DNA from: Alphaproteobacteria bacterium
GTDB lineage: Bacteria; Pseudomonadota; Alphaproteobacteria; UBA8366
Assembly: GCA_030743445.1 (NCBI GenBank)
Contig: JASLSL010000203.1
Coordinates: forward strand, 1 to 42,385
Length of the DNA stretch: 42,385 nucleotides
Reading direction: 5' to 3'
Shown: positions 1-42,385 of the stretch, piece after piece
Position numbering within the stretch: position 1 is the first letter of the stretch
Layout: each line of letters starts with the position of its first letter
Program-made: the position numbers and the translations under genes
Notes under the pieces: generated by a model
Databases searched by the model: none
What the model saw: the letters and a program-made list of their open reading frames with translations, nothing else
Told to the model about the DNA's origin: nothing

Positions 1-312
1 ACCTCCTACACCCTCGCCAAGGCCGGGCTCTGGACCCTGACCCGGACCCTGGCGCTGTCGCTGGCGCCGCGCATCCGGGTCGCCGCGATCGGCCCGGGCC
101 CGACACTGAAGAGCGCACGCCAGACCGAGGAACAGTTCGAGCGCCAGCAGGAGTCGGTGCCGCTCGGCCACGGTCCCTCGCTCGAGGAGATCTGCGCCGC
201 GGTCCGGTTCATCATCGCCGCCCCCTCCTTCACCGGCCAGATGATCGCGCTGGACGGCGGCGAGCATCTCGGCTGGCGGCGTCCGGCGGGTGCGGAACCA
301 GTCGTCGAGTAA
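1..312 (+). CDS. short-chain dehydrogenase/reductase (SDR) family oxidoreductase, 5'-truncated at window edge
   Basis: Frame +1 is open from nt 1 to TAA at 310-312. Translation TSYTLAKAGLWTLTRTLALSLAPRIRVAAIGPGP...TGQMIALDGGEHL shows the SDR catalytic Y-x-x-x-K (SYTLAK) and the typical C-terminal DGG segment. Absent from the ORF track because no start codon lies in the window. Confidence 0.7.
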   Translation, partial: TSYTLAKAGLWTLTRTLALSLAPRIRVAAIGPGPTLKSARQTEEQFERQQESVPLGHGPSLEEICAAVRFIIAAPSFTGQMIALDGGEHLGWRRPAGAEPVVE

Positions 313-595
313 GTCCTCGACCTCGCCTCGAGCCGGAAAATCGGGAGCCAACTATCTCTCACAAAAGGATTCTTTCTGCCGGACCCGCGCCGGAGTTGTG
401 CACAGCGATAATTTGGCGACTCGGGGGCATCCTCTAGATTGGAATCCCTCTAAACTTAACCATTTAGTAACTCTTGACTAAACAAAAAATTTTGTAAATC
501 AATGAGTTAACGAAATTGCCTAATTTTTGTGCATTTAGGTCCAGGTCCAAGGTTTCCGGCACATGATGCCCGAGGGACAGGGATATCTACAGAGT

Positions 596-616
596 TATCC
601 ACATGATTCGTGGATA
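596..616. promoter_or_regulatory. palindromic operator-like site TATCCAC-N7-GTGGATA containing a perfect DnaA-box consensus (TTATCCACA, 595-603) and a central GANTC
   Basis: Read directly: ...gagTTATCCACAtgattcGTGGATAgttc... The 7-bp arms are perfect reverse complements. The spacer contains GATTC (605-609). The site lies about 100-200 nt upstream of the uvrC start candidates, inside an AT-rich intergenic region. Confidence 0.3.
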
Positions 617-722
617 GTTCACGATATCGTCACCACCGCGTGCAATCGCGAATCGGTATTCAACCGACGCAACTCGGCCGGCGTGCATTGACCTCGCCGC
701 CGGACGCGCCAAGATAGCCTTC

Positions 723-2645
<1,923 letters not shown>

Positions 2646-2711
2646 TATCCTTGCCCCGCCGGCCGCACCGAGGGGGTCGGGCGCGCGGCGGGGTGGAAAA
2701 CCACTGAACCG

Positions 2712-3335
2712 ATGCTGACCAGCCTTCCCAATCTGCTGACCCTATCGCGGATCCTCGTGATTCCACCGATCGTCGCGCTCTTTTGGATCGACGGCGAGGG
2801 TGCGCGCTGGGCCGCCCTGTTGCTTTACGCCGCGGCCTGCGTCACCGATTTCTTCGATGGCTATGCGGCGCGCACGATGGGCCAGATATCGCGTCTCGGC
2901 CGATTCCTCGACCCGGTGGCGGACAAAATCCTCGTTTCCTCGGTCATTTTGCTGCTCTGCGCCTTCGACCGCGTGACCGGGCTGCTGATCCTGCCGGCGC
3001 TGGTGATCCTGGTGCGCGAGATCCTGGTCTCGGGCCTGCGCGAGTTCCTGGCCGAGGTCAAGGTCGGCATGCCGGTCAGCAGCCTCGCCAAGTGGAAGAC
3101 CACGATTCAGATGTTCGCGCTCGGATTCTTGATCATCGGCGACGCCTCGCCGGGCTGGATACCCTCGGAGGCGATCGGCGCGATCGGTCTCTGGGCCGCC
3201 GCCCTGTTGACCCTGGTCACCGGCTACGACTATCTGCACGCCGGCCTCCAGCATCTGACCGCGGACAGCCCGGCGCAAGGCAAGGACGCGACTCCGGCCC
3301 GCGTCGCCGCCGAGCCGGCCAAACCGGCGGAATAA
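2712..3335 (+). CDS. pgsA: CDP-diacylglycerol--glycerol-3-phosphate 3-phosphatidyltransferase
   Basis: 207 aa. CDP-alcohol phosphatidyltransferase motif D-x2-DG-x2-AR...G-x3-D-x3-D (DFFDGYAARTMGQISRLGRFLDPVADK), multiple TM helices, and the conserved uvrC-pgsA synteny. Confidence 0.9.
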   Translation: MLTSLPNLLTLSRILVIPPIVALFWIDGEGARWAALLLYAAACVTDFFDGYAARTMGQISRLGRFLDPVADKILVSSVILLLCAFDRVTGLLILPALVILVREILVSGLREFLAEVKVGMPVSSLAKWKTTIQMFALGFLIIGDASPGWIPSEAIGAIGLWAAALLTLVTGYDYLHAGLQHLTADSPAQGKDATPARVAAEPAKPAE

Positions 3336-3357
3336 CCGGCAAGCCGGGTGACGCCAT

Positions 3358-3879
3358 ATGCAGATTTTCGGCCTCGCGGGGTGGAGCGGCAGCGGCAAAA
3401 CGACGCTGATGGTGCGCCTGGTGCCCGAATTCGTCGCCCGCGGGCTCACGGTGTCGACCGTGAAGCACGCGCATCACGATTTCGACATCGACCAGCCGGG
3501 CAAGGATTCCTACGAGCACCGCAAGGCGGGCGCCACCGAGGTGATGGTCACGGCGACCAACCGCTGGGCGCTGATGCACGAGAACCGCGGCACGCCGGAG
3601 CCCAGCGTCGAGGAATTGATCGGCCGGATGGTGCCCGTCGACCTGTTGCTCATCGAGGGGTTCAAGGACCACGAGCACGACAAGCTGGAGGTCCACCGGC
3701 CGGCGCTCGACAAGCCGCTCCTGGCGCGCGAGGACGGCCGCGTCGTCGCGGTGGCGAGCGACGCACCGATTGCGGACCTCGATTTGCCGGTCCTCGACCT
3801 TGACGACGTCGGCGCGATCGCCGATTTCATCGTGGAGCACTGCGGTTTGAGCGAGCAGAGGCGTCATGGCGCAGCTTAG
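3358..3879 (+). CDS. mobB: molybdopterin-guanine dinucleotide biosynthesis protein B
   Basis: 173 aa. P-loop GLAGWSGSGKTTLM followed by TVKHAHHDFDID and IEGFK blocks typical of MobB. Overlaps moeA by 14 nt. Confidence 0.85.
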   Translation: MQIFGLAGWSGSGKTTLMVRLVPEFVARGLTVSTVKHAHHDFDIDQPGKDSYEHRKAGATEVMVTATNRWALMHENRGTPEPSVEELIGRMVPVDLLLIEGFKDHEHDKLEVHRPALDKPLLAREDGRVVAVASDAPIADLDLPVLDLDDVGAIADFIVEHCGLSEQRRHGAA

Positions 3880-5134
3880 CGACGACTGTTTCGACGAAGG
3901 CGGGCGGCTGATCACCACCGCCGAGGCGCTCGGCATCCTGGCCGACCGGATCACCCCGGTCGCCGAGACCGAGTCCGCCGGGTTGCGCGACGCCGTCGGA
4001 CGCATTCTCGCCGAGGACATCACCGCCCCCTTCCATGTCCCGCCCTACGACAACTCGGCGGTCGATGGCTACGCGGTCTATTTCGACGATCTCCATGGCG
4101 AGATGGTGACCGAGCTGCCGGTCGGCGGACGCGCCGCGGCCGGCCATCCGCTCGGCCGCAAGGTCGAGCGCGGCGAAGCGATTCGCATCTTCACCGGTGC
4201 GCCGATGCCCGATGGTCCCGACACGGTGATGATGCAGGAGGACTGCCGCGAGGCCGGCGGCATCGTCGCGATCCCGCCCGGCATCCAGCGCGGCGCAAAC
4301 CGGCGCTCGGCCGGCGAGGACGTGACGCAAGGCAGCACCGTGCTGCACAAGGGCATGCGGCTGCGCCCCCAGGACATAGGCTTGGCGGCGTCGGTCGGAC
4401 GTACCGAGCTCGACCTCTACACGCCGCTCAATGTCACGTTGTTCTCGACCGGCGACGAGATACGCGAACCGGGGACCGAGCTGCCGGAAGGCTGCATTTT
4501 CGACTCCAACCGGTTTTCGACCATAGCGGCGCTCGGCCAGCTCGGCTGCCGTGTCACCGATCTCGGTATTCTGCCGGACGACCAGGAGGCGATCGGCAAG
4601 GCGCTCGATGCGGGCGCGGCCGAACACGATCTGGTCGTCACCTCCGGCGGCATGTCGGTCGGCGAGGAGGATCACGTGCGCGACGCGGTCGAGGCGCGCG
4701 GCTCGATCCACTTCTGGCGCCTCGCGATCAAGCCGGGACGGCCGGTGGCATTGGGCCAGATCGGCGTCGACGGCCGCACCGTTCCCTTCGTCGGCCTGCC
4801 CGGCAATCCAGTGGCGGCGATCGTGACCTTCCTGCTGGTCGCCCGGCCGCTGATCCTGCGGCTCGGCGGTGCGAGTCGGCTCGTCCCCCTGGTCTACCGG
4901 GTGCGCGCCGACTTCGCCCACAAGAAGAAGAAGGACCGCCGCGAGTTCATCCGCGCGCGGCTGACCACAGGGGCGGACGGCATCCCCCTGGCGCAGAAGT
5001 ACGGCGGCAGCGGCGCCGGCGTCCTGTCGTCGCTGGTTGGCGCCGACGGCCTGGTCGAGCTGCCGGAGGACATGACCAAGCTCGAATCGGGCGCTATGGT
5101 GGATTTCCTGCCGTTCAGCGAGGTCCTGGCATGA
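3866..5134 (+). CDS. moeA: molybdopterin molybdenumtransferase MoeA
   Basis: 422 aa. MoeA blocks (SAVDGYAV, FSTGDEIREPG, VVTSGGMSVGEEDHV, GLPGNPVAA). ATGA overlap with the moaD start. Confidence 0.9.
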   Translation: MAQLSDDCFDEGGRLITTAEALGILADRITPVAETESAGLRDAVGRILAEDITAPFHVPPYDNSAVDGYAVYFDDLHGEMVTELPVGGRAAAGHPLGRKVERGEAIRIFTGAPMPDGPDTVMMQEDCREAGGIVAIPPGIQRGANRRSAGEDVTQGSTVLHKGMRLRPQDIGLAASVGRTELDLYTPLNVTLFSTGDEIREPGTELPEGCIFDSNRFSTIAALGQLGCRVTDLGILPDDQEAIGKALDAGAAEHDLVVTSGGMSVGEEDHVRDAVEARGSIHFWRLAIKPGRPVALGQIGVDGRTVPFVGLPGNPVAAIVTFLLVARPLILRLGGASRLVPLVYRVRADFAHKKKKDRREFIRARLTTGADGIPLAQKYGGSGAGVLSSLVGADGLVELPEDMTKLESGAMVDFLPFSEVLA

Positions 5135-5382
5135 AGATTCTCTATTTCGCCTGGCTCCGCCAGCAGACCGGAATCGACACAGAAGAGGTCGAGGCGCCGG
5201 GTGAGGTCACCGACGTCGCCGGGCTCCTGGACTGGCTCAAGACGCGCGGTCCGGGCCATGCGGCAGCGCTCGCCGACCTTTCGGCGGTCCGGGTCGCGGT
5301 CAACCAGGAATTCGCGGAGCTCGACGCGGAGGTGGCGCCCGGCGACGAGGTCGCGATTTTCCCGCCGATGACGGGAGGCTGA
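5131..5382 (+). CDS. moaD: molybdopterin synthase sulfur-carrier subunit MoaD
   Basis: 83 aa with a ThiS/MoaD-like fold signature and a C-terminal Gly-Gly (..FPPMTGG*). Lies immediately upstream of moaE. Confidence 0.85.
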   Translation: MKILYFAWLRQQTGIDTEEVEAPGEVTDVAGLLDWLKTRGPGHAAALADLSAVRVAVNQEFAELDAEVAPGDEVAIFPPMTGG

Positions 5383-5383
5383 G

Positions 5384-5866
5384 ATGGCGGTCCGGGTGCA
5401 GCGCGAGGACTTCGACCCGGGCAACGAGCTCGAACGGCTGAGCGCGGGCAATCACGACATCGGCGGCGTGGCGAGCTTCGTCGGCCTGGTGCGCGACGTG
5501 GCCGGCGGCGAGGAGGTCAGCGCCATGACCCTCGAGCACTACCCGGGCATGACCGAGAAGTTGCTGGCCGAGATCGAGGCCGAAGCGAACGAACGCTGGC
5601 CGCTCGAGGCGAGCCTGATCGTGCACCGCTACGGCCGGCTCGCGCCCGGCGACCGCATCGTCCTGGTGGCGACCGCGAGCGCCCACCGGCACGCGGCGCT
5701 CGAGTCCTGCCAGTTCCTGATCGACTGGCTGAAAACCAAGGCGCCGTTCTGGAAGCTTGAGGAATCGGGCTCGAGTGGTGAAAAATGGGTCGCGGCGCGG
5801 GCCACGGACGACCGGGCGGCGGCGCGCTGGAAGCAATCGAGCGACAAGGACGAAGCCGCGGAATAG
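5384..5866 (+). CDS. moaE: molybdopterin synthase catalytic subunit MoaE
   Basis: 160 aa. MoaE blocks (GGVASFVGLVRD, MTLEHYPGM, SAHRHAALESCQFLIDWLKTKAPFWK). Confidence 0.9.
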   Translation: MAVRVQREDFDPGNELERLSAGNHDIGGVASFVGLVRDVAGGEEVSAMTLEHYPGMTEKLLAEIEAEANERWPLEASLIVHRYGRLAPGDRIVLVATASAHRHAALESCQFLIDWLKTKAPFWKLEESGSSGEKWVAARATDDRAAARWKQSSDKDEAAE

Positions 5867-5868
5867 AT

Positions 5869-6054
5869 ATGGCCGAGATCGTCAACCTCCGGGAGTTCCG
5901 CAAGAAGAAGACGCGCAAGCGAAAGGCGCGCCAGGCGGCGCGCAACCGCGCCAAGTCCGGCCGCTCCAAGACCGAGAAGCTGGAGGCTGAAAGCGAAAAC
6001 CGCCGCGACGCCGAGGCCCACGACGGCAAGCGCCTGGACGAAGACGAAAAATAG
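5869..6054 (+). CDS. small basic DUF4169-like protein
   Basis: ATG at 5869 gives the 61-aa product MAEIVNLREFRKKKTRKRKARQAARNRAKSGRSKTEKLEAESENRRDAEAHDGKRLDEDEK. It resembles the alphaproteobacterial DUF4169 pattern (MxxIVNLRxxRK...NRxxxGRxKxEK) as I recall it. The track ORF from 5785 overlaps the moaE 3' end and looks like run-on. Confidence 0.55.
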   Translation: MAEIVNLREFRKKKTRKRKARQAARNRAKSGRSKTEKLEAESENRRDAEAHDGKRLDEDEK

Positions 6055-7226
6055 TGCCCCTTTCCGGCATCTTCAGTTACGCCCCGATCGACCGCGTCGT
6101 CTACGGCATGCCGTTCGCCGAGGCCGCCCGCATCGAGGCCGAGCGGTTGGCCGCATCCCGGGTTTTCGTCCTGGCGAGCGGCACCCTGGCACGCGAGACC
6201 AACCGCATGGCCGAGCTCGAGGCCGTGCTCGGCGGCCGCTACGCCGGCCTCTATGCCGAGTTTCGCCCCCACGTGCAGCGCGACGACGTGATCGCCGCGA
6301 CAGCGGCGGCACGCGACGCGAAGGCCGACCTGATCCTCACCCTTGGCGGTGGCACCCCGACCGACGGCGCCAAAATGGTGGCACTGTGCCTCGCCAACGA
6401 CGTCACCGAGATCGACCAGATCGACGGATTGCGCACCGTCAGCAACCCGGACGGCAGCAAGGTCCAGCCCGACCTGAAAACGCCCTTGGTGCGCTGCGTC
6501 TTTATCCCGACGACGCTGTCGGGCGGCGAGTTCAGCTCCGGCGCCGGCAGCACCGACCCCAGGGCCAAGGTCAAGCAGAGCTTCCGCCACCCGCTTTTGG
6601 CGCCGCACGCGGTGATCCTCGATCCCGAGATCACGTTGCCGACGCCGGAATGGCTGTGGCTCTCGACCGGCATCCGCGCGGTCGACCATGCGGTCGAGGA
6701 TATCTGCTCGATCGACGCCCAGCCCTATGTCGACGGCACCTCGACGCATGCGCTGAGGCTCCTGGGCCGCGGCCTGCCGCGCTGCAAGGAGGCCGGCGAC
6801 GACCTCGAGGCCCGGCTCGACTGTCAGATCGGAGCCTGGCTTTCGATGGCCGGCGTCGCGGCCGGGGTCAGCAAGGGGGCGAGCCACGCGATCGGCCACA
6901 TGCTGGGCGGTACGGCCGACGTGCCGCACGGCTACACCTCCTGTGTCATGCTGCCGAACGTGCTGCGCTGGAACCGCGAGATCAACGGCGACCAGCAGGC
7001 CTTAGTCAGCGAGGCGCTCGGCCGGCCGGGCGAGGACGCCGCCGACGTGGTCGCGGAACTGATCGCCGGCCTCGGTCTGCCGGGGCGCTTGCGCGACGTC
7101 GGCGTGACCAAGGATCAGTTCCAGGAGATCGCCGACGCCTCGATGCACGACCGCTGGATTCCGACCAACCCGCGCCCGATCGACGAGCCGGCGCAGGTAA
7201 TCGAAATCCTGGAGATGGCCTGGTAG
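6054..7226 (+). CDS. iron-containing alcohol dehydrogenase family protein (maleylacetate reductase-like)
   Basis: 390 aa with a GTG start overlapping the preceding TAG by 1 nt. Fe-ADH motifs are present: GGGTPTDGAKMVA and the His cluster SHAIGHMLGG...PHGYTSC. Confidence 0.75.
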   Translation: MPLSGIFSYAPIDRVVYGMPFAEAARIEAERLAASRVFVLASGTLARETNRMAELEAVLGGRYAGLYAEFRPHVQRDDVIAATAAARDAKADLILTLGGGTPTDGAKMVALCLANDVTEIDQIDGLRTVSNPDGSKVQPDLKTPLVRCVFIPTTLSGGEFSSGAGSTDPRAKVKQSFRHPLLAPHAVILDPEITLPTPEWLWLSTGIRAVDHAVEDICSIDAQPYVDGTSTHALRLLGRGLPRCKEAGDDLEARLDCQIGAWLSMAGVAAGVSKGASHAIGHMLGGTADVPHGYTSCVMLPNVLRWNREINGDQQALVSEALGRPGEDAADVVAELIAGLGLPGRLRDVGVTKDQFQEIADASMHDRWIPTNPRPIDEPAQVIEILEMAW

Positions 7227-7230
7227 CACC

Positions 7231-10200
7231 ATGAACCGCCGCGACAGGCGCCGCGCCGCCCGCAAGGCGGCAAAGCAGGGCAAGGCCCCCGCCGCCAAAC
7301 CGGCCACGCCGAAGGCGGACGCGATGCTCGCCGAGGCGGTGGCGCACCATTCAGCGGGCCGTCTCGCGGACGCGGTGGCGATCTACGACCAGCTGCTCGG
7401 CGTCGACCCGGACCAGCCGGATGCGCTGCACCTCAAGGGCGTCGCGGTATTCCAGGCGGGCGAGGCGGAGGACGGCCTCGGTCTGATCGCCCGCGCGATC
7501 GAGCTTCGGCCGGACGTCGCAGACTACCACGCCAATCTCGGCAACATGTTGTGGACCCAGGGCCGGGCAGCGGAGGCGGAGGGACCGCTGGAGCGCGCGG
7601 TCGAGCTCAATCCGGATCATGCGGAGGCGCACAACAATCTCGGCAACACGCTGGAGGCGCTGGGTCGGGACGACGCGGCGTTGGAGCGCTTTGCCCGCGC
7701 AGTCGAGCTCAAGTCCGACTACGGGGACGCCCACGGTAACTACGGTATCTCGCTGCATCGCGCCGGACGGCTGAACGAGGCCGAGGCGATGCTGCGGCGG
7801 GCGCTCGAGCTCGATCCCGCCTCGGCGCAAGCGCACAACAACCTCGGCAATGCGCTGCGCGACCTCGCCCGCTTCGAGGAGGCCGAATCCCTGTTGCGCC
7901 GCGCCGTCGAGCTGAAGCCCGACTATGCCAACGCGCACTATAATCTCGGCATCGCGCTGTTCGACCAGCGCCGCCTGGAGGACGCCGAGGCGGCGCTGCG
8001 GCGCGCCTTGGCGCTCGATCCCGACAGCGTCGGGGCGCACAACAATCTCGCCGTGGTGCTCTCGGAACTGGGCCGGTACGAGGAGGCGGAGGACTCCGTG
8101 CGACGCGCCATCGACCTCGACCCGGAGCACGGCGAGGCGCACAACAACCTCGGCGTCGTGCTGCGCGGCCTCGGCCATTTCGAGGCGGCGGAGGACGCCT
8201 ACCGCCGGGCGCTGGCGCTCGATCCCGGCAACGCCGACGCGCACAGCAATCTGATCTTCGTGCTCGACTTCGGCGCGGACTACGACTTGGCGGAAAAACA
8301 GGCCGAGCGCCGACACTGGGCCGAGCAGCACGAAGCCCCGCTGGCAACCGAGATCCAGCCCCATTCGAACGATCGGAATCCGGACCGGCGGTTGCGCATC
8401 GGATACGTCTCGGCCGACTTCCGCCACCATTCCGCCGCCGCCTCATTCGGGCCGGTCCTGTTCAACCACGATCCGGAAAACTTCGAGGTTTTCTGTTACT
8501 CGTGCTCGGTGCGGGAGGACCATATGACGGACCGAATTCGGGATGCGGCGGCCGAATGGCGCGCCTGTTGGAGCGTCCCCGACGCCGCCGTGGCCGAACA
8601 GATTCGCGCCGACCGCATCGACGTGCTGGTCGATCTCTCGGGCCATTCGGCCGGCAACCGGCTGCTGGTCTTCGCGCGCAAACCCGCACCGGTGCAGGTC
8701 ACCGCCTGGGGGCACGCCACCGGCACCGGCCTCGAGACCATGGATCATTTCATGGCCGACCCGGTCTTCGTACCGCCCGAGGAGGAGTCGCTCTACGCCG
8801 AGAAGATCCATCACCTGCCCTCCGGGCTCGCCTACATGCCGCCCGAGGAATGCCCGGCGGTCGGCCCGCTGCCCGCGGAAGCCAACGGGTTCATTACCTT
8901 CGGCAGCTTCAACCGGCTCGACAAGGTTTCCGACGAGACGTTGGGGCTGTGGTCGGAAATTCTCGCGGCGGTGCCGAACTCGCGCCTGATGATCAAGGCG
9001 CAGTCGCTCGACAACGAGGCGATCCGCGGGCAATTCGGCGAACGGCTATTCGAGGCAGGCTTCGAGGAGAGCCGCGTCGACCTGATGGGCGGCAGCTCGC
9101 AGGTCCAACACTTGGACGCCCACAACCGGGTCGATATCGCGCTCGATCCGTTTCCCCACGGTGGCGGCATCACCACGATGGAGTCGCTGTGGATGGGAAC
9201 GCCGGTGGTGACCCTGCGCGGGCCGACCATCGCCGGACGTACTACCGCCTCGGCGCTGATCGTGCACGGTCTCGACCGCTTCATCGCCGAGACGACCGAC
9301 TCCTACCGCCATATCGCGGCGGAAGCGGCGGGCGACATCGACGAGTTGGCGCGCCTCAAGGCGTCGCTGCGCCAGACGGTCGCCACTTCGCCCGCCGGCG
9401 ATGCGGCGCAATACACCGCTGCGGTGGAAGCCGCCTACCGCGAGATGTGGCGCGAGTGGTGCGCCGCGAGGCCGGCGCCCGCCGTGAAACCCACGAAGCG
9501 CCGCCCGAAGAAGAAAAAGCGCAAGCGCGCCAAAAAACCAGTCGACCAGGCGCTGTTCGACACCGCGCGCGCGCATCACCATGCGGGCCGTCTCGCCGAG
9601 GCCGAGTTGATCTACGGCAACATCCTGGCCGACGATCCCGACAATGCCGACGCGATGCAGCTCAAGGGCGTACTCGCGCTGCAAGGCGGCAAGGCCGACG
9701 AGGCTCTCGCGCTGATCGAGTGCGCGATCGAACTCGAGCCCGGCGCCGCGATCTTTCACGGCAACCTCGGGTTCGCGCTGATCCATCTCGGCCGCAATGA
9801 GGACGCCGAGGCGGCGTTGCGCCGGGCGATCGACCTCGATCCGAAATACGCGCGCGCCCACAGCAATCTCAGCACGCTGCTGTGCGACAGCGCCCGCTTC
9901 GAGGAAGCCGAAGCTTCGATCCGCCGCGCCATCGAGCTCGAACCGGATCAGGCCGAGGCCTACAACAACCTCGGCGTCATCCTGCGCAACCGGGGCGAGT
10001 TCGACGCAGCACTCGAGGCGTTTCGCCAGGCGATGACGATCAACCCGGCCAACGCGCGGGCGCACAGCAACCTGATCTTCGTGATGGATTTCATCCCGGA
10101 CCGTGATTTAGCCGAACTGCAGGATGAGCGCCGGGACTGGAACCGGCGTTACGCCGCACCGCTGGCGCCCACCACCGAATTCCACGACAACGACCCGGAC

Positions 10201-11295
10201 CCGGACCGGCGGCTCCGCATCGGATACGTCTCGGGCGATTTCCGCCGGCATTCGGCGGCCTACGCCTTCGGACCGGCGCTCCTGAACCACGATCCAGCGA
10301 CCTTCGAGATCGTGTGCTATTCCACGTCGACGATCGAGGACGAGTTGACCGCCGACTTCAAGCGGGCGGCGGCGCTGTGGCGGCCGTGTTGGGGCATGGC
10401 CGACGACGCGCTGGCCGGGCAAATTCGCGCCGATGGGATCGACATCCTGGTCGACCTGTCGGGCCATTCGGCGGGCAACCGGCTGCTGGTATTCGCGCGC
10501 AAACCGGCCCCGGTGCAGGCGACCGGCTGGGGCCACGCCACCGGCACGGGCCTGACGGCGATCGACTACCGGTTCACCGACCGGGTGATGCTGCGCGAGG
10601 GCGAAGCGGAACTCTACGCCGAGCGGCCTTGTTATCTGCCGTGTTCGCTCGGCTACATGCCGCCCGCCGATGCGCCGGAGACGGCACCCCTGCCGGCCAA
10701 GGGCGGTAACCCGATCACATTCGGTTGCCTCAACCGGCTCGACAAGGTGACCGACGAGGCCCTGGCGCTGTGGTCGGGCATCCTCCTTGCGGTGCCGGAC
10801 TCGCGCCTGGTGCTGAAGGGAATGGCGCTCGACGACGGCGCCTATCGCGAGCGTCTCGGCGCGCGCCTCAAGGCCCACGGGATCGATCCGGCGCGGGTCG
10901 GCCTCGCCGGCAGCACGGCGCAGCGCGAACACCTCCAGGCCTATGGCGAGGTCGACCTGGCGCTCGACCCGATCCCGCTCGGCGGCGGGGTCAGCTCGCT
11001 GGAGTCGTTGTGGATGGGGGTCCCGGTCGTCACATTGCTGGGGATGGCGACGCCGGGGCGGGTCTCCGCCGCGATCCTGACCGCGATCGGCCTAGAGGAA
11101 CTGATCGCGGAATCGCCGGAGCAATACCGCGAGATGGCGATTGCTCTCGCCGGGGATCCGGCTCGCCTGGAGGATCTTCGTTCAGGCCTACGCGACCGCC
11201 TCGCCGCCTCGCCGCTCGGCGACGGGCGGCAATACGCGGCCGCTGTCGAGGACGCCTACCGCGAGATGTGGCGCGCCTGGTGCGAGACGCGCTGA
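7231..11295 (+). CDS. tandemly duplicated TPR-repeat / GT41 (SPINDLY/OGT-like) glycosyltransferase fusion protein
   Basis: 1354 aa made of two collinear units. Each unit has a basic leader, 34-aa TPR repeats (..AHNNLG..L.R..EAE...RRA.ELDP..) and a C-terminal domain with blocks RLRIGYVS.DFR.HSAA, DLSGHSAGNRLLVFARKPAPVQ, GHATGTG, FGS/CFNRLDKV and DP.P.GGG.....SLWMG.PVVTL, which are typical of COG3914/GT41 proteins. Confidence 0.85.
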   Translation: MNRRDRRRAARKAAKQGKAPAAKPATPKADAMLAEAVAHHSAGRLADAVAIYDQLLGVDPDQPDALHLKGVAVFQAGEAEDGLGLIARAIELRPDVADYHANLGNMLWTQGRAAEAEGPLERAVELNPDHAEAHNNLGNTLEALGRDDAALERFARAVELKSDYGDAHGNYGISLHRAGRLNEAEAMLRRALELDPASAQAHNNLGNALRDLARFEEAESLLRRAVELKPDYANAHYNLGIALFDQRRLEDAEAALRRALALDPDSVGAHNNLAVVLSELGRYEEAEDSVRRAIDLDPEHGEAHNNLGVVLRGLGHFEAAEDAYRRALALDPGNADAHSNLIFVLDFGADYDLAEKQAERRHWAEQHEAPLATEIQPHSNDRNPDRRLRIGYVSADFRHHSAAASFGPVLFNHDPENFEVFCYSCSVREDHMTDRIRDAAAEWRACWSVPDAAVAEQIRADRIDVLVDLSGHSAGNRLLVFARKPAPVQVTAWGHATGTGLETMDHFMADPVFVPPEEESLYAEKIHHLPSGLAYMPPEECPAVGPLPAEANGFITFGSFNRLDKVSDETLGLWSEILAAVPNSRLMIKAQSLDNEAIRGQFGERLFEAGFEESRVDLMGGSSQVQHLDAHNRVDIALDPFPHGGGITTMESLWMGTPVVTLRGPTIAGRTTASALIVHGLDRFIAETTDSYRHIAAEAAGDIDELARLKASLRQTVATSPAGDAAQYTAAVEAAYREMWREWCAARPAPAVKPTKRRPKKKKRKRAKKPVDQALFDTARAHHHAGRLAEAELIYGNILADDPDNADAMQLKGVLALQGGKADEALALIECAIELEPGAAIFHGNLGFALIHLGRNEDAEAALRRAIDLDPKYARAHSNLSTLLCDSARFEEAEASIRRAIELEPDQAEAYNNLGVILRNRGEFDAALEAFRQAMTINPANARAHSNLIFVMDFIPDRDLAELQDERRDWNRRYAAPLAPTTEFHDNDPDPDRRLRIGYVSGDFRRHSAAYAFGPALLNHDPATFEIVCYSTSTIEDELTADFKRAAALWRPCWGMADDALAGQIRADGIDILVDLSGHSAGNRLLVFARKPAPVQATGWGHATGTGLTAIDYRFTDRVMLREGEAELYAERPCYLPCSLGYMPPADAPETAPLPAKGGNPITFGCLNRLDKVTDEALALWSGILLAVPDSRLVLKGMALDDGAYRERLGARLKAHGIDPARVGLAGSTAQREHLQAYGEVDLALDPIPLGGGVSSLESLWMGVPVVTLLGMATPGRVSAAILTAIGLEELIAESPEQYREMAIALAGDPARLEDLRSGLRDRLAASPLGDGRQYAAAVEDAYREMWRAWCETR

Positions 11296-11321
11296 GCGGG
11301 GCCGTCGCTATTATTTTTTTT
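11291..11321 (+). terminator. possible weak intrinsic terminator (short hairpin plus T8 run) after the TPR/GT41 gene
   Basis: agcg-gggccgt-cgct (4-bp stem) followed by attatttttttt. A T-run of this length is conspicuous in high-GC DNA, but the stem is weak. Confidence 0.3.
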
Positions 11322-11441
11322 CGTCATCCCCGCGAACGCGGGGATCCAGTCCGTTAAACCGGCGGACCAGCAGAGCACTTCGTGATTTTAACGGAATGGG
11401 TCCCGGATCGGCCCCGCTTCGCGGACCCGTCCGGGATGACG
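11322..11441. repeat. MITE-like palindromic intergenic element, copy A (CGTCATCCC ... GGGATGACG termini)
   Basis: The termini CGTCATCCCCG (11322-) and CCGGGATGACG (-11441) are inverted repeats. Internal inverted pair CCGTTAAA / TTTAACGG. Left-arm hairpin ccccgcg-aac-gcgggg. The right arm (aatgggtcccggatcgg...cccgtccgggatgacg) is closely similar to 42174-42224. Confidence 0.6.
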
Positions 11442-11472
11442 GTCAAAATTTTGTGCCTGGCACCTCTTCCCG

Positions 11473-12351
11473 CTAATGCGCCATCAGGACCGGCACCTCG
11501 GCGGCGTCGAGGATGTGGCTGGTGATGCCGCCGAAGATCATCTGTCTCAACCGACTGTGGGTGTAGGCGCCCTTGATCATCAGGTCACAACCGAGTTTCT
11601 GGGCCTCGCCGAGCGTCGCCTCACCGGGCGACCGGCCGTCCCCCGGTACCTCGATCGCCTCGGCGTCGATCCCGTTGCGGCCGAGATGGATCGTCACGTC
11701 CGCGGCACTCGGCCCCGGCACCATGCCGTTTTCGACCGACAGCACCGTGACCTTGTCGGCGCCTTGAATGAACGGCATGGCGAAGGTGATCGCGCGAGCG
11801 GTCTCGTCGCTGCCGTTCCAGGCGATGACGACGTTGGCCCCGATGCGGTTGGGCGCCTTCGGCGGCGCGATCAGGACCGGCCGGCCGGTCTCGAACAGCG
11901 CCGCCTCCAAAAGGCTCATCGTCGGGGTTGCCGACCCACGCACCGGGCGGCCGACGACGATTAGATCGAACAGCCGGCCGCGGCTTCCCACCAGGTCGCG
12001 CCCGGGGATTTCTTCCTCGACCCAACCGGCGGTCGGATGGTCCTGCGGCGCGGCACCACCGTCGAGCGGCACGCCTTTCTCCTTCATGAACGCCTCGAAC
12101 AGTTCGTGGGCGCGCTCGGCGCGTTCCCTCTCCTGCCGCTGGAAGGTCTCCACGAGATCGGGCGGCGTCACGCCGAGACCTTCGCCCGCGACCACGACCT
12201 CGGTCAGGCTGGGCTGCTCGTAGAGTCCCTCGATATAGCTGTTGAAGCGCTGTGCCACCTGCAGCGCGGTTTCGAGAATCGACGGTAGGACGTCGCTCTC
12301 CTCGAGCGGCACCAAAATAGTCCTCATGTTTGCCCCCGGTATCTCCTCCAC
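11473..12351 (-). CDS. universal stress protein (tandem Usp domains)
   Basis: 292 aa with two UspA-like halves. The C-terminal signature is MIKGAYTHSRLRQMIFGGITSHILDAAEVPVLMAH. Confidence 0.85.
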   Translation of the reverse strand: MEEIPGANMRTILVPLEESDVLPSILETALQVAQRFNSYIEGLYEQPSLTEVVVAGEGLGVTPPDLVETFQRQERERAERAHELFEAFMKEKGVPLDGGAAPQDHPTAGWVEEEIPGRDLVGSRGRLFDLIVVGRPVRGSATPTMSLLEAALFETGRPVLIAPPKAPNRIGANVVIAWNGSDETARAITFAMPFIQGADKVTVLSVENGMVPGPSAADVTIHLGRNGIDAEAIEVPGDGRSPGEATLGEAQKLGCDLMIKGAYTHSRLRQMIFGGITSHILDAAEVPVLMAH

Positions 12352-12435
12352 TTCACTCCCCGGATCATCCTACATCACTTGTGCGGGCGCGTTAAGGACG
12401 AGACGCACCGCATTCGGCATGCTTATCTAGCGAGT

Positions 12436-13389
12436 ATGGTGCCGGACTCTTCCCAACAACGTGCCGCGCAACTCGCCCGCGTATCGGCGCCGGGCAAGGG
12501 CATCGCCCTGATGCTGTCGGGCGGCCTGTTCCTGACCATGAACGACAGCATCGCGAAGTGGCTGACCGGGGACTATCCGGTCGGCGAGGTCCTGGCATTG
12601 CGCGGCATCTTCGTCTTCATCCCGATCGCGTTGTTGGCGTGGCGTAACGGCGGGCTGACCGCTTTGCGCATCAACTGGTGGCGCGGCCACGCGGCACGCG
12701 CCGGGTTCATGATGGCGTCGTCGTTCCTGTTCGTCACCGGCCTCACCAAGCTGCCGCTGGCCGACGCTATCGCCTTCGCCTTCACCGGGCCGCTGGTGCT
12801 GACGGCACTCGCGATGCCGCTGTTGGGCGAGCGCGTGGGATGGCGGCGCTGGCTCGCGGTCTTGGCCGGCTTCCTCGGGATATTGGTGATGTTGCGGCCG
12901 GGCACGGAGGCGATCCGGTGGGCCGCGCTGTTTCCGATCGGCGCCACCATCTGCGGCGCCCTGCGCGACATCCTGACCCGGCGGATGACGTTGCACGAAT
13001 CCTCGACCGCGATCCTGATGACCGGCACCAGCGGCGTGATCCTGGCCGGGCTCTGCACTTTGCCGTTCGGCTGGAAGCTGCCGACGCCGGGCGATTTCGG
13101 CATGATGGCGTTGAGCGGTTGCCTCGTCGGCGCCGCCCATTTCATGGTGATCGAGAGCTTCCGCAACGCCGAGGCGACGCTGGTGGCGCCGTTCAAGTAC
13201 TTCACCATGGTCTGGGCGGTGGTGCTCGGGTTCGTCATCTGGGGCGACCTTCCGAACGCCGCGACGCTGGCCGGGGTCAGCCTGGTGATCGGCAGCGGGG
13301 TTTACATTTTGCACCGCGAGACCCGGCGTCGACATCCAGTCTCTGGCGGCGAGGATAACGACGGGCGACACGAGGGGGGAAAACGGTGA
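12436..13389 (+). CDS. DMT superfamily (EamA-like) transporter
   Basis: About 10 predicted TM helices in two EamA-like halves. I prefer the ATG at 12436 (MVPDSSQQ..) over the track start at 12379. Stop overlaps the next ORF start (GTGA). Confidence 0.8.
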   Translation: MVPDSSQQRAAQLARVSAPGKGIALMLSGGLFLTMNDSIAKWLTGDYPVGEVLALRGIFVFIPIALLAWRNGGLTALRINWWRGHAARAGFMMASSFLFVTGLTKLPLADAIAFAFTGPLVLTALAMPLLGERVGWRRWLAVLAGFLGILVMLRPGTEAIRWAALFPIGATICGALRDILTRRMTLHESSTAILMTGTSGVILAGLCTLPFGWKLPTPGDFGMMALSGCLVGAAHFMVIESFRNAEATLVAPFKYFTMVWAVVLGFVIWGDLPNAATLAGVSLVIGSGVYILHRETRRRHPVSGGEDNDGRHEGGKR

Positions 13390-14279
13390 GCGACGATCGT
13401 TTCGACCTGCCGCGCCTGGCGCCGGACCCGATCCCGGCGATCCATCCGGTGCCGGAATACGCGGTCGAAGGCCAGCGCGCCGAGTGGTACGCCGATATGA
13501 AGTCGGTCTTCCAGGTGCCGTGGATGGGTGTGGTCACCATGGCCTACGCCCACTACCCGACCTTCTTCGAGGTGTTGTGGCAAGGCACCCGCGAGCTCGC
13601 GCGAAGCCGGCCCTTCGTCGAGACGTTTCTCGGCCTCCGCGCCTTCGTCGAGGCGGAAATCGCTGCCCTCGACCCGCCACCGATAATCCGGCGCCTCGTG
13701 GATCACGGCTACGGCGCACGCGAGATCGACGGCATCCGCGAGGTCAACGAGGTGTTCTCGCACGGCAACTTTCCCTACACCGTGATGTCGACCATCGCGC
13801 GCCTCTTGGTCGAGGGCGGCGAGATGACCGCAAGCGGCGAGGCGCCGCCCTTCGAGGGCCGTCACGCGCCCGACGTCCGGGTCCCGTTCCTGCTGATGGA
13901 GGCGCACCACGCGGACGAACCGTCGCGGGCGGTCTACGAGGATGTCAAGGCGGTCCTGCGCCTCCCCTTCGTCAACACCGACTACCGCGCCTTCGCGCGC
14001 TGGCCGAGCTATTGGGCCATGGCCTGGGGCGATCTGCGCCAGGTCGCGGGCGGCGCGGCCCACGAGGCGATCTGCCAGGCCTATCACGACCGGGTGCTCG
14101 CCGCGGTGGCGAGCGAGTTGCCGAACGTCGGCGGGATCACCTCGGCGGCGGTGCGCGAGGCGGCGGCGGCCGACGCGCCCTTGGATGAGGTGGTCGAGAT
14201 GTGCCGGCTCTTCCAGTGGCTGTTGCCCGGCCTAGTGTGCAACGTGGCCTATCTCCGGGCGCAACTGCTGACGGATTGA
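13386..14279 (+). CDS. DehI-family (group I alpha-haloacid dehalogenase-like) protein
   Basis: 297 aa. From memory of Pseudomonas putida DehI, the blocks Y.D.K....VPW.G / HYP.F....W and G....EI..IR.V...F..GN..Y, plus a second pseudo-repeat (LRLPFVNTDYRAFARWPSYW), line up. This is not verified by any search. Confidence 0.45.
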   Translation: MSDDRFDLPRLAPDPIPAIHPVPEYAVEGQRAEWYADMKSVFQVPWMGVVTMAYAHYPTFFEVLWQGTRELARSRPFVETFLGLRAFVEAEIAALDPPPIIRRLVDHGYGAREIDGIREVNEVFSHGNFPYTVMSTIARLLVEGGEMTASGEAPPFEGRHAPDVRVPFLLMEAHHADEPSRAVYEDVKAVLRLPFVNTDYRAFARWPSYWAMAWGDLRQVAGGAAHEAICQAYHDRVLAAVASELPNVGGITSAAVREAAAADAPLDEVVEMCRLFQWLLPGLVCNVAYLRAQLLTD

Positions 14280-14288
14280 GGAGCGAAC

Positions 14289-15947
14289 GTGGCGACGACC
14301 TTGATCCACGGCTTTCGCCTCGACAATCTGCGCGGCGACATCTTCGGCGGCCTGACCGCCGCGGTCGTCGCCCTGCCGCTGGCGCTCGCCTTCGGCGTCG
14401 CGTCGGGCGCCGGTCCGATCGCCGGCCTTTATGGCGCGATAGCGGTCGGCCTGTTCGCCGCGCTGTTCGGCGGCACGCCGGCCCAGGTATCCGGCCCGAC
14501 CGGGCCGATGACCGTGGTGATGGCGACGATCGTCCTGGAGTACGCGCACGATCCGGCCATGGCGTTCACCGTCGTCATGCTGGGCGGCGCTTTCCAGATT
14601 TTATTCGGCGTTTTCCGCGTCGGCCACTACGTCAACATGATGCCCTACCCGGTGATCTCGGGCTTCATGACCGGGATCGGCTGCATCATCATCATCCTGC
14701 AGGTCGGCCCGCTGCTCGGCCACGCCAATCCCGCCGGCGGCCCGCTGGCGGCGATGCTGGAGATCCCCGGCTTCATCGCGAACCTGCGGCCGGACGCCCT
14801 GGCGGTCGGCGTCGCGACGCTCGCCCTCGTCCTGTTCGTGCCTCGGGTGGTCGCCCGCCTGGTGCCGCCGGTGCTGATCGCGCTCGGGGTCGGGACCGCG
14901 CTGGCCCTCACGGTGTTCGGGGCCGCGCCGGTTCTCGGCCAAGTTCCGACCGGCCTGCCCGACCTGGTCCGCCCATCCTTCACCATCGAGGCTCTACCGG
15001 GAATGGTGACCTCGGCCCTGGTGCTGGCGACCCTCGGCTCCCTCGACAGCCTCCTGACCTCGCTGATCGCCGATAACGCGACCCGGACCCACCACGATTC
15101 CAACCGCGAGCTGATCGGCCAGGGCATCGGCAACATGGTCGCGGGGTTGATCGGCGGGCTGCCGGGCGCGGGCGCCACGATGCGCACCGTGGTCAATGTC
15201 CGCGCCGGCGGCCGCACCCCGATTTCGGGCGCGCTGCATGCGTTGGTTCTGCTCGCCCTGGTGCTCGGCCTGGCGCCGCTGGCCGCCAATATCCCGCTCG
15301 CCGCGCTCGCCGGCATTCTGGTCAAGGTCGGCATCGACATCATCGACTGGAGCTATCTGAAGCGCATCCGGCGGGCGCCGCGCGAGGGCGTGATCTTCAT
15401 GCTCGTGGTGTTGGCGCTCACCGTGTTCGTCAACCTGATCCTCGCGGTCGCGGCCGGCGTCGTGATGGCGAGCCTATTGCTGGTCAAGCGGATGACCGAC
15501 ATCCAGGTCGACAGCATGCTGGAGGTGACGCCGGACAATGCCGGGGAAGCGCGCCTGACCGCCGAAGAATCGAAAATCCTGGAGCAGACCGGGGGACGTT
15601 TGATGCTGTTCGTGCTTGGGGGGCCGATCAACTTCGGCGCCGCCAAGGCGATGCACCAGCGTTTGTCCACGACCGACCGGTTCGATGCGCTGGTGCTCGA
15701 CCTCTCCGACGTACCGCTGATGGATTCGAGCGCGTCGATCGCCTTGGAGGACGTCATCGTCCAGGTCCAGGACCGCGGCAAATCGGTTTTCGTCGTCGGC
15801 ATGAAGCCGACTGTCCGCCGCACCTTCCGCCGCATCGGCATCCTCGATATCCTGCCTCGTCGGCACCGCGCGATCGCGAGCCGGCTCGACGGGCTGCTCC
15901 GCGCCGCCGCGGCGATCGATCGGGAGACCGGTGAAGCGTCCGATTGA
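14289..15947 (+). CDS. SulP family inorganic anion transporter with C-terminal STAS domain
   Basis: 552 aa with a GTG start. SulP N-terminal motif (D.FGGLTAAVVALPLALAFGVASG), many TM segments, and a C-terminal STAS-like segment (LMLFVLGGPINFGAAKAM...LVLDLSDVPLMDSSA). Confidence 0.9.
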   Translation: MATTLIHGFRLDNLRGDIFGGLTAAVVALPLALAFGVASGAGPIAGLYGAIAVGLFAALFGGTPAQVSGPTGPMTVVMATIVLEYAHDPAMAFTVVMLGGAFQILFGVFRVGHYVNMMPYPVISGFMTGIGCIIIILQVGPLLGHANPAGGPLAAMLEIPGFIANLRPDALAVGVATLALVLFVPRVVARLVPPVLIALGVGTALALTVFGAAPVLGQVPTGLPDLVRPSFTIEALPGMVTSALVLATLGSLDSLLTSLIADNATRTHHDSNRELIGQGIGNMVAGLIGGLPGAGATMRTVVNVRAGGRTPISGALHALVLLALVLGLAPLAANIPLAALAGILVKVGIDIIDWSYLKRIRRAPREGVIFMLVVLALTVFVNLILAVAAGVVMASLLLVKRMTDIQVDSMLEVTPDNAGEARLTAEESKILEQTGGRLMLFVLGGPINFGAAKAMHQRLSTTDRFDALVLDLSDVPLMDSSASIALEDVIVQVQDRGKSVFVVGMKPTVRRTFRRIGILDILPRRHRAIASRLDGLLRAAAAIDRETGEASD

Positions 15948-15970
15948 CCGGAAACCAGGAGGTTCGAAAG

Positions 15971-17431
15971 ATGGCCAAAGACAGCAACGTCGGTCCCGGA
16001 AAGCGCTTCGTGCTCGACTATATCGAGCGCAATGCGGGGGCCATCGCGCAATTGGGTGACGCGATCTTCTCGTTCGGCGAACCGGGCATGCAGGAGTTCG
16101 AGACCGCGGCGCTGATGACCGGGATCCTCGAGGATGGCGGGTTCGAGGTCGAGCGTGGCATTTCCGGCTTTCCGACCGGCTTCCTCGCGACCCATGGCTC
16201 GGGCGCGCCGGTGATCGCGATTCATTGCGAATACGACGGCAATCCGGGCAACTCCCAACAGTCCGGCGCCACCGAGCAGAGCGAGATCGTGCCCGGCGCC
16301 CCAGGCCACTGCGAGGGCCATAACGCCAACGCGGCGGTGATGGTCGGCGCCGCGCTCGCGCTCAAGGGGGCGATGGAGGAACACGGCATCGCCGGCACGC
16401 TGAAGATCTTCGGCGCACCGGCGGAGGAATTAGTCCTGGCCCGGCCCTATTACGTGCGCGACGGCCATTTCGACGACGTCGACGCGGCCTTCCACGCCCA
16501 TATCTGGGGCGAGTTCTCGACCGAGTACGGGGTGCTGCAGACTTCGGTGATTTCCGCCGAATTCATCTTCCACGGCGAGACCGCGCACGCGGCGATGTAC
16601 CCGTGGCGCGGGCGCGATGCGCTCGACGCAGTGATCCTGATGGACACCGGCATGGCCCAGTTCCGCGAGCACATGCAGCCCGGCACCAATTGCCAGCGGG
16701 TGATCACCGACGGCGGCGAGCAGCCCAACGTCATTCCGGCCCGGGCGGCGGTGTGGTGGTATTTCCGCGCGCCCGACGCGGCCGGTGCCCGCGAGCTGTT
16801 CGAGCACGCCGGGAAGATCGCCGAGGGTGCCGCCCTGATGACCAAGACCGAGATGGAAATCGAAATCAAGGCGGCGGTCTGGCCGGTCCGCGCCAACCAG
16901 ACCATGGCCGAGATCGTACAGCACAATATCGACCTCGTCGGCATGCCCGAATGGTCGGAGGAGGAGCACGAACTGGCCCGGGCGCTGCAAAAGGCCTGCG
17001 GCGGCGAGGAGGAAGGGTTGAAGCGCGAGGTCACGCCCCTCACCGGTCCGTCGGCGCAAATCCCGGCGGCCAACGATTGCGGCGACGTCTCGTGGAAGGT
17101 GCCGATGGCACGGCTTTGGTTCCCCGCCAACGTGCCCAACGTCGCGTTCCACCACTGGTCGGCGGGCTCGGCGCTGGCGACCTCGATCGCCCACAAGGGC
17201 GCCGTCGCGGGCGCCCAGGTTCTGGCCGCCGCGGTCGCCGACATGTTCGCCGACCCGAAGTTGGTCGAGCGGGCCAAGGAAACTTTTTCGCAAGAGATCG
17301 GCGACGTGGTCTACGAGCCGATGCTGCCGCCGGCCCAACGGCCGGACACCGGCATCAACCGCGAGCTGATGGCGACCTATCGCCCGTTGATGGAGAAGCA
17401 CTACGCGAAGGACAAGCCGACCTTCGCGTGA
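15971..17431 (+). CDS. M20-family amidohydrolase (AbgB / aminobenzoyl-glutamate hydrolase subunit B-like)
   Basis: ATG at 15971 is preceded by ccaggagg. Metal-ligand style blocks are present: IAIHCEYDG, PGHCEGHNANAA, FGAPAEE and FHGETAHAA. Confidence 0.8.
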   Translation: MAKDSNVGPGKRFVLDYIERNAGAIAQLGDAIFSFGEPGMQEFETAALMTGILEDGGFEVERGISGFPTGFLATHGSGAPVIAIHCEYDGNPGNSQQSGATEQSEIVPGAPGHCEGHNANAAVMVGAALALKGAMEEHGIAGTLKIFGAPAEELVLARPYYVRDGHFDDVDAAFHAHIWGEFSTEYGVLQTSVISAEFIFHGETAHAAMYPWRGRDALDAVILMDTGMAQFREHMQPGTNCQRVITDGGEQPNVIPARAAVWWYFRAPDAAGARELFEHAGKIAEGAALMTKTEMEIEIKAAVWPVRANQTMAEIVQHNIDLVGMPEWSEEEHELARALQKACGGEEEGLKREVTPLTGPSAQIPAANDCGDVSWKVPMARLWFPANVPNVAFHHWSAGSALATSIAHKGAVAGAQVLAAAVADMFADPKLVERAKETFSQEIGDVVYEPMLPPAQRPDTGINRELMATYRPLMEKHYAKDKPTFA

Positions 17432-17446
17432 TCCCTGCCGGCGGCG

Positions 17447-19213
17447 TTACGGACCCGCCGCCGCCCGCCGGATCATCGAAATCGTCTTGGGTTGCACCTC
17501 TATGCGCCGCTGGTAGTCGCGATACCAGTCCGCGAAGTCTTTCGGTGGCAACGGCCGGCTGTAGAAATAGCCCTGCGCTTCCTCGCAACCCTGTCGGCGC
17601 AGTATTTCGAGCTGGGATTCGGTCTCGACCCCCTCGGCGACGACGCCCAGCCGCAAATGCTTGGCAAGGGTGACGATCGTCGTTGCGATCGCCGCGTCGT
17701 CAGGATCGTCGACGATGTCGCGCACGAAGGATCGGTCGATCTTGAGGCAATCCATCGGGAATCGCTTGAGGTAGGCGAGCGAGGAGTGACCGGTGCCGAA
17801 ATCGTCGATCGCGAGGCGCACGCCGAGCCCGTGCAGCCGATGCAACATCTCGGTCGTGAGATCGAGATTGTCCATGATCATGCTTTCGGTGATCTCGAGC
17901 TCGAGGTCGGTCGGTTCGATATTCCAGTCCCCCAACGCCTGGACCACCACGTCCATCAACCCGGGTGACTTGAACTGGACCGCCGACAGATTGACCGCGA
18001 CGGGGATCGGCGGCAGTCCCTCGTCGCGCCAGGCGGCGTGCTGGGCGCAGGCGGCGCGCAACACCCAATCGCCGATCGGCACGATCAGGCCAGTCACCTC
18101 GGCGACCGGGATGAACTCGTCGGGTGGGATCATGCCTTGCTCGGGATGCGGCCAACGCAACAGCGTCTCGACTCCGACGACCCGCCCGTCGAGCAGATTG
18201 ACCTTGGGCTGGAAGTGGAGCGAGAAGCCGCCCTCCTCGAGGGTCTGGCGCAGGTCGGCCTCCATTTCCTTGCGCTTCTGCGCCCGTGCGTTGAGCTCCG
18301 CGTTGTAGAACTGGAATTTGCCGCGGCCGTTGTTCTTGGCGTGGTAGAGCGCCATGTCGGCGTTCTTCAGCAATTGGTCGGGATCGGCGCTGTCCTGCGG
18401 GAACATGGTGATGCCGATGCTGGTGCTGGTGAACACGTCCCAATCGTCGATGTTCACCGGATCGACCATCTCCTCGATGATCTTGCGCGCCAACACGGAA
18501 GCGCCGCCGGTATCGTTCAGATTGGTCGCGATAACGGCGAATTCGTCGCCGCCAAGGCGGGCGACGAAATCCGACTCGCGGACCCCCTCGGCGAGCCGGA
18601 CGGAAACCTCTTTCAGCAACAAGTCGCCGGCCGGATGGCCGAGCGAATCGTTGATGTCCTTGAAGTTGTCCAAATCGAGCAGCAGGAGGGCGCCGACCTT
18701 GCCGTTGCGCTTGGTCTGCGAAATGCAGTCGACGAGGTGGGAGCGGAACAGCGTGCGGTTGGCGAGACCGGTGAGCTCGTCGTAGCGCGCCATGTTGGCA
18801 AGGCGCGTTTCCACCTTCTTCTGTTCGATCGAATACCGGATCGCGCGATCCAGCAGCGGCGCCGAAATCTGGCCCTTGACCAGATAGTCGGTGGCGCCCG
18901 CCTCCATCGCCTCGAGGTCGATCTCGCGATCGTCCTGGCCGGTAAGCAGGATAAAGGGTATCGACGAACCTTGCTCGACCGCGTCGCGGATGATGTCGAG
19001 CCCGCTGCGCTGGCCGAGCCGGTAGTCGATCAGGCATACATCGTGTTTACGGCTGGAGATCGCCTCGAGACCAGCCTGCCAGTTGTTCGCCCATTCGAAC
19101 CGGAGCTGGTTGCCGAACACCTCGCTCAGCAGGTCGTGGGCGAGGAGGTAATCGTCCTCGTCGTCCTCGATCAAAAGAATGTTCGGTGATTCACCCAACG
19201 ATCCTTTCCTCAC
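17447..19213 (-). CDS. response regulator with REC-GGDEF-EAL domains (c-di-GMP turnover)
   Basis: 588 aa. REC (ILLIEDDEDD...DVCLIDYRL). GGDEF domain with an intact GGDEF and an RxxD I-site 5 aa upstream (RESDFVARLGGDEF). EAL domain with E-T-L in place of EAL (GVETLLRW) plus DDFGTGHSSLAYL, KIDRSF and EGVET. The GTG start overlaps the upstream RR stop (GTGA). Confidence 0.9.
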   Translation of the reverse strand: MRKGSLGESPNILLIEDDEDDYLLAHDLLSEVFGNQLRFEWANNWQAGLEAISSRKHDVCLIDYRLGQRSGLDIIRDAVEQGSSIPFILLTGQDDREIDLEAMEAGATDYLVKGQISAPLLDRAIRYSIEQKKVETRLANMARYDELTGLANRTLFRSHLVDCISQTKRNGKVGALLLLDLDNFKDINDSLGHPAGDLLLKEVSVRLAEGVRESDFVARLGGDEFAVIATNLNDTGGASVLARKIIEEMVDPVNIDDWDVFTSTSIGITMFPQDSADPDQLLKNADMALYHAKNNGRGKFQFYNAELNARAQKRKEMEADLRQTLEEGGFSLHFQPKVNLLDGRVVGVETLLRWPHPEQGMIPPDEFIPVAEVTGLIVPIGDWVLRAACAQHAAWRDEGLPPIPVAVNLSAVQFKSPGLMDVVVQALGDWNIEPTDLELEITESMIMDNLDLTTEMLHRLHGLGVRLAIDDFGTGHSSLAYLKRFPMDCLKIDRSFVRDIVDDPDDAAIATTIVTLAKHLRLGVVAEGVETESQLEILRRQGCEEAQGYFYSRPLPPKDFADWYRDYQRRIEVQPKTISMIRRAAAGP

Positions 19214-19665
19214 GCGGCCTGTGGCGGCAATTGAACGATCTGCGTCCAGTAGTCGGTCACCGTGCGCATCACCTTAACCAGCTTCTCGAACGTGACCGGT
19301 TTGACGATGAAGGAATTCACGCCGAGATCGTAGGTCCGGTAGATGTCCTCTTCCGCCTTGGACGTCGTCAGCACCACCACGGGAATGCGTTTCAAGCTGT
19401 CGCTCGCCTTGATTTCCTTCAACGCTTCGCGGCCGTCCTTCTTCGGCATGTTGAGGTCGAGCAGGATCAACCCCGGCAGCGACTTGCCGTTCAGACTTTC
19501 ATACCCGTTGGCTCGGTTCAGATAGTCCATCAAGTCCTCGCCATCGACGACGAAGTCGATGTCGTTGGCGAGCCGGCTGTCCTCCAACGCGTCGCGGATG
19601 AGCAACCGGTCGTCGGGGTCGTCGTCGGCGATCAAAATAGTGATGGCAGTTGCATTGTCAGACAT
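19210..19665 (-). CDS. single-domain CheY-like response regulator
   Basis: ATG at 19665 gives the 151-aa product MSDNATAITILIADDDPDD...LILLDLNMPKKDG...VVVLTTS...FIVKP. The start overlaps the kinase stop by 8 nt (ATGTCTGA). The track ORF from 19761 is run-on inside the kinase 3' end. Confidence 0.85.
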   Translation of the reverse strand: MSDNATAITILIADDDPDDRLLIRDALEDSRLANDIDFVVDGEDLMDYLNRANGYESLNGKSLPGLILLDLNMPKKDGREALKEIKASDSLKRIPVVVLTTSKAEEDIYRTYDLGVNSFIVKPVTFEKLVKVMRTVTDYWTQIVQLPPQAA

Positions 19666-22390
19666 TTCGCTTTGCCTCGCTGTTGGGAAGCCGCGTGGGA
19701 AGGGTGACGATGAAAATCGCGCCTTCGCCCCCGCGTCCGATTGCGCTGATCGTGCCGCCATGGCGCTCGGCGATCTTGCGGCATAGCGCCAAACCGACGC
19801 CGGTGCCTTCGTATTGGCCGCGGCCGTGAAGGCGCTGGAAGATGCCGAATATCCGCTCCGAGTGCTTGGCGTCGAAACCGATCCCGTTGTCCTTGACGAC
19901 GATCTTGCACATCTCCTGGTCGGAACCGTTCTTGACCAATCCCGCGTCGACCTCGACGACGGGCGTCACGTCGTCGCGGCGGTATTTGAGGGCGTTACCG
20001 ATCATGTTCTGCAACAGTTGACGCATCTGCAGCGGGTCGGCCTCGATCGACGGCAGGTCGGCGACCTTGATGTCGGCTTTGGTTTCCCTGATCTGCAGTT
20101 CCAGATCCTCGACGACCTCGTCGACGACGCTGCCGAGATCGACAGGTTTGAAGGGCTTTCCCTTTGAATTGACCCGGGAGAATTTCAGCAGGTCGGTAAT
20201 CAAGGTCTGCATACGGTTGGTCGCCGACTGCATGCGCTCGATGTAGTCCCGTCCCTGCTCGCCCAGCGTCTCGCCGTATTTGGACTGCAAGCGATCGCCG
20301 AAGGCCTGGACCTTGCGCAGCGGCTCCTGCAAATCGTGCGAGGCGATGTAGGCGAATTGCTCGAGGTCGGCATTGGAGCGTTCGAGCTCTTTGGCATGGC
20401 GCTCGAGGACCTTTTCCGCACGCTTGAGCTCGGTGATATCGGTTTGGGTGACGAAATAGCCACCGTCGGCGGTCCGGGCTTCCTTGATGACGTACGAGGT
20501 GCCGTCGTCGAGCTCGCGAATGTACTGGCCCTTCGGATTGCGGTGCATCTCCATCCGTTCGGCGAGGATGTCTTCGACATCGCCTTCGACGTCGGCGATA
20601 CTTCCAGCCTCGATATGCACTCGCATCAGGTCTTCGAACCGCATCCCGGGTTTCAGGATATCCTTGGCCGGGTAGTGCGGGCGCCGGTACTCGTCGTTGC
20701 AAATCAACAGCCGGTCGTCGGCGTCGTAGAGACCGAACCCTTCCTGCAGGTTCTCGATCACCGTATGCAGCTTCTGTTCGGCGGTCTTTCGCTCGGTGAT
20801 ATCGCGCAATATCCCGATGAACTTTCGATGACCGCCGAAAGACATCTCTCCGATCGCCAGATCCAATGGCACCGTGGACCCGTCCTTCCGCTGGCCTTCG
20901 ACCTCGCGTCCGATGCCGATTATTTTGGCTTCACCTGTATCGAGGAATCGCCCCAGGTACCCATCATGGTGTTTGCCGATCGACTGGGGCATTAGGATTC
21001 GCACGTTTCGGCCGATGAGCTCGTCCGCCGCGCATCCGAAGATATTTTCGGCCGCTGGATTGAGAAGCTCTATGGTTCCCGTCTCGTCGATCATGATGAT
21101 GCCATCGACGACGTTTTCCATGATCGCGCGGAACCGCGTCTCGTTCTCGAAAGCAAGCTGTTCGGCCTGTTTTCGTTCGGTGATGTCGATGCGGACCGCA
21201 ATCGTGCCGCCGTCGGAGGTCTTTTGCTCGACGGCGTAGACCCAGCGCCCGTCCGCGCGCCGCGTCTCTGACGGCTCGTTGGCCGCCCGGTGGCGCTTCA
21301 TGTGACTTTGGATCCATTCCTCCTCGCGACCGATGGCGTCGGCGAGTTGCCCGCGATCCACTACGTCGCGCAATAAGTCCTCGAACCGCGCGCCGGGAAC
21401 CGTGAGGTCCGGATTCCAGCCCAGCAAGTCGTGCGTGTTGCCGTTGCAAACCACCAGGCGGTCGTCGGCATCGAATAAGGCGAAGCTGACCGGCAGGCTT
21501 TCGATTGCATCGTTCAGGCGCTGTTGCGCCGTTCGCGTCGCCTGCGCGGCCTGTCTGCGTTCGGTGAGATCTGTGTACCAGTGCTGGATCGCCGGTTCAC
21601 CATGCCAGATCACGATCCGAACGGACGTTTGCAACCAGACTTCCGTGCCATCCTTTCGCAGCGCCCGGAATTCATAGGTATCGGGCACCTCCTCGCCGGC
21701 CAAGCGGGCGTCGCGATAGCCCCTTAGCCGCGCCCGTTCCTCGGGAACGTAAAACGATTCGATCGACTCGAGCGCCATAATTTCGTCGAGACCTTCGTAT
21801 CCCAGGTTGTCCGCGAGCGCCTGATTGACGAACAGTGGTTTCCCGTCGCGATGAACGAGGACGCCGTGCAGCGCGCCTTCGATCAGCTCGCGGAAGTTCT
21901 CCTCGCTCGCGCGCAACGTCGCTTCGGTCCGCTTGCGGTCGCTTATATCGCTAACCGTACCGACGAACCGCACCGTGCCACCGGCCCGGATCTCGCCAAT
22001 CGCCAGTTCCACCGGCACGTCCGAACCGTCCTTGTGCCGGGCCACGACCTCGCTACGCGAGCCGATAACCCTTGCCTGACCGGTCTCCAGATAGCGTTTG
22101 ATATAACCGTCGTGCGCGTCCCGATGGGGATTCGGCATGAGCAAGGAGACGTTTCGCCCGATCACCTCCTCGGCTGAATATCCGAACATCCTTTCGGCCG
22201 AGGCGTTGAACGACTCGATGAGTCCGGTCTCGTCGATCGTGATCAGGCCTTCCGCCACGTTGTCGACGATCAGACGCAGGCTTTGTTCCGCCCGCTCCAA
22301 CTCGCCGGCCAGTCGGCGTTCGTCAAGCGGCGCCCCGCTCTTTGATGCCGACCAAGGCCAAAAACGTGATATGCCGGAAATCGTGCTCAT
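19658..22390 (-). CDS. cytoplasmic multi-PAS sensor histidine kinase with two FixL-like heme-PAS modules
   Basis: No TM segments seen. There are five PAS-like modules, two of which carry HDGY[IL].R[YF]L.TG...IG..REV.G.RKDGS..P..LAIGE. HisKA H-box FAYIASHDLQEPLRKV. HATPase_c blocks NALKY, DNGIGFD and GTGVGLA. Start assigned to the ATG at 22390 (MSTISG..); the Arg-rich 77 aa upstream look non-coding. The start is uncertain. Confidence 0.85.
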   Translation of the reverse strand: MSTISGISRFWPWSASKSGAPLDERRLAGELERAEQSLRLIVDNVAEGLITIDETGLIESFNASAERMFGYSAEEVIGRNVSLLMPNPHRDAHDGYIKRYLETGQARVIGSRSEVVARHKDGSDVPVELAIGEIRAGGTVRFVGTVSDISDRKRTEATLRASEENFRELIEGALHGVLVHRDGKPLFVNQALADNLGYEGLDEIMALESIESFYVPEERARLRGYRDARLAGEEVPDTYEFRALRKDGTEVWLQTSVRIVIWHGEPAIQHWYTDLTERRQAAQATRTAQQRLNDAIESLPVSFALFDADDRLVVCNGNTHDLLGWNPDLTVPGARFEDLLRDVVDRGQLADAIGREEEWIQSHMKRHRAANEPSETRRADGRWVYAVEQKTSDGGTIAVRIDITERKQAEQLAFENETRFRAIMENVVDGIIMIDETGTIELLNPAAENIFGCAADELIGRNVRILMPQSIGKHHDGYLGRFLDTGEAKIIGIGREVEGQRKDGSTVPLDLAIGEMSFGGHRKFIGILRDITERKTAEQKLHTVIENLQEGFGLYDADDRLLICNDEYRRPHYPAKDILKPGMRFEDLMRVHIEAGSIADVEGDVEDILAERMEMHRNPKGQYIRELDDGTSYVIKEARTADGGYFVTQTDITELKRAEKVLERHAKELERSNADLEQFAYIASHDLQEPLRKVQAFGDRLQSKYGETLGEQGRDYIERMQSATNRMQTLITDLLKFSRVNSKGKPFKPVDLGSVVDEVVEDLELQIRETKADIKVADLPSIEADPLQMRQLLQNMIGNALKYRRDDVTPVVEVDAGLVKNGSDQEMCKIVVKDNGIGFDAKHSERIFGIFQRLHGRGQYEGTGVGLALCRKIAERHGGTISAIGRGGEGAIFIVTLPTRLPNSEAKRNV

Positions 22391-22614
22391 AAGGCTCGGT
22401 TGCCCTGGTCCCCTCCCACGCGTTCTCCGCCGCCGTCGGCAAGAGCCGGCATGGGTAGCCATTGGAAAAACCACATCTTTTGTGCCCCTTAGGCGTGAAG
22501 ATTCGGTTAACCGCCCATCACCTTGCCGCGATGCATCGACAACGGGGTTTCGAGAGGTCAAACTGCCGGCGTCAAAAAAATGCAAATCAGAAAACGCGTA
22601 CAGGGAAGGGCAGC

Positions 22615-22962
22615 ATGGCAATCGAGCGACGCCACAAGGGACCGCGCATGAGCCAGATCGTGGTCCACGGAAACACGGTCTATTTTGCGGGCCTGGTCGG
22701 CGACGACCGCGATGCGGACATGGCGACCCAGACGCAACAGATTCTCGACAAGATCGACCGCTACTTGGCCGAAGTGGGAACCGACAAATCGAAACTGTTG
22801 GCGGCGGAAATCTGGATCAACGACATGTCCAAGTTCGACGAGATGAATGCCGTGTGGGACGCTTGGATCGACCCGGACAACCCGCCGGGACGGGCCTGCT
22901 GCGAAGCCAAGCTGGCGCATCCCGATTGGAAGGTCGAGATCATCATCCGGGCGGCGTGCTGA
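22615..22962 (+). CDS. RidA/YjgF family reactive-intermediate (enamine/imine) deaminase-like protein
   Basis: ATG at 22615 is preceded by gggaaggg. The 115-aa product (..VVHGNTVYFAGLVGDD...QTQQILDKIDRYLAEVGTDKSKLL...W..D...F..MN.VW..W) has the typical RidA-family layout. Confidence 0.75.
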   Translation: MAIERRHKGPRMSQIVVHGNTVYFAGLVGDDRDADMATQTQQILDKIDRYLAEVGTDKSKLLAAEIWINDMSKFDEMNAVWDAWIDPDNPPGRACCEAKLAHPDWKVEIIIRAAC

Positions 22963-22969
22963 CGATCGC

Positions 22970-24226
22970 CTAAGACGCCTTGCGCGGCGCCTCGGGCTTG
23001 GCGCGGTTCTTCTGACGCCGCGGGATCAGGGCCTTCTCACCCAACAACCGGATTCGCGAATCGTCGCTTTCCATGATCACCGGGTGCAGCACCCGTAGCA
23101 TCTCGCCGGCCGTCGTTTCGTTCCAGAACCATTCCTGCAGTTCGGCGTTGCCGGCGGTCTTGCCCGGTTGGGCGTTGCTCGCCTCGAAGTAATAATTCTT
23201 CAAGTCCTCGATCGCGAGCTTGAGCACGTCGCCGAGCTCGATCTCCGGCCTCGGATTGTCCGGCCGTTCGCCGTCGAGGAACGAGGTGACGAAGCCGCCG
23301 ACGGCCTCGATGCCGAGGCCTGCGAGACCGAAGGTCGTGCGCCCGCCGCGGGCCTCGCGGCCGAGATCGTACCACGGCGTCAGCTGGTGGATTTCGCGGG
23401 CCAGGGCCGCGGCGAGACTGCCGGGCTCGGCGTCGAGGCCGGGCGGCGCGCCGAGCGCCACCGGGCAGACCCAGCCCTCGCCCTCGGCCGACGGCCCGGC
23501 ATCGGCCGGTGCGTCTTCCGGGAAATCCTCCAGCACCGGCCCCGCGTCGCGTTCCAACAGGGCCAGCGCCGCCCGCATGACCTTCTTCTGGAATTCGGGA
23601 TGGCCCGGGGCGCCGATCGGCCGGCCGAGCTCGAACGGCACCCAGAGCGCCCTCGGCGGGCGAATCTTCTCGGTGTGCGGCCGCACCAGGCTGATCTGGG
23701 TCGTCGCCAGGCCTTCTTCCTCAAGGTAATGGCCGAGTGCGCTCACGGCGCACGTGCAGCGGGGTCAAACCGGCGCCAGGAGCACCGCGTCGACGCAGTC
23801 CTCCCTGAGATAGCCGGCGATCTCGCGCACCAGCGGCTCCATGTCGTCGGGCGTGGTCGAGCCCATGAACGAGTAGTGGTAGTCGGCGACCGAGCCGATC
23901 GCGCCCTCGGCCTCCAGCTCCTTCAAGCGTTCGACCGGGAACACGACGTTGAGGTCCTGCTGGAAGCCGGTGCGGTCGAAATTGACCGAGACGTGGCTCA
24001 TCACGATGTCGGCGGAATCGGTGTCCTTGTGGAACACCCGGTAGTCGGCGTCGTCGCGCACGAAGGGCCGGTCCTCGCGCCGCTGCAACCCCGCGGTCGA
24101 GATGATGGCGACGCGGCGCTCGGCCACGGGCGGCCCCGCGACCCAGGGATCGCTATCGAAGGTCGGGCACGGGACCTCGAGCAGGTACTCCCGCTCGTAG
24201 TCCGGCAGGTCGGTCATGCGGACCAT
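22970..24226 (-). CDS. GrdB/PrdB-family reductase-like protein, candidate selenoprotein (in-frame TGA at 23765-23767 read as Sec)
   Basis: Track ORFs 23765..24286(-) and 22970..23746(-) share one frame, separated only by TGA plus 6 sense codons. The joined sequence is ..VFPVERLKELEAEGAIGSVADYHYSFMGSTT...DCVDAVLLAPV-U-PRCTCAVSALGHYLEEEGLATTQISLV..RALWVPFELGRPIGAP.. From memory it parallels clostridial GrdB around its Sec (..VDAVILTST-U-GTCTRCGATM..ERAGIP..). Start placed at the ATG at 24226, with GGAG 6 nt upstream. Confidence 0.6.
23737..23753 (-). promoter_or_regulatory. SECIS-like hairpin 11 nt downstream of the in-frame UGA
   Basis: Minus-strand RNA: UGA-CCCCGCUGCAC-GUGCGC-CGUGA-GCGCAC. 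This is a perfect 6-bp GC-rich stem with a 5-nt apical loop containing GU. The spacing from the UGA is similar to that of the E. coli fdhF minimal SECIS. Confidence 0.35.
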
Positions 24227-24327
24227 GTGGGGCTCCGAGGCAAACCGTATCGCCTTTGTATAGGAACTCGGCCGAAACCGAGTCAAATCTGGGGCCGGTA
24301 AAGTTTAGACCAGCCAACGATTCCACC

Positions 24328-25140
24328 TCAATCTACACTGGCGTCGATCACATAGACCGGGTGCTCGGCGCCGGCGGCGGGATCGATATCCATCAGCCGC
24401 ACCGGAAACGGCGCCTCGCCGAAGGCCGGCGCGGTCGAATAGACCACGCCCCCGGCGCCTTCCGCCAGGGCCCCCGGATGGTGGTGGCCCGAAAGCGTGC
24501 AGCGCACGCGGCCCGAGGCCTCGATCGCCGCGGTGTAGGCGCCGTCGACCTGATAGGTGTAGTGCTTGTTCTTGGCGAACACATCCGGTGCCAGGATGTA
24601 GTGCTGCAGGTGGACCTGCGGCCCATTATGGGCCGGATCGCCCAACACCTGGTCCATCAGCCGCGCGCCCGCTGCGGTCCGGACCGGGCTCATCTCCCCG
24701 TCTACCACGTCGAAGAAGCGGACGAAACGGAGGCCGGCCGCCGCATTAACCCCGGGGCCGGGGAATACGCGTTGAAACACGTCTTCCAGGTCGTGGTTGC
24801 CGGGGATCGCCGCATAGGGCAGGCCGGTGCCTTCGAGCCAGCCGAACATCCAGCGATAATCTTCCTCGGCCGCGGCCGTGGTCGCGGCGTCGATCACGGG
24901 ATCGAGTCCCTCGACGCCGCCGTAGAGCACCGCCGGAATATCGAGCAGGTCGCCGGTCATGGCGATGGCGTCGGGCGTCCAATCGGCGAATTTAGCCTCG
25001 AGCCGGCCGAGCGCCGCGGGAACCTCGCGCGACAGCCGCTCGGCGCCCTCGGCCGAGCCCGGCAGCGCCTGGCGCATATGCAGGTCGGTCAGGTGGACGA
25101 CACGCACCACGCCGTCGGGTTTTCGCGGAACCTGGCTCAT
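24328..25140 (-). CDS. metallophosphoesterase (calcineurin-like phosphoesterase) family protein
   Basis: 270 aa with the canonical motifs VVHLTDLHM, MTGDLLD, IPGNHD and LSGHHHPG. Confidence 0.8.
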   Translation of the reverse strand: MSQVPRKPDGVVRVVHLTDLHMRQALPGSAEGAERLSREVPAALGRLEAKFADWTPDAIAMTGDLLDIPAVLYGGVEGLDPVIDAATTAAAEEDYRWMFGWLEGTGLPYAAIPGNHDLEDVFQRVFPGPGVNAAAGLRFVRFFDVVDGEMSPVRTAAGARLMDQVLGDPAHNGPQVHLQHYILAPDVFAKNKHYTYQVDGAYTAAIEASGRVRCTLSGHHHPGALAEGAGGVVYSTAPAFGEAPFPVRLMDIDPAAGAEHPVYVIDASVD

Positions 25141-25162
25141 GGCGCGACCGACGTCCGGGACC

Positions 25163-26089
25163 TCACGCCGCGCTGGTGCTGACGAGGGCGGTGTCCTTGT
25201 TGGGCCGCAGCACCTCGGCGTCGTAATCCTCCATCAGCGCCTTGGTGACCTCGCCCGGGGTGAAGCTGTACTCGCCGATCTCGGAAATCGGCGTCACCTC
25301 GACCGCGGTGCCGGTCAGGAAGCACTCGGAAGCCTTAGCCAGCTCCTCGGGCTTGATGTGGCGCTCTATGATCTCGATCCCGCGCGCCCGGGCGAGGTCC
25401 ATCACCGTGCGCTTGGTGATGCCGTCGAGGAAGCAGTCGGGTGTGGGCGTATGCAGCTTGCCGTCGATCAACAGGAAGATGTTGGCGCCCGTCGCCTCAG
25501 AGATGAAGCCGCGGTAATCGAGCATCAGGGCGTCGGAATAGCCCTCCGCCTCGGCCGCGTGCTTGGAAAGCGTGCAGATCATGTAGAGCCCGGTCGCCTT
25601 GGTCTGACACGGGATCGTCGCCGGGTCGGGCCGCCGCCACTTGGCCCATTGCATGCGAATGCCCTGCATGCGGGCCTCGGGCGAGAAATAGGCCGGCCAC
25701 TCCCAGGCCGCGATGGCGACGTGGATCTTCGTCAGTTGGGCCGAAACCCCCATCATCTCGGCACCGCGCCAGGCGAGCGGACGGACGTAGCCTTCCGAAA
25801 TGCCCTGGTCGGCGACGACCGCGTTGCACGCATCGTCGATCTCGTCGGCGGTATAGGGAATTTCGAAGTCCATCGTGCGCGCGCTAAACAATAGGCGCTC
25901 GGTGTGGTCGCGCAGCTTGAAGATTTGCCCGTTGTAGCAGCGTTCGCCCTCGAACACCGCCGAGGCATAATGCAAGGCGTGGGAGAGAACGTGCACTTTG
26001 GCATCGGCCCACGGCAGCATTTCACCGTCAAACCAGATGTGTCCCGGGCGATTGTCGAAGGGGATCATGTCCATCGCAGTCGGCTCCAA
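25163..26089 (-). CDS. ilvE: branched-chain amino acid aminotransferase
   Basis: 308 aa with class IV aminotransferase blocks: HALHYASAVFEGERCY, YVRPLAWRG, ATGANIFLLIDGKLHTP and CFLTGTAVEVTPI. Alternative starts at 26074 or 26068. Confidence 0.9.
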   Translation of the reverse strand: MEPTAMDMIPFDNRPGHIWFDGEMLPWADAKVHVLSHALHYASAVFEGERCYNGQIFKLRDHTERLLFSARTMDFEIPYTADEIDDACNAVVADQGISEGYVRPLAWRGAEMMGVSAQLTKIHVAIAAWEWPAYFSPEARMQGIRMQWAKWRRPDPATIPCQTKATGLYMICTLSKHAAEAEGYSDALMLDYRGFISEATGANIFLLIDGKLHTPTPDCFLDGITKRTVMDLARARGIEIIERHIKPEELAKASECFLTGTAVEVTPISEIGEYSFTPGEVTKALMEDYDAEVLRPNKDTALVSTSAA

Positions 26090-26240
26090 AAAACCCGCGG
26101 AAAGGGTCCAAAACCGCCCCTTGCGGGCCTAGATTATTGTTCGTCTTGGCTTTTCAAATCTTAGCCCCACACGCGCCGGATTGTCACTTTCTGTCACGCG
26201 AGGCTTGCGCGATGTAACATTTGAAGGCATATATGTCAAC

Positions 26241-26765
26241 ATGACTGACATAACTTCGCAAGCCAAGATGCCGCCGCGGCCGCATGCCAATCCATTGTTC
26301 CTGCGCGACGAGGAGCTGCGCCAAGGCATCGAGATGTTGTTTTACGCCTATCGCGACTTCACGTCCGAGCCGGATACGATCCTCGCCAAGTACAAGTTCG
26401 GCCGTGCGCACCATCGGGTGATCTATTTCGTCGGCCGCTACCCGGGGATGGCTGTCTCGGACCTGTTGAACATCCTCAAGATCACCAAGCAAAGCCTGAG
26501 CCGGGTGCTCGGCCAGTTGGTACGGGAAGAATTCATATCCCAGCGACAGGGCACCCGCGACCGGCGCCAGCGGCTCCTGGAGCTGACCGAGAAGGGGCGC
26601 GAGCTCGAACGCCAGTTGACGCAGAACCAGCGGGAGCGTATTGCCCGTGCCTATCGCGAGGCGGGCGCCGATGCGGTCGAGGGGTTCCGCAAGGTGATGC
26701 TCGGCGTCATGTCGTCGGACGGCGACCGCGACCGCTTCGAGCGGAGCGGGCCACCACGGCGTTAG
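26241..26765 (+). CDS. MarR-family transcriptional regulator
   Basis: ATG at 26241. Winged-HTH segment (MAVSDLLNILKITKQSLSRVLGQLVREEFISQRQGTRDRRQRLLELTEKG). Confidence 0.8.
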   Translation: MTDITSQAKMPPRPHANPLFLRDEELRQGIEMLFYAYRDFTSEPDTILAKYKFGRAHHRVIYFVGRYPGMAVSDLLNILKITKQSLSRVLGQLVREEFISQRQGTRDRRQRLLELTEKGRELERQLTQNQRERIARAYREAGADAVEGFRKVMLGVMSSDGDRDRFERSGPPRR

Positions 26766-26804
26766 GGTTGGCCGCCCGACCGCCATCATCGGGGTAAATC
26801 GTGG

Positions 26805-27518
26805 ATGGGATACACGGCCGAAATCGATAGCGGAGAGGCGCCGCACATCCTGGTCGTCGACGACGACAGCAGGCTGCGCGAGCTGTTGCGCAAGTATCTC
26901 TCCGACAACGGCTTCCGGATCACCGTCGCGGCGGACGCCGCCGCCGCCCGCCAACAGATGGAATCGATGGCCTTCGACCTGCTCGTGCTCGACCGCATGA
27001 TGCCGGGCGAGGACGGCCTGGAGCTGGCGCGGTCCCTACGCCAGACCGAAGACGTGCCGATCCTGATGCTGACCGCTATGGGCGAGGTCGAGGCGCGGAT
27101 CGACGGGCTCGAGGCGGGCGCCGACGACTATCTGGCGAAACCGTTCGAGCCGCGCGAGTTGTTGCTGCGGATTCGCACGGTGCTGCGCCGGGCCGGGCCG
27201 GAACCCGCCGAGACCACCGACAACATTCGGTTCGGAGACCTCGAGCTCGACCTCGACCGCGGAATGCTGCTCAATGGCGATGAGGCGGTGCGGCTCACGA
27301 CGACCGAATCCAGTCTGCTCGGCGTGCTGGCGCGGAACCCGGGCCGGGTGCTGAGCCGAGAGGAACTGGCCCGGCGCTGCAAGGTCGACGGCGGCGAGCG
27401 GACCATCGATGTCCAGGTCGCGCGCCTGCGGCGCAAGATCGAGCCCGACCCAAAGGCGCCGCGCTACCTGCAAACGATCCGCGGCCGCGGCTACGTGCTG
27501 CAGCCCGATCGAGGTTAG
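26805..27518 (+). CDS. OmpR-family DNA-binding response regulator
   Basis: 237 aa. Close in layout to E. coli OmpR as I recall it (ILVVDDD.RLR.LL.+YL...GF...A......M....FDL.VLD.M.PGEDGL...R.LR...+.PI.M.TA.GE...RI.GLE.GADDY..KPF.PRELL.RIR.VLRR). C-terminal winged helix (RYLQTIRGRGYV). Confidence 0.9.
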   Translation: MGYTAEIDSGEAPHILVVDDDSRLRELLRKYLSDNGFRITVAADAAAARQQMESMAFDLLVLDRMMPGEDGLELARSLRQTEDVPILMLTAMGEVEARIDGLEAGADDYLAKPFEPRELLLRIRTVLRRAGPEPAETTDNIRFGDLELDLDRGMLLNGDEAVRLTTTESSLLGVLARNPGRVLSREELARRCKVDGGERTIDVQVARLRRKIEPDPKAPRYLQTIRGRGYVLQPDRG

Positions 27519-27524
27519 GAACCC

Positions 27525-28844
27525 GTGCATCCACGCGTCTTCATCAAACAGTTCCTGCCGCGATCGCTGTTCGGCCGCTCGCTACTGATCATCGTCATTC
27601 CGCTGATCCTGCTGCAGATCGTCTCGACCTGGATATTCTTCGACCGCCACTGGGACACCATCACAAGGCGGCTGGCCAACTCCATCTCCGGCGACATCGC
27701 GCTGATCGTCGAGGAGATGCGGCGCGACCCGAGCGCGGCGCGCCGGGCGCAACTGTTCGAGTTGGCGCGCGGCCATATGGGCCTCGAGATGGTGTACAGC
27801 CCGGGCGAGATCCTGCCCAACACCGAGATCGAATACGGCGGCATCCTCGACAAGACGCTTGCTTTCTCGCTGCACGAAAGGGTTCAGAAACCGTTCCAGA
27901 TCGACACCTCGTCGTTCAAGACCGAGGTCATCATCGACATCCAGCTGCCGAAGTCGGTGCTGACCGTGGTCGCACCCGGCAAGCGTCTGTTCAGCTCGAC
28001 GACCTATATCTTCGTGCTGTGGATGGTCGGCACGTCACTGGTGTTGTTCGCGGTCGCCTCGATCTTCATGCGCAACCAGGTGCGACCGATCCGGCGCCTC
28101 GCCGCCGCGGCGGACGGCTTCGGCAAGGGCCGCGAGATCCGCGACTTCAAGATCGAGGGCGCGACCGAGGTTCGCCTCGCCGCGACCGCGTTCAACCGGA
28201 TGCGGGAGCGGATCAGCCGCCAGATGCGCCAGCGCACCGACATGCTGTCCGGCGTCAGCCACGACCTGCGCACGCCCCTGACGCGGATGAACCTGCAACT
28301 CGCGATGCTGGGCGACGGGCCCGAGGTCGCCGAACTCAAAGCCGACGTCGCCGAGATGGAGAAGATGGTCGAGGGCTACCTCACCTTCGCCCGCGGCGAA
28401 GGGGACGAGCAGGCGGTGGAGATCGACCTTGCCGCGCTGATCGCCGACGCGGTGTCGGCCTGGAAACGCAACGGGGCCGAGATCGACCTGCATATCGAAG
28501 GTCAGTTCCATATGTCGTTGAAACCGAATGCCTTCGGCCGTTGTCTCGACAACCTGATCGCCAACGCCGGGCGCTACGGCAGCCATGTCTGGGTCCGGGC
28601 CGGCCGCCGGGGCGACGGCATCGAGATCACCGTCGAGGACGACGGGCCCGGCATCCCGATCGAGGAGCGCGAGAACGTGTTCCGACCGTTCTACCGGCTC
28701 GACCGGTCGCGCAACCCGGAGACCGGCGGCACCGGCCTCGGCCTCGCCATCGCGCGCGACGTGGCGCGCGCCCACGGCGGCGAGATCGAGATCGAGGATT
28801 CGCCACACGGCGGCGTCCGCGCCCGCGTCAACCTGCCACTTTGA
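27525..28844 (+). CDS. EnvZ-like sensor histidine kinase (2 TM, HAMP, HisKA, HATPase_c)
   Basis: 439 aa with a GTG start 6 nt after the RR stop. H-box MLSGVSHDLRTPLTRM. N, G1 and G2 boxes (DNLIANAGRYG, DDGPGIP, GGTGLGLAIA). Confidence 0.85.
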   Translation: MHPRVFIKQFLPRSLFGRSLLIIVIPLILLQIVSTWIFFDRHWDTITRRLANSISGDIALIVEEMRRDPSAARRAQLFELARGHMGLEMVYSPGEILPNTEIEYGGILDKTLAFSLHERVQKPFQIDTSSFKTEVIIDIQLPKSVLTVVAPGKRLFSSTTYIFVLWMVGTSLVLFAVASIFMRNQVRPIRRLAAAADGFGKGREIRDFKIEGATEVRLAATAFNRMRERISRQMRQRTDMLSGVSHDLRTPLTRMNLQLAMLGDGPEVAELKADVAEMEKMVEGYLTFARGEGDEQAVEIDLAALIADAVSAWKRNGAEIDLHIEGQFHMSLKPNAFGRCLDNLIANAGRYGSHVWVRAGRRGDGIEITVEDDGPGIPIEERENVFRPFYRLDRSRNPETGGTGLGLAIARDVARAHGGEIEIEDSPHGGVRARVNLPL

Positions 28845-28854
28845 GCCCTATGAT

Positions 28855-28972
28855 CGTCATTCCGGACGGCGCGCAGCGACGATCCGGAATCCATGCCTGA
28901 GAGCCACATATCCAGATTGTCGATACCATACGGGGCTCCCAGGCGTGGATTCCCGCTTGTCCCGGGAATGAC
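28855..28972. repeat. MITE-like palindromic intergenic element, copy B (CGTCATTCC ... GGGAATGAC termini)
   Basis: Terminal inverted repeats are GTCATTCCGGA and CCCGGGAATGAC. The arms are homologous in inverted orientation (GGAATCCATGCCTGAGAGCC vs the reverse complement GGAATCCACGCCTGGGAGCC). Left-arm hairpin ATTCCGGA-N16-TCCGGAAT. Confidence 0.6.
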
Positions 28973-28985
28973 AGATTGAGATGTC

Positions 28986-29348
28986 CTAATACAGCCGGCC
29001 GCCGTTGGGGACCGGATGGTCGACGCCGACCAGCACGACCTCGCCATCGTCATCGGGAAAGCCGAGCACCAGAAACTCCGACATGAACTTGCCGATCTGC
29101 TTCGATGGAAAGTTGAGGACGGCGGCGACCTGACGGCCGACCAGGCCTTCCGGCGTGTAGTGCTTGGTCAACTGGGCCGAGCTCTTGCGCTCGCCGATCT
29201 CGGGCCCGAAATCGACCCAGAGCTTGAGCGCCGGCCGACGCGCCTCGGGAAAGAGTTCCGAGCGCACCACCGTGCCGACCCGGACCTCCACCTTTTGGAA
29301 GTCGTCGAAATCGATCGTCGCGGTCGGGGGAAATTCCTGTTCCGCCAT
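28986..29348 (-). CDS. csaA: tRNA-binding (EMAP/CsaA-like) domain protein
   Basis: 120 aa. FDDFQKVEVRVGTVV...PALKLWVDFG...SSAQLT.HY.PE.LVGRQV..VLNF matches the CsaA/tRNA-binding OB-fold pattern. Confidence 0.75.
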   Translation of the reverse strand: MAEQEFPPTATIDFDDFQKVEVRVGTVVRSELFPEARRPALKLWVDFGPEIGERKSSAQLTKHYTPEGLVGRQVAAVLNFPSKQIGKFMSEFLVLGFPDDDGEVVLVGVDHPVPNGGRLY

Positions 29349-29398
29349 GTCGCGTCTCCTATGCCGGGCAGCTAAAAAACTTTCTGGAAAGTGCCGCC

Positions 29399-30124
29399 CT
29401 AGGTCCGCCTTTTTCGAGCCGTGGATCGGCCCTTCGACTTACCCTTGGCAGTGGATTTCTTTGCCTTGGGTTTGGCCTTGGCTTTCGCCTTCGGCTTGGC
29501 GGCGGGCTTGGCCGCCGGCGCAGGCTCGGACTCCGTATCGGGGGCGCGTCGAGCGGGCTCCAACAGGCTCGCCAGGCGCTCAGCGCGGGCGAGGTTGTGG
29601 TCGAGCGCCGCCATGGTGCGCGAGAGGTCTGTTCCGTCGTCGCCGAGCCAAACGCGCAGCGTCATCAACCAGACCATGAGAAGCCCCTTGGCCCGGAGCG
29701 CCCCGATCGGTCCGGCCGACGAAATCCCGGCGGCTTCCAGCGTCCAACCCATCGAGAGCAGCATGGTCGGTGCCAGCATCAGCGCCGCGAGCGGATCGAG
29801 CGGCAGGTCGCGCAGGATCTTCGCGATCGCCCGCTGGTGCCCGCCGAGGGCGTCGAAACAGCGCATCATGACCTCGAACAGCCGGTCGCGCGGCGTGTCC
29901 TCGGCGTCGAACGGCACCTCGCCGGCCAGCACGTGGGCTTCGATCCGGCGCACGAAGCCGGCCAGGATCGCGGGCTTCGAGGGGAAAATCGCATGGAGAT
30001 CGGCGAGCGAGACGCCGGCCGCCGCGGCGATCCCGGCGAGCCTAAGTCGCTGCCAGCCTTGCTCGGCGGCGAGGTCGAGCGACGCGTCGATCACCCGTCG
30101 CTCCTGCGCGTTTTCTGTCGCCAT
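29399..30124 (-). CDS. TetR-like regulator with Lys/Ala/Pro-rich basic C-terminal tail
   Basis: ATG at 30124 gives 241 aa. N-terminal HTH-like segment (VIDASLDLAAEQGWQRLRLAGIAAAAGVSLADLHAIFPSKPAIL). Tail: PAPAAKPAAKPKAKAKAKPKAKKSTAKGKSKGRSTARKRRT. The 385-aa track ORF is Arg/Gly-rich run-on upstream. Confidence 0.65.
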   Translation of the reverse strand: MATENAQERRVIDASLDLAAEQGWQRLRLAGIAAAAGVSLADLHAIFPSKPAILAGFVRRIEAHVLAGEVPFDAEDTPRDRLFEVMMRCFDALGGHQRAIAKILRDLPLDPLAALMLAPTMLLSMGWTLEAAGISSAGPIGALRAKGLLMVWLMTLRVWLGDDGTDLSRTMAALDHNLARAERLASLLEPARRAPDTESEPAPAAKPAAKPKAKAKAKPKAKKSTAKGKSKGRSTARKRRT

Positions 30125-30180
30125 GGGGGCATTATCCGCCGAACCGCCGCGGATACAAAGCCCGTCGTGATAGCTGGTGG

Positions 30181-31002
30181 TTAGCCCGCGAGTTCGCGGC
30201 CGCGACGGGTCGCCGCGGCGATCGCCTCGGTCATGATCTTCTGGAGACCGTCGTCGGCCATCAGGACCTGCAGCGCCTCGTGGGTCGTGCCGCCGGGGCT
30301 GGTGACGTTTTCGCGCAGTTGCGAGGGCGGCGCGTCGCTGGTCAACGCCAGCTGCCCCGACCCGGCGACCGTGACCAGCGCCAACCGCTCGGCGAGGTCG
30401 CGCGGCAGTCCGGCCTGGACCCCTGCCTCGGCCATGCACTCGATCAACAGGAACACATAGGCCGGGCCGCTGCCCGACAGCGCCGTCACCGCGTCCATCA
30501 GGCCTTCGTCGTCGACCATCACCGCCTCGCCGGTGGCGGCCACCAGCGCGCGGCACAGCTCGCGCTGGGCGTCGTTCGTGGTGGCGTTGCTGGTGACGAC
30601 GGTGATCCCTTGGCCGATTGCCGCCGGGGTGTTGGGCATGGCCCGCACGATCGCTGCCTCGGCCCCGAGCCGGTCCTCGAAATAGGCGATGGTCGTGCCC
30701 GCCGCGATCGACAGGAACACGGTCGAAGGGGAAACGAATTTACTGAAGGGCGGCGCCGCCTCGTCCATCTGCTGCGGCTTGACCGCGAACACCACGACCT
30801 CGGGGTCGAGATCGCCGGCGAGGCCGTCGATCGCGTCGTGGATCGTAACGCCGGGCCTACCCTCGAACGCCGCGGCCCCCATCGGCTCGATCACCTCGAC
30901 GCCGGCCGCCGTGATGCCGGACTCGAGCCAGCCCGAGAGCAACGCGCCGCCCATCTTGCCACACCCGACAAGAAGCAGTGGCCGTTCCATGCTCGTGGTC
31001 AT
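30181..31002 (-). CDS. proC: pyrroline-5-carboxylate reductase
   Basis: 273 aa. LLVGCGKMGGALLSG (NADP-binding), RAMPNTPAAIGQG and the SPGGTT motif. Confidence 0.9.
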   Translation of the reverse strand: MTTSMERPLLLVGCGKMGGALLSGWLESGITAAGVEVIEPMGAAAFEGRPGVTIHDAIDGLAGDLDPEVVVFAVKPQQMDEAAPPFSKFVSPSTVFLSIAAGTTIAYFEDRLGAEAAIVRAMPNTPAAIGQGITVVTSNATTNDAQRELCRALVAATGEAVMVDDEGLMDAVTALSGSGPAYVFLLIECMAEAGVQAGLPRDLAERLALVTVAGSGQLALTSDAPPSQLRENVTSPGGTTHEALQVLMADDGLQKIMTEAIAAATRRGRELAG

Positions 31003-31017
31003 GTTCGAACTCCGGCG

Positions 31018-31521
31018 TCAGGCCTCGCCGACCGTATCCATGATCGCCATCGAAACCGCCTCATGCGGCGCCTTGCCGGCCCAGACGACGAACTGGAAGG
31101 CGGGGTAGAAGCGCTCGCATTCGCAGAGTGCGATATCGACCAGATCCTCGAGCTGCTCGACGCCGAGGCGCTGCCGGCCGCGCGTCAGCACGGTGTAGCG
31201 GAACATCGGCAGTCCGTCCTCGGAGCTCAGGTCGAAATGACCGAGCCACAGCTTTTCGTTGGCGAGCGCCAGAAGTTCGACAGCCTCGGGACGTTTCTCC
31301 TCGGGCACCCGGGAATCGAACGCGCAGGTGAAGTAGAGCGCACTGACATCCGCCCGCCATACGAAGTAAAGCCGATAGTCGCACCAGCGCCCCGAAGCCT
31401 CGACCACCATCTCGTCCCGGCTCGACCGGTCGAACGGCCATTCGTTCGCGGCGACGAGTTCTTCGAGAAGATCGAGGGGGTTGTTGGAAACGCTTTCGAG
31501 ATCGACCGACGCAGTGGCCAT
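31018..31521 (-). CDS. YbjN-domain protein
   Basis: ATG at 31521. The 167-aa product NPLDLLEELVAANEWPFDRSSRDEM...YRLYFVWRADVSALYFTCAFD...ANEKLWLGHFDL follows the YbjN/DUF1790 pattern. The ybjN-proC synteny is conserved. Confidence 0.7.
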   Translation of the reverse strand: MATASVDLESVSNNPLDLLEELVAANEWPFDRSSRDEMVVEASGRWCDYRLYFVWRADVSALYFTCAFDSRVPEEKRPEAVELLALANEKLWLGHFDLSSEDGLPMFRYTVLTRGRQRLGVEQLEDLVDIALCECERFYPAFQFVVWAGKAPHEAVSMAIMDTVGEA

Positions 31522-31632
31522 TTTATCGGCCCTCCCCTTTATGTCCCGGACGCCGGGGCGCCATCCAATACGTCCGTTCACCGGTCATTTGCTGCCGAGT
31601 CGCGTCTATTCGAGAAAAACCCCACGACCACG

Positions 31633-31671
31633 ACATCTTGTGGTAAGAGCCCCACCCTCACCACAAGATGT
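31633..31671 (-). terminator. 12-bp perfect inverted repeat downstream of the ubiK-like gene (possible terminator or RNA element)
   Basis: ACATCTTGTGGT (31633-31644) and ACCACAAGATGT (31660-31671) with a 15-nt loop. On the minus strand a T5 run follows about 15 nt later (..cgtggggtttttctcg). That is not the canonical spacing for an intrinsic terminator. Confidence 0.3.
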
Positions 31672-31756
31672 AGATTGCCCTAAGAGAGTCCAGGGAAGCA
31701 AGTGAAGAATTGACTCGCGAAAAAACCGCGGAAATCCGGCCCTTCGAGCTATGCGA

Positions 31757-32098
31757 TCAGCTCTTGCGGGCCTTTCCGGCCGACCGCTTGGTGGCCTTCT
31801 TTGGCGACGCGGGCTTGGCTTTGGCGCGAGATTTGGGCTTCGCTTTGGTCTTGCCGCCGATCGCGGCCTCGAGCGCCGCGATCCGCTTCTCGAGCTTCTC
31901 CTGCTCCTCGCGCGCCTTGACGGCGACCGCCTTGATCGCCTCGAACTCCTCGCGCGGCACCATGTCGGCGTCCACGAGGATGCGCTCGAAGCGCTGCTTC
32001 AACAGTTCCTCGATTTCCGCGCGCACGCCCGAGACGGCCCCGAAGGCGCCGCTCGCCACTCGCGCCAGATCGTCGAGAAGGCGATTTTCGACTTGCAT
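31757..32098 (-). CDS. UbiK/YqiC (BMFP)-family accessory factor-like protein with basic Lys/Ala/Pro tail
   Basis: ATG at 32098. The 113-aa product is MQVENRLLDDLARVASGAFGAVSGVRAEIEELLKQRFERILVDADMVPREEFEAIKAVAVKAREEQEKLEKRIAALE, followed by the tail GGKTKAKPKSRAKAKPASPKKATKRSAGKARKS. Confidence 0.65.
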   Translation of the reverse strand: MQVENRLLDDLARVASGAFGAVSGVRAEIEELLKQRFERILVDADMVPREEFEAIKAVAVKAREEQEKLEKRIAALEAAIGGKTKAKPKSRAKAKPASPKKATKRSAGKARKS

Positions 32099-32240
32099 GC
32101 CGGCACCTCGTCGCTGCTGCGATCGGGCCAACCATATACGCCCGGCCGGCCGCGACGCAACCGAGGGCGAGCCCGCTTGCGGCGTCCGGCGCGGCTCGCC
32201 TATAAGGAGTGCGGTTTCACCACGGGAGGTGCGGTACCGC

Positions 32241-33224
32241 ATGATCCTGGTCACCGGCGGCGCGGGCTTTATCGGCTCCAACCTGGTCGCCGCACTCGCC
32301 GAGCGGGACAACACCCCCGTCGTCGTGTGCGACCGGTTGGAGGTCGAGGAGAAGGCCCGCAACCTGGAAAAGCATGTTGTCGCCGAAATCGTGGCGCCCG
32401 AGGACCTGTTCGACTGGCTCGAGGAGAGCGGGGAGGATGTCGAGACGGTGTTCCACATGGGCGCCTCGTCGGCGACGACCGAGACCGATTTCGACCATCT
32501 GCTGGAAAACAATTTCGGCGTCTCGATGGGTCTTTGGCGCTGGTGCGCCGAGGGCGAGCGGCGGCTGATCTACGCTTCCTCGGCGGCGACATACGGCAAT
32601 GGCGCGGAGGGCTTCGAGGACGACAACGACCCGGCTGTTCTCGTCAATCTCAGACCGCTCAATCCCTACGGCTGGTCGAAACAACTGTTCGATCTGCAGG
32701 CGGTGTTGCTCGGCGACGCCGGGCCGCGCCCCGCGCAATGGGCCGGCCTCAAATTCTTCAACGTCTTCGGGCCGAACGAATATCACAAGGGCGGCCAGTG
32801 CTCCGTCGTGGTCCAGCTCTTCAATCAGATTTCCTCGGAAGGAAAGGTGCGGTTGTTCCGCTCGCACGACCCCGAATTCGAGGACGGCGGCCAGAAGCGC
32901 GACTTCATCTGGGTCGGCGATTGCGTTGACGTCATGCTGTGGCTTCATGACAACCGCCAAGTGAACGGCATTTTCAATTGCGGCACCGGCCAGGCGCGCA
33001 GCTTCACCGACTTGGCCACCGCGTGTTTTGCGGCAATGGACCGGCCGGTGGACATCCATTACATCGACACGCCGCCCGAAATCCGCCAGCATTACCAGTA
33101 CTTCACCGAGGCCGCGATGGACCGGCTTGCCGCCGCCGGTTACGGCCGGCCCTTCACCTCGCTCGAGGATGGGGTCGCGCGGTATATCGGCGACTACCTC
33201 GCGACCAACGATCCCTACAGGTGA
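32241..33224 (+). CDS. hldD: ADP-L-glycero-D-manno-heptose 6-epimerase
   Basis: ATG at 32241 with gggagg 11 nt upstream. MILVTGGAGFIGSN, FHMGASS.TTE, YASSAATYG, NPYGWSK, FFNVFGPNEYHKG, KRDFIWVGD and GIFNCGTGQARSF parallel E. coli HldD/RfaD. Confidence 0.9.
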   Translation: MILVTGGAGFIGSNLVAALAERDNTPVVVCDRLEVEEKARNLEKHVVAEIVAPEDLFDWLEESGEDVETVFHMGASSATTETDFDHLLENNFGVSMGLWRWCAEGERRLIYASSAATYGNGAEGFEDDNDPAVLVNLRPLNPYGWSKQLFDLQAVLLGDAGPRPAQWAGLKFFNVFGPNEYHKGGQCSVVVQLFNQISSEGKVRLFRSHDPEFEDGGQKRDFIWVGDCVDVMLWLHDNRQVNGIFNCGTGQARSFTDLATACFAAMDRPVDIHYIDTPPEIRQHYQYFTEAAMDRLAAAGYGRPFTSLEDGVARYIGDYLATNDPYR

Positions 33225-33230
33225 GCGCCG

Positions 33231-34028
33231 ATGCCGTTCCCCGATATCGACCCCGTCGCGATCCAAATCGGCCCGCTCGTCATCCGTTGGTACGCGCTTG
33301 CCTATATCACGGGGCTGGTGCTCGGCTGGCGCTATTGCCTGCGCCTTACCGCCCGGCCGCCCCATGCGGTGACCCGCGAGCACATCGACGATTTCCTGCT
33401 CTGGGCGACCCTGGGAGTCGTCCTCGGCGGCCGGCTCGGCTATGTGGCGTTCTACCAGCCGGGCTATTTCATCGTCCATCCGATCGAGATTCCGCAGATG
33501 TGGAAGGGCGGGATGTCGTTCCACGGCGGGCTGCTCGGCGTCCTGGTGGCGATGCTGCTTTACGCCAGGCGGCACGGATTGGCGCTGTTGAACCTGACCG
33601 ACATCGTCACCGCCGGCGCGCCGATCGGCATCTTTTTCGGCCGGATCGCCAATTTCATCAACGGCGAGCTGTGGGGCCGGACGACGGACGTCCCCTGGGG
33701 CGTGGTCTTCCCGCGCGCGGGACCGCTGCCGCGCCATCCGAGCCAACTCTACGAGGCGGCGCTCGAGGGACTGCTGCTGTTCACCCTGCTCGCCGCCGCG
33801 ATCTATGCCTGGCGCGGACTGGCGCGGCCGGGCCTGGTCTCGGGCCTGTTCATGGCGGGCTACGCGGTTGCCCGCATGGCGATCGAGGTCGTGCGCCAGC
33901 CGGACGTCCAGATCGGATTCCTCGCCGGCGGCAGCACCATGGGCCAGTGGCTCAGTATTCCGTTGCTGTTGTTCGGACTCTACCTGGTCCATCGGGCGCT
34001 GCGCCGGACGCCGGTCGGCAGCCAATAG
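33231..34028 (+). CDS. lgt: prolipoprotein diacylglyceryl transferase
   Basis: 265 aa. IRWYALAYITG, GGMSFHGGLLG, GRIANFINGELWGR and HPSQLYEA motifs. Confidence 0.9.
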   Translation: MPFPDIDPVAIQIGPLVIRWYALAYITGLVLGWRYCLRLTARPPHAVTREHIDDFLLWATLGVVLGGRLGYVAFYQPGYFIVHPIEIPQMWKGGMSFHGGLLGVLVAMLLYARRHGLALLNLTDIVTAGAPIGIFFGRIANFINGELWGRTTDVPWGVVFPRAGPLPRHPSQLYEAALEGLLLFTLLAAAIYAWRGLARPGLVSGLFMAGYAVARMAIEVVRQPDVQIGFLAGGSTMGQWLSIPLLLFGLYLVHRALRRTPVGSQ

Positions 34029-34033
34029 CGGGG

Positions 34034-35110
34034 ATGGCGACTCCGCTCGACGATCTGCTGCGTCGCCGCATCGCGGCCGAGGGTCCGATCACCGTCGCCG
34101 ATTACATGGCCGAGGCCCTGGGCCATCCAGCGCACGGCTATTACATGGGCCGCGACCCGTTCGGCCGCGCCGGCGACTTCACCACCGCCCCCGAGATCAG
34201 CCAGATGTTCGGCGAGTTGCTTGGCCTGTGGTGCGCCAAGGTCTGGCACATGATGGGATCGCCGAGTCCGATCGATCTCGTCGAGCTCGGGCCCGGCCGC
34301 GGCACATTGATGGCCGACGCGTTGCGCGCGATCGACCGGGCGGCGCCCGACTGTCGCGCGGCGCTCGCTGTGCACCTGGTCGAGACCAGCCCGGCGCTGC
34401 GCCAGCGCCAGCGGGAGACCCTCGCCGAGATCGAGGTCCAGTGGCACGAGCGCTTCGAGCAGGCACCGGACGGCCCCCTGCTGCTGCTCGCCAACGAGTT
34501 CTTCGACGCCCTGCCGATCCGCCAGTTCGTTTGCACCAAAGACGGCTGGCGCGAGCGCATGGTCGGCGTGGCAGACGGAAACCTCTGTTTCACTATTTCA
34601 TCCGATCCGGTGGACGAGGCATCGATCCCGGATTCCGTACGAGAAGCGGCAGAGACGGGCGACATCGCCGAAGCCCGACCCATGGCCGACGATATCGCCG
34701 CCGCGATAGCCCGGCGCATCGCGGTCCATGGCGGGGCGGCGTTGGTCGTCGATTACGGCCACGCCGCCAGCGCCGCCGGTGACACCTTGCAGGCGGTGCG
34801 CGGGCACGCCTTTGCCGAGGTGCTGGCCGATCCCGGCGCGGCGGACCTCACCGCGCATGTGGATTTTGCTGCCCTCGCCCGTGCCGCTTCGCCGCACGCC
34901 GCCGTCCACGGCCCGGTCGATCAGGGCGTGCTGTTGCGGCGGCTCGGCATCGAGGCCCGGGCGGACAAGCTGCTCGCGACGGCGGATCAGGCGACCGAGA
35001 TATCAGCGGCGCTGGCCCGCTTGATCGGGGCGGGCGGGATGGGCACCCTTTTCGAGGCACTGGCGATCGCCCATCCGGACTTGGGCGCCCTGCCGGGCTT
35101 CGAGGGGTAG
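34034..35110 (+). CDS. class I SAM-dependent methyltransferase (DUF185 / MidA / NDUFAF7-like)
   Basis: ATG at 34034, 358 aa. GHPAHGYYM, DFTTAPEISQMFGELLG, ELGPGRGTLM, ANEFFDALP and DYGH blocks. The 710-aa track ORF is run-on across lgt. Confidence 0.8.
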   Translation: MATPLDDLLRRRIAAEGPITVADYMAEALGHPAHGYYMGRDPFGRAGDFTTAPEISQMFGELLGLWCAKVWHMMGSPSPIDLVELGPGRGTLMADALRAIDRAAPDCRAALAVHLVETSPALRQRQRETLAEIEVQWHERFEQAPDGPLLLLANEFFDALPIRQFVCTKDGWRERMVGVADGNLCFTISSDPVDEASIPDSVREAAETGDIAEARPMADDIAAAIARRIAVHGGAALVVDYGHAASAAGDTLQAVRGHAFAEVLADPGAADLTAHVDFAALARAASPHAAVHGPVDQGVLLRRLGIEARADKLLATADQATEISAALARLIGAGGMGTLFEALAIAHPDLGALPGFEG

Positions 35111-35212
35111 TTGCGATCGCCATTCATTTCGGCGAAAACAAGTTGGCCGCCCGCCGGGAACCCCACCCGTCCGCTTGATCCCGCGCCGCGAGTTGGGCAC
35201 TGTGACGCCGAG

Positions 35213-35998
35213 ATGACCGACCCCGTCCCGCACCTGACGTCCGAGGCGTTGGGCGCCCTGCCCGGCGTGCGCCATGCTTTTTTCACTCGCGAGGGCGGCG
35301 TCAGCGAGGGCGTCTACAGCTCACTCAACACCGGCTACGGATCGGGCGACGACCCGGACAGGGTGACAGAGAACCGCCGCCGCGCGATGGCGGCATTGGG
35401 CGGCGACGCGGGCGACCTCAACACGGTCTACCAGGTGCACGGACGCGAGGCGGTGCGGGTCGAGCGCCCGTGGCCGCGCAAGCAGGCACCGAAGGCGGAT
35501 GCCATGGTCGCCGACCGGCCCGGCGTCGTGCTCGGCATCCTGACGGCGGACTGTCTGCCGGCGCTGTTCGCCGACGCGGAGGCCGGCGTCATCGGCGCCG
35601 CCCATGCGGGCTGGCGCGGCCTGCTGGCGGGCATTCTCGAGGCCACCCTCGATGCGATGGAGGCGCTGGGCGCCGAGCGGCGCCGCATCCATGCCGCCCT
35701 CGGCCCCGCGATCGGGCGAAAGTCGTACGAGGTCGGCCCGGAATTCCCCACCCCCTTCCTCGATGCCGACCCGGCCAACGCCAACTTCTTCGAGGCGGCC
35801 GCCAAGGACGGGCATCAGTTGTTCGATTTGCAGGGTTGCGCCGCGCGGATGCTCGCTACGCACGGCCTCGCCGCCATCGAACCCCTGTCGCGGGATACTT
35901 GCGCCGACGACGCGAATTTCTTCAGCTATCGCCGCACCACGCTCGAAGGCGGCGGCGATTACGGCCGCGGCCTGTCGGCGATCGTGCTCGAGGGCTGA
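35213..35998 (+). CDS. pgeF: peptidoglycan editing factor PgeF (YfiH / laccase-domain family)
   Basis: ATG at 35213. GVS.G.Y.SLN, QVHG, ADAMV, TADCLP, AHAGWRG and FFSYRR blocks. Confidence 0.85.
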   Translation: MTDPVPHLTSEALGALPGVRHAFFTREGGVSEGVYSSLNTGYGSGDDPDRVTENRRRAMAALGGDAGDLNTVYQVHGREAVRVERPWPRKQAPKADAMVADRPGVVLGILTADCLPALFADAEAGVIGAAHAGWRGLLAGILEATLDAMEALGAERRRIHAALGPAIGRKSYEVGPEFPTPFLDADPANANFFEAAAKDGHQLFDLQGCAARMLATHGLAAIEPLSRDTCADDANFFSYRRTTLEGGGDYGRGLSAIVLEG

Positions 35999-36059
35999 CG
36001 AGCGATGCCGTTCCTCATCCAGCTCCTCGCCTTCACCTTGATCGCCCTGGTGGTGGGCT

Positions 36060-36971
36060 GTGTCGTCATCATCATCTAGCGCCCGCACGCTCCTCACCGT
36101 CCTCGCGGCAGTGCTGGTGCTGGCAGCCGCCTGTGGACCGCTGCCCAAACCCTTCAAGCCGGGCATGAAGGATCGTGACAATCCGCTCCTGAAACTCGAC
36201 AACCCAAGCGGCCTGGTCGTTGCCCCGGTCGAGGACGCGCCGCCCCAGTTGGCCGGGCCACTCGCGGAGAAGATGGCCGATGGGCTGCGCCGGCGCGAGA
36301 TCGCCGCCACCACCGATGGCGCGCTGAACCGCGCCTACCTGATGGAAGGCCGCATGCGGTTCGAGAACTTCGACGGTGTCCTGGTCGACCTGGTCATCGC
36401 CTGGCGCCTGACCGACCGGGAGGACAAATCGCTCGGCGCGTTGGAAAGTCGCTCCCGGGTCGTGCTCAGGGATTGGATGGCGGAGATCGATCCGGTAATG
36501 CAGGGCATCGTCGAGGCGACCGCGCCCAAAGTCGTCTACCTGCTGCGCGGCGACGCGCCGCGGGCGGTCCGATCCGGCCGCGCCGGAATCCTCATCGCCG
36601 GCGTCGAGGGCGCCCCCGGCGATGGCAACACAGCGTTGCCGCGGGCGTTTCGCGCGGTCCTCGAGCGCGCCGGCATAGCACTCGCCGACGATCCGGAGAC
36701 CGCCTTGGCCCGGCTCGAGGGCAAGGTCTCGGTCGTCCCGGCGGGAAAGCGCGACCGCGTCGCCATCACCTGGACGCTGCGCGACGGCGACGGCAAGGAG
36801 ATCGGCGTCATGCACCAGGAGAATGAGGTGCCGGGCGGCCGGCTCGATACGCTCTGGGGTGGCCTTGCCTACGACATCGCGACGGCGATGGCGGACGGCG
36901 TCGCCGCCGCGATGCGCCGAATCGAAAGCGACGATCCGTCCCGACCGCCTCGTCGCGCGGGCCGCCGGTAG
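36060..36971 (+). CDS. putative lipoprotein, function unknown
   Basis: 303 aa with a GTG start. Signal-peptide-like N-terminus ending LVLAAAC-G (lipobox-like, with Cys at about position 25). No recognised domain. Follows lgt/pgeF. Confidence 0.5.
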   Translation: MSSSSSSARTLLTVLAAVLVLAAACGPLPKPFKPGMKDRDNPLLKLDNPSGLVVAPVEDAPPQLAGPLAEKMADGLRRREIAATTDGALNRAYLMEGRMRFENFDGVLVDLVIAWRLTDREDKSLGALESRSRVVLRDWMAEIDPVMQGIVEATAPKVVYLLRGDAPRAVRSGRAGILIAGVEGAPGDGNTALPRAFRAVLERAGIALADDPETALARLEGKVSVVPAGKRDRVAITWTLRDGDGKEIGVMHQENEVPGGRLDTLWGGLAYDIATAMADGVAAAMRRIESDDPSRPPRRAGRR

Positions 36972-36991
36972 GGCGGCCGATAGGGCCGCCC
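36971..36991 (+). terminator. GC-rich stem-loop at the lipoprotein gene stop (possible terminator without a U-tract)
   Basis: GGGCGGCC-gatag-GGCCGCCC, a perfect 8-bp stem beginning at the last base of the TAG stop. No T-run follows. Confidence 0.3.
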
Positions 36992-37100
36992 GGGGCCGTG
37001 CGCCGGGCGATTCCGCGCTGGTCCCGTTAGGCCGTTTACAGCATCCCACGGCCTTGTTATAGCTTGGCGCGTCCGCGACGCAGGTGACCCGAGGGGCTGC

Positions 37101-38039
37101 ATGAAACTCCTGCAAGGCAACAGCAACCAGGCGATGGCGGAGGCGATTTCCGCCTACCTCGAAGTGCCGTTGACCGAGGCCTCGGTCCGTCGCTTCTCCG
37201 ACATGGAAGTGTTCGTCGAGATCCTCGAGAACGTGCGCGGCGAGGACGTTTTCGTTATCCAGTCGACGAGCTATCCGGCGAACGACAATTTGATGGAACT
37301 GTTGGTCGCGATCGATGCGCTGAAGCGCGGATCGGCGCGGCGGATCACGGCGGTCATGCCCTACTACGGCTATGCCCGCCAGGACCGCAAGACCGGACCG
37401 CGCACGCCGATCTCGGCCAAGCTGGTCGCCAATCTGATCACCACCGCGGGCGCCGACCGGGTCCTGACCATGGACCTCCACGCGGGCCAGATCCAGGGTT
37501 TCTTCGACGTCCCGACCGACAATTTGTACGCGGCCCCGGTGTTCGCCAAGGACATTCAGGAGACGCTCAAGAACGGCGAGGACGAGTTGATGATCGTCTC
37601 GCCCGACGTCGGCGGGGTGCTGAGGGCACGCGGGATCGCCAAGCGTATCGACGCCGACCTTGCGATCATCGACAAGCGGCGCGAGCGGGCCGGCGTGTCC
37701 GAGGTGATGAACATCATCGGCGACGTCAAGGACCGGCGCTGCATCCTGGTCGACGATATCGTCGATTCCGCCGGCACGCTGTGCAACGCCGCGATCGCCC
37801 TGATGGACGCCGGCGCGAAATCGGTCGTGGCCTACGTTACCCACGGGGTTCTCTCGGGTGGTGCGGTGGCGCGGGTTTCCGCCTCGCCCTTGGAAATGTT
37901 GGTGACGACCGACAGCATTCTCGCCACCGAGGCGATGCGCGTTACCAACAACATCCGCCAGATCACCATCGCGCCCCTTATGGCCGAAGCGATCAAGCGC
38001 ATCGCCGACTCGAAATCGGTCTCCAGTCTGTTTGACTAA
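37101..38039 (+). CDS. prs: ribose-phosphate pyrophosphokinase
   Basis: 312 aa. [24 protein letters not shown] and the PRPP loop [13 protein letters not shown]. Confidence 0.95.
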
Positions 38040-38133
38040 CCCGGCCCGAAAGGGTATTTCACCGCCCGCGAAGACGCGACGGCGACGGCACCCCTGGAGG
38101 TCGGCGCCGCAAGGCCTATTCGAGGAGAATGTA

Positions 38134-38904
38134 ATGGCAGACGCCAACGTTATGACGGCAGAGGCGCGCGACCGGGCCGGCAAGGGGGCAGCCCGGGCGA
38201 CACGGCGCGCCGGCCGGGTACCGGCCGTGATTTATGGCGGCAAACAGGACCCGGTGTTGATTTCGGTCGACCCCCTCCACATCGTCAACGAGCTCGAATC
38301 CGGGGCCCTGTTCGCGACCGTCTACGAGATGGATGTCGGCGGCAACACCGAGCGCGTGCTGCCCCGCGACGTGCAGTTCCATCCGGTGACCGACGACGCC
38401 GAACACGTGGATTTCCTGCGCGTCACCGGCGAGACGCGGGTCACGGTCGACGTGCCCTGCAACTTCGTCAACGAGGACGACAGCCCGGGCCTCAAACGCG
38501 GCGGCGTCTTGAACGTGGTGCGTCACGCAATCGAGATGCACTGCCAGGTCGACAATATCCCGCAGTCGGTCGAGATCGACCTGATCGGGCTCGAGATCAA
38601 CGACGGCGTGCACATCAGCGACGTCACCCTGCCCGAGGGCGTCGAGCTGACGATCACCGACCGCGACTTCACCATCGCCACCATCGCGGCACCCACCGTG
38701 GTGGCCGAGGAAACCACGGCCGAGCAGGAGGGCGAGGAGGAAGAAGAGCTTCTCTACGACGAGGACGGCAACCTGATCGAGCCGGAAGAAGGCGAAGAGG
38801 GCGAAGAGGGCGCCGAGGGCGAAGAAGGCGAAGAGGGCGAAGAGGGCGAAGAGGGCGAAGCCCCTGCCGACGGCGACAAGGAAGAGAAGAAGTCGGAGAA
38901 ATAA
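38134..38904 (+). CDS. rplY: 50S ribosomal protein L25 / general stress protein Ctc, with long acidic Glu/Gly-rich tail
   Basis: ATG at 38134 with gaggag upstream. RRAGRVPAVIYGG..DPV.ISVD, and HPV.D...HVDFLRV. Tail: EEGEEEEELLYDEDGNLIEPEEGEEGEEGAEGEEGEEGEEGEEGEAPADGDKEEKKSEK. Confidence 0.9.
   Translation: MADANVMTAEARDRAGKGAARATRRAGRVPAVIYGGKQDPVLISVDPLHIVNELESGALFATVYEMDVGGNTERVLPRDVQFHPVTDDAEHVDFLRVTGETRVTVDVPCNFVNEDDSPGLKRGGVLNVVRHAIEMHCQVDNIPQSVEIDLIGLEINDGVHISDVTLPEGVELTITDRDFTIATIAAPTVVAEETTAEQEGEEEEELLYDEDGNLIEPEEGEEGEEGAEGEEGEEGEEGEEGEAPADGDKEEKKSEK
38785..38860 (+). repeat. in-frame 9-bp tandem repeat (GAAGAGGGC-like, about 8 units) inside the rplY tail
   Basis: gaagaaggc gaagagggc gaagagggc gccgagggc gaagaaggc gaagagggc gaagagggc gaagagggc, read directly. 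Confidence 0.8.
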
Positions 38905-38931
38905 CCGCCGGCGCGGCACAAGGACGGTCCG

Positions 38932-39573
38932 ATGCTTCTTCTGGTCGGTCTGGGCAATCCGGGCCCGAAGTACGAGAACCATCGACACAACGTCGGTTTC
39001 ATGGCGGTGGACGGGATTGTCCGCCGCCATTCGTTTCAGCCCTGGCGGGCGCGCTTCCACGCGCTCGTCGCCGAGGGCCTGCTCGACGGGCACAAGGTGC
39101 TGGCGATGAAACCAACGACTTTCGTCAACGAGTCCGGCCAAGCGGTCGGCGAGGCGATGCGCTGGTACAAGCTCGGCCCCGCCGACGCGCTGGTGATCCA
39201 TGACGAGCTCGACCTGGCGCCCGACAAGGTGCGGGTCCGGCTCGGCGGCGGGTTCGCCGGCCACAACGGCCTGAAAAGCATCGCCGCCCATATCGGGCCC
39301 GATTTCCACCGCCTGCGCGTCGGCATCGGCCACCCCGGCGACAAGGACAAGGTGCACGGCCATGTCCTTTCCGACTTCGCCAAAGCCGACCTAGCGCTGC
39401 TGGAAAAGACCATCGACGCGATCGCCGAGGCGGCGCCGATGCTGGCCTCGCCCGACGAGCACGACAACTTCATGACCCGGGTGGCGCTGCTGACCAAGCC
39501 GCAAAGGCCAAAGCCGCCACGGCCGGATTCCGCGGACGGCGAATCCGAAGGTCAGCCCGAAAATGGGGTTTAA
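38932..39573 (+). CDS. pth: peptidyl-tRNA hydrolase
   Basis: 213 aa. LLVGLGNPGPKYENHRHNVGF, HDELDL and GGHNGLKS motifs. Confidence 0.95.
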   Translation: MLLLVGLGNPGPKYENHRHNVGFMAVDGIVRRHSFQPWRARFHALVAEGLLDGHKVLAMKPTTFVNESGQAVGEAMRWYKLGPADALVIHDELDLAPDKVRVRLGGGFAGHNGLKSIAAHIGPDFHRLRVGIGHPGDKDKVHGHVLSDFAKADLALLEKTIDAIAEAAPMLASPDEHDNFMTRVALLTKPQRPKPPRPDSADGESEGQPENGV

Positions 39574-40663
39574 TTGCGGGATCGTCGGCCTGCCCAATGT
39601 CGGCAAGTCGACTCTCTTCAACGCGCTGACGGAAACTGCGTCGGCCGAGGCCGAGAACTACCCCTTTTGCACGGTCGAGCCCAATATCGGCCGGGTCGCG
39701 GTGCCGGACACCCGGCTGGATGTGGTCCTGGAGCTGTCGCCGGCGCCGAAATCGATCCCGACCTACCTCGAGTTCGTCGACATCGCCGGGCTGGTCAAGG
39801 GCGCCTCCAAGGGCGAGGGGCTGGGCAACCAGTTTCTCGGCAACATCCGCGAGGTCGACGCCATCATCATGGTGTTGCGCTGCTTCGACGACCCGAACGT
39901 GTCCCACGTCGAGGCCACGGTCGATCCGGTGCGCGACGCCGAGACCGTCGAGACCGAGCTTCTGATCGCCGACCTGGAGAGTCTGGAGCGGCGCATCGAG
40001 TCGGTCGAGAAAAAGGCCAAGGGCGGCGAGAAGGAGGCCCAGGACACCCTCGCGGTGATGCAGCCGGTGCTGGCGGCCCTGGCGGAGGGCAAACCGGCGC
40101 GCAGCGTCGAGGTCGGGCGCGAACAACGCCACACCTTCAAGCAACTGCAGATGCTGACCGCGAAGCCGGTACTCTTTATCGCCAATGTGGACGAGGCGAA
40201 TGCCGCCGCCGGCAACGCCTATTCGGCCAAGGTCGAGGAGACGGCGGCGGCGAACGGCGCCGCTTCGGTGACCATCGCCGCTGCGATCGAGGCCGAAATC
40301 GCGACCCTCGACGACGCGGAGGAAAGGGCGGAATTCCTGCGGTCACTCGATCTCGAGGAAACCGGCCTGGCGCGGGTGATTCGCGCCGGCTACGCGCTGC
40401 TCGACCTGATCACCTATTTCACCACCGGCCCGAAGGAGTCCCGGGCCTGGACGATCGCCCGGGGGGGAACGGCGGCCGCCGCGGCGGGCCAGGTCCATAC
40501 CGACTTCGAGCGCGGCTTCATCGCCGCCGAGGCCATCGCCTATGACGACTTCGCCGCCTACGGTGGCGAACAAGGGGCCAAGGAAGCCGGCAAGATGCGG
40601 CTCGAAGGCCGCGACTATGTGGTCCATGACGGCGACGTACTGCTGTTCCGCTTCAACGTGTGA
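39563..40663 (+). CDS. ychF: redox-regulated ATPase YchF
   Basis: 366 aa. [40 protein letters not shown] and the C-terminal TGS-like end ([11 protein letters not shown]). Confidence 0.95.
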
Positions 40664-40760
40664 CGACCGGCCTATTGCCCTCCCCGCCCGCGGCCCATAG
40701 ATTGGCGCCCGGAACCGCCGGAAAGGCGGACACGGGATAGAATTCGAGGGGAGCACGAAA

Positions 40761-41426
40761 ATGGGTGAACATATCTGCCTTACCGCCGAGGACGGTTTCG
40801 AGCTCGGCGCCTACCGGGCCGAGCCCAAGGGCGACGCACGCGGCAGCATCGTCGTCATTCAGGAGGTCTTCGGGGTCAACGCGCACGTCCGCGAGGTCGC
40901 CGACGGGTTCGCCGCCGACGGCTATATCGCCCTGGCGCCGGCGATTTACGACCGGGTCGAGCCGGACTTCGAATGCGGCTACACGCCGGAGGACATCGAA
41001 GGGGCGCGAGACATGCGCGCCAAGGCCGGCTGGGACGGCCCGATGGCGGACATCGCCGCGGCGGTCAAGGCGTGTGAGGGCAAGATCGGCACGGTCGGCT
41101 ATTGCTGGGGCGGCACGCTGTCGTTCCTCGCCGGCACCCGGATCGAGGGCGTCGCCTGCTCGGTGGTCTATTACGGCGGCCAGATCATCCCCTACAAGGA
41201 CGAAAAGGCCAACTGCCCGATGCTGATGCATTTCGGCGATCTCGACCAGAGCATCCCGATGGCGGACGTCGATGCGATCCGCGCGGCCCAGCCCGACGCC
41301 GCGATCCACGTCTACGAGGGCGCCGACCACGGGTTCAACTGCGACCACCGAGGCCAGCACAACCCGGAAGCGGCGGCGCAGGCGCGCGAGCGCACGATGG
41401 CGTTCTACGCCCAGCACGTGGGTTAG
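40761..41426 (+). CDS. dienelactone hydrolase family protein
   Basis: 221 aa. VVIQEVFGVN.H.R.V.D.FA..GY, nucleophile-elbow-like GYCWGG, and a C-terminal ADHGF. Confidence 0.85.
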   Translation: MGEHICLTAEDGFELGAYRAEPKGDARGSIVVIQEVFGVNAHVREVADGFAADGYIALAPAIYDRVEPDFECGYTPEDIEGARDMRAKAGWDGPMADIAAAVKACEGKIGTVGYCWGGTLSFLAGTRIEGVACSVVYYGGQIIPYKDEKANCPMLMHFGDLDQSIPMADVDAIRAAQPDAAIHVYEGADHGFNCDHRGQHNPEAAAQARERTMAFYAQHVG

Positions 41427-41439
41427 GTTTTCGATACAA

Positions 41440-41528
41440 TTAGGGCCTCCCCTTCGACAAGCTCAGGGTGAGGCCCTAAATAATTCCCAGCTAGACCCTC
41501 ATGCTGAGCCTGTCGAAGTATGAGGATC
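41440..41528. repeat. palindromic intergenic repeat of the FDKLR / LSLSK type (second repeat class)
   Basis: TTAGGGCCTC (41440-49) pairs with GAGGCCCTAA (41470-79), a perfect 10-bp inverted repeat. cttcgacaagctcagggtgagg (41452-73) pairs with cctcatgctgagcctgtcgaag (41497-518), an inverted repeat of about 19/22. In frame it translates to ..LSLSKYE.. The motif resembles a repeat I recall as common in alphaproteobacterial intergenic DNA. Confidence 0.5.
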
Positions 41529-41560
41529 TCGAAAGAACTGGTTTTGCAGGGAGCCTTACG

Positions 41561-41983
41561 ATGATCACCAAGGGCGTCAAGCAGCTCGTCGCCGAGGCCG
41601 AGGCCGAAATCGAGACCATCGAGGTCGAGGACGCCAAAGCCCTGGTCGGCGACGAGGATGTGGTAATCGTCGACATCCGCGACGTTCGCGAGCTGTGGCG
41701 CGAGGGGATGATCCCCGGCGCCCTGCACGCGCCGCGCGGCATGCTCGAGTTCTGGGTCGACCCGGAGAGCCCCTATCACCGCGAGGTCTTCGCCAACGGC
41801 AAGAAGTTCGTGCTCTATTGCGCCGGCGGCTTCCGCTCGGCGCTGGCGACCAAGGCGCTGCAGGAGATGGGGTTTTCGCCGGTCGCCCATATCGGCGGCG
41901 GCTTCAAGGCCTGGCAGGAAGCCGAATACCCGATCGAGGAAAAAGAGCAGAAAATACAGAAGTCGGCCGAGAAAGAGAAATAG
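41561..41983 (+). CDS. rhodanese-like (sulfurtransferase) domain protein
   Basis: ATG at 41561 with gcagggag upstream. Active-site loop LYCAGGFRS. The track start at 41501 lies inside the repeat element and is probably spurious. Confidence 0.8.
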   Translation: MITKGVKQLVAEAEAEIETIEVEDAKALVGDEDVVIVDIRDVRELWREGMIPGALHAPRGMLEFWVDPESPYHREVFANGKKFVLYCAGGFRSALATKALQEMGFSPVAHIGGGFKAWQEAEYPIEEKEQKIQKSAEKEK

Positions 41984-42007
41984 CGCGGCTCCTCTTCGCC
42001 CCTCGTC

Positions 42008-42224
42008 CGTCATCCTGGCCAAGCCCAGCTATTCGTAAGATAGTTGGGCGCGAGCCGAAATTCCGGGGATACGATACGGGCGGGTCGTTACCGGTCGGCA
42101 ATTCCCATCACTATCGTGTCCCCGTAATTTCGGCGCCGTTTTGCTTCGTGGAAATTCTCGAAAATGGGTCCCGGGTCGTCGCGGGCCTGTCTTCGCGAAA
42201 GCGGGGGCGCCGCCCGGGATGACG
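42008..42224. repeat. MITE-like palindromic intergenic element, copy C (composite, about 217 bp)
   Basis: Left end CGTCATCCTGG, right end CCCGGGATGACG. Internal inverted repeats are GCCCAGCTAT/ATAGTTGGGC and CCGAAATTCCGGGGATACGATA (42055-76) / TATCGTGTCCCCGTAATTTCGG (42112-33). The right arm is homologous to the right arm of copy A. Confidence 0.55.
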
Positions 42225-42247
42225 AACCTTAAATCTTGTAGATTCGC

Positions 42248-42385
42248 TCACTCGCCGCGGAGCACCCGTCCCGCAACCGCGTCGAGCTTCGCCAGCAGCG
42301 CCGGATCGCGCTTCTCGGGCGCGGTGATCAGCGCCGCGTCGAGCGCCGTGTGGCAGCCCGCCCCGCAGCTCGCCCGGCGCCCCGC
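42248..42385 (-). CDS. 3' end of an unidentified minus-strand CDS (C-x3-C containing), truncated by window edge
   Basis: Minus-strand frame is open from the window end to TGA (42248-42250). Translation is ..GRRASCGAGCHTALDAALITAPEKRDPALLAKLDAVAGRVLRGE*. GC3-rich codon usage fits coding sequence. Possibly a thioredoxin-like 2Fe-2S or metal-binding protein, but there is too little sequence to call it. Confidence 0.35.
   Translation of the reverse strand, partial: AGRRASCGAGCHTALDAALITAPEKRDPALLAKLDAVAGRVLRGE

Follow-up and report, generated by a model that had tools for sequence, protein, structure and literature searches.

The minus-strand region 22970..24226 very probably encodes one selenoprotein of 418 residues, in which a UGA codon is recoded with the help of a hairpin, a PrdB-like domain is followed by a helical one, and the whole would serve as a stand-alone reductase. 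The analysis covered a 42-kb window (the whole stretch of DNA that was analysed, 42,385 nucleotides) and a set of homologues comprising 84 gene copies at 80 independent loci. Comparison with these homologues strongly supports recoding of UGA codon 154 to selenocysteine (Sec) by the bacterial SelB/tRNA-Sec system, directed by the stem-loop that lies just downstream.

In the window the open reading frames 23765..24286 and 22970..23746, both on the minus strand, share one reading frame and are joined by the TGA at 23765-23767. The initial annotation had described them as separated only by this TGA and six sense codons, and the sequence bears this out: along the minus strand TGA (23767..23765) is followed by CCC CGC TGC ACG TGC GCC and then by GTG (23746). 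Conceptual read-through yields ...EDCVDAVLLAPV-*-PRCTCAVSALGHYLEEEGLATTQISLVRPH..., and the two sequence blocks reported earlier, VFPVERLKELEAEGAIG and YHYSFMGSTT, were both found in the translation. The complete gene (22970..24226, minus strand) has 418 codons and ends with a TAG stop (22970-22972). Its translation start is likely to be the ATG at 24226-24224, to judge from the homologues P0011 and P0243, which begin with MVRL... at the matching position. A GGAG motif resembling a Shine-Dalgarno sequence (24233..24236, minus strand) can be read 6 nt upstream of this ATG. A scan of the window for further selenoprotein candidates with in-frame TGA returned none, only ordinary gene boundaries.

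The TGA, predicted to encode residue U154 of 418, occupies the Sec column in all 84 copies from the 80 loci, which belong to Alphaproteobacteria, Desulfobacterota, Chloroflexota and Binatia. As a pattern in sequences from independent loci this is far beyond chance. In the rare full-length homologues P0004, P0005, P0011 and P0036 the same column holds Cys (PV-C-xx-C-T). The proposal that the TGA falls on a conserved Cys/Sec position and completes a U-x-x-C motif was therefore upheld. The redox motif U154-P-R-C157 (23756..23767, minus strand) is strongly conserved around the recoded position, with C157 and P155 kept in 82/82 and T158 in 80/82 homologues. The Cys in the full-length forms, the invariable TGA and the thousands of database fragments that stop at exactly 153 aa together argue that the codon specifies Sec and is not a stop.

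Profile searches placed the protein in the selenoprotein B family. The Pfam profile GRDB (PF07355), which had been suggested as a check, matched with 41.6 bits (gathering threshold 22, E = 1.2e-10); residues 12-151 aligned to positions 200-345 of the 347-position profile, the alignment stopping at residue 151, three short of the TGA codon. The best profile was TIGR04483 (PrdB, 1.1e-27), whose positions 26-219 of 238 aligned to residues 33-225 across the TGA. This segment forms a PrdB/GrdB-like alpha/beta domain that spans the Sec codon (23552..24130, minus strand). The TIGR04483 score was 97 bits against an equivalog cut-off of 300. TIGR01918, the 'various_sel_PB' subfamily, reached 55.7 bits (cut-off 65.45), and the GrdB equivalog TIGR01917 47.3 bits (cut-off 602), with a match to the C-terminal half of the model alone. 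The earlier assignment to a GrdB/PrdB family thus stood at the level of the selenoprotein B family, but the protein is PrdB-sized, PrdB-like rather than GrdB-like, and below every NCBIfam cut-off; likewise, the selenoprotein B TIGRFAM models align over the TGA but miss all their curated thresholds.

Could the protein nevertheless be a genuine PrdB (the Sec-bearing subunit of D-proline reductase) or a subunit of the GrdB type, whose pyruvoyl partner (PrdA or GrdE) is encoded elsewhere in the genome? Like PrdB of Clostridium sticklandii and C. difficile it aligns to nearly the whole model, carries the Sec of a U-x-x-C motif close to residue 150 (154 here), and has a UGA followed by a downstream SECIS. 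The database fragments are named 'D-proline reductase (dithiol) PrdB' by JGI, and marine homologues are filed as PrdB in the literature (PMC1088965, PMC2398784). With GrdB, GrdF and GrdH (PF07355, TIGR01917/01918) it shares a score above the GRDB gathering threshold and the U-x-x-C motif, and its relatives bear the NCBI name 'glycine/sarcosine/betaine reductase selenoprotein B family protein'. However, its PrdB score reaches a third of the equivalog threshold, and about 190 additional, helical C-terminal residues are absent from the 238-position PrdB model. Of full-length GrdB (~430 aa) only the C-terminal half (profile ~200-416) was matched, the N-terminal half having no counterpart, and whereas the GrdB motif has been described as UxxCxxC, the consensus of the long-form clade is UxxC (UPRCTC in the window itself). 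No gene for PrdA, PrdC, GrdA, GrdE, GrdC, GrdD or thioredoxin was found in the 42-kb window. In the 80 loci, inspected over ~7 kb on each side, there was no recurrent operon partner and neighbourhoods were not conserved; the commonest neighbour, a CaiB-type CoA-transferase or an ABC ATPase, occurred in 13/80. The hosts are mainly metagenome-assembled Alphaproteobacteria, Desulfobacterota and Chloroflexota, not Stickland-fermenting clostridia, and neither Alphaproteobacteria nor the other carrier lineages are known for Stickland fermentation. Two of the loci, L037 and L042, are of SAR116 type. We regard the assignment to a true PrdB or GrdB-type subunit as unlikely. Because no PrdA- or GrdE-type pyruvoyl partner is encoded nearby, the protein is probably not a subunit of D-proline or glycine reductase. 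The missed equivalog cut-offs, the lack of PrdA or GrdA nearby and the family-specific C-terminal domain lead us to classify it as a stand-alone PrdB-like U-x-x-C selenoenzyme, a long form that carries an additional domain at its C-terminus.

Upstream of the gene, on the same strand, Pfam matches identified a metallophosphoesterase (24328-25140) and a class IV aminotransferase (25163-26089). Transcription of these two genes may extend into the selenoprotein gene; only L081 and L001-L003, the closest relatives, show the same arrangement. A weak promoter-like site was noticed at 26187-26158.

The protein consists of two parts: the PrdB-like alpha/beta domain, which carries U154-x-x-C157, and a helical C-terminal domain private to the family. 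The C-terminal region (residues 226-418; 22973..23551, minus strand) comprises a linker and the all-helical domain. It has no match in Pfam and is confined to one family, with zero fusions to other domains among 633 clusters at 50% identity. In the interdomain linker Cys254 (23465..23467, minus strand) is kept in 81/82 homologues and the following Pro255 in 79/82; we infer that Cys254 is a candidate relay or resolving thiol. For the structure, an AF2 model of P0005, a Cys homologue, stood in for the window protein. A beta-strand and the N-terminal end of a helix flank the C/U-xx-C motif in this model (pLDDT 89); pLDDT is low in the linker, and the C-terminal domain consists of helices only. 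The N-terminal domain contains many invariant Arg, His, Asp and Asn residues. A Foldseek search of the PDB with the P0005 model returned nothing below E = 0.028 (TM ~0.2), leaving no solved structure as a point of comparison. Chains of the ScoMcrA sulfur-binding domain, which had appeared as PDB sequence matches with E ~0.03, were not recovered by Foldseek and were for this reason taken as chance matches.

Immediately downstream of the UGA the coding sequence can form a SECIS-type hairpin, GUGCGC-CGUGA-GCGCAC (23737..23753, minus strand). This 17-nt stem-loop, with a 6-bp stem and a 5-nt loop (CGUGA), begins 11 nt after the UGA and its loop lies 17 nt from it. Published criteria for bacterial SECIS elements (bSECIS; PMC13188914, Figure 2A) are an apical loop of 3-9 nt closed by an upper stem of 4-16 bp, a G within the first two loop nucleotides and mostly with G or U after it, a distance of 16-37 nt between UGA and apical loop, and a minimum free energy (MFE) of -7.5 kcal/mol or lower. 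The window hairpin, with a fixed-register energy of -8.8 kcal/mol, agrees with all four. Like the E. coli fdhF-type SECIS and the bSECIS consensus, it is an intracoding stem-loop just past the UGA, with a small apical loop containing G then U and a spacing within 16-37 nt. In contrast, this putative SelB-binding hairpin is unrelated to the fdhF element in sequence and lies outside the Rfam families. Rfam searches gave no match for it, whether gathering thresholds or permissive settings were applied.

Among the homologues the loop reads N-G-U-N-N in 82/82 (C-G-U-G-A in the window), and the segment downstream of the UGA folds with an MFE of -7.5 kcal/mol or lower in 82/82; the hairpin taken alone in fixed register reaches this value in only 30/82 (median -7.4). 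The folding-energy z-score of the hairpin, 0.24, is unexceptional and uninformative in a sequence of 66% GC, so support for the hairpin comes from comparative data and not from thermodynamics. By explicit counting of pairs, 86% of cells in the alignment are base-paired; in controls with a slid register the figure is never above 60%. Compensatory changes occur at 4 of the 6 pairs, and the observed covariation score was reached by none of 500 shuffles. RNAalifold by itself recovered only the inner 3 bp of the 6-bp helix. Synonymous codon entropy drops sharply in the stem and nowhere else: Arg is encoded by CGC in 70/71 (0.11 bit, compared with ~2.1 bit for Arg elsewhere) and Ala by GCC in 74/81, and the wobble position of the loop Val is free. 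In the Cys forms, represented by three sequences only, the hairpin is kept in one and degraded in two. The covariation indicates that the predicted hairpin is conserved as such, and not by coding constraint alone.

These observations bear on whether the UGA might be read through without selenium, by a near-cognate Trp or Cys tRNA or by other recoding, to give a full-length protein that is not a selenoprotein. We found no selA, selB, selC or selD in the 42-kb window, and flanks of up to 10 kb contained no sel genes in 68/80 homologous loci, as such a reading would allow; sel genes, however, need not be linked to the genes that they serve. In the other 12 loci selA, selB and selD adjoin the homologue within 7.5 kb, with scores above curated cut-offs. 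A tRNA-Sec gene lies beside the homologue in 10 of these 12, and selD is directly upstream of it in three loci. Because the window carries no sel genes, we infer from these relatives that the source host probably has Sec decoding capacity. The repeated linkage to selABCD, the conserved stem-loop, whose loop G-U and distance from the UGA are those typically seen where a SECIS element depends on SelB, and the position of the recoded codon at the redox Cys of U-x-x-C, as in known selenoproteins, make selenium-free read-through very unlikely.

The initial annotation had predicted that standard gene callers would split the gene, and this is what we found throughout the homologues: callers everywhere report a 153-aa PF07355 fragment and a hypothetical protein of ~250 aa. 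Taken at face value, these two products would represent adjacent genes, with the TGA a true stop and the downstream ORF starting at GTG 23746; a GTG is present 7 codons past the TGA in 47/82 genes. The remaining 35 lack a start codon at this position, the first possible start varies from +2 to +50 codons across the homologues, and an SD-like motif follows the TGA in just 4/82, so that neither start codon nor ribosome-binding site is conserved there. Moreover, the six 'spacer' codons specify residues (P+1, C+3, T+4 and A+6, that is, P155, C157, T158 and A160) that are retained in 80-82 of 82 homologues and include the Cys of the U-x-x-C motif. The frame is identical in 84/84 copies, the PrdB profile is continuous over the TGA, and full-length Cys forms exist. 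That the homologues consist of two real genes, each with its own start, is on this evidence scarcely credible.

Purifying selection acts on both halves, with dN/dS of 0.15 before and 0.26 after the TGA when compared with the closest relative, L081. A premature stop in a Cys-type gene, as a pseudogene or as a sequencing or assembly error, would need only one base change, TGA differing by one base from TGC or TGT, and Cys forms do occur, but the comparative data effectively refute it: all 84 copies, drawn from independent assemblies and from several phyla, have the identical TGA, L081, which is 88-95% identical and lies on the 2.0-Mb ENA contig ERZ21829562:ctg257932l, has both TGA and hairpin, and the downstream half shows constrained evolution and a GC3 of 0.88. 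The arrangement at 22970-24226 is confirmed as an observation; its reading as a single gene follows from the common frame, the PrdB/GrdB profiles that run across the TGA, the invariant spacer residues and the selection on both halves, and these sequence comparisons likewise support Sec as the meaning of the TGA.

By analogy with the chemistry of PrdB and GrdB, on which every catalytic step is modelled, the protein is most likely a reductase that acts alone on a specific substrate. The selenolate of U154 would attack a bound small molecule, the substrate, which the invariant Arg, His, Asp and Asn described above could hold in place. C157 would then resolve the adduct to give a selenenyl-sulfide, possibly assisted by Cys254 of the linker, and the selenenyl-sulfide would be re-reduced by a thiol system, for example thioredoxin.

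A Sec codon in a gene of the selenoprotein B family is of an already known kind, catalogued as 'PrdB' since 2005. Surveys of marine metagenomes described a 'proline reductase PrdB' family with the UxxC motif and pfam07355, abundant in marine bacteria (PMC1088965, PMC2398784). Zhang, Fomenko & Gladyshev (2005, PMC1088965) give a Sec-to-Cys tally of 42 to 1 for the Sargasso Sea, and Zhang & Gladyshev (2008, PMC2398784) one of 235 to 110 for the GOS data; the excess of Sec over Cys forms is repeated among the homologues studied here. The marine family presumably corresponds to the long-form clade of the window protein. The C-terminal domain, the absence of PrdA and the linkage to sel operons are not discussed in PMC1088965 or PMC2398784.

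For annotation, the two calls should be replaced by a single CDS in which a transl_except marks Sec at 23765-23767. Thousands of database entries are wrongly split in the same way, in the form of 153-aa 'PrdB' fragments and ~250-aa 'hypothetical proteins'. The family is abundant and overwhelmingly Sec-dependent, and the proline reductase label is probably wrong; this matters when selenium demand and Stickland-type metabolism are estimated from marine and groundwater metagenomes. We lean slightly towards a broader proposal: the long PrdB-like clade would be a stand-alone selenoenzyme with a substrate of its own rather than a subunit of proline or glycine reductase, using U154-x-x-C157 with Cys254 as relay and a C-terminal domain that replaces the partner subunits. 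Given how often the gene lies beside selABCD, and how seldom it is in the Cys form, the clade may also be a principal reason for many marine Alphaproteobacteria (SAR116, Rhodospirillaceae) and other uncultured lineages to retain their Sec machinery.

Read on the minus strand, the sequence runs ...GCG CCG GTT TGA CCC CGC TGC ACG TGC GCC GTG AGC..., with the TGA at 23767-23765, and the window's ORF listing places 23765..24286(-) and 22970..23746(-) in one common frame. Read-through translation gives EDCVDAVLLAPV immediately before the TGA and PRCTCAVSALGHYLEEEGLATTQISLVRPH immediately after it. The ATG at 24226, preceded by GGAG at 6-nt spacing, is the likely start of the fused gene; the MVRL... 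N-terminus of the homologues lies at the same point. The fused product has 418 residues, and the TGA is codon 154. The initial annotation had proposed that the in-frame TGA joins the two ORFs into one selenoprotein gene of the GrdB/PrdB family (glycine reductase selenoprotein B and its D-proline reductase counterpart). Its coordinates, six intervening codons and quoted peptide blocks all agree with the window sequence, and its reading of the TGA as a selenocysteine codon is supported by Cys in the TGA column of homologues, by conservation of the TGA and by a SECIS-type hairpin.

Family membership was assessed with HMMER profile scans, in which U was replaced by C in the query. Pfam GRDB (PF07355) matched residues 12-151 with 41.6 bits, above its gathering cut-off of 22, and the NCBIfam PrdB model TIGR04483 aligned with residues 33-225, directly across the TGA (97 bits, 1.1e-27; curated cut-off 300). 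TIGR01918 and TIGR01917 scored 55.7 and 47.3 bits (curated cut-offs 65.45 and 602). On these profile results the N-terminal 225 residues form a PrdB-like domain; because the curated NCBIfam cut-offs were missed, the protein does not qualify as equivalog to any characterised selenoprotein B. No Pfam family matched residues 226-418.

A search of 5.8 billion proteins yielded mainly C-terminal fragments of about 250 aa and a few full-length proteins. Alignment placed Cys precisely in the TGA column of four full-length homologues: P0004 (APV-C-LLCTR), P0005 (SPV-C-PGCTR), P0011 (TPV-C-PNCTR) and P0036 (APV-C-PACTR). The N-terminal part as query found 3,200 matches, almost all exactly 153 aa long, a near-uniform length indicating truncation at the same codon; these fragments are named 'D-proline reductase (dithiol) PrdB' (JGI) or 'selenoprotein B ... 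family' (NCBI). Since a Cys-form query yielded just three more full-length proteins, the family is overwhelmingly of the TGA type. The P0004 gene (locus L085, 6030-7139) has TGC instead of TGA, but in its SECIS-like hairpin and the nucleotides downstream it matches the Sec form at locus L040 exactly, which points either to a base-call difference or to a switch from Sec to Cys that happened very recently. For the 36.5-kb JGI contig Ga0499970_0000407 (L082), the records list both P0005, a Cys form of full length, and P0252, a C-terminal fragment of the Sec type, so a single genome contains paralogues of both kinds.

Taking a single genome for each species, a locus scan found 80 loci; the MAGs that carry them are assigned to Alphaproteobacteria (Rhodospirillaceae, SAR116/Puniceispirillum, Hyphomicrobiales), Desulfobacterota, Dehalococcoidia/Chloroflexota, Binatia and Gammaproteobacteria. 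The TGA was present in 84/84 gene copies, tandem paralogues of four loci included. These paralogues (L007, L013, L014, L016) lie about 1.2 kb apart, for example at 10460 and 11689 in L007, and both copies carry the in-frame TGA and the hairpin. Two homologous contigs were oddly binned, L009 (2.6 kb) in an archaeal Nitrosopumilus sp. MAG and L040 in an Enterobacteriaceae MAG; these taxa may reflect mis-binning rather than true distribution.

If the two ORFs were separate genes, the six codons that follow the TGA would lie between genes; they nevertheless encode conserved residues: P155 (82/82 homologues), C157 (82/82), T158 (80/82) and A160 (81/82). L081, the closest relative (identity 95% for the N-terminal part, 88% for the C-terminal part), shares the TGA and is annotated as separate 153-aa and 258-aa products. 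The dN/dS values between the window and L081, 0.15 upstream and 0.26 downstream of the TGA, indicate that both halves are functional coding sequence. Among the 82 homologues the first possible start after the TGA lay anywhere between +2 and +50 codons; a GTG at +7 was found in 47, and an SD-like motif before it in 4. Homologues occurring as two genuine genes with an independent second start, named in the initial annotation as contrary evidence, were not found in this set. A pseudogene is contradicted by the TGA in all 84 gene copies of the 80 loci and by the downstream dN/dS.

The codons following the TGA carry a second constraint. Across the 82 homologues codon entropy dropped solely at codons +4 to +9: Arg was CGC in 70/71 (0.11 bit; elsewhere in the gene about 2.1), Ala GCC in 74/81 (0.51, about 1.5 elsewhere) and Gly GGC in 61/68 (0.54, about 1.9 elsewhere), and the Val codon between the stem arms was variable (1.46 bit). 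This pattern is the signature of a stem-loop superimposed on coding sequence, with the Val wobble position in the loop. The hairpin, GUGCGC-CGUGA-GCGCAC at 23753-23737(-), corresponds to columns 21-26 and 32-37 of alignment A2. Its helix cells were paired in 86% of cases, against at most 60% with the partner columns slid; compensatory double changes occurred in 4/6 helix pairs, and 0/500 shuffles reached the observed covariation score. RNAalifold by itself returned the inner three pairs only, and the single-sequence folding energy is not unusual at the window's GC content, so the case for the hairpin rests on comparison between sequences. The bacterial SECIS model specifies a stem of 4-16 bp bearing a loop of 3-9 nt, a G at loop position 1 or 2 with, usually, G or U next to it, a UGA-to-loop distance of 16-37 nt and an MFE of -7.5 kcal/mol or lower (PMC13188914). 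The window element agrees with all four requirements (6-bp stem, loop C-G-U-G-A, 17-nt spacing, -8.8 kcal/mol), and an N-G-U loop is found in 82/82 homologues.

P0005, a Cys homologue that shares 47% identity with the window protein, gave a confident AlphaFold2 model (pLDDT 89, pTM 0.85), which comprises an alpha/beta domain, a low-confidence linker and an all-helical C-terminal domain. Within the alpha/beta domain, a strand and a helix N-terminus flank the C/U-x-x-C motif, the classic position of redox-active CxxC centres. Foldseek of this model against the PDB found no relative (best E = 0.028, TM about 0.2), nor did a PDB sequence search. Borderline sequence matches between residues 280-395 of the window protein (about 23040-23389) and the phosphorothioate sulfur-binding domain of ScoMcrA (7cc9, 7ccj, 7ccd; E about 0.03) were absent from Foldseek and are probably due to chance. 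The C-terminal domain is restricted to the PrdB-like family: clustering at 50% identity gave 633 groups, made up almost entirely of fragments from behind the TGA and of Cys forms at full length, and none showed fusion to other domains. Invariant residues of the N-terminal domain include R38, R63, H78, S80, D84, D91, N93, R100 and Y118; R182, R192 and R202 are invariant too. Such a pattern is more suggestive of a defined small-molecule binding site than of a general-purpose thiol oxidoreductase. Conservation extends to four Cys/Sec columns: U154 (82/82), C157 (82/82), C254 (81/82) and C20 (70/82). C254 (23465-23467) forms a Cys-Pro pair with P255 in the interdomain linker, and C20 lies in an xPCPxF context; both may be relay thiols.

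The data demonstrate or strongly support a single gene in which UGA is recoded via a SECIS-type hairpin, giving a U-x-x-C centre in a PrdB-like fold. By analogy with PrdB/GrdB chemistry (summarised in PMC13188914), U154 would be the nucleophile attacking the bound substrate, C157, perhaps aided by C254, would resolve the adduct with formation of a selenenyl-sulfide, and an external thiol reductant would regenerate the enzyme.

The window is unremarkable chromosomal DNA from a bacterium rich in GC (66%), with annotated genes for a SulP transporter and two-component systems besides uvrC, pgsA, mobB, moeA, moaE, proC, lgt and prs. The PrdB-like gene has its closest relatives in Rhodospirillaceae-type Alphaproteobacteria MAGs. 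PrdA, PrdC, GrdA, GrdE and thioredoxin genes were absent from the window's annotated genes. With no pyruvoyl partner nearby and the curated PrdB/GrdB cut-offs missed, we regard the protein as a stand-alone PrdB-like reductase and not as a subunit of a proline or glycine reductase. No neighbour recurred in more than 13 of the 80 loci: a CaiB-type CoA-transferase and an ABC ATPase in 13 each, SelB in 10 and a D-2-hydroxyacid dehydrogenase, directly downstream, in 9. Synteny of the upstream class IV aminotransferase and metallophosphoesterase was confined to L081 and L001-L003. A PAS-rich histidine kinase and response regulator (19210-22621(-)) separate the selenoprotein gene from an RR-GGDEF-EAL gene, and in L001-L003 a GGDEF-EAL homologue follows after about 1.3 kb; the intervening stretch looks like a lineage-specific insertion or rearrangement. 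A 91-nt 'tRNA-Ala(tgc)' called by ARAGORN at 7211-7301(-), spanning the Fe-alcohol-dehydrogenase and TPR/GT41 gene boundary, is a probable false positive, Rfam having no tRNA there.

Neither tRNA-Sec nor selA, selB or selD was found within the 42-kb window. In 12/80 loci selA, selB and/or selD lay within 7.5 kb of the homologue (NCBIfam scores, with cut-offs: SelA 584 bits, 268; SelB 286, 242; SelD 519, 299). Ten of these 12 also carried tRNA-Sec, and selD was directly upstream of the PrdB-like gene in L051, L068 and L077. The window's molybdenum-cofactor cluster mobB, moeA, moaE (3358-5866(+)) fits an organism that relies on molybdopterin enzymes, for example formate dehydrogenase, which among bacterial selenoproteins is the most common; no fdh gene was found in the window.

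A 'proline reductase PrdB' (UxxC, pfam07355) was reported in metagenome surveys: it ranked third in abundance among selenoprotein families of the Sargasso Sea (42 Sec/1 Cys; PMC1088965) and was among the most abundant in Global Ocean Sampling (235 Sec/110 Cys forms; PMC2398784), and 'proline reductase' selenoproteins are listed in the deltaproteobacteria Anaeromyxobacter and Geobacter (PMC1794560). From motif, Pfam family, habitat and Sec/Cys ratio we infer that the marine 'PrdB' and the window protein belong to the same clade, the surveys' UxxC, pfam07355 proteins being matched by description, not sequence. No paper describing a 'PrdB-like' or stand-alone form came up in a text search of the literature. 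The window gene, correctly spotted in the initial annotation, belongs to an already known selenoprotein family, to which it adds modest new elements: a long, stand-alone architecture, a C-terminal domain private to the family, a Cys conserved in the linker and frequent linkage to sel operons.
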